A stretch of DNA of 64,000 nucleotides, from NCBI RefSeq assembly GCF_000143415.4, contig NW_003314298.1, forward strand, positions 1,209,250-1,273,249, in the 5' to 3' direction. Source of the stretch: Selaginella moellendorffii. Its lineage: Eukaryota; Plantae; Lycopodiophyta. Position numbers and translations under genes: made by a program. The notes beneath the pieces are model-generated. The model searched no databases. It was not told the DNA's origin and worked only from the letters and a program-made list of their open reading frames with translations. Positions 1 to 64,000 of the stretch are shown in pieces. Position 1 is the stretch's first letter. Each line of letters starts with the position of its first letter.

Positions 1-573
1 AACAATAATTTCACAGAAAGATACAAAGAAAATCTCATCTATTTTAATCTTTACTGACACATATAAATTATAGGTTTTATACACTAAAATTGAGTAAATT
101 CAAGAGTATCTCAAGTCTATTGTCTGATTTGATAAAAGCATGACACACTTTTAGCAAAAACTTTTTAGACTTAATGCTTATAATTGTTCAGGGAAACCAA
201 GTGCCATAAAAGTTTTTAAAAAGAGTTAAAATTATTTTTGAAATCATCAAGTCTTTTAATGATTGCAGAAAGGAGCCCAAATTTACTTAGCACTAAACAG
301 TACAACTAAATCATTCGAGACAAAAGAGATTTGGTTTCTACAATTATGCACAAATGATCCAGATACAAAATTACAAGATGTTTATAAAAGTTATAAGGGC
401 ATTCTACTTATCTTTTATCTTTAAAGGTAGTTTAGCTTGAAGCAACAGCCACAACAATTTTGTTGGATGGTGGGTTGTTAAATAGTGGTGGTTGCCAAAC
501 TTAGTGTTTACAAATTAATAGGATCCTTTCACAAATTTTTAATAATAGTAATCATCTCCACACACTATTGCAA

Positions 574-652
574 ATACATATATACATACATACATATATA
601 AATGTATGTTTTTTAAATATATCAATACATATGTATATACATGTATATATAT
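574..652. repeat. Imperfect (TA)n/(TACA)n microsatellite
   Basis: Run of atacatatatacatacatacatatata...atgtatatacatgtatatatata within an AT-rich, gene-free stretch. Confidence 0.7.
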
Positions 653-3600
653 AGTAATTTTTGATAAAATTTAGCTAGTTATATTCTGATATCCATCAAA
701 GCTAATGATAAAGTGCACTCATGACTTTAATATGACCATCGAGATGCTTTAGCCAGTACAAAATGCAAATGCATAAAGAAGGAAAAAGATAAAAAATAAT
801 ACTTTCTAACAATAAATTTTACTTACTGTGATATCTTTGAAACTAAATAGTTCATTTTGTCTAGTAGGTGGTTACATGTTACAGTGGTATAAAAATTGGT
901 AAAAAGTGATCAAAGTTTTTATGAAAATAAATGTAAACATCACAAAACTAGTTTAAAAATTAATTAACAACTTTTATATAAAAATTATAAGGTTTTTTTA
1001 GAGTAATTTCAATTACTTTTTTTTAATAATTTTTGTATATGATTGTAATGTAAATTTGTTCACAATACACTCAGCCACTTAACTCTTTTTCTATCCAAGA
1101 ATAACATAATATTAAGAAAATGTACACAAAGAACAAAGTAACTTACTTTATTCTTCAAACTAAAAAATCTTTGAAAATCACTAGTTTGCTCAACATCATA
1201 ACATTTTGGGTGTTTGAACCCAAATATGATCCTATGTTCCAAAAACCATAAAAACTTTCTTAGAGTCTAAAAAACCAAGTTTCCTCACAAAAGAAACATT
1301 TAAAATGTATAGTTATTGTCCTAATATGTTCCTCCTACCTTAAGGATTGTTTTTAATACATTGAATCTAAGTGATCAGAGCTGGTTCTTACAAGACATCG
1401 GTATTATAAGCTTTAGTCGGTTTACTTGTATGATGAAATCAATTATATCATATAACCATATAAAGTGAGATTTATACTTGAAGAGTTGTTTACTCACATA
1501 AGATAATAGTGTTTCATCTATGTCTCTCTCTTGGGTAGTTCCTAATATGTGCAAAAATGCATAAAATTGGTAATATAGAATCCAAGGCAAGAATTGTCTC
1601 ATGCCAAAGATGGGCTTTAAGATATAAACAGATGGTCTTTGCTTAAAATAGTGAAGCTAAAAATAAATCTCTAATTTTATCATACTAATAACAAAAGGAG
1701 ATTGGGAAAGCTATAGCCATGGCTAGTCCAACTCTCTCTCTATAAAATCTAGTGTGATTTGTTTAGAAATGCTAGCACCTAGAAGACATTAAAGCTTCTC
1801 ATTGCACTATGAGACTATATCAGGACAAATGTTAAGAGCACAAGCATTTCATTTGGCAAGGTTGCTTACAATGTTCTTGTTGTTGTTCATTTTGCAAGTA
1901 AAATGTCACTCTTAAAAATAACAAAAAATTTATTACCTTTGTCAACTATTGAAATGATCTATGTAGTGAGAAAGAAATCTACAAGTAAAATAAATATCAA
2001 GGTGCTTTCCCCGATATGGAAATATGCCTTAAACCAAGATGTCTCCTTCGGGTGGTAGGTCAAAGCTAGTGATTTGTTCTACCTGGTCACTAGGGTTGCC
2101 AAATTCCTTCTATCAACCTGAGAACTTTGGAAAAGATTTCACTTTATTTTTATCTCAAAGTTTTATGGTAGATAATGGAAAGAGCTTGTCTGAGAGAATT
2201 ACACACATACTTTCTGAAGTTATTGCAGATCTCTCTTCCTCTAAAAAGGGGAGCAAGTAAAGCCTTGGATTATGATCACACAAGATTAATCCATGGGGAT
2301 GGATCTTGGTAGTGCAAATTCAACTAAAGAGGGATTTGTGGTGTTGATGGTTCTCTCTTACCTATTTTAGTAATATCCAAGAATAAAATATTGATTACAA
2401 GTAGTGCAAGGCTCTTTCTCTCTCTTGATTCTCTTATGTAATGTTAAATTCCAGTTGATGCTAAGAATATTCTAGTAAGTACTTAATATTAAAAAAAAAG
2501 AAACTTACTTTTTCCAATAAAATCAAAGAAATAAAAAAAAGCGTCTATATCCAGGAACCTATGGAGTGGAAAGATCACAATCAAGATGCTACCCACTAAG
2601 CCCCTTATCCCAGCTATAGAGCCTTGTGCTAGTGGCTATGGTAGGCCCTAGTTGCCATCATGCAGGACATGGCCATAGCATGGGCTGGCTTGTAGTTAGA
2701 TTTGAAGAAAAAAAAACTAAGAATAGTATTGAACTTTGAAGTAGATGGAAGGAGTTTGTGTGTCAAGACTTGACACATTTCCTGCTAGGGAGAAAGGTCA
2801 AAAGAAAGTAGATTTACTTATAGCTGTGCAAAAGTTCCTTATATAAAAGCTATAATTTTGGAAGGGAGCAACATTTTAACTATGTGATTTATTTTTCATC
2901 ACACTCTATTTCCATGTGAGGCCATACCACAGTCAGTGGATCCCTTCAGGACAAAGACGTACTCATAAATGCCCAATATATAGAGTCATGTTTAAAAGAG
3001 TGTAATTGAATAGTCATTTATAGCTTTTGATGCTACAAATAAGTTAGTCACAAAAACTTTGCAAGTGTAAGTGCTAAGCATTTACATCCACTCTAGTTGC
3101 GTAGAGGAGGGGAAGAAATTACTAGCAAAGATCCTAGGATTGTCCTTTTCCAAAAGTTTGTAAAGAAACGAATAGGAAGAGGGGAAAAGGAAGAAATTCA
3201 GAAGTGCTCTTGCATCCTCCTCACCGCCAATAAGTTTTTTAGCAATTTATACAATCATAATTATCTTTTCATACATCTTTGTGACTAAGTTGATGAAGCA
3301 TACATTCAAAACCGAAAGAAAGAGTATAAGTACACCTATAGTAATAGAAGTTCAATTGCCAGATTCTGGTAACCAACGCTTTATAAAAATTTAGGAATTC
3401 ACCTTAAGCTCCTGAAGAACATAAATTTTAAATCATGGTTATCAAGAAAAATCTTCACTTACTTCTGTTGTCATTAAAGTGTTATAAAACTATTTGTGTT
3501 CTAGTCACCTAATACAACATCCAAGATCACAACTTTGAATGAATCACTCTTTTACCTTCTAGCAATTTTTGACAAAGTCACAGTGGTAGCTTTGTACTTG

Positions 3601-4859
3601 CATAAGATCCATCACGAAAGTGATATTGCCTAAGATCTAGAACAATATTTAGAGTGATAAAAGTTGATAGTAACATGAATTCTCTGGCCATCACCAAAAC
3701 GTTAAAATCAAATGGGAAAAACCATAAGTTCACCTCTTGAGTAAAAGTTGCACCAACTGCACATATAACTAACTCAAACCCCCAGTAGAGTGTATATATA
3801 TACCTTTGAAAGAGCCAGAAGCTACATTTTGATTATGGTGGATATTTAGACCCAATCGTTCCATCCTCTTCATCTCACATCACAAAAAGAACTGGTGATA
3901 GCAGATTACTCATTCCTATAAGAAAATAGTGGTTTTTAACAGATCATGCTATACTTGACAGTAGCCCAGATCAAAGTTGTAACATAAGTGATTAAAATGT
4001 CATGGATCAAATCGTTGCTGCCATCATAATGCACACAGGTGTTGGGAAGACACCATCGTCCTCTAAACGTAAGCAGAATCATGGTTCAGCCACAGCTGAA
4101 TGTCTGCCACAAGCTCATGCAACATATCCTAACGCTGTCATGTAAGATGCTTGCAAGCTCGCTCAACGATGAAGCACTCACTGATTCTAGAATATGCAAG
4201 GAGCTGGTCCTTGGATTCACTGTAGACGCCAAAAGCCTCACCACAGTGCTCAAGTTGTAGCCTAGGGATGTGGGGCTTGGAAGGAGAGCTCGGCATGTGG
4301 AATTCTATTAGAGAGAGATGCTGATGTATCGAGTTGGACATGTCCTCTAGCAACCAGCAGATTTTTTATTCCATGGTGGCCAGGAGCATTGAGCCCTAGA
4401 ACTCACTACAGCCGGGTAGGAGATATCAAAAAAGGAGAACTCTGACTCAAGAAAGTTAGCAGAGGATGAGCAATTCTCACAATTGATTGACATAGGCCTA
4501 ACTCCATGTATTTCTTACACTGTCTAAGACGATTTCAATGAATTTTGTCTTTAGGTTTGTTAGAAGAAAAGATTGTGTTGAGGATTATGAGATTGGAGTG
4601 CTATTACTGGAAAAATTTATGTAACTCATAAATGAAGTGGAAGCATATGGCAAATGCCATTAATTCTTGGGCTATTTGAGAATAAAACTTATTTTTTACA
4701 TATTTTGACAAACTGCTGGGAACTACTCTATTAATAATACAGACCTGGAACTATGTTGCCTTGGTTTTTCTTTTACTATTGTAACTTAACATTATCTATT
4801 GCAGAAAGTTTTCTAGCTAGTGGACTTCCATCCCTTTCTCCGGCTTCACGAGCTTCATG

Positions 4860-5670
4860 AGCTTCCCATGAATTCGCTCGAACAGCTCTTGTGTAGCCAG
4901 GCTTGCACATGCCAGAATTGCAGCAACAGAAAACCTTGGCGCCTGCTACACACCCTCCATATCTGACTACATCCTTGAGAAGAAATCCAAGGCTACCTCG
5001 GCTTCACCGTTTTGAGAATGTCCCAGTATAACTGTCGTCCAGAAGACAACACCTCGACGGCAATGCCTTTGAAAACTCCACGGGCCTCCACCATGTTGAC
5101 AAGCTTTGCATATATGTCCACTATGGCTGGTGATGAATACATCAGACTCATAGCCGCTGCAGGCAAGCCAATCTAAACACGTGGAAAAGCCTTGTCACTG
5201 TGATCGGAGCCTTTTGGTCTCGCTGCCAAAGGCCTTAGCACCGCAACGAACGGTTGACCATCTGGCACGCATCCCTCGCATTGCGTGAGAGAGAAGAAAT
5301 AGATGACCTTGTTCATTCAGGACGTGGCCCAGGATCAAACTTGTCCACGACACAACGGTTGGCCGGAGAATCCCTCGAAAGACTCCTCAATTCTCCCACA
5401 CTTCGAATAGAAAGCTATGAGCACATTACACACACGTAGATGTTGGAAAGAAATGCATACTTGTTAGCTTGAGCGTGCAAATGACAAAGCTCTGCGAAAC
5501 CGTCAACGTTCCTGCGGTGGAATATCTCTAGAGCTAGGTATTCCTTACTGCTCTCAACGTAGCCAAGGATGAGCGACGTCCACGACGCAACGGTGCAGTG
5601 GCAACGATTCATGCCCTCAAAGATCCAGCGCGCTTCCGCCATTGGCGTACATGTGAATCAGCGCATTACA
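4860..5670 (-). pseudogene. Degenerate PLS-class PPR gene fragment
   Basis: Minus-strand fragments MAEARWIFEGM..TVASWTSLILGY..ALEIF and GYESDVF..IVDIYAK..EARGVF..VVFWTTVILGHSQNGEAEVAL are broken by frameshifts and deletions. Confidence 0.75.
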
Positions 5671-5857
5671 TTCTAGGAATAGCTGAGCCAATCGATCAAC
5701 CGTAGATCAAAAGCATATTCCTAGATGATTATTTATTATATTATTTATTATTGTTTTCAAGTTATTTGGTTGGAACGAATGATTTTAATGAACTTTTGGT
5801 TGCAAAGCTCTGATTACAGGTAAGTGGTTATTCCAGTTTTTGCTTCCCCCCGAATTT

Positions 5858-7413
5858 TTACGAAACCAAGGACACAAGAGACACATATTCTGCCGACTGG
5901 CGCCCTTTGGTCTTGATATTGATGATGAAGTGCTCCGGGTATCTCCGGAGGAGTCCAAGCAGCCCGTCCCATGGCCTTGCTCCATCTTCCTCCGTCTTCA
6001 CCTCCACAACCTTCCACACCTTTGCTGGGGAGCAAATGCTTGAGTAGTGCTCCGGAGCATGCAGCTACAAGAGAACAAGTTCACCGGAAACAAAAACAAC
6101 GAAGAACTCGCGTGAGAAACTTTGTTCTGCTAGTAATCTCCATGTATGAAAGAAAAAGGAACGGGTTTAGAGAGTTAAGTACCTCGTTAAACAGCTCCAC
6201 GATTGGCATCCACTCGCCAGGGCCGCAGAGGTCAGACAGCACGGAGCCAATGGCCGCTACAACCTCCCTCTCCTCGGCCGAAGTGTAAGGAGGTGGTTTC
6301 TCTGCGCACGGCACGCACCAAGTTAGAACCTTGACAACGATGCTTGGACTGGGGCCAAATGAGAGGAAAGAGCTTCTTATAAGTAACAAACAATGCTTAA
6401 GCTGCGAAAAGAAAGCGGAAGAGAAAGAGAGGGAGGGAGGGATCTTTACTGCTCAAGCGCTCGACGAATCCAAACCTCCCAATCTCTCATCTATATCGAC
6501 AACAAGAGACGGACGTTAGTATAGAGCTCAAGAGAAAGAAGAAAAGAGAATCAAGTTCTAAAAAACTGGACGAAAACCATGACTGGAATGAAAGTAGAAG
6601 GAAGAGATCACACACAAACGTAAGTTTCATACCCAGTTCTCTTTGGTTTCTTAAATCTTCACAGCTTTCTACAAGAACAAAGCACTCAAACAACAGTCAC
6701 TCTAGAAAACCTTCCCGCTAAGGCTAATACTTCTCTCTTCTGCTCTAGAAAAGTTTTTACGTACCGGATGAATAGGCAGGACCTCCAGAGGGTGGTGGCG
6801 TCGAGTGAGGATGAGGATACACGCCATTTCCACCGCTGCTTCCACTGGCGATCGAAAGTCCTGCCTGCATCGCTGCTGCTGCTGAAAGTGCCGCTGCCTC
6901 CCCTCCAGCCGATTTCCTCTTCTTCGATTCTTTTCGAGAAGAGCCATCTTCCGCCTTGGATTGCTTCGACCGCTTCTTGCCGCTAGATCCTCCTCCGGGA
7001 GCCGCCAGAGCAATGGGAGCCGGAGCCACCATCGTCGGGAGAGGAGGCGGAGGAGGAGTGGGCTTGGCGATGGAGATCTGCTTCGTGGGTAGCAAGAAGT
7101 AGAACTTCTTCTCGCCAATCTGGAGCAAGTCCTGGGAGTCGAGCTTGACGTGGGAGGTGCCGCGGAGATACAAGACACCCTCGACGTAGCACCCATTCTT
7201 GCTAAGGACCTCCAGCGCGAATCTCTTCCTGCCAAAGTCGTAGTAAATCCGTGCGTGCTGCCGGGAGATGTTCATGCCCCCGCCCATGCTAGCCAGATCC
7301 ACATCCACTGTCGACTTCTTGCTGTTTCTCCCCAGGATGATCGAGTAAGTCTGCATGTAGTACTCGAAATCTTCGCCTTGGAGCTTTGCAAACCCTGCCT
7401 CCAACTCCCCCAT
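5858..7413 (-). CDS. FHA2: FHA domain-containing protein (plant FHA1/FHA2 type), 3 exons (~7413-6765, 6301-6183, 6064-5858)
   Basis: N-terminus ELEAGFAKLQGEDFEYYMQTYSIILGRNSKKSTVDVDL..MNISRQHARI is the conserved plant FHA domain. Spliced C-terminus SDLCGPGEWMPI..RPWDGLLGLLRRYPEHFIINIKTKGRQSAEYVSLVSLVS* matches the family's conserved tail. GT-AG introns keep the frame. Confidence 0.9.
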
Positions 7414-7855
7414 CGCTAGATCTGTTCTCTAGGACCAATGCCCTCCCCTGGAGCTCTCCACTGTTCTTCCCTATCTCCCCATAGAGAAAAAAAAACCCTC
7501 TCTCCTGCCGAAATTCTTAAAAAATGCCGGTGATTCTCTCGAGATTGCTGGAGCAATCAATGATCTGGCGAAAGATTTGGAGTAAGCGGCGCTGGAGCTA
7601 AGGAAATCTCGGGTCTAATCGATGGGACTTACCAGTGACCATCACTCTTGGGCCTTGGCGCTCGAGCTCCCGGATTTCTTCCCACTCGCGACGATTAAAA
7701 GCCCTAGCCCATGGAGCCCCAACGGCCAGATTTTGGCCACGTCGTTGCGATCCAACGTTCCGGGAGACTCGAGTATGAATGTCCTTAAAAACAGCATGCG
7801 TATGCCACGAGAGAAAATCCGTCCGTGGTAGCGGCTCGTTAGGGTTTAGGAGTGG
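7414..7855. promoter_or_regulatory. Divergent promoter region shared by the FHA and CLSY-like genes
   Basis: Head-to-head ATGs ~440 bp apart; telo-box TAGGGTTT at ~7840 and site II-like TGGGCC at ~7649. Confidence 0.5.
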
Positions 7856-10800
7856 ATGGATTCGTCCAGCGGACCGATCGTTCTCTCCACCTCGTCATCC
7901 GACTCCTCCTCCTCGTCCGATCGCAGCGCCAGCGCCAGCAGCAGCGATTCTGAGTCTTCCGCCGTCGAGATCGTCTCCGGGCCAGCGAAATCAGGTGAGA
8001 TTTCGCGTCCTGGAGCTCGTTTCTCCGCATATTTCGAGGGATATCCTGAGGCTTTTGCCGCTTCTTGGATCCAGCATTGCCGTTTTCTTTCGCATCTTGC
8101 CGCAAGCGCGGGACGCGCGCTCAATGCAAGACCTGCTGCCATTTCAAATTCAACAAGGCGAGCACCGAGCTCACACCACAGCCGTGTAAGCCTTGTCATT
8201 CTAAGCAGATTTTTTTCTTCTCGTTCCAACCGGTACTTGAGCTCATAACTCTCTTCCATTTTCTCCCATCTTTCTCTGTTTTTCTTGCACAGCTCTCGAA
8301 GTTTTCTTCCGCGATCGCTGGTGGACTGTGGATTCCATACGTGAAGAGGAAGCCAGTAGCGGCGCTTACATTGTCCGCTGTGTGGAATTCGAGAAGAAGG
8401 ACGTGAGAATAGATTTGCAATGCATCAGACTTAGCAGTCGAAGGGCGAGCGACGAAGACTGCATTCTTCTCAAAGAAGGCGTGGATGTTTGCGTCTTTGC
8501 TCGTCACCCACAGACTAATGTGAAGGTAAGCTAGTATCTTCTTTTGAGTTTGTGACTTTCTATCTTCTGGGTTTGTGACTTCCACTCTTTCTGTGTAGGC
8601 TTGGCATGACGCTAACATTGACAAAGTTCACAAAAGACCACACGACACTAAATGCGACTGTAGGATAATCGTTAAACTGTACAGCATCGGTGACAAGGTA
8701 ACAGACTTGACAACACTAAAACACAAACCTGAGACTGTAGGCATTGCGAGGATAAAAATCTTGCAAGCGCCCAACCACATTGACTTCGAGGAGGTCGTGC
8801 AAGCGGCAATCCGGCCGGGATTGACGAAACGGGTATGGTCTCGTGACGTTGGCTCAATCAAGAGCAAACATGATGGAAGCAGATACGGCCTGGGAATCCA
8901 ACGCCACCGTCACCACCACCACGATCACCACCACAGACATGGCTGCTACGAGCTCGAAGTAATTGACGACGACTCCTCCAGCGACGACTTTGAGGCCTTG
9001 TTGGACGCAGAGCTTCGCCCGACTGAGGTACTAGACTCGGATGAAGAGGACTACGTTGACAGACTAAACGAAAGAACGTATGTGTCACCGAGAAAGCCTG
9101 TCCAGGGAGTACGCAGGTCGAAGGAGAAAGCGAAGAAAACCAAGAGGCCTGGGAATGAACAGACTTTAAGGCACCGAGAGAAAAGCTCGTCTAGAAGGGA
9201 CTCTTTGAAGGACAAATCGCCCAGGGTGAAGAAGAAAAGCAAGTCTTTAAAGCGTAAGCGTGAAGATGACAGGGCCACTCGTGGTGACAGGGCGAGCGCT
9301 CACAGAAAGAAAAGTAGAAAAAGGACAGAGACAGACATTTACACACACTTAGGGGAGGAGAACCTTGAAAAGGAACAAGGATATCTAGTAAGCCTGGAAG
9401 ATTATTGGAACAGAAAGCATGTTAGTTTCGAGCCAGAGCCGACAATGGAAGAGAAAATCTTGAGGGAAATGGAAATGGTGTTTCCAAGAAAAACTGAAGA
9501 AGATGAGGTCAGTGATTCTAGTATATCATGCATGCTCACAATAATTCCTGTTTTTTACAGGCACCACGCATGAGCAGCTTTGACGATATATGTGAGGTAC
9601 ACGACTACGTTTTGAACGAGTTGGTGGGACTTATTTGCAGTGTATGTGGATACGTTGGGATTCCTATCGAAGAGATGGCGCCACATCCGGTAAGCTCGTT
9701 TGATTTCTACAGATATACTAGCGCTAAAGTTTTTTGCAGGACTGGAGCTTCAGGCTGCCGCAGAACGTACTTGAAAATCCGGATCCCTTCATCAGAAGGC
9801 CGGAACTCAACGATCTAAACGACGATCTGGCTGACGACCCTTACTTTCCCAGTACTGACACAAGAAGAAGCTTACATGCCCATCAAAGACGTGCCGTGCG
9901 CTTCATGAAGAGAAACATCGTGGACGAGGAGGGAGGCTGCATTCTGGCACACGCCCCTGGCACCGGCAAGACGTTTGCCACGGTTTACTTCTATTCAAAG
10001 TACAAAGAGATCATGGCGGGATGCCGGCTGCTCGTGCTTTGTCCGAAGATGGTCCAGAACGTATGGAGAGAAGAGTTTCGGAAATCCCAGATGGACACAC
10101 CATTCTTCTTGAGCTCTCGGAAGTCAAGGCGGCTAGAGGTCCTCTCACGGTGGCACAGGCAACGGGGCGTGCTGGTGATGGGCTTCACCTTGTTTATGAA
10201 GATGAGCTTGAAGAAGGAGTACCGCAGCTACATGCTCGAGAGCCCGGAGCTGGTGATCCTGGACGAGGGGCACACGCTGCGATCGAATGGGACGCTGCTC
10301 AGGAACGCAGTGATGAATATGAAGACCAAGCTGCGGATACTGCTGTCCGGCACCTTGTTCCAGAACACGTTCGAGGAGCTCTTCAACCTCATCTTTCTCG
10401 CGAGGCCCAACTTCATCCAGCAGCTCCAGATGGAGGACCGAGCTCGGAGGTGGTTCATCAAGGAGATAGGCAGGAAGTTCGACGACGGTCATGGCCACAG
10501 GGAGATGCAAGCCGCGCAGATGAAGCTGGTGAAGATGACGCAGGGATTCACGGACCACTACACGGGTGCCATCCTCACGGAGGTCCTCCCGGGGCTACGG
10601 GACTACGAGATAACCACGGTCATGACGGAGCTCCAGCACAAGCTGGTGGCCGCAGTGGCGGGCACGCTCGAGATGGACATCACCCGGACCAGGATCTCCA
10701 TCCACCCGCTGCTGAGGAGCGCCGAGGCCGCCGGGGGGGACTTCTCCGCCGTGGCGGCGGAGGTGGTGGACGTGCGCGCCAGCATGAAGACGGCGTTCGT

Positions 10801-11419
10801 GATGAAGCTCATCGAGCTGTGCCAGTGCGCCAACGAGAAGGTGCTCGTGTTTGGCGAGTTCCTGGCGCCATTCCACCTGCTGCTGCGCATGCTGGAGCTG
10901 GAGCGCGGGTGGTCGCGGGACAAGGAGGTGGTGTTCCTCCACGGGGCGCTGGTGACCGAGGAGCGACACGAACTTATGGACAGGTTCAACGCGGAGGGGT
11001 CCGAGGCGCGCGTGTGCCTGGCGTCCATCCGAGCCTGCGCCGAGGGGATCACGCTCGTCGGGGCCTCGAGAGTGGTGCTGCTCCATCCGGTGTGGAACCC
11101 GGCGCAGACCAACCAGGCGATCAGCCGGGCGTTCCGGCTTGGGCAGAAGCGCAAGGTGTTCGTCTACCGGCTGGTGACGGAGGTGGAGAGAGTGAAGAAC
11201 TCGCGGACAAAGTGGAAGGACTTTTGCTCCGAGGCCATCTTCGAGACGGCTGGGAGCGCCGCGCCGAGGCCGCAAGAGCCGGCGTCGCTGAGTGCGGAGG
11301 AGATTTTCAGCGAGGACAAGCTGCTGGCGCAGATCCACGCCGAGGGGATGGTGTTGCGGGTGTGTTACAGGGATCACTTCTTCGAACAGGGGGAGAATCA
11401 AACTCCCGGCTCACAGTGA
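7856..11419 (+). CDS. CLSY: CLASSY/DRD1-family SNF2 chromatin remodeler with N-terminal SAWADEE-like domain (~6 exons)
   Basis: SNF2 motifs HAPGTGKT, ILDEGH, LSGTLFQN, CAEGITLVGASRVVLL, WNP..QAISRAFRLGQ. Family Cys motif CEVHDYVLNELVGLICSVCGYV. N-terminal LEVFFRDRWW..IRLSSRRASDEDC..LKEGVDVCV..WHDA..PHDTKCDC..IKILQ resembles CLSY1/2. Introns near 7995-8073, 8186-8292, 8526-8598, 9508-9560 and 9689-9739 keep the frame. Confidence 0.85.
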
Positions 11420-11899
11420 ATCGTTTCATCCGATTTGGGTGACATAGCTGTCATTTTCTTTTCTGATGGTTACCATTGATTTTCAATGAATGGTCCAAGA
11501 CAGGAAATCGCTACCTGATGGAAAGCTATTCATGCACTACACGAACATCCCATAGCGAGTTTTTGGGATAACTACAATGAGTATAACGGCGCAAATACAA
11601 AAGAGCTGCTCAACAAGGCGAACAAGAAGTCCCCCACTACATGATCCCCTCAAACATCCATCCCCAGATCTAGAAGATGAACAGGAAGCAGCCATCCAGC
11701 AATCTCCAGAAGAGGATGGCCAAAATGGTGACAGTCACCGATGCAGCTGCTTATATCTTTAAAAAAGCAAGCACAGCAGGTAAAGAACAAGCCACTGGAG
11801 GTTGGTCATAAGGAGAGCTAACGTGCTGCATGGCAAAGATCTCGAAGTTCTTCCCTTGTGTGATGTTTGATTTCTCTTGTTGAAATGTTGAGATCTTAT

Positions 11900-13190
11900 C
11901 TCATCTGTTAAGTACAAAGAGATGGTGCAAAGCCACCACATAAAGAGAGGAGCTATAGGTAGCATTGATCTCTATCGAGAGCGTAGGCTGGACAATCCTA
12001 GAAATTTCTATCTGGGTGGCCACCACTCGGCAATAGATCCAATGGCTGCGTCACACCAAGAGGTGAGCTTGGACGCCCATGGACTGGATTTTCCCAGTTT
12101 GAATTGTACATGGGAATCCCAGAGGCAACGACTCCCAGAGTTTTAGAGATTCACTTTGTTTTGATAAGAACTAGAAAATGGATCTTCGCTTCAAAGTGGT
12201 TATATCGACTTGCCAAGGCATTTGACAGACATCACTGAGCTGCCATCATTGAGCTTTACAAATTGGTGAAACTACAAATCTTTAATGGTCATCAACCATA
12301 CGCAAAAGTGTCCACTCTCCCCTACGTTGTTTGCAATAGACATTGGGGCGTTGGAAGTGATATTAAAGGAGAAGAATTATCGTATACTCGCTTCTATATG
12401 CTGACGTCTTGCTGCTGGTTGCCCCGGATCCAGACACACTCGAGAGCTTCTGTGTGGAGGCAGGAATGCAAGTGAACTTGGCCAAAACGCAGATAATATC
12501 TTCCAGGATATATTTCTATGATGGTGAGCTTGTGAAGAAACTTAAGCTTACTGAAGGCCATGAGAAAGCCGCAAAAATGGCATATTATAGTTTCTAGTCA
12601 GACTGCCATAACAATACAGTCACAGATTGGAAGACTATTCTATAATGCTAAAGTGCCACCAGTTGCCCTTTATGCACGTGAAGTCAGCTCCAGGACTACC
12701 CCGATATATATCTGGGGTATGTTAGAAGCACTTCACACAAACTTCATCCAGCATGAACCACAGTGGAAGGAATTGCAAGAATGGATGGAACACCTGCTAT
12801 CCAATCATTGGAACAACCAATATTGGATAGACCAAGCTATGCAAAATTGGCTTGTCACAACTGCTACAAAATATGAGATTTATCGTGTTATGGTCATTGA
12901 ACAAGGACAACATTGCAGGCCTTGTGTACTGCAGGAATATCACGCTGTAACCAAAAGCAAGTCGAGGATGTGTACCACGTCCTCTTTGACTGCCCACTGT
13001 ATCCGAAACCAGAGCCATGGGCGAGATCACTGCTTGGCTCCAAAACTCCAGACTGTGACTTGGTTCTTCAAAGAGATGGAGAGGATCTGCAAAGAGTGTG
13101 AACAACAACTAGAAACTAACGAACTAGCTATTGGACTATATCTTATAGAAAAAGTTCTCTTTTCATTATACTCCCCTCATAGATAATATG
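11900..13190 (+). mobile_element. Heavily deleted non-LTR (LINE) retrotransposon ORF2 relic
   Basis: Fragments D..AKAFD (~12205), LLYADV (~12390; YADD in the duplicate), LESFCVEAGMQVNLAKTQI, and C-terminal zinc-finger CTAGISRCNQKQVEDVYHVLFDCPLY; many frameshifts. Confidence 0.75.
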
Positions 13191-13399
13191 GTGTGATGCT
13201 TGAGTATAGTCTCTATTGGTGTGGTGATACCTATATAAGCCTTTTATCTACACGATAAATCAGCCGCAAAAGGATGAGAAGCATAGGCCTTTGTCTTCAA
13301 ATCTAAGGAGATATGTTCAATCTAAGGAGGTATTCAGATATATTTTTCTTATTATGTGTGTATGATCTCAAGAAACAAATGGAGTGATACTCTTCTAGA

Positions 13400-14330
13400 G
13401 CAAGTTTGAAAGTACCAACTCGGCTACTAGACCAACATGGCTGCACGAAGTTACTCGTCCGGCTTGACACCCTCGAGATTCATAAGCTGGAAGACTTCCA
13501 CTGCTCGATCATAGTGCCAGTTCTGAGGGTTTTTCGTCCAGGAAACCAAGGTGCACATTTGCATGCTCTCCAACATGCTTCTGGCGGTGCTCAAGTTGAA
13601 AGTTGCGTGAGAGCTATCCAGCAGACATGCGCAGGATCTCGTGAACGGCCTCGTCAAAATGCCCATTCTCGCAAATGCGAGGATCCACGGTACTGGATTC
13701 TTATTTGATCGAAGATGTTCTTCATGAGGGCGACGAAGCCCTGGTGGCTGTCGTCATCGCCGTCCACGCACCACGTCTTGATCTGGCATGAAATCAAAGA
13801 TCTCTTTCACGGTGGCCAAATCCCCCCTCTGATGAAGGGGAACCGATGGAACGTCCTGTCATTCCGGGGGTAGCACAGTCGTAGGACACGAGATCCTTGG
13901 AGACATTTTGTCGAAGGTCTTTCGCTGCCAGAATTTGCCCCTGGTGCGTGAGCGCCATTATCATCGAGTTCCATGACGCTCTGAGAAGCAATCAAACATA
14001 GACTCTCAGTCACGGATCCGGGATGCTGCCACATACGCGGTTCCAAGAGACGGAACTCCGATTCCCGGACTGGGCATACAGTGTAATGAGTGAGTTCCAT
14101 GCAAGCACGTCATGATCCGGCATGGAATCGAAGGTCTTGTTTGCCTGGCCGCGATTGGAGCTCTGAATGGAGGATTGTATTACTGTGTTGCAGGACACGA
14201 GATTCCTCTGGGGCATTCAATCGAACAAGATTGACGCTGCGTCGATCGAATGCGCCATCGCGACCAGTGTTCTTGCTGCATTTGCCAGTGAAAGGGAATA
14301 TCGCGCGATCCAAGAGCCGAACCCTGCGCG
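13400..14330 (-). pseudogene. PLS-class PPR pseudogene
   Basis: MPQRNLVSCNTVI, FDSMPDHDVLAWNSLITLYAQSG, SWNSMIMALTHQGQILAAK and AVEVFQLMNLEGVKPDE lie in shifting frames. Confidence 0.85.
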
Positions 14331-15599
14331 GAGTAGGCGGGATCCAGCGCTGGGATCAGGTACAATAGAAGCTTTTGAAGAGTAGACAAAAAATTTCGAT
14401 TGGGTTTCTGGCTGTGGATTCGAACCTGTGACCTTGCCAATTTATTTCTTTATTCTAGCCAGATATCCGGCCATCAGGTTCCCGTCAAAAGTGTACAGTA
14501 ATTGCTTCTTAACGTATACCATAATGTAAACAGCAGCACAAGATTTTTTGTTTTGTGGACGCAAATTTTGAGCATGTCGTTGCTGCTGTCAAGCTCAAGA
14601 ACTTCTCAATGGAATGAAACTGTCACTTGCTCCAAGTTCTGGGACACGTTTTATTTAAAATCCCGAGGCCATGGCAAACAAAGTGGTTGGATGGACTTTT
14701 GCATCTCGATCTGAGCAAGCAACCGATGCAAAAGCTACTTCTGAAAAGCAAAATATAAGTATGCTGCAACAAGAACCAGCAACATTCGTTTAAGGTGTTG
14801 TTCTGGAAGATGGCTTGTTTGAGCTATCTATGGTCCCATCTATTGTCAAAGCTGCAGGTCCACAGGTTTCAATTCTTTCAAACCCTCGGGGGAGCTCCAA
14901 GTTTGATGCCTTTTCCTAGCAATAATATATTGCTCCAAACCGTGAAAGTTTTTACTCACTCACAAGAAAAATTCTAGGGTATCCAATAAATCAGGAAAGC
15001 TCTTAAAGAAAATCCTAGGTTCAACATAAACACGTCACACTTCATGGAATGGGTGGTGGTCTTGGTGTTGAAACTTGTCTTCAAACACTTGATTTTAGGT
15101 GCCAAAAGTATGGCCATGATGTGAGAGAGAGCAAGCTTTTTCAAAAGTTTCCAAAGGGCAGATAAAAAATATACCAGGTCTGGCGTGGAGTGACCACAAT
15201 GCATGGAAAATACTCGAGGAACGAAGCGATCTGGACAAGAGTATAAGCAAAATGAGCACAAGAAGAACCATACATACCAGAGAAAAGCAGTGCTTGTGAG
15301 CCTAGTTTGAAGATGTCACGCTCGTAGAGCACACACGGCAGCGGCAGACGCCCGGGTAAAGAGCCCCCTCGGTGGAATACGATCGAAAATGTGGAGCAGT
15401 AGCTTATAATGGCAATGGCGGTGGTTTTCCATGGCATCGTTCTTGAGCCTTGAAGAGGAGGCGCCATCCAGCGAAGATTTGCAGGAAGGAGGAGCGATCT
15501 CCAGCAGTGGACGCCTTCGCGAGAATGCGGTGAGCACAGATCTGGGAGGGGGAAGGCACATCCACGAGGAAAATCGTCTCCAGCGGCCTCGAGGTTCCT

Positions 15600-16150
15600 T
15601 GCTAATCTGGTCATGGAAAGTGCGGGAGCTGGGAATCTTCCAGAAGATGAAAGATCGAGATTCTTTCTCGTGGAACATTGCGATCGTGGGATTTGCCCGT
15701 TGCCTTGTCACTCTTTTTATAGGCGAGCATCCAATTATTTCTCCTGGCAGCTATCAATGCCGATCCGGTGGAGATCCACGCGCTAGTCGTCGCTGCTGGC
15801 CTGGCCTGGCCTGGATCACTTGTGCCAAGAGCACATTCGAGCCTCTCATTGGGCTCCCAATTGAGGCACTCGGTTGCAGCTCGGACACTCCTTGGAGTGT
15901 ATTCGACAGGCATTGAGAAGAATAGTTGGAGCTACACTAGCATCGGACTCTTCCCCATTCTTTCATTCTCAAGCGCTGAAATTTGACTCGACGCTAGAAC
16001 TCCGCCTCGTCTAGCTTCCCAAATCTCCCCAGGAGATCCACCAAGCATCTTAAGATGCTGTAGTCTTGGGCCATGGACGACAAGGATCTCTTGGCTTTGC
16101 CCGTCATCCCAGGCAGAAGAGCACAGTAGCTTGCAAGATGCAAGAAGAAC
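15600..16150. pseudogene. PPR fragments in both orientations
   Basis: Plus strand: IFQKMKDRDSFSWNIAIVGFAR. Minus strand: CLVDLLGRFGKLDEAE. Confidence 0.65.
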
Positions 16151-16591
16151 AAGCGTAGCTCGGTTGTCCTTAAAAAACATTTTATTGGGTCTCTTGGCTG
16201 TGGATTTGGACTTGTAACCTTGCCAATATATTTCTTTATTCTAGCCAGGTATCCGGCCATTTTTCTTCACCATAATGTAAACTCATTTTTTGGTGCAAAT
16301 TCTTTAGCTCGTGGGAATGTTTTATAAGGCTGTTATCCTTTCTACAATTGTCAAGCACAAGAAAGAAACCATTATAGAATAAAGATTTCACCATTAAATT
16401 TACAAGAATCCTTAGGATGGACAAAGGCAAATTTGTCTAGTGTGACAATTGAAGGATGGAACCTGTGACTTTGCCAATATATTTCTTTATTCTAGCCAGG
16501 TATCTAGCCATTAGGTTTTTGTTCAAATTTGCTATCCATCATCATGTGAAGGGTTTAAGTTCCACTTTATGGTTATTTTATAGTAAATCAT

Positions 16592-17651
16592 CATAACATA
16601 AAAGGTGAAAATAATATGCATTACAACTTTATGCCAAGTTAGTTGTGGAGTACTAGATTCCACTGAAAATGTACATTGATAATAGAAAATATAGGATTTT
16701 GATAGAAAATTCTATTTTTTTTATTCTTCAAGAGTGGAGAAGCAAAGATATGTCCCACCATTGTGAATTTGCTTTTGTAGCTTTTTGATAAGGTGTAAGA
16801 TGTAAAATAGGCTATGTAAAGCCATGTAGTTTGTTCTTAGCTTTTCCTCCTTTTTATTATATACTTTCTCAAAGTGAAGTAAAAGTTCAAATTCTACATT
16901 TTACCTCTTTAGTGATTGTTATCTTCTCACATCATATAAAGGATGTGAAGGGTTTAAGTTACACTTTGTGGTTATCTTTATTCTAGCCAGGTATCCAACC
17001 ATCAGGTTCCCATCTAAATTAAAACATTAATAGCTTGTGTGGATGGCAAATGGTGGAGAGAGATGGTGTGGCTATGAGAAGGCCACGTTTACACATTCTT
17101 GAGCTAGATCAGATCTTTGCCCCCTCACAGCAGCTTTACCTTTGTCTACAGCCATAATGAATGACCAAGACACCACCAAAAAAGACATCCTCTCCCTCTT
17201 TCTCTTGATCGATCGATGACACTACTAGAGACTATATGAGTGGTGGATGGAATTCTCTATCGAGACATAATCCCAGGCTAATATCAACTTGAAGGCCACA
17301 CAATGCTGCCGTCTGATACATGGCAGCTCTTGCGGAGCACACAAGAGGCATTGGCTTCCACTAGGATTTCTTTTCACCATTTGCCATTGTATAATTTCTT
17401 AATCTTTTCTCTTTGCTGGATTTTTTTGTGGATCCATTGTTGTGATTCTTGTTTTTTCTATCCAGCTTACAAGAATTTGGCCACAACAAAGATATCTTTG
17501 CTTCTCTACACTCCTGGACAGCAAAAAAAGTAGAATTTTCCATCAAAATCCCATATTTTTTACTATCAATACCTTTTCAGTGGAATTTAGTACTCCACAA
17601 CTAGTATGGTATAGAATTGTAGTGTATATAGTTTTCACTCTTTATCTATAG
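16592..17651. mobile_element. ~1.06 kb non-autonomous element with ~160 bp imperfect terminal inverted repeats (Mutator/foldback-like)
   Basis: 16592-16751 (..agttgtggagtactagattccactgaaaa..ggattttgatagaaaattcta..gagaagcaaagatat) is the reverse complement of 17491-17651. No target-site duplication identified. Confidence 0.55.
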
Positions 17652-20239
17652 TTGAGCATATTTACAGAATGTAAAGATTGTCTTGAACACAATAGTGTTA
17701 TTTCTACTTCTAGATTCATAAGCTAATGCCATTTCAAAATTTAATAAGCTTTCATGATTGTCCCAGAGACTAACTCCTGGGACTAGGGTGAAAACCTAAA
17801 GTGTGTATTCCTGAAGTGTGTTGTGGATAGTGGGTAGGTCAGGCATGACTAACCAACTTGAGGTTTAGTTTATCTCCTACTTGCTTACCTGTCCTTGTTT
17901 TGCGTTTGACTTAGGTTTAAACCCAAGTTCCATACTATGCTAACTAGTGGAGTACTCATATTTTTGGGTTAGGCCATTGATATATTGCACTAAACTCTAT
18001 TTAGCTTCATTTTGCATGTTGATCTTGGCATTGAGATGTTAGAAACTTTAGGACTACTCCAATATCACTCTATGCTCTTATTCCTTTGCTCCTTAGGCTG
18101 AATGCTCAAAAGTCATTTTGTGCTTCAATTCCTTATTCAATGAATTAAAGCTCTAAAACTTGAGTTCCACTCCACTCTTTTTTAGCAGTAAGTTCCACTT
18201 TATGGTTATTCTATAATAAATCACCATACAGATTTAGACACATTCTATAAATACCCAATGGGATTGAATGGAACCAACATATGGGAGAATGATAGCAAAA
18301 GTTTTTTGGCAAAAACTATAAATTATCATTTAGCGAGTATTGAGGGACCAAGCTCAATATTATAGAGATTCCCAACACTAACAAGTGCAAGCTAACGAAT
18401 GAATTTCTCTAACTAAGTCAAATAGACTTGACTAATAACACTTAAAAATTCTATCCTTATGCTCTTTTGGCCAAGTGCATATGCAAAGACTAGTTTCTCA
18501 ATTAGTTTGAGTGGAAATTGAAAAAAGGGTCCAACAATACTGATCTTTTGCCGTTATGGCAATAAAAAAAGAATATTTAAAACGACTAGTTGACAGGTAG
18601 TTTTTGATACCCATAATCACATTTGCAACACTCTCCTCCCCTTAGTGAAGATTGATATCCTTGTCGATACATACTCTAATTTAGACAACCACTAAGGAAA
18701 GAATTCTAAAACAGTTCACAATGGTCATATTTGTGAGAAATATACCAAGTTAAATGAGTTAGGGGAAAATCTCTTTATCTAATGCAAATGTGCTACCACT
18801 TAGACACTTTTTGGCCATCATTGACAAGGATAAAGTTAGCCACCCCTACTACTTTAGATGTTTCTTAACTTATAAAAGATGATATGCCTTCATTAGAGAG
18901 AGAAGCTAAGGGCTCTAACCCTCATAAACAAACAAACCAAATATGTCAATAATGTTTAAATAAACTATTATAAATAAGTAGTTAGAATTGTTTACATGGT
19001 TACACCTTTTTAAATGGGATATGAAACATCGAGAAAAAGGTAAGTGATGTGACCAGTTGATAGTACCTACCCCATAACTAAAGATTTTACCATACATATG
19101 AAGTGCCAAAGCTAGTCTACCTATACTAGCCCAAACACAAAGATCAAGAGATAGACAATATTAAAGTCAAAAGCAATGATATCTTAAATATTTAAATTAG
19201 TGAGTAAAACCTAGATTAGAACACAAAAGTATTCCAATGCAATTATCATATGATAAACTATATTATTGAATTTTGTTGATTGATTAATTTTATGATCTTA
19301 ACTTTTCATGATCTTGGTGATTCCTATAATACTGTGTATTATCAAGAAAACTCAATAATAAAGCTTAACTATCAAAGATTGTAAATAGCATGCCAAACTT
19401 GCCTTTATGAAAGACAGTTCAAAAAAACACAAAGTACCATCGATTGGCAAGTAAAATACTTATGAATGTATCATCCAAAAAAAATAACATTCAATTTATC
19501 AAAACAAACCATAATAATAAGCAACAAAATAGAATAAATATGGCAAGAATAACAAACACTAATTCATGCCAATTATTGCACTAGCAAATCTAAAGAGGTT
19601 TTGATCATAAGGAACTTAAGTTGCTTAAACAAGCTTAAGCAAACATCAATAATATCTTACCAATATCTCAAACTTAAAAAGTCAATTGTAAGCAACCAAA
19701 AAGAACAACTTGAGAGACGATCCATGGGATTCACATATAAAGGGGAAGAGCCCATGAATAAAAATGCACCCTCTTTTTTAATTAATTAAAGGTTTTAAGA
19801 TACTTGGGGTTAAATGTTCTTGGGTTTGAATAGTGCTAGATGACCTCTCGAGGAGTCCAAATTTAGAAGTTTACACCAATCCAGAATAAATCATAAAGAA
19901 CATGTCATAATGCAGAAAGTAAAAAACCATCAAAATAATAACTAACCATTATGAAAGATCATTTAGGCATTCCATCAATAGAGAGATGCATAATCATTGT
20001 TGAAAACAAAATCCATCATTCTAAATCAATCAACAATAATTAAGTAAAACCTTTTATAAGGATCAACCAATTATCCTAGATGATAATCAATCATCACCAA
20101 TGATTGCCAGATGCAAACACTAATTGCAACATCGAAGCAAATAAACCAAAATGCCCTCTCCAACAACTCATAATAAATAGAACAATAAGCATGAAACTCA
20201 AAGAACCAAGAGCTCAAAGAAGTTTATAGCTAAATCTTA

Positions 20240-21790
20240 CTTAACAACACTTGACGAGAAGGCGCCATCCAACGAAGATTTGCAGGAAAGAGGAGCAATC
20301 TCCACCAATGGAAGCCTTCGTGAGAATGCTGGGAGGGGGAAGGCACATCCACAAGGAAAATTGTCTCTAGTGGCCTCGAGGTTCCTTCCGTCTAGCTTTC
20401 CAAATCTCCCCAAGAGATCCACCAAGCATCTTAAAATGCTGTTAGTCTTGGGCCATGGACGACAAGTAGCTCTTGGCTTTGCCTGTACTGCAGGCAGAAG
20501 AGGTGCCTGAACAAGTACAAAAAATTTTGATTGGGTCTCTGGCTGTGGACTTGAACCTGTGACCTTGCCAGTATGTTTCTTTATTCTAGCCAGATATCCG
20601 GCCATCAGGTTCCCGTCCAAATTGGATACTAATTGCTTCTTAATGTATATCTTATCTTCTGTCAGCGCAAATTCTTCAGAAAGGTTGTCATCCTTTCTGC
20701 AGTTGTCAAGCACAAGAAAGAAACTAGATTTCACCACCAAGTTTAGAAGAATCCCTGGGATGGACAAAGGCAAGTTACTTTTTCTTCTTTTGAAAAACAA
20801 CGTTTATTGCAACAGAAATCAATATCCACATCCAATGATTGAATGTCCAAAAATAGCTTGTTTGAGCATTGAAGTTCAAATTGATCCAGGCACGCTCTTG
20901 ATTAATAGCAAAGATAAGAGTCCAAGGCTGGAGGTACTTCTCTGTTCTTTCAAATCCTGGGGAGCTTGAGATTTCATCAAGGCACTTTCTTGTCGTGTTC
21001 TATCCAAGTTTGAAGCTTGTTCCTAGCAGCAACAAACAATGATGCCACTAGCACCACATATCCTTCGAGAATGTCTTTATAAGTCTCGGAAAACTTATGC
21101 TGCACTCATGTCTCTCTCACCCTTGAGTTGAAGGTGTTAGCCATAGAAAAATATCATAGAAATCTATGTAGATCGACATACTGCATCCACCTCTGCCCAA
21201 AGACTTGAAAAGCTCCATGAAATTTCAAGTCACACCCACAAGGTTCAGTGTGTGAAGAAGAGGGAAAATACTCGAGGCCGAAAGGTGGCTGTCCTTCACA
21301 AGAGTGTTTAGAGCGAAAGAAGAACCGTGGAAAAGCAATGCTTGTGAGTCTAGTTTGAAGATTGGGATCCCCGGACATGAAAACTGAAGAGAAGAGAGTC
21401 GATCAGCTCGACTCACAGAGCTACATTCTTTATTTCATGAGATTTGCACAAGCGCCCCCGCCGGGAGCAGCCAATCGTCATCGAGGCACCATGTAGTTAA
21501 TGGCAATGACGGTGGTTTTCCATGTCTTTCTTGAGCACAGATTTCTGGGCGGGGCCAAGCGCATCCACCAGGAAAATCGTCTCCAGCGGCATTTAGGTTC
21601 CTTGTCATGGAAAAGTGTATGGAAAGCAGCGGACGTCTTGGGAGCCTTCCACAAGATGGAAGATTGAGATGTTTTCTCGTGGTGATCGCGGCATTTGCTC
21701 ACAACGGGCAAATGCCGCGACGAATTCTCTTGGCAGCTATCAATGTCGACCCAGCGGAGATCCATGCACTCGTCTCGTCATTCTCAAAGA
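20240..21790. repeat. Shuffled, internally deleted further copy of the 14390-16430 PPR-relic block
   Basis: 20260-20390 matches 15460-15600; 20390-20500 matches 16010-16120; 20520-20650 matches 14390-14520; 20690-20770 matches 16330-16430; 21490-21770 matches 15405-15785. Confidence 0.8.
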
Positions 21791-23138
21791 ACTCTAGATA
21801 CAAAAATTAGAATATTAGAATTGCACTCAATGTTCATCGGTTCGCAAATTCTTCCCACGATCACATCCGACTAAAGTCACCAGTAATCTCTGCAGGAACA
21901 CGTCCCGTTGCTGAAGTGATGGAACCGGCAAGGCATCTCTCACAGTTATAGATTGTCCCACCATCTTCGACACAAAATTGATCCGTCAGCGGCAACCCTT
22001 GGTTGAATCGGAGAAATCAACGGGCATTTTCATAGTTTGTTTCTTCTCTCCTGTTTAATGCTGTGTTCATACTCTAGCAAAGGATCAAAGCAAGCTCTTT
22101 GCAACAACAGCTTGGGGCTCTTGAATGTTCCAATGTGTTACTGAGCCTACCTGCGCTTCACTCCCCTCAAGCCAGAAGTAGCACAATTTACAGTGACAAC
22201 CCGGGAGAAACTTATTCCACCTATCTCAGCTGGGGCTGTAAAGGGAATTTTGCACGAGGGATCAAATGTAAAAGACTTCGCAAGTTTTTCTCCGCCACCT
22301 TTTCGCCTCGCTTTTGAAATAATTGGATTGCACTCCATACAAAAGGAGCACTAGAGAAGCATGATGATCTAGAGCGTCACATCAAGCATCAGCTAACCTT
22401 GCACGCTCGAAAGCCTCAACAAGAGTTTCCTATGGCTAAGTTCGGTGTCTACACCACAGTAAACCCCACGCTGGTGCCTCTGGAGATCCTTGCATGGCAT
22501 TGGATCACATACCTGAGGAACGCCTACTCCTCGATTCCCCAACACAAACTAGCGGACGCCGCCCCAAGAAGCACAGGAAATGGCGGACGAGCGGTGGCAA
22601 AACCTCAAGGACTGGACGCACACACACGGCCACGACCTGGATACCCTCCGACCAGCTGGAATTCTGAACTTGGCAAGCCCTCCAACGAAGACAACAGACT
22701 CTTCGATATCTACGTGACGACTATCAACCCGACACTCCACTTCGGCCTTGATGTCTACGACACTCGGAATCACATAGTGTTAAGCCAGCTACCGGATGGG
22801 CCGCCGAGAGGGTCCATCTTGAGAAGAAACTGCTGGAACAAGGATGATCAGCGCCTACGCGGGGGCGATCGATCCAAGCGGCTATTTGATGCAATGCTGG
22901 AGCGCAGCAGCGTGTCCTGGAACGGAACTCAAGCTCGATCGAGGTGACGGCCAGATTCGAGAGTAACGCCGTATCTCCTGGACGGTGAATCACGTTCGCC
23001 ACTCGCGCATCGGCGAGTTCTTGGATTGATTTTCATGGAATGAGTCGGGAAACCTTCATAGCTTTCATGCTATAGAAGTATATTTACACCGTCGTAGTTA
23101 AAACTTCTGTACAGGAAGAACACACACGTTGCTTAGAA

Positions 23139-24588
23139 CTACACAAACTTTGCGTACTCTTGCTGGATCATCTCGCCGCCGTTGACGGGATCGAAAGAGC
23201 ATCGATAGAAGCTGGCAGTGTCGCAAAAACAAACGATAAGAAGTAATGTAGGTGGTATAAGCAAAGAAAGAAACAAAAGCTTGCCTTCCTTCGGATGAAA
23301 CGATGAGGACAGTGTTCTTTTGGGGACCGAAAGCAACAATGGAGCGCGATTCGACTGGCAGGCGAAACTGCGCGAAAGACCACTCGGAGCTGAAATACTT
23401 GGGAAGAACCCCTGTACGAAAGGCGAGTGTACAAAAACACAACTAACACTGCTGGAATGCAAGAAAAATACCTCTCATGAAAGAAAGAGTGGAGCCTGGA
23501 TTACCCGACGCGAATTTGATTGGGCTCTCGGGGCTTCCAGCATCCTGGTTAGCAGTAGCAGCAGCCACAGCAGTGGTGCTCTCGGCGGCATCCGCCTCGG
23601 CCGGAACTTTCAAGCTAAAGACGTGAATCGTTCCTTTGTCGCTCGACACCACCAGCCACTGCGCAGTGGTCGAGAAGGCAATGCTGTAGATGTCGGCACG
23701 ATCAGCTCCCCTGCGAACCTGCGAGAGCAGAAAACTCACATAAAACCAACAGCAAAAAAGGATTTTCTTCGGAGCACAAGCCACAACAAAACAAGGGAAA
23801 AACAAAACACGAAGAAAACAAGAAACCGAGAGAGTAGAACTTACTTCCTGGAGCTGTGTTCCATCCAAAGTGTTGTAAACGCGAATGAGCGTCCCCTTGA
23901 TGCTCGCAGTGGCGAGCAGCCGACCATCGAAAGTGAGCGCCAGGCACGCGAGATGCGAGTCGTGGGCCGAGATAAACTTGGTCTTCCTCAGCCCATACTG
24001 CTCCACGCGAACCTGGCCTTTGTGGAGCCCCGGGCAGGCCAGCACCACCGAGTTGGAGGACGCCGGGGACAGCGCGCACAGCCCTCTTGGATTCCCAATC
24101 GTCTCCACCTGGTGGAGGAGCTTGAGGTCCGAGAAATTGTAGACGTAGATCTTGTGCTCGAGCACCACCACCACCCTGTCCCTCCTCAGCCGAATCGCGC
24201 GAACGTCCGACCGGAAGGAGAGCTCGCCGATGCAGCGGCTCTGGTGGTCGTCCCAGATCATCACCTTGTTGGGGAGGTACTTTGGATTGGCACCGCCGCC
24301 GACGAGCGCGAGGATGTTGCAGCGGAAGAGCATCTCCACGATGGCGATGCCGCCGTGGCTAAACTCTCGCCGGAACGTCTCCTTGAAGGGCTCGCAGTTG
24401 TAGATCCGGAAGCCCGTCTCGGTGCCACAAGCAAAGCAGCCATAATCCTGGTTGTATCCCACCGATAGGAGCCCGTGCTTGGATCTTTCCTGCGGCTGCT
24501 GCTGCAAGCTGGGAGAATCCGTGACCCTGATCGCGGATTTCGGCTGGTCTGTGAGTGGCGGCTCTGGCGGCGCGGAGACTAGGGCCAT
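23139..24588 (-). CDS. ATG18: Autophagy-related protein 18 (PROPPIN WD40, ATG18a-like), copy 1, 4 exons
   Basis: [70 protein letters not shown]|[39 protein letters not shown]. Last intron is GC-AG. Confidence 0.95.
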
Positions 24589-24928
24589 CCACTCCACAAA
24601 TCGATCTACCTAGCACTAAAACCCCCAAGAAATCCGGCAAGAGAAATGCAGCGCCAGCGGCAGCCGATCGATCGACCACCCACCTCACAGCTCCATCAAA
24701 ACCCTAACCGCCAAAGCCATAGCTCGATGGTAGCGCGAAGAGAGGGACATAGCTCCTGTGGAAGAACACAAGAGAAGAAAGGCTCTATACCCACGTTCTG
24801 CCGGATTGGACAGAGGGTTTCACGTCCGACAAAGCAAAAACATTTCACAAGTCACTCAAATTCCGTGTCTCAAGTCCGCATCAAAGAATAAAATGGAGCC
24901 TCGTTTTCTTCTCCTTATTTTTTTCTTC

Positions 24929-26630
24929 TCATGGCAATGGTTCTTGCTCGTTGCCAAGCCTGTTGAGATGGAGATAGGCATCGGTTCCTGCGAGAAAGAA
25001 GAAAAACTTTAGCACAGATGCTAGAAATCTCTGGAGAGCTCACGGATGATCCAAAAACTAGCTTTAAGAGCACCAAACTTAAGGGCTAACGGATGATCTA
25101 GAAACTAGCTTTGCAAATCTATCCAAAAACTAGCTTGCAAATCTCATCCCAAACTTAAGAGCTACCGGTTATTCCAGAAACCAACTTGCAAATCTCATCC
25201 CAAACTTGAGAGCTAACGGAGCTTGCAAAAACTTCCAAGCAATCAATCCAGCATTCTAAGACTTAGAGCACTCAAATCAAACCGGAGGAACACTTACCGT
25301 AGCCTTCCATCGATATGACTTGCAAATCTCCTCCAAAGTACCTCGCGTACAGCCGACTGATTGGGAGGCCATAGCCGTAGCCAGCCATCACATTCGGCGT
25401 CTCTTGCATATGCCTGCTCTCTTCCAGCGGAGACTTTGCGGTGGTGTAGAGGTACGTCCAGATCTTTGAGAGGCCGCTCCTGGGAATCCCACCTCCTTCA
25501 TCAGATATCTAGAAAGAAAGAATTAGAACAATGCAGAAATGGTTTCCAGATGTTTAGATCACCTTCACGGTGACGTCTTCGACACCATCGGCGACGATGA
25601 TCCTGATGGGAGGAGATTCTTGGTCCGAATCCATGAAACGCTCCTGCACTGCACGGAGGGAGTTTTTCAGCAGCTCGAACAACATCTGATGGAGATGAGT
25701 GGGAACGTAGCTGCAGGAGAGACAGAACGTTAGAACTTGAGAGCCACGCGATAGCTGCTTGCAAGAATGCAAACATACCCGAAGGAGCACTTACGCGAAT
25801 GCAAAGTTTGGGTCGCCATAGACGTGCACTTCCGGAGCACTTCCATACGTACGCATGCAGGCCGATCGAGCGTCGTCAATGGCATTCTGCGCGATCAAAA
25901 CTGGGGAAACCCGGGTGGAAATCAATCCAATGTAGCCGGGTGCTGGGTTTGGCTGATGCAACGCAACATGCTGGCCTGCAAAAAGAAGTTTTCCTTTCAA
26001 AGCTCAGCCAAAATCCTAGGTGCTAGCTAGAAGAGAGAACCACGTACCAATGAGCATACGAATTCCAATTCTCGACATATAAAAGCGGTCAAGAAACTGG
26101 TGAATTTCCGGCAGCTCAAGCAAGCCCCCTCTCCTTCCCAGCTCTTCCTTGAGCTCTTGAACTCCCATAGCAACAGTCGGGGTTACGTTGTTGTGGCGAA
26201 TTTTTATCTGGTGTATCAAGTCTGTGAATTTCATCTCGTCAGCAGCGTCTTGGATCTCCGGAAACGTCCGCAAGTCTTTGAACGAGTCCACATACCAGTC
26301 ACGCACCTGGAAAGCTTACGTTATAAGATCATTTTTTTATAGCAATCAACCAGGAAGAACAAAGAAAACTAGAGACCATACCTTTAGCACGGGAGCTTTC
26401 TCTGAGAGACCATAGGGAAGATTGTCCAGCTCCATGACGCGATGCGCAAGCCTCACGGGGAGCTCCTTGTGCAAGAACTGGGAGGAGAGGAGCAAGCTCT
26501 TCTCGGTGGGATTCGCTCCAAAATCCATCATATACTTGAGACTCACGCCCGTCTGCTTCATATTGCTACACTTGTAGATATCATCCACCAGGCTCCTCGA
26601 CAGCGTCTCGGCGAGGCGGCGGACCGCCAT
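24929..26630 (-). CDS. PDK: Mitochondrial pyruvate dehydrogenase kinase, 6 exons
   Basis: [130 protein letters not shown]. Confidence 0.97.
25040..25232. repeat. Imperfect ~50 bp tandem repeat inside the last PDK intron
   Basis: Recurring ccaaacttaagagcta..cggatgat..aaactagcttgcaaatctcatc units expand this intron to ~310 nt. Confidence 0.65.
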
Positions 26631-27242
26631 ATCCGACACGAGAATCCTAGACTGCCGCAAGAAACGAGCTGGAATCACCATCGCGCGAAGAAAATCCCGC
26701 CGATTTCCGCTCGCAGCGCCATCCTAGGAGGGCGATCGAAACTCAAAGGAGCGGGCATTTTCTTGCGCTGGAATTCCTGCTCCTGGTGTTGGCGATCGAT
26801 GCTCCAGGGCGTGGCCGCCATGCATTCCCTATCATTGGCGGCAGCCAAGAACCCTATCCATACCGTCGACGCCCCTGCCAGCCGCTACCTAGAGGGGAGT
26901 CCTTGGCAAAAGCTTCTTCTCACAAACAAACACAGGCCCATCCGCCGGCTCGGCTTGTTCCACGTGTCGAACTGCCGTGCCCATGTACGGCCCACAATCA
27001 CTGTGGCTGCGACTTATGATTGAACGGGTTTTTTATTTTACATTTCACTTTTCTTCTAGGACAAATTTAAATGGTGTGATATTCCTCTTCGGATCTTGAG
27101 ATCTGGAGATAAATGGTGTGATCAACCAACCATTAACTTCAAACAAGTTCAAGCAAGTTCTTCAAAATCTCGGTCTTCCTCTTCGGATCTTGAGACTGCA
27201 GAAGGGCCTCAAGACTGGAACGTTTAGCTGGATTTTCAACAA

Positions 27243-28379
27243 ATGGCTCATTTTCTCATTCTTCTTGTGTTCTTTCTAGAGATTTCTAGTAGCCAGGGGA
27301 TTAAATTGCCTTTATGGAGTCTTAGGAAGTTCAATACAACAGGAATAAGTTCTATGCACTTTAATGAAGATGTGGGGGGCTACGTGACTGTGATCACATT
27401 CGGGAGTTTGACCAACATGCACAGCCAGCTCATGAACTTTGATTCAGGATCAGACATTTGCTGGGTGCCGATAAGAAGTTACAAACGTCGCCAGCAAGCA
27501 CTCTCTTGCCAATCCCAAATCTGCAAGAATATATTTCGTGGTGATTGTGATTCGGCAAATAGGTGCAAGTTTGATGTAGCCTATGACAGAGGCAATGCCA
27601 GAGGAATCATCATCGAAGACTCTGTAATCCTCCCAGGAGCTCGTACCGGCCAGGATTTTGTCCCACAAAACCATTTCTATTTCGGTTTTGCTCAATCTCA
27701 GCAGGGTTTAACAGCAGGGGTGGGCGTTCTTGGCATGAATAGGGGTTCATCGTCATTCATTTCCCAATTCAGAGATGCTCTAGGGGGGAATGTCTTTTCA
27801 TTTTGCATGCCGATCGAAACATCACTTTCAACCATAGCGAATGACGATGAGCAGGAATTTGGGACTTCAACTCTTGGTGATGATGCAAGGCGAGTGAATG
27901 GTTTAGCGACGGTTCCTCTTAGCGAGCAAGAGGAAGACAAAGACATGTTTTTTGTGACGATTGTCGGCTTGACTATCGATGGTGATTACATCGCAATCGC
28001 TCCACAGCTCCTCCTGATTGATACCGGTTCTACATTCACAAGCCTAACACCAACAATCTACACTCTCGTCATCCAGAAATTTCAAAACTTGCTACCAGGA
28101 AGGAAGAAAGTTATCAGCCAAGCGATGTGCTTTAGAGCTTGCGATTGTGGCCCGGTTGAAGACATTCCAAAACTAGCTTATCATTTCGATAACGGGGTTC
28201 ATATGGAATTAGTACCCCACAACTTATTTGATCGACAGGGTGATTTCTGGTGTTCTACAATTAGGAAGGGAGAAACCAACATCCTTGGTCTTGCTCATAT
28301 GATGAACATTTTGGTTCTTTTGGATTCTGATAATAGTCTGTTTGGCTTCAAGCCAAATTGTATGGGCTATGCTAAATGA
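27243..28379 (+). CDS. Secreted pepsin-like (A1, nepenthesin/atypical type) aspartic protease, intronless
   Basis: Signal peptide MAHFLILLVFFLEISSS. Both catalytic motifs present (FDSGSDICWV, IDTGSTFTSL), plus flap Y, GVLGM and NILG. Confidence 0.88.
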   Translation: MAHFLILLVFFLEISSSQGIKLPLWSLRKFNTTGISSMHFNEDVGGYVTVITFGSLTNMHSQLMNFDSGSDICWVPIRSYKRRQQALSCQSQICKNIFRGDCDSANRCKFDVAYDRGNARGIIIEDSVILPGARTGQDFVPQNHFYFGFAQSQQGLTAGVGVLGMNRGSSSFISQFRDALGGNVFSFCMPIETSLSTIANDDEQEFGTSTLGDDARRVNGLATVPLSEQEEDKDMFFVTIVGLTIDGDYIAIAPQLLLIDTGSTFTSLTPTIYTLVIQKFQNLLPGRKKVISQAMCFRACDCGPVEDIPKLAYHFDNGVHMELVPHNLFDRQGDFWCSTIRKGETNILGLAHMMNILVLLDSDNSLFGFKPNCMGYAK

Positions 28380-28490
28380 AAGATATAAGATATTTCCTCT
28401 CTTTCGAGTTATACAATAGATTAGCTATATAGATCTCCCTCACCTGTACATTGAGATTACTATACACCAATCTTTCCCCAGCGTAAGCGA

Positions 28491-29997
28491 TCATTGATCG
28501 GCTTCGTTTGTTCGCATGAATTTGGTGTACTCTTGTTGCATCATCTCTCCGCCATTTGCTGAATCGAAGGTACATTTGTAGAAGCTAGAGCACAAAGAAA
28601 CAACACTCAGCAATCTAGAACAGCAAAACATAACAGTACCTGCCGTCTAGTCCCACAATGAGGACCGAGTTCTTCTGTGCTCCAAACGCGACAGTGGCAT
28701 GAATCTCTTCTGGGAGCCTGTACTGCGCAAACGACCATTCCGAGCTGAAGTACTTTGGTAGAACACCTGCGACAAAGCAAAACCAGCTTTCCCAGTTAGA
28801 AAACTCTGAGAAACTCGATCAAAAAACTTGACACAAACCTTTCATAAACGAAAGAGTTGAGCCAGGATTTCCACCGGGAGAGAGCGTTGGCGAGCCGGCA
28901 AACGGGCTTGTACACCCCGATCCCTGACTCCCACTCCTCTCGATGCTTTGAGCTTCAGCCGGCCTCGACTCGTCAGAAGGCGACGGACCCTTAAGTCTGA
29001 AAACATGCACGGTACCCTTGTCACTGGAAACGGCAAGCCATTGAGCGTTGGGCGAGAAGGCAATGCTGAAAATCTGTGCTCTATCTGCTCCCCTCCGCAG
29101 CTGGGAAAGCAAAAGTGAAAAGCCGAAGTTAATAGCCATCCAAAGAACCAAAAGAAAACGTCTTACCTCTTGGAGACGAGTTCCATCCATAGTGTTAAAG
29201 ATCCGGATGAGCGTCCCCTTGGTGCTGGCAGTAGCAAGGAGCTTCCCATCCTGCGAGAGACTGAAGCAAGCCAGATTGGAATCGTGCGCCGGGATGAACT
29301 TGGTTTTTCTTAGTCCGTAGTGTTCCACACGAACCTGCCCTTTGTGGAGTCCCGGACAAGCAAGAATCGGCGTCGTGGAGCTCGGGGACAATGCACACAG
29401 TCCCTTGCCGTTGGCGATCGTCTCAATCTGGTGAAGTAGCTTCAAGTCCACGAAATTGTAAACGTAGATCTTGTGCTCCAGGATCACGACTATCCTGTCC
29501 CTGCGGAGCTTCACCCCTCTAACCTCGGACCTGAATGCAAGCTCCCCAATGCAGCGGCCCTGGTGATCGTCCCAGATCATGACTTTGGTCGGAGGGTAGC
29601 GAGGGATCGGCCCACCGCCCACGATCGCGAGGATATTGCACCTAAAGAGCATCTCTACGAGCGCAATCCCTGCGTTTGGTACCTCTCGCCGGAACGTCTC
29701 CTTGAAGGGATCGCAATTGTAGATCCGGAAGCCTGTGTTTGTGCCGCACGCGAAACAACCATAGTCCTGGTTGAATGCGGCCGAGATGAGAAGCTTGGGG
29801 GCACTTGCCTGATCTTGAGCGGCAGTGCCGGCGCTAGGGTCGGAAGAATCCGTGTGCTCTACTGCTACTCCTGCTGCTGCTACCTGCGCCGGCGGCATCG
29901 GCGGCTCCTCATCACGAGATTGCTGCTGCTGTGGCGCCACCGGGTGATGATCGCCTGCCGGGAGCGCGACACCGAGGCCATTCGAGACGAGCGCCAT
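28491..29997 (-). CDS. ATG18: Autophagy-related protein 18 (ATG18a-like), copy 2, 4 exons
   Basis: Same motifs and intron positions as copy 1: [14 protein letters not shown]|[48 protein letters not shown]. Confidence 0.95.
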
Positions 29998-30013
29998 GCC
30001 CGGGCCCCTGCGT

Positions 30014-30028
30014 TAACCCTAACCCTAA
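30014..30028. promoter_or_regulatory. Tandem telo-box (TAACCCTAACCCTAA) just upstream of ATG18 copy 2
   Basis: Interstitial telomere motif ~20 bp from the ATG. Similar boxes lie at ~24700, ~53831, ~59882 and ~59908. Confidence 0.55.
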
Positions 30029-30178
30029 TTCTCAGAACGCCCTCCCTGTACCTTTATCAAAGCAAAAATTTACATTTTCCCCTTTTTAAACATGAAAAAG
30101 ATCGTAAATGCATTCGTTCTCTGAGAGTCAAAAACTAAAATTCGAATATATAATTGAAATAACAAAATCATAAAACAA

Positions 30179-31057
30179 TTATGCGGCAGCCATGATGCCC
30201 CAAAAATACGTCTTTACATTTTCTGGAATCCGCTGCCTCTTCCATGTCACAGTTTTATGCTCCCAATCAATAGTACCTCTAAAGAGCCCGTGACAGTAAC
30301 GCTTAGTAGCAAACACCATAGGAGCATAGCGCATCCCTTGCAACCTAAAAATCCACGATTTTTCTTGATCTAAAACTCCTGGAAGTTCCTCAAATTCTTC
30401 CCATTGTTTAGCTTCCTCATTGTAATAGCGAAGGTTTCCAAACTGTACAACAACCACCTTCCCTTGAACCATAGTCATCGTTGCACCATAGTGCTTAAAC
30501 TCTTTAGGGAGGTCAGCATAAAGCTCTGCCCAGGAATTCTGACCTGCATTGTAATACCTCAATTCTCTGTTTTCATACAAGCCAATCACACGATCTGCGC
30601 CGTTTGAGATCACATTCGTAATTATCCCTAATGTATCTAAACCAGCCACACGTCCAATTTTTACCCACTTGTCTTCACTTGCTGAGTATACCTGAGTCTT
30701 GTTTACTCCAAAGGCATGAATTGTATCTTCATCAACTGTAGCATAATACTGCTGACCAGGCTTCATGAAAGCTGTTGAGATTGTTGTCCACTTGAGGCCA
30801 TCATCTTTCAGGTTCATTTTGTAAAGGGCTGGCCGTCCTGGGTTTGGACGGCACTTTTGAGGATATTTCCGCATCCCCCGTACAGGAACCAACTTGACTA
30901 CGAAGACATGGAGATTACCCCCTGCAGAAGCATGAATTGCAGCCACACGCTCATCTGCTTCTAGCTGCACTTGCTCCAATTCTGTCCATGCTTCTGTTTC
31001 AATATCAAGATGTAAGATGCGTACATCATCGTCATAAAACAGCAAAATCAAACCCAT
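30179..31057 (-). CDS. Intronless Kelch-like beta-propeller protein without F-box, copy 1 (292 aa)
   Basis: Repeated Y-x5/6-W blade signatures (YSASEDKW, YNAGQNSW, YNEEAKQW). Full ORF is conserved in copy 2, with 9 of 292 residues different. Confidence 0.7.
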   Translation of the reverse strand: MGLILLFYDDDVRILHLDIETEAWTELEQVQLEADERVAAIHASAGGNLHVFVVKLVPVRGMRKYPQKCRPNPGRPALYKMNLKDDGLKWTTISTAFMKPGQQYYATVDEDTIHAFGVNKTQVYSASEDKWVKIGRVAGLDTLGIITNVISNGADRVIGLYENRELRYYNAGQNSWAELYADLPKEFKHYGATMTMVQGKVVVVQFGNLRYYNEEAKQWEEFEELPGVLDQEKSWIFRLQGMRYAPMVFATKRYCHGLFRGTIDWEHKTVTWKRQRIPENVKTYFWGIMAAA

Positions 31058-31170
31058 TCCTACGACTTACCCTAAGGATTGTTGCCCTTAAATATATGGA
31101 AGGTAAACATAAATCGAATATGCTAATATCCTTGTCCCCAAAACTTAAGTAAAACCGACATGGAAACACA

Positions 31171-31506
31171 GGGAGAATCCGTGACCAGGATTTCGGCTGG
31201 TGCGTGGAGCCTACCGATCAATTTAAAACCCCAAGAAATAATGTAGCAATCGATCGAGCGTCCACTCCAAGAAAGAAATCCTTCCCTCTATACCCACATT
31301 CTGCTGGATTGGAGTGACGAGCTGAGTACCGGAAAATATGCTCCCCGACGCTCCATCTGCTCGCAGCACGATGGCGATCCACATTGCATTTTCTTGCACT
31401 GGAATCTAGCGCATACTTGTTGTAGCTCCAGGCCGTGGCATTCCGGTGGCGGCAGCCAAGAGCCAAGAGCCACAGCCGATCCGCTGGCTCGGCTTGTTCC
31501 ACGTGC
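31171..31506 (-). repeat. Chimeric deleted copy of ATG18-1 5' region fused to PDK 5'/upstream region, unit 1
   Basis: Shares GGGAGAATCCGTGACC, GGATTTCGGCTGG and CTCTATACCCAC..GGATTGGA with 24511-24810, and GCATTTTCTTG, TGGCGGCAGCCAAGA and GGCTCGGCTTGTTCCACGTG with 26660-26966. Confidence 0.85.
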
Positions 31507-31509
31507 CTT

Positions 31510-32060
31510 CATGTTCACAAAGCGAAGCGGCACCCTTCTTCAGATTCAGAAGACGCTTCCACTGGAAGAAGAAGTTCCTTAGGCTGCTCAGCTTGAGACA
31601 TTCCAAGGAGCTCCTTGCCGTGCTTCTGTAGCATCACCTGGCCACTCTTGCTGGCCACTTGATGTCAACCTTGTTCATGAAATACGGGTATCACCCAACC
31701 CCCTCCACAGCAGCCCAGTCGAAGCCAATGAATTTGACCTATACTTGCCTGCTGGGATAACTGACCCTCACCATCACGTTCACATCTCTAACATCTCCAT
31801 GCACCCCAATGTCACCTGTGACTGGGATTCCGTGTGCTTTGTCTTGTGCCTGTGGGTGCCCATGAAGTGGACACCAGTCCTCCCCTAGGTACTCCAAATT
31901 CACTTGCACCCATCCTCTAGGAAGCTGGTCTATATTATAGCTGAGGAGCCAGCCTAACCTCTTCAGCTGCCCAAGCCCTGTGCACAGCTTCCCATAAGAA
32001 CCTTGAGTGTACTTATGTCCTAGATGAGAAAAACCAATATTCTTACACTTTTTTAATAGC
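31510..32060 (-). pseudogene. Decayed fungal/Crinkler-type protein kinase fragment, unit 1
   Basis: LP.GWVQVNLEYL..VHGDVRDVNVMV..KFIGFDWAAVEG..YPYFMNKVDIKWPA; frameshifted. Confidence 0.7.
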
Positions 32061-33170
32061 TGATTTGTTAATCCCAAAAACATTTTTATTTTCTTAAGTT
32101 AATACAAATTAGTGAAAGGGTTCTAACTTACTTTAGTTTAGTACATAGTTTGTATGATGCAACTTAAAAAAGAGATATTAACTTTTTGGGCTAAAGCAAT
32201 TGAGTTAAATAAAGTTTGGAGTTGATGTAAAAAAGTGGCCATTGCACTTTTTTAAAAAAAGTGATCCTTATGACTTTCTTTTGTAACATTATGCTTAGTT
32301 AAATGAGGTTTTTATTCTCTAGAAAAACCAACTTTGGGCTGAGTTTTGTTAAGGCACAAAACCGGCAAAGAGCCATAATAGAAAGTTTCGTTATACACAA
32401 AACCAATGAAGAGCAATAGGTAGTCTTCACATGAAGGTACTTCTAGAAAACCTCTAAGTGTTAAGAGGTCAGTCTTGAAAGGGGAATTGCTCATGAACTT
32501 ATTTTTTTTGATCCCCAAAAGGAGAAAGGGGTCAATCTTGAGAGGAGAGTTGCTTATAAGTTTAATGGCCCATGCTATTGTGATTGTGGAATCCAAAACA
32601 CCATCTATCCATTGGTGTTCACAATCACTCGTGAATACTTGCCTCTCTTGATTCCTTCAAAGGGCATGCCTTACATCATCTTTTGCTTCATTGAGTCTCT
32701 CAGCCAAAGTACATTAAACCATGTGTATTCCTTGAAACCATGGAGGTACATTGCTCTCCTTTGATTTCCTCTTATGCACTTTCATATCTGCCCCAACTGT
32801 AAGCTATTGATGATTAGACCCTATTGAGACTCAATACCATTATATTGCTCTTGTCGGTGTTGAGTGCTTTTGTTGGTGCCTTTGCTCGGATCTCTTCAAA
32901 AACGAGTGACAACTCTGACTAACAACCTTGATAAAGGTCTCTATCAAAACTTGTACCTTTGAAGTATGGTCATCCATACACTTGTGCCATTGCTAGATAT
33001 GTACATGAGTCACAAACCTTGAAATCCTTGTGAAGGGACTTGGGCCAAATTCATGTTTCCACTCTTTGGTAGGATGGACATTTATCTTGAGTGTCTTCAT
33101 AGCTAGGGCCAAAAACACCCAAACTTATTCATCATCACTAAACACCCTCATTTGCCATAGAGAAGCTAAA

Positions 33171-34036
33171 AGTTTGCCAAAGTGTTGGTGACAGAATCCT
33201 CCTCATGTGAGGAGCTTTATTTCCAAACCTCCACCATTATTGACCTTGAAGAAGCTCACAAGAAGAACCACCTCCTCAAGAAGTCCTCAAAACCGACACA
33301 CTTGAACCAAGGTCACACACGACACCATCACTTCAAATTCTTAATCTTTGGCAAAAATCACCTTACAAGTCTTAGGGATGAGGAGGATTTCCTTTACCTT
33401 GCTTGAGCTCACCATTGTCCATGGAACAAGCCTCCAATCCCCCAAAAAAAGAATTATGGAGTAACAAATTACAAGTCTAAGCAACAAGTCGAGGACTCAA
33501 ATATTTAGATCTCTTTCTTCCACCATTTGATCTTCTTGAAATTCTAAAGGCATAATCTCTATAACCAGGTTTAGCTTCTCACTAACGTGATCTAAGATGT
33601 AGAGAAGTTGAAGGTTTGCCAAAGTGTTGGTGATGGAATTGTCCTCACGTGGGGAACTTTGTTTCCACACCTCCACCACTGCTAACCTTGAAGAAGCTCA
33701 CAAGAAGAGCCACCTCCTTGAAAAGTCTTCAAGACCGATACACTTGAAGCAAGGTTACACACGACACCATCACTACAAGCTCCTAATCCTTGGCAAGAAT
33801 CATCTTACAAGTCTTAGGGATGAGGAGGATCTCTTTCACCTTGCTTGAGCTCACCACTGTCTATGAAGCAAGCCTCCAGACCCCCAAAAAGAGAACCATG
33901 GAGTAATGAATGACAAGTCTAAGCAACAAGTTGAGGACTCAAATACTTAAATCTTCTTTCTCCACCATTTGATCTTCCTGAAATTCTAAAGGCATAATCT
34001 CTATAACTAAGTTCAGCTTCTAACCGACATGATCTA
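33171..34036. repeat. Two-copy direct tandem repeat, period ~442 bp
   Basis: 33171-33597 and 33613-34036 align; the parallel ORFs are MLVTESSSCEELYF and MLVMELSSRGELCF. Confidence 0.9.
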
Positions 34037-36829
34037 GAAACAAATGCATCAACTAAGAGAGCCAGCCATTTGAACTTACATTGAATTTCATTTGCTTGAA
34101 CTATATTACTTGAGTAGACAAATCTCACAACCCAACTATTAAATCTTTGTGAAACCTTGTAAGTACAATCTTCCTAGTGTCTTCTAGTTTTTCACTAGAG
34201 CAATTTTCAGTCAAATGGCACATAAAGCAGCCACAATTGACCCATTCTCACCTTAAACCTTAGCCACCAAATTGATTAAGCATTATACTTAGTGGTAACC
34301 TTGCATGTCATTAAACACTATGATAATAGTGAGCTCTCATTGATCTTGATTTGGTCTTGGTAAACTTATATCTTAGTTAATGATGGTGATGTTTAACTTA
34401 GTTATTTGAGGTTGAGGTGTTAGTACTTATATTGTAACTTTGTTTATTATGAGGTTGTGTACATATATGAATTCATCCCATGGTCTTCATTTTAGTTTCT
34501 GATGAGTGTTAATTATGCAAGTTAGTCTTTTCAAGACATGCTCAAAGTTATTGGCTAGATGTGTTGGTATGCTTATTGTAGTTGAGTTGGATTTGAGTAA
34601 TCATTTTAACTATGCTTGTCCATCTTTCTATATCTTGTACTTAAGGTATTACCTTCATATTAAACAAGTATACAACTTGATGACATGAATTTAATATTTA
34701 AGTTTTGTGAAGGCAAGTTGAAGAGTGATTGTTTAGGTTTGCTTTATCAAATGGTATTGCAGATGATTGTATTGATAAATTTACATGGCTTTTCCATATT
34801 AGCATGTTGATTTTACTTTGTTAATAACATTTAATTGCATTTAGTCTATGGTGTTAAATTTTATTAAGCCTTGGACGTAGTGATTCACTCATTGATAATG
34901 TATTTATTATTTGTAGCTAAGTATTGTTGAAGGATTAATTTAAGGTATCTTTGACTTTGGTTTAGCTTGGTTGCTAAAGAGTGTTGAATGGTAATTCACT
35001 CTTACTTTTAACTATATTTTGGTGTTGATAACATTGAAGTGGTGCATTGATATTGACATTATTGACATTGAGATTAGAGAGAGATAAAATGCCTTTTCAT
35101 AAGATTGATATTAAGTTTCATTAATCTTGATGCAGATAGTGTTAATAATTTTGTTGTAGCTTTATATCGTTAGCATTTATGCACTTACTAGTTAGTTACT
35201 ATATTGACTTTCAAATGAGTTAAGTGGCAAGTTTGAGTTAATTATGTTCTAGATAAATTTGTTTAGTTGAGTTCAACTTTACCTTCTTATTGAGAAATGA
35301 TTTAGTCATGGACATTACTAGTCTTGCAAGAGGAAGAGTTAGTGATCAATATTGAAGTGATTGAATCTTTATTAAATTTATGTTGGGATTATATCGATCA
35401 TTGATGATTCTTATTGCACTTATTATAAAGTGAATCACATTGTATTATAAAAAATGGATTCATGGAGGATTGTTTAATAATCATTTGTTGAGCAAAACTT
35501 TGTTGTGCTTGTTTTTTAGATTGATGCAAACATGCTCTTCATTAGCTTTTGTATCACAAAATTTAATTTATAAATATATTGAGAAGGATATTATGGGTTG
35601 TACCATAATTTTATTTTTTGCATTGAAGTTAGTTTGTGTGAAACTTGTGATGCTCAAAAACGATGCCATGGAAAACCACTGCCATTGCTATTATAAGCTA
35701 ATGCTCCACACTTTCGATCGCATTCCACCGAGGGGGCTCTTTACCCGGGCGTCTGCCGCTACCGGGTGTGCTCTATGAGTCGAGTTGATCTCATCGTGCG
35801 TCTCCCAAGCTAGACATTTTCAAACTACATGCACAAGCACTGCTTTTCTCCGGTATGTATGGTTCTTCTTGTGCTCATTTTGCTTATACTCTTGTCTAGA
35901 TCGATTTTCCATGCATTGTGGTCACTCCACGCCGGACCTGGTATACTTTTGATCTGCCCTTTGGAAACTTTTGAGAAAGCTTGCTCTCGTTTGAGCTCAA
36001 TCAAGCCTCTCACATCATGGCCATAGTTTTGGCACCCAAAACCAAGTGTTTGAAGACAAGCTTCACTACCAAGATCACCACCCATTCCATGAGGTGTGAC
36101 TTGTTTATATTGAATCTAAGATTTTCTTTAAGAGCTTCCCTGGTTTATTGGATTTCTGGTGCAACCCTGGAGTTTTTCTTGTTGAGTAAACTTTCACGGT
36201 TTGGAGCAATATATTATTGCTAGGAAAAGGCATCAAACTTGGAGCTAGAGTACAGGATTTGAAAGAATTGAAACCAATGGACCTCCAGCTTTGACAATAG
36301 ATGGGACCATGGATCAAATCAAACTCGAGCTCAAACAAGCCATCTTCCAGGACACTACCTTAAACGAATGTTGCTGGTTCTTGTTGCAGCATACTTATAT
36401 TTTGCTTCTCAGAAGTAGCTTTTGCATCAGTTGCTTGCTCAGATTGAGACGCAGAGTCCATCCAACCCACTTTGTTTGCCATGGCCTCGGGATTTTAAAT
36501 AAAACGTGTCCCAAAACACAAGTGAGAGTTCCATTCCATCGAGAAGAGAATGGTTTCTTTCTTGAGCTTGACAGCAGCAACGAACTGAGCACCGTGCTCA
36601 GAATTTGTGCCTACAAAACAAAAAAGCTTGCGCTGCTGTACGGTATACGTTAAGAAGCAATTAGTGTACACTTTGGACGGGAACCTGGTGGCCGGATATC
36701 TGGCTAGAATAAAGAAATGTATCACAGGTTCGAATCCACAGCCAGAGACCCAATCAAAATTCTTTTGTCTGAACGGAATGCTCTTCGATCCCTAGGGTTT
36801 GGCTCTTGGATCGCGCAATATTCCCTTTC

Positions 36830-37800
36830 ACTGGCAAATGCGCGCAGCAAGAACACACGAGGCATTCGATCGACGCGGCGTCAATCTTGTTCGATTGAAT
36901 GCCCCAGAGAAATCCTGTGTCCTGCAACACAGTCGAACAATCCTACATCCGGACCTCCAATCGCGGCCAGGTAAACAAGATCTTTGATTCTATGCCGCAT
37001 CATGAGGTGGTTGCTTGGAACTCACTCATTACACTGTATGCCCAGTCCGGGCATCTTGAGCTTTCCAAGAACACGGAGTTCCGTCTCTTGGAACCGCGCT
37101 TGTGGCAGCATCCCGTATCCGTGACTGAGAGTCTATGTTTGATTGCTTCTCAGAGCGCCATGGAACTCGATGATAATGGCGCTCGCGCACCAGGGGCAAA
37201 TTGTGGCAGCGAAATCGACCGTCGACAAAATGTCGGCCAAGGATCTCGTGTCCTACCACTGTGCTACGCCCAGAATGACAGGATGTTCCATCGGTTCCCC
37301 TTCACCAGTACAGCGGTGAATACCAGAGGGGGGTTTTTCTGTATTTTACTTTTGCGAATGGAGTGGAGACGTATGGAGCGTTGGAGGGCGCGAGAGAGAT
37401 CTTTGATTTCATGCCGGATCAAGACGTGGTGCGTGGACGGCGATGACGACAGCCACCAGGGCTTCGTCGCCCTCACGAAGAACATCTTTGATCAAATCCC
37501 GGAGAAGAATCCAGTACCGTGGATCGTCGCATTTGCCATTTTGACGAGGCCGTTCACGAGATCCTGCGCAAGACCAGTGTCTGCTGGATCACGCAACTTT
37601 CAACTTGAGCACCATGTTGGAGAGCATGAAGATGTGCACCTTGGTTTCCTGGACAACCAATGCTCAGAACGGGCACTATGATCGAGCAGTGGAAATCTTC
37701 CAGCTTATGAATCTCGAGGGTGTCAAGCCGGACGAGTTGATGTTCCGGAGCGTTCTAACTTTGTGCAGCCATGTTGGTCTAGTAGCCGAGTTGGTACTCA
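36830..37800 (+). pseudogene. PLS-class PPR pseudogene (inverted duplicate of 13400-14330)
   Basis: FDSMPHHEVVAWNSLITLYAQSGHLE..IFDQIPEKNPVPW..AQNGHYDRAVEIFQLMNLEGVKPDELMFRSVLTLCSHVGLV. Confidence 0.85.
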
Positions 37801-38039
37801 CTTCGATTGCTTTTACCATTTGCTTTTTGAGATCATACACACATAATAAGGGAAATACATCTGAATATCTCCTTTCCATAACTAAGATTGAGGGAAAGTC
37901 CTATGCTTCTCATCCTTTTGCAGCTGATTTATTTAAGCCTTCGTGTAGATAAGAGGCTTATATAGTGTGCTGCTGGTATCACCACACCAATAGAGACTAC
38001 GCTCAAGCATCACACCACACTATCAATCTGTGATTGTTT

Positions 38040-39382
38040 AATGAAAAGTGAACTTCTTCTAATACCAGTGATCACATATAAGATATAATCCAATAGCTAG
38101 TTCGCTAGTTTCTAGTTTGTGTTCATATTCTTCGCGGATCCTCTCCATCTCTTTGAAGAACAAGAGTTTTGGAGCTAAGCAGTGTCACCTGATCTCGCCC
38201 AAAGAGGACGTGGTACACATCCTCGACTTGCTTTCGGTCACAGCGTGATATTCCTGCAGTACACATGGCCTGCAATGTTGATGTGCACGGCATCTGTATG
38301 ACTATAACAAGATAAATCTCATATTTTGTAGCAGTTGTTGTCTTTCTGGCAAACCAGTGTTGCATAGCTTGGTCTGTCCAATATTGGTTGTTCCAATTAT
38401 TGGATAGAACGTCTTCCAGGTCTAATCCCAGGTGTTCCATCCATTCTTGCAATTCCTTCCACTGTGGTTCATGCTGGATGAAGTTTGTGTGAAGTGCTTC
38501 TAACATACCCCAGATAATACATATCGGGGTAGTCCTGGAGCTGTGACTTCACATGCATAAAGGGCAACTGGTGGCACTTTAGCATTATAGAATAGTCTTC
38601 CAATCTGTGACTGTATTATTATGACAGTCTGACTAGAAACTATTATATACTTTGTGCGGCTTTCACATGATCTTTGACACCTTCAGTCCATGTTCCTTGT
38701 TTGTGCACGTATCCTAGGTATTTGCAAGCTTGTGTCTCTTCCACAAGCTCACCATATCCTGGAAGATAATATCTGCGTTTTGCCCAAGTATACTTGCACT
38801 CCTGCCTTCACACAGAAGCTCGCGAGTGTGTCTGCATCCGGGGCAACCAGCAGCAAGTCGTCAGCATATAGAAGCGAGTATACGATAATTCTTCTCCTTT
38901 AATATCACTTCCAACGCTCCAATGTATATTGCAAACAACGTAGGGGAGAGTGGACACTTTTGCATATGGTTGATGACCATTAAAGATTTGTAGTTTCACC
39001 AATTTGTAAAGCTCAATGATGGCAGCTCAATGATGTCTGTCAAATACCTTGGCAAGTCGATATAACCACTTTGAAGCTTTGAAGCGAAGATTCATTTTCT
39101 AGTTCTTATCAAAACAAAGTGAATCTCTATAACTCTGGGAGTCGTTGCCTCTAGGATTCCCATGTACAATTCAAACTGGGAAAATCCAGTCCCTGGGCGT
39201 TCAAGATCACCTTTTGGTGTGACGCAGCCATTGGATCTATTGCCAAGTGGTGGCCACCCAGATAGAAATTTCTAGGATTGTCCAGGCGACGCTCTCGAGA
39301 GAGATCAATGCTACCTATAGCTCCTCTCTTTATGTGGTGGCTTTGCACCATTTCTTTGTACTTAACAGATGAGATAAGATCT
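38040..39382 (-). mobile_element. LINE reverse transcriptase relic (inverted duplicate)
   Basis: Minus strand reads SLLYADDLLL (~38850-38878) and KYLG (~38712), followed by the C..C..EDVYHVLF zinc-finger remnant. Confidence 0.78.
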
Positions 39383-39547
39383 TGTTAGAGCCACATGGCA
39401 TACAGCCACCTGGCTTGAGTCGTGATCCACTTACATTTTCCCTTTTTTAAACATGAAAAAGTCGTAAATGCATTCGTCCTCGCCGACAAAAGAGTCAAAA
39501 AACCAAAAATTCGAATATATAATTGAAATAACAAAATAATAAAACAA

Positions 39548-40426
39548 TTATGCGGCAGCCATGATGCCCCAAAAATACGTCCTTACATTTTCTGGAATCC
39601 GCTGCCTCTTCCATGTCACAGTTCTATGCTCCCAATCAATAGTACCTCTAAAGAGCCCGTGACAGTAACGCTTAGTAGCAAACACCACAGGAGCATAGCG
39701 CATCCCTTGCAACCTAAAAATCCACGATTTTTCTTGATCTAAAACTCCTGGAAGTTCCTCAAATTCTTCCCATTGTTTAGCTTCCTCATTGTAATAGCGA
39801 AGGTTTCCAGACTGTACAACAACCACCTTCCCTTGAACCATAGTCATCTTTGCACCATAGTGCTTAAACTCTTTAGGGAGGTCAGCATAAAGCTCTGCCC
39901 AGGAATTTTGACCCGCATTGTAATACCTCAATTCTCTACTTTCATATAACCCAATCACACGATCTGCCCCGTTCGAGATCACATTCGTAATTATCCCTAA
40001 TGTATCTAAACCAGCCACACGTCCAATTTTTACCCACTTGTCTTCACTTGCTGAGTATACCTGAGTCTTGTTTACTCCAAAGGCATGAATTGTATCTTCA
40101 TCAACTGTAGCATAATACTGCTGACCTGGCTTCATGAAAGCTGTTGAGATTGTTGTCCACTTGAGGCCATCATCTTTCAGGTTCATTTTGTAAAGGGCTG
40201 GCCGTCCTGGATTTGGAGGGCACTTTTGAGGATATTTCCGCATCCCCCGTACAGGAACCAACTTGACTACGAAGACATGGAGATTACCGCCTGCAGAAGC
40301 ATGAATTGCAGCCACACGCTCATCTGCTTCTAGTTGCACTTGCTCCAATTCTGTCCATGTTTCTGTTTCAATGTCAAGATGTAAGATGCGCACATCATTG
40401 TCATAAAACAGCAAAATCAAACCCAT
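39548..40426 (-). CDS. Intronless Kelch-like beta-propeller protein, copy 2 (292 aa)
   Basis: Intact ORF nearly identical to 30179-31057. Confidence 0.7.
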   Translation of the reverse strand: MGLILLFYDNDVRILHLDIETETWTELEQVQLEADERVAAIHASAGGNLHVFVVKLVPVRGMRKYPQKCPPNPGRPALYKMNLKDDGLKWTTISTAFMKPGQQYYATVDEDTIHAFGVNKTQVYSASEDKWVKIGRVAGLDTLGIITNVISNGADRVIGLYESRELRYYNAGQNSWAELYADLPKEFKHYGAKMTMVQGKVVVVQSGNLRYYNEEAKQWEEFEELPGVLDQEKSWIFRLQGMRYAPVVFATKRYCHGLFRGTIDWEHRTVTWKRQRIPENVRTYFWGIMAAA

Positions 40427-40606
40427 TCCTACGACTTACCCTAAGGATTGTTGCCCTTAAATATATGGAAGTCTAAAAGTGTAAACTACAAATCGAATAT
40501 GCTATATCCTTATCCCCAAAACTTAAGTAAAACCGACATGAAGCACAGGAAACACAGACAACAAGAAAAGAGATAGAATTGGAGCCAGTTGGAAAAACAG
40601 CCATCA

Positions 40607-40957
40607 GGGAGAATCCGTGACCAGGATTTCGGCTGGCGTGCGGAGACTACCGATCAATCTAAAACCCCAGAAAATAATGCGGCGATCGATCGAGCGTCCA
40701 CTCCAAGAAAGAAACCCTTTCCTCTATACCCACATTCTGCTGGATTGGAGTGATACGAGCTGAGTACCGGAAAATATGTTCCCTGACGCTCCATCCGCTC
40801 GCAGTGCGATGGCGATCCACATTGCATTTTCTTGTGCTGGAATCTAGCGCATACTTGTTGTAGCCGGTGATCGATGCTCCAGGCCATGGCATTCCGGTGG
40901 CGGCAGCCAAGAGCCAAGAGCCACAGCCGATCCGCTGGCTCGGCTTGTTCCACGTGC
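40607..40957 (-). repeat. ATG18/PDK 5'-region chimera, unit 2
   Basis: Same blocks as unit 1, plus GCGGAGACTA (matches ~24572) and GATCGATGCTCCAGG (matches ~26794). Confidence 0.88.
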
Positions 40958-40959
40958 CT

Positions 40960-42030
40960 TCATGTTCACAAAGCGAAGCGGCACCCTTCTTCAGATTCGG
41001 AAGACGCTTCCACTGGAAGAAGAAGTTCCTTAGGCTGCTCAGCTTGAGACATGCCAAGGAGTTCCTTGTCATGCTTCTGTAGCATCACGCCACCCGACAC
41101 TCCTGCCGGCCACTTGATGTCAACCTTGTTCATGAAAGACGGGTATCGCCCAACCCCCTCCACAGCAGCCCAGTCGAAGCCAATGAATTTGACCTCAACT
41201 TGCCTGCTGGGATAACTGACCCTCACCATCACGTTCACGTCTCTAATGTCTCCATGCACCCCAATGTCACCTGAGGGCGTGACTGGGATTCTGTGTGCTT
41301 TGTCTAGCATCTTGAGCACCTCGGCCCACAACTCTTGTGCCTGCTGGTGCCCATGAAGCAGATGCCAGTCCTCCCCTAGGTACTCTATCTTCACTTGCAA
41401 CCATCCTCCAGGAAGCTGGTCCATGTTGTATAGTTGAGGAGCCAGCCTAACCTCTTCAGCTGCCCAAGCCCTGTGCATAGCTTCCCTGTAAGAACCTTGA
41501 GATCTATTTATTATTTTGCCCAAAATTGATTGCATTACCAATGTTTTTACACTTTTCCAATGGCTAATCTATTTATTATTTTGCCCAAAATCCATTTCAT
41601 TTTCGTAAACTAATACAAATTCCATAACAAATAACAAGTTAGATCTATAAGCAATAATTAAAGGCCATTATTCACCCATGCTTGTAAACTTTGCAAGTTA
41701 TGTAGTTGAACTTTATGCTGGAATAGGTGGTACTTCTGGAGAAAAGATTTACCATAGACCAATCTATCCTTCTAAGCTTGTTTTGGTGGCATATTATAAT
41801 TTTGCATGTAATCTGGTTTTGAGATTGAGTCTTTGTAGTAGTCATACAAGCCAGCAAGCCAATACAGCAATAATTCCTCCCCTTTGATCATCACTTCCCA
41901 TGCTCCAATGTATATATAAATGTGGTTGCTAAAGATTTTGAGTTTCACCAATCGTGTTTTGGAGTGTTCATTTCCAGGAGCTGAATGCAATGGTACCACA
42001 GGATCTTTATTGATAAGGCATGGTCTCATG
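40960..42030 (-). pseudogene. Decayed fungal/Crinkler-type kinase gene, unit 2
   Basis: SYREAMHRAWAAEE..LAPQLY..LPGGWLQVKIEYL..VHGDIRDVNVMV..VKFIGFDWA..GRYPSFMNKVDIKWPAGVSGG..HDKELL. Upstream fragments DPVVPL..LAGLYDYYK. Confidence 0.72.
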
Positions 42031-42216
42031 CCTCCAGCTCAGCGCTAATGACCTTTATAAACATGTATACATTGGATAATACTTAGCAATGATCTCACAC
42101 GACAATTCGTTTTCGTTTCCAAACTCCTTTGGAAGAACATGAAAAAAGATTATAGTTCCAGTCAAAAGAGTTTTAAGATTCGAAGAATATATATATATAT
42201 ATTTGAAATTAAAAAT

Positions 42217-43095
42217 TTATGCGGCAGCCATGATGCCAATAAAATACGTCTTTACATTTTCTGAAATCCGCTGCCTTTTCCATGTCACAGTTTTGTGCTC
42301 CCAATCAATAGTACCTCTAAAGAGCCCATGACAGTGACGCTTCGTAGCAAACACCACAGGAGCATAGCGCATCCCTTGCAACCTAAAAATCCACGATTTT
42401 TCTTGATCTAAAACTCCTGGAAGTTCCTCAAATTCTTCCCATTGTTTAGCTTCCTCATTGTAATAGCGAAGGTTTCCAGACTGTACAACAACCACCTTCC
42501 CTTGAACCATAGTCATCTTTGCACCATAGTGCTTAAACTCTTAAGGGAGGTCAGCATAAAGCTCTGCCTAGGAATTCTGACCTGCATTGTAATACCTCAA
42601 TTCTCTACTTTCATATAACCCAATCACACGATCTGCCCCGTTCGAGATCACATTCGTAATTATCCCTAATGTATCTAAACCAGCCACACGTCCAATTTTT
42701 ACCCACTTGTCTTCACTTGCTGAGCATACCTGAGTCTTGTTTACTCCAAAGGCATGAATTGTATCTTCATCAACTGTAGCATAATACTGCTGACCTGGCT
42801 TCATGAAAGCTGTTGAGATTGTTGTCCACTTGAGGCCATCATCTTTCAGGTTCATTTTGTAAAGGGCTGGCCGTCCTGGATTTGGAGGGCACTTTTGAGG
42901 ATATTTCCGCATCCCCCATACAGGAACCAACTTCACTACGAAGACATGGAGATTACCGCCTGCAGAAGCATGAATTGCAGCCACACGCTCATCTGCTTCT
43001 AGTTGCACTTGCTCCAATTCTGTCCATGTTTCTGTTTCAATGTCAAGATGTAAGATGCGCACATCATTGTCATAAAACAGCAAAATCAAACCCAT
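42217..43095 (-). pseudogene. Kelch-like gene copy 3 with single in-frame nonsense codon
   Basis: TGG>TAG at 42568-42570 splits an otherwise colinear 292-codon frame. Confidence 0.85.
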
Positions 43096-43260
43096 TCCTA
43101 CGACTTACCCTAAGGATTGTTGCCCTTAAATATATGTGTAAACTATAAATCGAATATGCTAATATAAACTTAAGTAAAACCGACATGAAGCACAGGAAAC
43201 ACAGACAATAAGAAAAGAGATAGAATTGGAGCCAGTTGTAGATCCGGAAGACAGCCATCA

Positions 43261-43599
43261 GGGAGAATCCGTGACCAGGATTTCGGCTGGCGTGCGGAGG
43301 CTACCGGTCAATCTAAAACCCCAGGAAATAATGCAGCGATCGATCCAAGAAAGAAACCCTTTCCTCTATACCCACATTCTGCTGGATTGGAGTGATACGA
43401 GCTGAGTACCGGAAAATATGTTCCCTGACGCTCCATCCGCTCGCAGTGCGATGGCGATCCACATTGCATTTTCTTGTGCTGGAATCTAGCGCATACTTGT
43501 TGTAGCCGGTGATCGATGCTCCAGGCCATGGCATTCCGGTGGCGGCAGCCAAGAGCCAAGAGCCACAGCCGATCCGCTGGCTCGGCTTGTTCCACGTGC
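43261..43599 (-). repeat. ATG18/PDK 5'-region chimera, unit 3
   Basis: Near-identical to 40607-40957. Confidence 0.88.
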
Positions 43600-44710
43600 C
43601 TTCATGTTCACAAAGCGAAGCGGCACCCTTCTTCAGATTCGGAAGACGCTTCCACTGGAAGAAGAAGTTCCTTAGGCTGCTCAGCTCGAGACATGCCAAG
43701 GAGTTCCTTGTCATGCTTCTGTAGCATCACCTGGCCACCCGACACTCCTGCCGGCCACTTGATGTCAACCTTGTTCATGAAATACGGGCATCGCCCAACC
43801 CCCTCCACAGCAGCCCAGTCGAAGTCAATGAATTTGACCTCCACTTGCCTGCTGGGATAACTGACCCTCACCATCATGTTCACGTCTCTAATGTCTTCAT
43901 GCACCCCAATGTCACCTGAGGGCGTGATTGGGATTCCGTGTGCTTTGTCTAGCATCTTGAGCTCCTCGGCCCACAACTCTTGTGCCTGCTGGTGCCCATG
44001 AAGCAGATGCTAGTCCTCCCCTAGGTACTCTATCTTCACTTGCAAGATAGATAGACCAGCATCCTCCAGGAAGCTGGTCAATGTTGTACAGCTGAGGAGC
44101 CAGCCTAACCTCTTCAACTGCCCAAGCCCTATGCATAGCTTCCCTGTAAGAACCTTGAGTGTGCTTGATGACCATGTCCTGGATGAGAAAAACCAATGTT
44201 TTTACACTTTTCCAATGGCTGATCTGTTTATTATTTTGCTCAAAATCCATTTTATTTTTGTAAATTAATACAAACTCCATAACAAATAACAAGTTAAATC
44301 TATAAGCAATAATTAAAGGCCATTATTCATCCATGCTTGTAGAGTTTGCAAGTTATGTAGTTGAACTTTATGCTGGAATAGGTGGTACTTCTGGAGAAAA
44401 GATTTACCATAGACCAATCTATCCTTCTAAGCTTATTTTGGTGGCATATTATAATTTTGCATGTAATCTGGTTTTGAGATTGAGTCTTTGTAGTAGTCGT
44501 ACAAGCCAGCTAGCCAATATAACAATAGTTCTTCCCCTTTGATCATCACTTCCCATGCTCCAATGTATATAAAACAACTTCACAGAGTGTGGTTGCTAAA
44601 GATTTTGAGCTTCACCAATCGTGTTTTGGAGTGTTCATTTCCAGGAGCTGAATGCAATGGTACCACAGGTGGCATTTACCAGATCTTTATTGATAAGGCA
44701 TGGTCTCATA
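43600..44710 (-). pseudogene. Decayed fungal/Crinkler-type kinase gene, unit 3
   Basis: KTLVFLIQDMVIKHTQGSYREAMHRAWA..LAPQLY..(frameshift)..VHEDIRDVNMMV..VKFIDFDWA..KWPAGVSGGQVMLQKHD. Confidence 0.72.
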
Positions 44711-44711
44711 A

Positions 44712-44875
44712 GATGCAGATATCATCGTCATGAAACAGCAAAATCAAACCCATTCCTAGGACTTACCCTAAGGATTGTTGCCCTAAAGTCTTTTAATGGG
44801 CTTAAGAATATTCTAAGGATGAAGATAAAGGCTGTAATTTTTAAAACTATAAATCGAATATGCCAATATCCTTAT
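44712..44875 (-). pseudogene. 5' stub of a fourth Kelch-like copy
   Basis: Reads MGLILLFHDDDICIL* with the same upstream sequence (cattcctaggacttaccctaaggattgttgccct); joined directly to the kinase relic. Confidence 0.75.
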
Positions 44876-45076
44876 CCGCATCCACCAAATATCGGACGGT
44901 CACGTGACGGTGACGTATTTTCAGACCTTCAACAGCCCGTCAACCCGTCAACCAGGTTGGGTTTGTGTGATATTAAACACAGATTAGTGCTAATTGCCAT
45001 ACATTTTGGAGCAACAGAGGAGCTAGGTTGAGAGACGAGAGCTTTCGCTGTTAGAGAGGAGCCTTGGGAGCGCGCG

Positions 45077-48000
45077 ATGGGAGCGGTCGATGGAATCCAG
45101 GGTATTCGTCGCGGCTACAAGGTTTCGCTGCCGCCAGCGCTCGAGGTATGCCTTTTCCTGGCGAAATCGGGCGTTTCCGGGATTGCATTCGCCGGATTCT
45201 TGATCTTTCGTGTTCTTGGGAGCATCTAGTGATGCGCATTGCTGCCGCATGTAGATTTCGTCGGGAACTGCGTGAATCTGGGAAGATTTTTCTCCTGTCC
45301 TTGTCTTGGTGCTTTTGCCTGCGAGAAATTTCTTTTTCTTCTTTTAATTCGCGGCCTTTCCGGAAAAAACTTGGATGATTGATCTGCAGGCTCCCAACGT
45401 CCAGCTTGTCTGTGGAGATGCCACCACTGCCATGGATGCGTCAGACGCGCTGGCTATCCAGAGATCGTTCTCGCTCACTTATGGGCAACCTCTAGTGCAT
45501 TTGCTTCCAGGCAAGAAATCCACTGGCGAGAAGAAGCTATCGCCACTAAGGTCTGTGGTTTTTTTTTTTTTTCTTGTTTTGTTTCAAGGATGAGCTGTGT
45601 GATGCTTTTGCTGGCAGGGTGGGAGTCGTCTTTTGCGGACGGCAATCCCCAGGAGGACATAACATTGTTGCTGGCCTCTTTGATGCATTGAAGGCTCACA
45701 ACCCAGACAACGTCCTGATTGGAATCGTTGGTATGGATGTCCAGAGTTTTTTTTTATCATGTCCTTGTCCTCAAGCTTGAATTTAGGTGGCACTGATGGA
45801 CTCTTCGCCCAAAAGTCTGTGGAGATCACTGCGGATGTGCTTGCTGTTTATCGTAACCAAGGTAGAAACATTTTCGATACAAGCAAGGGAGTTTGAAAGG
45901 TTTTCTTCTTTTTGTTCAGGTGGCTACGACCTTCTTGGGCGGACCAAGGATCAGATCAAGTCTGTGCAGCAGGTGGATGATGCAAGGGCAGCTTGCGAAG
46001 CTATGAAGCTGGACGGCATCGTTTTGATTGGAGGTAAGTTTTGCAACGTCGAACGGATGATTGTGGGAGCTAATAACACGAGATTGTTGGCTGCAGGTTG
46101 TGGAACGAGCACGGATGCTGCTCATCTCGCTGAAAACTTTGCTGCAACGGAGTGTCGCACAAAGGTGGCAACGTAAAACATAATAATGTAGTGCGGCTAG
46201 ATCCTTGCTTCGCAGGTTATCGCGGTGCCTGCCACTATCGATGGAGACTTGAAAAATCCGTTTGTTGAGACGGATGTGGGTTTTGACACTGTTTGCAAGG
46301 TGCAGCAGATCTTGCGGAGACTTCTTGCTTGCATTTCTAATATGTTTTGGTGCAGGTCAACTCTCAGCTCATCAGCAACATAAGCACTGATGCGCTATCG
46401 GCAGAGAAGGTTGTTTTCCTTGCAACTGCAATCACGGTTTACTTACTCGCGATGTTTTCAGTATTACTACTTCATCAGGCTAATGGGACGGCGAGCATCT
46501 CACGTATCACTGGAATGTGCGTTGCAGTCGCATCCGAATATGGTATGTCTGTGTTTTGGACGAAATATTGGATCTGATTCAGCTCTTTTGCAGGTGATTC
46601 TAGGAGAGGAAGTTGCCACGTCTAAAATGACTCTTTTCGACGTTACAAAGCAAATTTGTGATGCTATTCAAGCCCGAGCAGAGCATGGTCAGTTTTCGCT
46701 GAAAGGTTTTATTGCTATTTGGTCAATTTACGAGGTGTTTTTTTTCCAGAAAAGTACCATGGAGTCATCCTTCTGCCAGAGGGTCTCATTGAGAGTATCC
46801 CTGAAGTATATGCGCTCTTGCAGGTAGATGGTGTACAGCATTGGAGCAATGATTTGAGTTGCGATGTTTTTTTATGATTAGGAAATCCATGGCCTTCAAA
46901 AGCAGAATATTGAGGTCGAGCACATTCCAACTCGTCTCTCTCCCTGGGCGTCCGCACTTTTCGAGTTTCTGCCACCATTCATCAAAAAGCAGGTCAAACA
47001 ACAGTTTTCTCTCCTTTTTTCCTTTTCTCTCTTGTCTGATATGAACCTCTTTTTTTTTTGCAGTTTCTTTTGGACAGGGAATCCGACGATTCTGTCCAGC
47101 TCTCGCAGGTGTGCACCACTTTGTGTTTTGCAATATCTAAAAGCTAACAAAATATAGCTATTCTATTTTGCAGATAGAAACGGAAAAACTGTTGTGTCAG
47201 CTTGTTGAGACAGAGATGACAAGGAGAACGGTATTGTAGTGCTAAGTTTGACACGCACACTCACTCAATACATTCTTCATGATCACAGAAAGCTGGCAGT
47301 TACAAAGGAAAGAAGTTCAACGGTATCTGCCATTTTTTCGGATACCAAGCTCGAGGATCGTTGCCTTCCAATTTTGATTGCACCTACGCAAACGTAAGCT
47401 CTTTGTGTGCTTTCTGTATGAAGAGCTTCACACTCTGTTTCTGCAGGCTCTTGGACACATAGCATTTCACTTGGCAAGCGCCGGACTGAATGGCTATATG
47501 GCGACGGTGACGAACTTGAAGGAATCTGTCGACCAATGGAGGTGTGGCGGAGCACCAATCACTGTAAGTCTAGACTGAACGATAATTCTCGCGTAACAAG
47601 CACGGTTTTTCCTACGCAGGCGATGATGTCTGTCAAGCGGTGGCAAAGGGGCCCGGGAGTCTCACAGATAGGAAAGCCGGCTGTGCACTCAGCTAGAGTG
47701 GACCTTAAGGGAAAGCCATACGAGTAAGTGTTTTTAGAAGATCTTCATTTGCAAGATTGTTTCTCAAAATCTCCTCGCAGGTTACTGTCGCAAAACGCGT
47801 CAGCGCTCCTCATGGATGATCTATACCGGAATCCGGGACCGCTCCAGTTTGACGGACCTGGAGCCGATCTAAAGACCATCACTCTGTCCGTGGAGGATCG
47901 AGACTACATTGGCAGGATCCAGGAGCTCCGGAGCTACCTTGACAAGGTACGTCCATTCTTTAAAGTTTCTAGTCTATAAGATACCATGCTTCGGATCATC

Positions 48001-48136
48001 CAAACAGGTGAAAGATATCATCAAGCCTGGTTGCCCGGAGGAGATCCTCAAGGCCGCATTGAGCTCCATGGCATCAGTGACGGAAGTTCTATCCGTGATG
48101 TCCTCGCCGGGCTATCGCAACCTGACACCATTTTAA
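45077..48136 (+). CDS. PFP-ALPHA: Pyrophosphate--fructose-6-phosphate 1-phosphotransferase alpha subunit, many short introns
   Basis: [16 protein letters not shown] (alpha signature), [89 protein letters not shown]. Confidence 0.95.
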
Positions 48137-48950
48137 AGAAGAATTCGTTCTTGGAGGACTGCTTAAGCTTAAGTGAGATGATAATCCACCATATAAAACA
48201 TCACATTCTTAAGGGCTGGAGGGGATCGAACTTGGGACCCTCCACGCCCAGTGACAGTCAGTGAAAAATAATATATTTTTTTTCCACCCATGGTTAAAGT
48301 TTCTCTATTCGGCTGGTGTAAATGCTTGTTCGCGATGGAGGGAGAGTCTTTGGCCCATTAACTTCGCCTGTAGAGCTTTTAAAGGCACAGCTTCCGTATG
48401 GTTCTGCCGTACGCGGTCTGGGCCATGGCTCATTCCGTGCAGCTCTCCTCAGTTTGGCTATGGCGGGTATATCGTGTTTTGCCCACATTTTGGTCCGGAG
48501 CGCGTCCTCTGGCGAGAAAGAGAGGAGCGATAGGGAGGAAGAAAGAGGGACTAGGGATTGAGAGAGAACTCCTCGCCTCACAGCGGCTATGGCGGTCGAC
48601 GACGCGTCTCCGCGAATCGCAAGCGCTGCGGCAACAATGCGGCAGCGGCGGCCGTGAGGTAGGCGGGCACACACACGAAATCCAGCAAGAAGATGCGAGA
48701 TTTCGCGCAGCAAGCTCGTGATTACGCTCGCCAGGATGGAGGTCCGACGATAATCCTTGGAAACGGCCGGGATCTTGAGCGCTGGTGTGGAGTAGCAGTG
48801 ATTTGGATGCTCGAGAGCTGTTCTTGGACGGCATGAGCTGCCGCATTGCCGCGTCCACTGGTGTCGGGACGTGAGGAGGCCGGCCGCGCGAGAGGTGAAT
48901 GCAGATCCCTAGCGAGCTCCAATCGCGCGTCTTTGCCGAGATTTGGATCC

Positions 48951-50372
48951 ATGAAGGTCGTCCCAGCCTCCGCCATGCACCGCGGCATCCATTCTATGCA
49001 GGTAGAGTGTTTTGTTCTTGGTACCTCTTGGGTTTAGAGTTTCTTTGGTAGTTCTTGAGTTATTCGTGACGAATTCTTTGGTAGTTCTCGTGACGAATTC
49101 TTTCTTTTGTCACAGGCTGAGAGCGCGCTGTGCTACTGCGGCGTGGACGCTGGCCTCACCGTCACCAACGCCCGGCGATTCGTGCCGGGGACGCGGCACT
49201 GCATCCAGCCCGACGTCAAGCCGACAATTGTGATCCCAAAGGCGAGGACGAGGCACTCGAGGGGCGACCGGACCAAGATCCCGTGCCAGCTTATCCCGGG
49301 CCTCCCAGACGACCTCGCCATCGCATGCCTGGTAAGAGTTCCTCGCATCCATCACAGGACTCTCCGGGTGGTTTGCAAGAGGTGGTACAGGCTCCTCGCC
49401 GGCAACTTCTTCTACTCGCAGCGCAAGGCCCTGGGGATGGCCGAGGAGTGGATCTACGTGATCAAACGCGACAGGGACGGGCACATCTCCTGGCACGCAT
49501 TCGATCCTCGCTACCAGCAGTGGCAGCCACTCCCGCCGGTCCCTCTCGAGTACTGCGAGGCGCTGGGCTTCGGCTGCGCGGTGCTCAGCGGCTGCCACCT
49601 TTACCTCTTCGGAGGCAAAGACCCGGCAAAAGGCTCCATGAGGAGAGTCGTCTACTACAGCGCCCGGACCAACAAGTGGCACCGAGCCCCGGACATGAAC
49701 CGCCGCCGCCACTTCTTCGGCTGCTGCGTGATCAACAACTGCCTCTACGTCGCGGGTGGCGAGTGCGAGGGCGTGCAGCGATCGCTGCGCTCGGCCGAGG
49801 TCTACGACCCGAACAAGAACAGGTGGTCATACATTGCGGACATGAGCACGGCGATGGTTCCGTTCATCGGGGTGGTGTACCACGGCCGGTGGTTTCTCAA
49901 GGGGCTGGGCTCGCACAGGCAGGTGATGAGCGAGGTCTACGTCCCGGCCACGGACAACTGGTCGCCGGTGCTCGACGGGATGGTGTCCGGGTGGAGGAAC
50001 CCGAGCGCCATCTTCAACGGGCAGCTCTACGCGCTCGACTGCCCCGATGGTTGCAAGCTCCGGGTTTACGACGGCGCCGCTGATTCCTGGCACCGCTCCG
50101 TGGACAGCCGGACTCACCTGGGGAACTCGCGGGCGCTGGAGGCGGCGGCGCTGCTGCCGCTGGGGGGGCGGCTGTGCATCATCCGCAACAACATGAGCAT
50201 CACCATGGTGGACGTGGCCAACTCCGAGGACGCGGCGCGGCGCGGCGCGCTCTGGGACACCATCGCCGGCAAGGGGCTGTTCAAGACGTTCGTCACCAAC
50301 TTGTGGTCCAACATCGCGGGGAGGAACCGTCTCAAGAGCCACATTGTCCATTGCCAGGTTCTTCAAGCGTGA
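48951..50372 (+). CDS. SAGL1: F-box/Kelch-repeat protein, At1g55270 (SAGL1)-like; intron 49002-49115
   Basis: CYCGVDAGL..RFVPG..CIQPD N-terminus, F-box LIPGLPDDLAIACL, Kelch repeats, and C-terminal KSHIVHCQVLQA* typical of this clade. Confidence 0.9.
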
Positions 50373-50382
50373 CTAAACCCTT

Positions 50383-50490
50383 ATATGCTCGAGCATATTC
50401 CTTTGCGAGATATGCTCGAGCATATGCTTAAGCATATTTGTTTTTTGCCTGGATATTCTAAGTATATGCGTGAGTATATTCCTAGCGATG
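50383..50490. repeat. Short array of palindromic ATATGCTCGAGCATAT units in the SAGL1-like 3' region
   Basis: Perfect 16-bp palindrome occurs twice, followed by ATATGCTTAAGCATAT and degenerate copies. Confidence 0.7.
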
Positions 50491-50976
50491 GAGCATATTC
50501 TTTTAGGGCATTGTGATGCTCGGATATTCCTGTGGTTTGAACTTTTGCTACTTAATGGCGCTGCACATGAAATGAACGAACGACTGCTGATAATTGCGCC
50601 ACTGACCTTGCGATTCTTTTCTTCCAACAGTCTAGTCCTTTCTCTTTCTTTCTTCTTCGTGTCCACCACCTCCACTTTCAACTCGTGACCTTGGCAGCTC
50701 GCCGAGTTACAAGTCTTCTCGCCTTTGCAAGCGTAATGCCATGCCGTCCTCTTCCTCGGCACTCTTGGATCGTTCGTTGTTCATAAACTTGCGGCCTGCC
50801 ATCCACAACCAAACGAACGAAATCACATCACTGTGGCTTGAAACACTGATAAATGAATGAGAGCGAGCGAACGAACTCCACGACACCGACCTCATAACAC
50901 CGAACAGTTAGAAGTTGGTGAAGCCGAGCTTGCTGCCGAACTACGTGTTGATGAGCGTTGCTTGTAAGTTGTAGTT

Positions 50977-53816
50977 CTACTCTTCGGGGTCTGCGGAGTA
51001 AATGCTCGACAGCACAACGTGAGCCGAGGAGCTCCTGGGATCCATCTCCATAATCCCCTCTGCCGCTCGCCTCCCGCGCTGTACATCGCCGTGGCTCTTG
51101 CAAGAGCTCAGCAGCGAAGTGAGCGTCTCGATCGCTGGTCGGGTGCCGAGCGACTGTATAAACTCCTCGGCCTCTTGCAGCTTCCCTGCTCGTCCCAGGA
51201 GATCTATGACGCAAGCGTAGTTGTCCTGCGTTGGCTCGAGGCCCAGCTCGACCATGCTCGCGTACGCGTAGACGCCTTCGTCGAGCAAGCCGCCGTGGCT
51301 ACAGACGCTCAAGATGCAGACGAAGGTGACGGGGTCGGGAGCTACGCCTTCCTGTTGCATCCGGTGGAAAAGTTCCACGGCGTCTCTGGTCTGGCTGTGC
51401 TGAGCATACCCCGAGATGATGGCGTTCCAGCAGATGGTGTCCTGCCGACGGGACGTCTCGAAGACCTCTCTCGCACAATCCAGGCTGCCGCACTTTCCAT
51501 ACATGGTGACGAGCGAATTCGTGACGGTGGCAGCCTCGGTGTCGAATCTTCTCTCTCTCACGTATGAGTGGATTCGTTTGCCTTCTCGGAGGTCGGCGAG
51601 GTTGGAGCACGCACTTAGAGTCGATGCAAACGTTGCCGGGGACATGTCTAGTCCTTGCTGCTGCATGAACCGCAAGTGCTGGAGTCCTTCCCTGTCTTGC
51701 CCGTGCTGGACGAATGCCGCAATCATTGCCGACCAAGTTACGTGATTCTTCCGAACTTCTGTGTCGTCGAAGCATGCCTTTGCGTCTCGGATCGAGCCAC
51801 ACCTTCCGTACATGGCAACCAAGGCACTCCCCAGCGACACGTCGATGTCGTTCCCGCTCTGGACAGCGCAGGAGTGGACCAGCCTCCCTTTGTCCAGGGC
51901 CTCCGCACCGACACACGCATCCAGCGCCTCAAGAAAGGTGATGCACGTCGGCTTCACCCCGCTGAGATGGATGGCGTGGAAGAGGAGCAGCGCCATGTCT
52001 TGCCTGTTCTGCCGCGAGTAGGCCGTGAGCATTGCTGTCCAGCTGATGACATTACGCTGGAGGATCCCGTCGAAGACCATCTCCGCTTGTTCCACTTCTC
52101 CACACCTGCCGTACATGTTTAGGAGTGAGTTCCACAGGATTAAGTCCGCCTCGCACCTGCCTTCCGCTATCCAGCCGTGTACCTTTCTTCCCAGCTTGAG
52201 ATCGGCCGAGCCGGTGCATACGTTTAGAAGACCAACACACGTAACGTTGTCCGGCTTTACACCATCGAGCTGCATGTACTCCGTGATCTGCACTGCTTTC
52301 CTTCCCAGACCGTGCTTGGCATACGCTGTCACCATGACGTTCCAGGAGATCACGTTGCGCTGCGGCATTTTCTCGAACAGCCAGCGTGTATCTTCCAGGC
52401 TCTCGCACTTGGAGTACATCGCCACAAGCGCTGTCCCCAGCGCGATGTTGATGGACACTCCGCTCTCTACAATATGAGAATGGACGAGTTTAACCTCCGT
52501 TAGAGCTTCTGGTCCATTGGACATCGTAAGGAGCGCAACAAAGGTTACCTTGTCCGGCTTACAGCCCTCTTGTAGCATAAGCTGGTAGAGCAGCACAGCC
52601 TCCTCGACATGCCCGTGCTGGCCATACTCCGTAATGAGAGCGTTCCAGGCGATTATATCTCGCTCCACCATGCTGGAAAAGATGGCGCGCGCGTCCTCCA
52701 GCCGTCCGCATCTTCCATACATCGTGATCAGCGCATTGCAAAGAGGAGTTTCCATAGCACTAGAACTCTCCACGCTACGCATGTGTAAGATTATGCCCAC
52801 CTCTAGAAACTCCGGTTTGGAGCAAGCCTGGACGAGCGTCACGTACGTCACGAAGTTGGACTTAAACCCCTCGAGCTCCATCAGCCGGAACACCTTGAAA
52901 GCTTGCTCGAGACTGGTCACGGCATGAGCCCCGATCATCGCAGTCCAGGTGATGACATTCCGGGCCGGCATCGCATCGAAAACTCTCTTGGCATCGTCGA
53001 CGCTCCCGCAGCTCCCATACATGCTGACAAGAGCATTTTCCAGGATTAAGTCACACTGGTGTCCACTCTGAGCGATCAAGCCGTGAATGAGCTTACCGGC
53101 GGGGAGAGCTTGCGAGGTCTCACAGGACGTGAGCGCCGCGAGCAGCGTGATGTTGTCTGGTTTCACACCCTCCAGCAGCATTTGCCTGAGCAAGATAATC
53201 GCAAGTGAGTGACAGTGGTGCTGAGCACATACCCCGATGATCGCAGTCCATGTGTAAACGTTCTTGTAGCTCATGCGCTCGAAAGTTTCCCATGCATCGT
53301 CCAGGCTGTGGCATTTTCCGTAGGTGTGGATGAGATGGTTGCCGAGGAAGACGCGGTTGTCCAGCGACGCTCTCACGATCTGTGAGTGGAGGCGTCGAGC
53401 AACGTCCAAAGCTTTGACCTTGGGACATGCCTGGAGGAGACGCACGTACTCGACGTCCGCGACGTATCTCTTCTTCTGCTCGATTTCCAGCTGCTCTACA
53501 AGCTCCTCCAATCGAGCCCTGCTCGTAATCGCGCTTTGTTGCTGGGAGTGGAGATTCTCAATCTCGTCTTGGTTGATTCTAGCCTCGTTCTTGGAAATAT
53601 CTTGATCTGACAGAGAAATATGAGAATGCGAGGAAGATAGCGATCCAAGTCGGAGAACAGGAGGAGGTTCTTGAGCTCCAGCCAATGTAGAGCAATCGCG
53701 CGCGTACTTGGAAGCGGCTGGAGAACAAATCAGCAATGCGGGATGATATTTTGGTACTGCGATCGCTTACCTCGAAGATTTCTTCGCGATCGCCACGCGA
53801 TTTGGCGGAACAACAT
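50977..53816 (-). CDS. PLS-class PPR protein ending in a truncated E domain (no DYW), probably mitochondrial; intron 53770-53719
   Basis: Long ORF of P-L-S triplets ending YACVIDLLGRAGKLQEAEEFI..LLSSCKSHGD..HVVLSSIYS. Upstream exon MLFRQIAWRSRRNLR splices in frame. Confidence 0.92.
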
Positions 53817-54676
53817 CACCGCGATCCATAAACCCTAGCCCCTGGAAAATTAGGGTTCTTAGGCATAATGGCGGAAGAATGGATTCAAAGACGGCGAGAG
53901 ACGAGGTTCGTTCGATCGATCGCTTGCTGCATTGCATGTATTACCATAGATTCTCGACCTTCTGGTGGCGCTGTGGCGCGGCGTCTTTCTTGATCAGGAA
54001 ATCGCGCCATTTTTCCCTCAGACAGATTTGCTTAGAATTTTAGTGATCGCTTCATTGCTCGAACCGAATTGGTTCTCCATTCTTTCTTTCAGCTTAGATT
54101 GATGCTTGATTGCTCCTCTTTCTTTCTCGATCGAGAAAACACGCACATTTTTCTCTCTTCCTTTTCTGCCAAACTCGAAACTTTTTCTGTGTGTGTGTGT
54201 GCACTTTTGACAAAGTATGGACAAGATTTGCAATCCAAGCCGATCGGCTGTCTCCATCGCAAATTAATTGTCTCTAGTGTCCCACTTGGCCTGTAGGATC
54301 ACTTGATTTGCTTGCCTACCTTCTTCTTTCTCATGAACAAGAATAATCTTGCAGAGAACTAATCTTCTCTGTTTCTGTTCTTCTTTTGTTTTCTCTTCTG
54401 ATTTTGTCCTATCTTTTTTGTTCTTCAGGAAGCGAAAATTTCTCCTGATGTTTCCGGCTGCTGCTGCTGCTGCTGCTTGACTGTGGTGTACTGAATTCGA
54501 GTCCATCCAAGAATTCTTCTTCGCTGGCTGCTGGCATGATGCTAGCTCCATAAAAACGATCCGAACCTCTGTGGCTCCTGTACAAGCGACTGGAAGTCTA
54601 TATGATAGAGTAAGCTCTCCTTTTCGCTTTTCTTTTCTTCTTTGCCTCTATAAGCTCATCCTGTTTTTCTTCGCAG

Positions 54677-55334
54677 CTAATGGCTGTGCGGTGGATGAGT
54701 TCTAACCTTTGCGTAGTCGGCATGAAAAGTCATCTCCTCGCTACCGACGGAGTCGTCATCGTTGTCGCCACCATGATCCTCCTGACGTCCGCTAGTACTT
54801 GCTTTGGCGTCTACTTCATGAATAGGAGGAGCGACCGGAGGTGCGGCATTTGCATTGAGAGCTTTATGATTTTTATGAGGGTGATGGTGATGGTGGTGAT
54901 GTTTTTGTTGATCCAGGTGGATTGAACTTGATGCTCCTCGCGGCATCTTGGCCTTGAATTGTTCTAGCTGCCGGTCGTTGGAGTCTAGTGCTACAACCTG
55001 CATAGGAGCGCCTTTAGCATCTATTATGACTCGGAGAAGCCTGGGAAGAGCGGAATTGAGGAGCTACCTCGTCATGAGATGGTGGTGATGGTGTTCTCGC
55101 ACTCGTGCTCATGGAAAACCGAGCCACCTTTGGGAGCGAACCTTCGCCCTTTGGTGGAGAATCTGCACAGGGAATTTCGTCCGTCTTTTGTTCTCTTTTT
55201 GTCTTAAAACCAGTGATTGCTTTACCTCTGCTTTCCAGGATCCGAGCGCAGCAACTTGGATGCAGCATGTTGATCAACGCGACGAGCAGCAAGCAGCAAC
55301 CGAGGCAAGTCTCTAGTCTGACGATTCCGAGCAT
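54677..55334 (-). CDS. RGF/GOLVEN/CLEL-type secreted peptide precursor (174 aa; exons 55334-55226, 55162-55068, 54997-54677)
   Basis: Hydrophobic signal peptide, variable middle region, and C-terminal 13-mer DYAKVRTHPPHSH directly before the stop. Two GT-AG introns (63 and 70 nt) keep the frame. Confidence 0.8.
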
Positions 55335-55611
55335 AATTCTTCACCCGTGAAATATCCAGGCGGCGCCAAGTAAAATTGGAGTACCAGAGCCGAGCACCGA
55401 CCGGGGCTACAAACAATCAAAATGCTGCTTCGACAACTTAAAGCTGCCTGGACCACAAAACGGGATTGTGAGCTGCGCGGCAAAACAAACAAGCCGAGCG
55501 GAGAGATGCGGGAGGGAGGAGCAATGCAAGTGATACACGGGAGGCAAATAAATGGGATATACAAATGGCGAGCGAGCGAGCCGACGTAAGAAAAGAAGCG
55601 TGAGGTAAGCC

Positions 55612-55634
55612 GAGAGAGAGAGAGAGAGAGAGAG
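55612..55634. repeat. (GA)n microsatellite in the leader/promoter of the peptide gene
   Basis: About 11 GA units. Confidence 0.8.
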
Positions 55635-56904
55635 CTCTCACAGCACACCGGCCAAATAAATGAGGCTCTCTCGGAGGAGAAGATGGCCGCAACAAACAGG
55701 GCGGGGTTACGCTAAAAACTTTGATATCGAGGCAAAGGAGGATGGGCTGATTTGTTTTTAAGGGGAGGCTGGGCAGACAGAGAAGGCCACCGGGGTCCCA
55801 CGATTTGAGGAAAATGGAAGACAAGTTCGGCACGGTTTGGCAGACACAAAGTAAAAAGTCCGGGTCAGGACGGGAGCAGCAAACCAAAGTTTAATCTTTT
55901 TATTGGTGAAGCGGCGGCAGCACTTGGTATGCACCACCCAACACTCCTCTACGCTTACGCGACGACGAACTACATGGCATTCGCCCGAGACACACAGGTG
56001 TGCTCTTCTTTTCGGTGGAGTTTAGCTTTCACTTGCTTTTTCCTGTTCCAGTTTTGCAAGCGAGAAGAAGGACCGCGATGATTTGGACAAGGACAAGCAA
56101 GAGCAGGCTTAAAAAACTCCCTCGGCCCGCTCGCTTGCTTGCTAGCTAGCACAGCATTCCTCTTTCGCCATCGACACGAAAACTGGGGCAGAGCAAAAGG
56201 AAAAAAAGGTAAAGGTTTTTTAAAGGTGGATCGGGCTGGGGGGATGCTTTTATATTTCGGGTCTCTGGAGCAGCACTCCCAACTGACAGGCATGGCCTTG
56301 AAGAGCGTACGAAAGAAGCAATTTTTTGGCGGGGATGATTGGGATAGTTGGACACAAAGGTTGCTCTTCACGGTGCTTTGCTTTGAATGGGAGCGAAGCT
56401 CGAGACAAATGGGAAGACAGGGACACGAGCGGCGCAGGCAGTGTGACCACTGACCACCACCAGCGCCACACGCACAGACTGGAAGCGAGCGATCGATCAG
56501 ACAAGGACGAGGGGACTTTGAAAGTAAACTTTGTGGAGCCTTGTCCTCGCTTGATCAGTGCCGCTGCTGCTTGTATGAAGAACAACGGGGTCCAGATCGC
56601 GAGGAACGAAGCAAAGTCAGTGTGCTGTGCTTGACAGATCGATTCGACCGGCTGAAAATCGGGCCGGGAAGAGGAGTCAATCAGCTCGATCCAAGCGATC
56701 GAAAGAGATATGAAGCGAAGCTGTCTCCGCAACAACACACACAGCGCATTGATCATCCACTCTTGAAGTGCTTCGCAAGGTTTCTTTTTTTTCCCAGATC
56801 GATCGAGCGTGGATCTTTACTGTCAGTGAACTCACCACGCGAAAAAATCCCAGAAAATGGGGTGTCGTTGACTTTTGTCCGGTCAAGTCAATGGTCGCCC
56901 CCTC

Positions 56905-56969
56905 CACGTGGCCAGACGATTTTTAAGTTTCTGTCGCGACATAGCCGACAAGGGGCCAGCGGCTGTCGG
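56905..56969. promoter_or_regulatory. Candidate composite auxin response element: G-box plus CCGACA-N13-TGTCGG
   Basis: CACGTG at ~56905, TGTCGCGACA at 56932-56941, CCGACA at 56945-56950, a 13-nt spacer, and TGTCGG at 56964-56969. Confidence 0.45.
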
Positions 56970-58285
56970 GTCGGCCGGGGACACCGGGAGAATTCCGTAC
57001 AGTTGATCATGCGGCGCGAAGAATTGACGAACAACCAACGAAAGACCTCAAAGTTTTATAATCAAAGAGGAAATATCCTTTCGATCGATTGGTTGATCTT
57101 AGGAAAAAAAAAGAGAGAGAACATTGAGAGAAAGAATCTAGGCACACCATTATTGATTTCTTGTTATTGTTCCTCTTGGTGGTTTTCTCTCTGCAGCTGT
57201 TGGGAAAGAAAGCAAGAGAGAAAAAAAAAAAAAAAGTGAGAGAGATCGCCTGACTCACAGAGCTTGTCAATTGGACCAAAAAATCGATGATTTCTCCACA
57301 GAGAATCTCGCTCGTACGCTGTGGTACGCAGAGGTGTGTGAGCGAGCCCCTGTTTGGTGACTGAAAGGATTGACAGTGCCTGACGAACGCTCGTCCTCAC
57401 GTACTGTATCGGATTTTTGATAGGATGGACAGTGCATCCCAAAATCTATCAATCCATCCTATCAAGTGCTTTCTCATCGATTCCTGGCAGTCGATCCAGA
57501 CACCGAGAAGCTCCAGCTCTCGGTCTTCCTGGTTTGCCTTCGCTTCTTTTTTCTCTTCCAGAAACTACTCGAACGAATCTTTCAGGTCGAAGATGGATCT
57601 CGCCTTCCTTCCCAGCCCAGACAGCCAGTCCATAAACTAAGCGTTTCTTTCTCTCCAGAGCCGCACCGACAAAGCCCACCCGGTACCCATGAAGATTCTA
57701 CGTGCATGCACACGGGGCATACTTCCATTCCTGACACAAATCTCCTGTTTTGCTTCACAAGCTTTTTCCCCCCCTGTTACTTTTTCTAGACTGCTCCACC
57801 ATTTTCCAAGCCCCCGAAGATCTGCCTGGAACAAAAAATCCAGGCTGCACTAATGTCCAAGCTCAATATCCCACCAGCGAATTCTCGATACTTTCACCTG
57901 TTTAAGAGCGGGAACCTTTTTCTCAACCCCACCAGATCCGTCAAAAGCGATGCCAACTTCCGCCACTTCTACCAATGGGTAGCATGATGTCCTGCGTGCG
58001 CGCGCTTTTAACAGTAGAGTTCCACCTAAAGCCACGTTTCCTGCTACTGGTGACTCAAAGTTTCCCCCGACAGATCTGTAGTCTTTGTTGGCCACTCATA
58101 TGTCAAGCATTCGGCTTTTTCCGCGTCCCGGAGTAATTTCTTTTTGACTTTTTCTCTCGAACTATGTGTTTCCAGTTTGTTCAAAACAGCAAGGCGTCCT
58201 GTACCAAAGCTCCAGTCAGCAAGAGCCAGCCCAGGAAAGTAGAACAACTGACTTACGCAAACGAGCGGCGCGTCGGCTCCATCGA

Positions 58286-59878
58286 TCATTCTCCTCGCTT
58301 GGCAGCCCAGGCTATGTAATTGACGCTCAAATCATCGGCTAAACGCCAGGTTTGCTTCAGCGGGTCGTAGAACATGCCTGTCATCTCCTCGAGCTGCAAG
58401 TTTGGTAGTGTCAGGAGCGTACAAGTTGGAAAACGAGATTAACCAGAGCTCGTACAGTTAGCGACGCACGTTCCATAAGTAACGCAACCTCCTCTGGGGT
58501 CAGAAACTTAGACCAATCATGGGTCCCTTTCGGGAGCTGCAGAGGTTACGCAATAGGAGCAGAAAACGTAAGTTGTAACAGCTTTTCTACAGAAAAATCA
58601 TAAAACAATACCCAGCCCAGTATGTATTCCGCTGCGAAAATTGCAAGGCTATATGATGTAGGTGATCGATTGAGCGTGGAAATAACTACGGCACCATCCT
58701 GCTTGGTCAGCAACGACAGGGACTGGAGGAAGTCCATTGGATCAGGGACATGCTCTATGACCTGCATAAATGCCGTAACATGAGATTTAAATTCCAAATG
58801 ATCAGGACAACGTGATCCAGAAGATAAATAATTCAAGACACATCGTTTTGCGTACCTCAAGAGCGGCGACAATATCAAATTGCTGCTTCTCCTGTACGAG
58901 CTGCTCTGCAAGTTTCAGAAAATCAATTATCAAACAGGATGGACTCATGCTGCAATGAAGAACCTGCTGTGGTATGCTGGTACAAAATCGTAGCAGTCAA
59001 AGGATCCTTTGCCTAAGAAAGAGAAAAAATAAAACACAGCTAATCAAATCCGTATGGAATCAACTCACGGCGTGTAGCTTTGCAACTTCGATGTTCTCTT
59101 CCACGGCGTCGATTCCAGTCACGTGAGCACCCATTCGTGCTAAAGGCTAGAAAACTCCCAGTCAGTATAAGCAACGATGTTTTCCTGTTATACTAAAGAC
59201 TTACTTCGCACAGAAGCCCGCCACCACATCCTACATCTAAGATCGTCAAGCCATCCAAAGGCCTCGGAGAAATGGGATCCTTCCTGATTAAAAACATTTA
59301 GAAGAATGGAAGAAAGAAGAACAAACTCGAAAGGAATATAAAAAAAAGAACTTCGGGAAGAGAAAATCAATAGAAGAGAAAAAGAACTTCAAGAACAGAG
59401 AAAACCTCTTAGAAGAATCGAAGAAAGAAAGAAAAACAAACTCGAAAGGAATGAGAAAAAAAGAACATCGAGAACAGAGAAGAGAGAAAGAACTTCAAGA
59501 ATAGAGAAGAACGAAGAAACGTACTTAAAATGCCGGCACATCCCCGAGCGAAGGAACAAGAGCCTCACGGGATTCATGGCGTGCAAAGGTTTAAACGGTC
59601 CAAGCTCGTCCCACCTAGAGGAAAGAACGATCGTCAAAAAGAAAGAGAAAAATCTCTAGACCTTCTAAGCGAAGAACTCACCATGTTCCAGAAAGAGCAG
59701 CGAATTTGGCGGATTCTTGCGCATCAACAGAGCTCTTCGTGCTAGAACTCCCACGATCGCCACGATATTTCCCAGCCGTAGGGCCGTGATCGCGAGCGTC
59801 TGGATTGCTGCGAAGACTTACCTGCGTCGAGAAGTGTCTAAGTCTCGAGAGCCTCCTCACCGCTAGCGCCATAGACAT
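58286..59878 (-). CDS. COQ3: Ubiquinone biosynthesis O-methyltransferase, mitochondrial (multi-exon)
   Basis: [14 protein letters not shown]|[29 protein letters not shown]|PLARMGA.VTGIDA..LE|[20 protein letters not shown]|[22 protein letters not shown]. Confidence 0.95.
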
Positions 59879-59992
59879 ATGAACCCTAAAATCTATAATC
59901 TCGCTAGAACCCTAGCAATGTAGCTTCTCGGATCGACCGATAGCGAAGGTACGCATTTCCAGCAAAATCGTGGCGATCGCGCGCGATTTACC

Positions 59993-62972
59993 ATGGAAGA
60001 CGACAGCGATGAGGAAGCCGTATACGATTTCCAGGCACAGGACGACGATGACAGGATATTTCAGTCGGATCATCACCAGGAGCTCGAGTTTGAGGATCCG
60101 GCTGCTCCAAGCAAGCCACTGGACGCTGCTGATTTTTACAGCTCCACATCCAAGTACTTCGCATTCAATCGCGCTGGCCATCACCTCATGGCGCAGTCGA
60201 TCCTCACTTCCAGAGCTCCTTCCTTTGAAGAAATCTGTGCTGCCGATCCCGATATCTCGCTGCGAGTCCTCAAGAACAGCCTTGGAAAGCAAAGCCAGGA
60301 GTCCGCAGTGCGATCGCGGTGGAAGGATATCCAGGAAAGGCTGGTAGCGGTGGTGGCAGTGGATGGAGAGGAGCATCTCTATCACAAAGACAACACTTCG
60401 CTTAGAATCCCATACCGCGAGCAGTGGGGGGAGATCTTCCAGCGAGCTCACGTAGAAGAAGAAGATGGTCAGCACTTGGGATGGAAGCAAACTTTCAAGA
60501 GGATCCAGCAGCAGTGGTGCACAAACACTCGGCGGTATGGGATCCTCGACGCTTTCATCCAGGAGAGCGTCTACGCTTGCCCCGGCTGTGACTTCTCGCG
60601 GGTTCCAGAGCGGAAGAAGAAGGAGGAGCACAAGTTCTCGCAGAGGATGACGGTGGCGACCAGGGATCTCCCGCGAGCCATGGAGGAGATTGCTGTCAAG
60701 TACAAAGTTCTCCTCCGGATCGATCGAGCTGACAAGGTGTCGAGGAACTCCGAGGTGAAGGACTACGTTTGTCACCGTGGTCGTTCCAAGCGTGGTCGTG
60801 GCAACAAAGTTTTGGGAGGAGGTGGTGAAACGAAGGATGCGAAGGTCCGGGATAGGAAGTCATGCCGTATCGGGTGTCCATTTCGGATCAGGGTGGTGAT
60901 ACCAATCCAGGCTGGCGAGGGGACTACAGTTGTGAGAGACGAAGCACTCGCTCACATCTTGCTCTCTCCGTTTCATGACGGCCATCGTCCGGGGACGAAA
61001 GAGAACTTGCTCTCTTTGCCGCCACATCCGTCGGCTATAAGGTACTGTGAGCATGATCTCTACGACAATGCGGGGAACGTGCAGGCTTTGGTGAAAGCTT
61101 CCGCGAGCAGAGCTCCGTTCCTCTACTTCCAGGCCAGTGAGGGCGAGCAGGCCAGTTACCGGTTTTTTCTTCTTTCCAAGGACGTTGAGCAGCTCGCGTA
61201 CAGGATCAAGTCAAGAGGTGAGAGCTTTCCAGCCTGCTTTTCTTCTCTTACGAAGGTGTGTTACTGTGGTTTAGTCGAATCCATTGGTGAGGACGATTGG
61301 TCTGCGTTACATATGGAAGCACAGCGGCTTCAAACGCAAGGAAAGGTGACTCTCAACTGTTTTGAGGAGAACTTGGTTGAGAAACTTTCTTCTTTCAGGT
61401 GATCTTTTACCAGCCTTATGCGCCCAACCATCCGGACGAGGACAAGCGACCATTTTTGCTTGTGCTCCAGGATCCTTGGATGAGGGACTGTGCCAAGAGA
61501 TTCTCGGTGGGAAGCTCGTGGGTGGTAAGTCGGCTTCTCAGAGGCAACCAGTTTGGTCTGTCTCTCTACGCGGGGATAGTTCCAAACCAGGCAGGAGACG
61601 AGCTTCCCATATGGATGATGCTGTGTTCCTCGGACACCGACGAGAGTGTAGCACTGAAGATCACACTCCAAGAAGCTTTCAAGTGGCTGGGACATGTCAG
61701 GCCGTCCGCGATAGTCATCGAAAAGTCAGTGGCCGAGTTTCGAGCGGTGCAAGCAGCGGCGAGCAAGGATCCATTTTGCTGGAGAAACAACACTCTAGGG
61801 GGTGAACAGGTCGCGAGCCACGTACTTCTGTGCTGGTCTCAAGTCCGACGCGAGTGGATGGAAAGTCTAATGCCCGAAGCTCTTCCCACGCAGCGAAGAG
61901 AAGTGTACCAGGCGCTCAACCAGATGATGCTGGCAACCACGGAGCACAGTTTGGACTTCCTGCTCCATTCGTTCAACGAGAAGTTCAAAGACCACCTAAC
62001 GCTGTGCGAGCACGTAAATCTCAAGTGGGCGGGACAAAACTGCGTGTGGAGAAGAATGTGGCCAAAGTTTGGAAGGATGTTCGAGCACGGGGAGATCGAG
62101 ACGACGAACTTCGCCGAGAGAGTCTGGAGCTACATAAAGTACACTCTCCTGAGGGGCCGGAGCAAGTGCAATATCCTGGGACTACTAGCTGCGCTGGTTG
62201 GATCATCCAGTGGTCGCCATGGCGAAGTTCTAGTGGAACACTACAAGCAAAAGCAAACAGCACGTAAGTTCTAGTCATTCCAGAACTTCTCTTTTGCATT
62301 TCTCTTGAGTGATGTTTTTGTTTTTTCTTGACAGTCGACTCGGGAAAGCTTTGCTCTCAAGTCGGCACGAAGCCTCAAAAGAAACTCATCGGCGGCGACT
62401 ACATACTGGAGCTCTACGAATCGGACGTGAGCATGGTGGAAGTGGACGACGAAGTCTCTCTCCAGTTCCGGATGCGCAGCGAGATCATCCCGGACACGAT
62501 CCACTCGCTGGCGATGCAAAGCTCCTCGTGCGACTGCTACGAGCTAGCCCCGGTCTGCAAGCACGTCCAAGGCATGAGGCTCATCATCGAGAAGTACTTC
62601 CCGCATCTGTGCGCGCTCGCGCCGCCGCTCGACAGCCCGGACGTGTTCTCTCTCCAGCACACAAGCGACGACACTCCTCTCGATCTCCACCACTTTGTTG
62701 CGGCGGAGGATTCTATGGAGCTATGTGGAAATGATGGTAGCAACAGCAACAGTAACAACAACAACAACACCACCAGCGGCAGCGGTGGCAACCGCGAGCT
62801 CTCGGCACTGTGCAGTGAAGTTAAAACCGAGCTTCGCAGGCTCCTGGCTATCGCGTCGGGCTTCAATGCCACCGAGAGAGCGCTGGTGCTATACAATGTG
62901 AGAGCTCTCAAACAAAAGCTACAAGCATTCGACAGCCTGGATAGACCACCACCACCCAAAACGTTTCATTGA
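59993..62972 (+). CDS. MULE-transposase-derived protein with H2C2-like, WRKY/FAR1-like and SWIM zinc-binding regions (4 exons)
   Basis: H..HLG..CPGC; YVCHRG..GCPFRIRV..HDGH; MULE core FYQPY..PFLLVLQDPWM..NQFGLSLYA..TTNFAE; SWIM CDC..CKH. Introns near 61218-61274, 61345-61398 and 62263-62334 keep the frame. Confidence 0.8.
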
Positions 62973-63131
62973 TTCAGAACCCTTTGGGAGTTGTGTTGCT
63001 AGCCATCTCGAAGCCACTTGTACAATTACGGAAACATATGGTATGGCAGTATGCTTTATCGAACGAATAAATTATTACATAATTCTATTCTATTTAAGAA
63101 CAAGTGTACTCTTTAACTATGTGAATAAATT

Positions 63132-63998
63132 ATGTTCTTTACATTTTGTGTTTTCTTACTAATACAATCTAGTCTTCAAGCCTCAATTATATGGGGAAAT
63201 ACTAATAATTTAAATGAACAAGATATTAACAATATAATGAATCAAGGGTTTTATGAGCTTACTACAAGGTTAATTGGCAATGAATTATATCCACCTGATT
63301 TTGTAGATTTTAAATTAGTAACTGTTTCTAGAGGTGCAGTTTGTGTGGCAATAAGGCGAATAAAAGGATCTGCTGGTAGATGTTCAAATTCAAATGATGA
63401 AGTGAAAGGGTCAAATATGAAACGTCAAATAAATCTTCTAATTGAAAATTACCATGAAAGGATGGTTATGGAAGGTGCAGATGCAGTACGAATAACTGGA
63501 TCTCTATATGAAATACAATATGCTGTAGTGGTATGGAATAAGAAATCCGAATTGTTATTTAAAAAGAGATTTATAAATGGTATTCTTTCAAGTGGAAATT
63601 GCCAAACATCATTGAGTACACTTGATAGTGGATTCCCAATTTATCAAGTACTTTACACGGACCATTTTTTAATATCACCAAATAAAAAAAACATTTTACT
63701 TTTGCAGTATAATTGTAATTTGGTTCTTTATTCAGGACTAAAAAAAATATGGGAAACATTAGTATTTAAACTTGATGGTTTCTGTAAATTAATACTTCAG
63801 AAAGATGGTAACTTAGTAATTTATACAAGAAAATGGGAAGTTTTATGGTCTATAGGAAAATATTGTAAAAATCCTAAATGTTTTATTTTTACATATATAA
63901 CTTTACAAAATGATTGTGATTTGGTCTCATACAAATTAAAAGCACCTAATGATGTTTGGTGGGCTTTAAGTACTGCAAATGATATTTTATGTACATGA
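63132..63998 (+). CDS. Secreted protein with uncharacterised N-terminal domain and C-terminal bulb-type (GNA-like) lectin domain
   Basis: Signal peptide MFFTFCVFLLIQSSLQA. Three QxDxNxVxY-type repeats (QYNCNLVLY, QKDGNLVIY, QNDCDLVSY). Intronless and very AT-rich. Confidence 0.8.
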   Translation: MFFTFCVFLLIQSSLQASIIWGNTNNLNEQDINNIMNQGFYELTTRLIGNELYPPDFVDFKLVTVSRGAVCVAIRRIKGSAGRCSNSNDEVKGSNMKRQINLLIENYHERMVMEGADAVRITGSLYEIQYAVVVWNKKSELLFKKRFINGILSSGNCQTSLSTLDSGFPIYQVLYTDHFLISPNKKNILLLQYNCNLVLYSGLKKIWETLVFKLDGFCKLILQKDGNLVIYTRKWEVLWSIGKYCKNPKCFIFTYITLQNDCDLVSYKLKAPNDVWWALSTANDILCT

Positions 63999-64000
63999 TT

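Follow-up and report, generated by a model that had tools for sequence, protein, structure and literature searches.

A probably young, locally amplified family of Kelch-like orphan genes with recruited upstream DNA in Selaginella moellendorffii

Introduction

Chimeric young genes that arise by partial duplication and recruit neighbouring regulatory DNA are known from Drosophila and rice, and tandem clusters of lineage-specific genes and pseudogenes are common in plant genomes. The locus described here is like such chimeras in that unrelated fragments are juxtaposed, one part appears to be selected and the rest decays. It differs in that two 5' regions are stacked, the gene body between them being deleted, and in that the chimera was amplified three to four times.

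The Kelch-like open reading frame (ORF) of the locus was compared with two described groups. With plant F-box/Kelch-repeat proteins (PF25210 type) it shares an intronless ORF, repeats of ~45 aa and a hydrophobic-Y-x(5-6)-W motif, but the orphan protein is without an F-box and reaches 25 bits where the cut-off is 70. Stand-alone Kelch propellers (plant epithiospecifier/nitrile-specifier proteins and the bacterial NanM epimerase) are likewise Kelch-only, about 290-350 aa long and without a ligase-recruiting domain; matches to them were faint and not significant (PDB 5gq0, E 0.58; NF010730, E 0.053), and their catalytic and metal-binding residues could not be aligned with the orphan protein. The accompanying kinase-like sequence has the HxDxxxxN loop and DFD motif of small atypical kinases (Kdo/RIO/APH-like; Crinkler/CR-type), from which it differs in having no HMM or sequence match to kinase families and in being broken in every copy. 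Crinkler/CR-type kinase domains have been reported in land plants (PMC5289972).

The window analyzed was 64,000 nt of Selaginella moellendorffii DNA (GCF_000143415.4, contig NW_003314298.1, 1,209,250-1,273,249, forward strand). Coordinates are positions in this 64-kb window, and u1, u2 and u3 denote units 1, 2 and 3. A literature search on four SELMODRAFT identifiers found no paper.

Organization of the repeated units

The original prediction held that a three-part order recurs on the minus strand and ends in a fourth 5' stub, and self-BLAST recovered three units plus the stub, as repeats far beyond chance (E = 0; Table 1). Within all three, the minus-strand order is kinase relic, PDK/ATG18 5' fragment, 292-codon ORF. 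Positions 30070-32110 (u1) were aligned with 39431-41621 (u2) at 87.9% over 2193 columns, 39538-42029 (u2) with 42207-44709 (u3) at 93.3% over 2540 columns, and 44709-44787 (stub) with the 5' end of every ORF; by profile search the stub reaches 44880. The junction between the stub and the start of unit 3 has an 8-nt microhomology. Units 2 and 3 begin at exactly the same point of the repeat despite different upstream DNA. The repeat-rich block of ~7.3 kb expected between units 1 and 2 was found as well, with a tandem repeat and an inverted duplicate.

The units form direct repeats that share a single orientation and locus; their divergence is graded (2-9%, with numerous indels besides), and their junctions are distinct and identifiable. 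This is the pattern of local tandem or segmental duplication. No flanking terminal inverted repeats or target-site duplications were found bounding the units. In the protein collection (1.84 billion representatives), known copies were confined to this locus and its allele.

Table 1. Positions of the units, their parts and neighbouring features in the 64-kb window
Feature	Position	Strand	Remarks
ATG18-A (PROPPIN) upstream region and first codons	24503-24811	-	source-like locus
Upstream region of multi-exon PDK	26704-26968	-	source-like locus; all upstream of PDK ATG at 26681
ATG18-B start codon	29997		73 nt from end of unit 1, which lies upstream
Unit 1	30070-32110	-	kinase relic, PDK/ATG18 5' fragment, Kelch-like gene, 3' flank
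Kelch-like ORF copy 1	30179-31057	-	intact, 292 aa; no gene model in protein collection
u1 ATG18-5'-like fragment	31171-31314	-	u1 PDK/ATG18 fragment overall 31171-31507
u1 PDK-5'-like fragment	31352-31507	-	G-box CACGTG at 31500
u1 kinase-like relic	31515-32110	-	at least 2 frameshifts, in-frame stop, 30- and 6-nt deletions, DFD to GFD
Spacer between units 1 and 2	32111-39430	.	7.3 kb
Tandem repeat in spacer	33158-34036		2 x 442 bp
Inverted duplicate of 11891-15448 in spacer	35652-39382		3.6 kb; carries remnants of LINE-like RT and PPR
Piece of the units' 5' segment, inside spacer	38872-39032		160 nt
Unit 2	39431-42029	-	JGI model SELMODRAFT_418303 fuses unit with downstream debris
Kelch-like ORF copy 2	39548-40426	-	intact, 292 aa
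TATA-like element	40458-40466		about 40 nt before ATG of copy 2
u2 ATG18-A-5'-like fragment	40599-40750	-	matches 24811-24503
u2 PDK-5'-like fragment	40790-40958	-	matches 26968-26704
Conserved block	40880-41000	-	121 nt, 0-1.7% diverged among three units; G-box 40951-40956, also in PDK upstream region
u2 kinase-like relic	40966-41621	-	191-codon open piece with HGDIRDVN and GFD; N-lobe lost; DFD to GFD
5' segment	41622-42029	-	common to units 2 and 3 only
u3/u2 junction	42030-42206	.	177 nt, unrelated to common 3' flank of u1 and u2
Unit 3	42207-44709	-	JGI model SELMODRAFT_418304 splices around stops
Kelch-like pseudogene copy 3	42217-43095	-	TAG at codon 176 and TAA at codon 185; indel-free
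u3 ATG18-5'-like fragment	43253-43392	-	u3 PDK/ATG18 fragment overall 43253-43600
u3 PDK-5'-like fragment	43432-43600	-	G-box at 43593
u3 kinase-like relic	43608-44292	-	DFD kept, HGD to HED, 13-nt insertion, stop
Stub	44709-44880	-	~125 nt proximal upstream DNA and 15 codons of fourth Kelch-like copy
F-box/Kelch gene, At1g55270 orthologue	49107-50372		neighbour within window

The Kelch-like gene and its product

The ORF is intronless, and chance occurrence of an open frame of 292 codons in DNA of 46% G+C is very unlikely. As had been noted, two copies are intact and indel-free and differ at 9 of 292 residues; the third had been credited with a single stop, and in fact has two. Between units 1 and 2 there were 22 base differences in 879 nt (Sd 13, Nd 9, no indels), giving dN/dS of 0.18 (P about 0.001-0.002, computed with the ts/tv ratio of the kinase relic), and the dS of 0.072 equalled the flank divergence of 5-8.5%. 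No Kelch-like copy had an indel, whereas the flanks had many, and the kinase relic of the same two units showed 8 indel events in 573 nt. The dN/dS and the indel-free frames therefore argue for constraint during most of the time since duplication. Selection on this ORF had been proposed, and the sequences support purifying selection on the copies of units 1 and 2 since their divergence, a constraint that appears absent from the kinase part. GC3 was 0.40, against 0.62-0.88 in conserved neighbours.

Assignment of the product to the Kelch class was weakly supported. For it were a Pfam match to PF25210 (Kelch_FKB95), the best and sole Pfam match of the protein (E 1.3e-5 and 6.5e-5, 25.5 and 23.1 bits, residues 90-206 only; significant by E-value, but under the curated cut-off of 70 bits), a similarity of 0.91 to Kelch_1 clusters in language-model features (Atlas), where every one of the best named clusters is Kelch and recognition is under the usual level, and internal repeats of ~45 aa (154-196 vs 197-249, z 6.2; 111-153 vs 154-196, z 3.4; remaining pairs not significant). 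Six W-centred motifs lie at residues 24, 90, 131, 176, 219 and 265-272, spaced 41-66 residues apart. Against it were the low bit score and the AF2 result on a 5-sequence alignment (pLDDT 37, pTM 0.33), which gave no usable model; in the longer fused models, the Kelch match was lost in the Pfam search. No relatives outside its own family were found among 1.84 billion representative proteins.

The predicted lack of an F-box held. PF00646 gave no match in the Pfam search, an in-frame TAA lies 12 nt upstream of the ATG, the first repeat motif begins at residue 12, and the 180 nt upstream of the ORF contain non-triplet indels between units. Origin from the neighbouring F-box/Kelch gene was not supported (BLASTP best E 0.009, one repeat; profile-profile comparison of its FBK family with the orphan protein by hhalign not significant, E 0.11). 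The ORF sits next to the ATG18 5' fragment, at the place expected for the ATG18 body. Descent from that body by divergence or frameshifting was therefore also considered, and was rejected when nhmmer, tblastx and blastp gave no match.

Recruited 5' DNA

A profile search showed that the spacer within the units is a copy, with deletions, of the 5' regions of PDK and ATG18-A, which are 13-16 kb distant. The matches (E 3e-13, 2.7e-5, 1e-8 and 7e-5) are collinear and on the same strand, in agreement with the proposal that the cassette was put together from unrelated parts and amplified locally. The stretch 24811-24503 comprises upstream DNA of ATG18-A together with roughly 30 codons from the start of the gene; in the copied fragment the ATG18 start codons have been lost by deletion. 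From conservation we infer that the recruited DNA, and above all the nearly invariant G-box block, may regulate the Kelch-like gene from upstream. The 121-nt block was rejected as a structured RNA (no Rfam match, fold z -0.15). Spacer ORFs that are used as exons by the JGI models were judged not coding, as 13- and 2-nt indels between units break their frames.

Kinase relic

Every copy of the kinase is broken, as had been stated, through frameshifts, a stop and deletions in unit 1, loss of the N-lobe in unit 2 and an insertion plus stop in unit 3, with motif substitutions besides (Table 1). Indel events numbered 3-8 per unit pair, and units 2 and 3 differed by Sd 1 and Nd 9 plus the stop. The catalytic loop HxDxxxxN, followed by a DFG-type motif in the right order, could be read from ORF pieces, which places the relic with the kinase-like superfamily. 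In Atlas the kinase piece matched Kdo/Pkinase/RIO/APH clusters at 0.98 (208 features in common), the nearest being 160-220-aa kinases of fungi and Nucleocytoviricota. Word search, PDB, Pfam and NCBIfam gave no match to any kinase family, Pfam recognized no Crinkler header or nuclease domain in the 5' segment, and AF2 on the kinase protein gave a pLDDT of 35. By language-model features, the relic has only a generic likeness to small atypical kinases.

Interpretation

The reading we prefer, at a probability of roughly 0.6, is an orphan gene family, restricted to S. moellendorffii, that is young, was amplified locally and has recruited DNA upstream. The cluster would have been built by local segmental and tandem duplication. 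Its working part would be an intronless gene of 292 codons for a stand-alone protein of about six Kelch-like repeats without an F-box, intact in units 1 and 2, a recent pseudogene in the third copy and reduced to a stub in the fourth. Two passengers were probably copied with each unit: a dead small atypical kinase gene, and a deleted copy of the PDK-ATG18 locus that has lost the PDK gene body and retains just the two 5' regions. The recruited DNA may regulate the Kelch-like gene, which has its own TATA-like element, and the protein may bind other proteins as a free propeller, unconnected to any SCF ligase.

Decay of the whole cluster, with the ORF recently a gene, now dispensable, and its intact copies simply not yet hit, is unlikely. 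It would account for the two stops of unit 3, the low GC3, the missing gene model of unit 1 and the lack of any Logan-derived protein of the family in the protein collection. It would also fit the other haplotype, in which both models leave out codons 163-177 by way of a 45-nt 'intron' and the allele of unit 1 has 8 private amino-acid changes, W235R included. The dN/dS between units 1 and 2, and copies that are all free of indels while their flanks have many, speak for constraint instead. Collapse of two haplotypes into one scaffold is close to refuted. The assembly is known to have two haplotypes present (PMC7801247), but a different scaffold, 2.76 Mb long, carries the second haplotype of this locus, with 411138, 411142 and 411144 as syntenic genes, and mis-assembled haplotypes are therefore not the source of the copies; the divergence, many indels and distinct junctions of the units agree with this, and the artefact against which the original prediction had been hedged was not borne out.

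Two further accounts place the origin of the parts elsewhere. That a mobile element (a gene-capturing DNA transposon or Helitron-like element) took up fragments of kinase, promoter and Kelch gene, carried the cassette as cargo and multiplied is very unlikely: units 2 and 3 do start at the same base behind differing upstream DNA, the parts are unrelated gene fragments and TE debris adjoins, but the units are without terminal inverted repeats or target-site duplications, all known copies are at this locus and its allele, and the genes that supplied the captured 5' regions are only 13-16 kb off, as local rearrangement predicts. Less credible still is that kinase and Kelch-like gene are foreign, from integrated giant-virus or fungal DNA that was later domesticated. 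Viral contigs had no match for either protein, no relative, viral or other, was present among 1.84 billion representatives, the flanks are ordinary plant genes and the Atlas taxa are no evidence of transfer; these points outweigh the intronless state of both genes, their lack of plant relatives, the low GC3, the nearness of the kinase piece by language-model features to small fungal and Nucleocytoviricota kinases, and the NCLDV-like ORFs reported in S. moellendorffii (PMC4083422).

Read as a young, locally amplified family, the cluster is a clear example of a young gene cluster forming, not a new kind of system, and current views are not overturned by it. As a lycophyte example of gene birth and turnover it is dated and internally controlled: the same duplications, within 15 kb, copied a seemingly selected gene, a decaying gene and putative regulatory DNA, giving three fates of equal age to compare. 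Should the recruited G-box block drive the gene, this would be natural promoter capture. As the orphan protein has no relative in 1.84 billion representatives, it is a candidate for studying the divergence of repeat proteins beyond recognition.

A bolder version, which we consider improbable, is that the ORF was recently born or foreign-derived and became expressible only after landing behind the stacked PDK and ATG18 fragments, that its copy number and integrity are polymorphic between haplotypes, and that the F-box-less propeller has a lineage-specific stress or defence role, e.g., sequestering targets of F-box/Kelch ligases. Over both haplotypes five copies are known, and three of the five look disrupted.

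Layout of the cassette cluster

ORF listing and self-comparison recovered the unit layout of the original prediction, with three copies (u1, u2 and u3). From 5' to 3', each consists of a kinase-like relic, a ~360-nt non-coding fragment (the spacer, with 5' DNA of PDK and ATG18), the proximal upstream DNA (~170 nt) and the Kelch-like ORF of 292 codons. Units u2 and u3 are arranged in tandem (period ~2.67 kb) and share an additional 408-nt 5' segment, and a fourth, truncated Kelch-like copy (the stub) abuts u3 at its first base, with 8 nt of microhomology at the join. A 22-nt palindromic pair with a CACGTG G-box (44887-44920) lies immediately upstream of the stub; it may represent the DNA that originally preceded the outermost Kelch-like copy. 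As predicted, two ORFs (u1 and u2) are intact and their products differ at 9 residues; the third had been credited with a single stop and carries two. Of the five known copies, which include 411138 and 411142 of the other haplotype, u1 and u2 are the only ones shown to be intact.

Coordinates of the cassette units and associated features
Feature	Position	Strand	Remarks
u1	30070-32110	minus	
u2	39431-42029	minus	
u3	42207-44709	minus	
Stub	44709-44880		proximal upstream DNA and first 15 ORF codons
Kelch-like ORF, u1	30179-31057	minus	intact
Kelch-like ORF, u2	39548-40426	minus	intact
Kelch-like ORF, u3	42217-43095	minus	premature stops at codons 176 and 185; no indel
PDK-side spacer matches	26968-26930; 26853-26704	minus	E 2.7e-5; E 3.2e-13
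ATG18-side spacer matches	24811-24783; 24730-24503	minus	E 7e-5; E 1.3e-8
Tandem repeat	33158-34036		2 x 442 bp, 86% match; AT-rich u1-u2 interval; one CACGTG
Inverted duplicate	11891-15448; 35652-39382		3.6 kb, ~81% identity, 20 kb apart
PROPPIN/ATG18 paralogues	23443-24597; 28819-29997	minus	~75% DNA identity; each nearly one open frame
PDK gene	~25270-26681	minus	multi-exon
TAXi-type aspartyl protease gene	27243-28379	plus	
F-box/Kelch orthologue of At1g55270	49107-50372	plus	intronless; GC3 0.88
PPR gene	50977-53736	minus	intronless; 919 aa; many PPR repeats; apparently intact

Selection and divergence

Pairwise dN/dS of the Kelch-like ORF was 0.18 for u1 vs u2 (Sd 13, Nd 9, dS 0.072, dN 0.013), 0.23 for u1 vs u3 and 0.35 for u2 vs u3. 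Finding 9 or fewer replacements among the 22 changes between u1 and u2 had P ~0.001-0.002, computed with a transition share of ~0.6-0.7 taken from the neighbouring relic. The u2-u3 pair showed no significant departure below neutrality, as expected if u3 died recently. Over the last 144 codons of the kinase relic, the same units differed by Sd 1 and Nd 9, plus a stop. No pair of ORFs had an indel over 879 nt; the relic had 3-8 indel events per pair over 573 nt. The dS of the ORF is equal to the substitution divergence measured in the flanking relic (5-8.5%), and the low overall ORF divergence (2.5%) is therefore attributed to constraint and not to recent gene conversion.

As the original prediction proposed, the cluster is a genuine orphan gene family, young and amplified locally, built from unrelated parts and with selection on the ORF. 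That it is pure debris is less likely; u3 has decayed, and the intact u1 and u2 ORFs give the lowest dN/dS. Expression and a decoy or defence role are putative.

Haplotypes and gene models

A word search returned protein relatives of the ORF among Selaginella moellendorffii SELMODRAFT entries only. Models 418303 and 418304 (1.71-Mb scaffold) are fused models of u2 and u3, joining relic, spacer and ORF via invented introns; these public models at 39431-44709 and model 411142 are artefacts, and the intact u1 ORF is without any public gene model. The 2.76-Mb scaffold holds 411138 and 411142, together with 411144, an F-box/Kelch protein 100% identical to the product of ORF 49107-50372. 411144 and 443893 of the present scaffold fall in one 90% cluster, and the order of accessions is identical on both scaffolds. 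Because the assembly holds two haplotypes of ~106 Mb each (PMC7801247) and the 2.76-Mb scaffold is syntenic, the second haplotype was assembled separately. Units u1-u3 diverge mutually by 2-9%, with many indels and differing junctions, and are true paralogues, not the mis-assembled haplotypes considered as an objection to the original prediction.

By residue pattern, 411142 matches u3 (8 differences) and 411138 matches u1 (12 differences, 8 private to 411138). Codons 163-177 are absent from both models; in 411142 they correspond exactly to 45 nt, bounded by GT and AG, that code for part of a repeat and include the stop at codon 176 of u3, and the modeller probably spliced around a stop shared with u3. 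The 411142 N-terminus (H8, D10, I12) agrees with the stub and not with u3, a hint that the haplotypes differ in structure. I12 and I53 occur in both other-haplotype copies, V12 and V53 in all three window copies, a split consistent with gene conversion between the copies of one haplotype.

The encoded protein

The sole Pfam match was Kelch_FKB95 (E 1.3e-5, 25 bits vs a cut-off of 70), which vanishes in the longer fused models. Atlas placed the nearest clusters in Kelch_1 (0.91), NCBIfam gave a faint match to the Kelch-fold protein NanM (E 0.053), and self-comparison revealed ~45-aa repeats (z 6.2 and 3.4) with a W-centred motif occurring six times. The Kelch fold is predicted from sequence; AF2 reached pLDDT 37. 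Pfam detected no F-box and the sequence has no room for one, in line with the F-box-less state claimed earlier. phmmer against 1.84 billion representatives matched the family alone, and exact look-ups added no members. Descent from ATG18 was rejected (no relation in any frame), and descent from the neighbouring F-box/Kelch gene was not supported. GC3 of the ORF is 0.40 vs 0.62-0.88 in conserved neighbours; genes that are young or weakly expressed commonly have low GC3.

Recruited upstream DNA

A profile built from the three spacers and searched against the window matched four other sites, collinear and on the same strand. One pair sits just 5' of the point where the coding sequence of the multi-exon pyruvate dehydrogenase kinase gene begins (ATG at 26681); the other takes in DNA upstream of the PROPPIN/ATG18 paralogue at 23443-24597 together with its first ~30 codons. 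The spacer is therefore a copy of the PDK-ATG18 locus minus the 1.9-kb PDK body. The PDK and aspartyl protease genes lie between the two ATG18 paralogues. A 121-nt block (u2 40880-41000) is 0-1.7% diverged among units, with flanks at 5-8%, and has a CACGTG G-box also present upstream of PDK. It matched neither a known RNA nor an unusually stable one, and its conservation suggests that it may act as regulatory DNA. A TATA-like element precedes each ATG by ~40 nt; a promoter role for the recruited DNA is predicted.

Kinase relic, intervening DNA and neighbouring genes

Open pieces of the relic retain an HxDxxxxN loop and DFD motif, with GFD in u1/u2 and HED for HGD in u3. They had no HMM, PDB or word-search match, and AF2 gave no usable model. 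For a 191-aa piece, the closest Atlas entries (0.98) were small Kdo/RIO/APH/Pkinase-like proteins from fungi and giant viruses. A Crinkler-type (CR) identity of the relic is putative. Land plants have CR proteins according to a review (PMC5289972), and an effector-like gene may be the ancestor of the relic. A foreign origin of the cluster is less likely. A transposon is likewise the less likely source of the cluster. Units u2 and u3 start at an identical base (42029, 44709) despite differing preceding DNA, consistent with the end of an element or with a hot spot for recombination; a search for inverted repeats was negative.

The u1-u2 interval spans 7.3 kb. The inverted duplicate holds PPR pseudogene pieces and LINE-like reverse-transcriptase debris, whose YADD motif sits in the tail of model 418303. 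It also includes 160 nt of the 5' segment found in the units (12238-12393 and 38872-39032); their presence in the interval suggests that u1, u2 and u3 were formerly contiguous. The PPR gene follows the At1g55270 orthologue, which differs markedly from the fast-evolving Kelch-like orphans lying 5 kb away.
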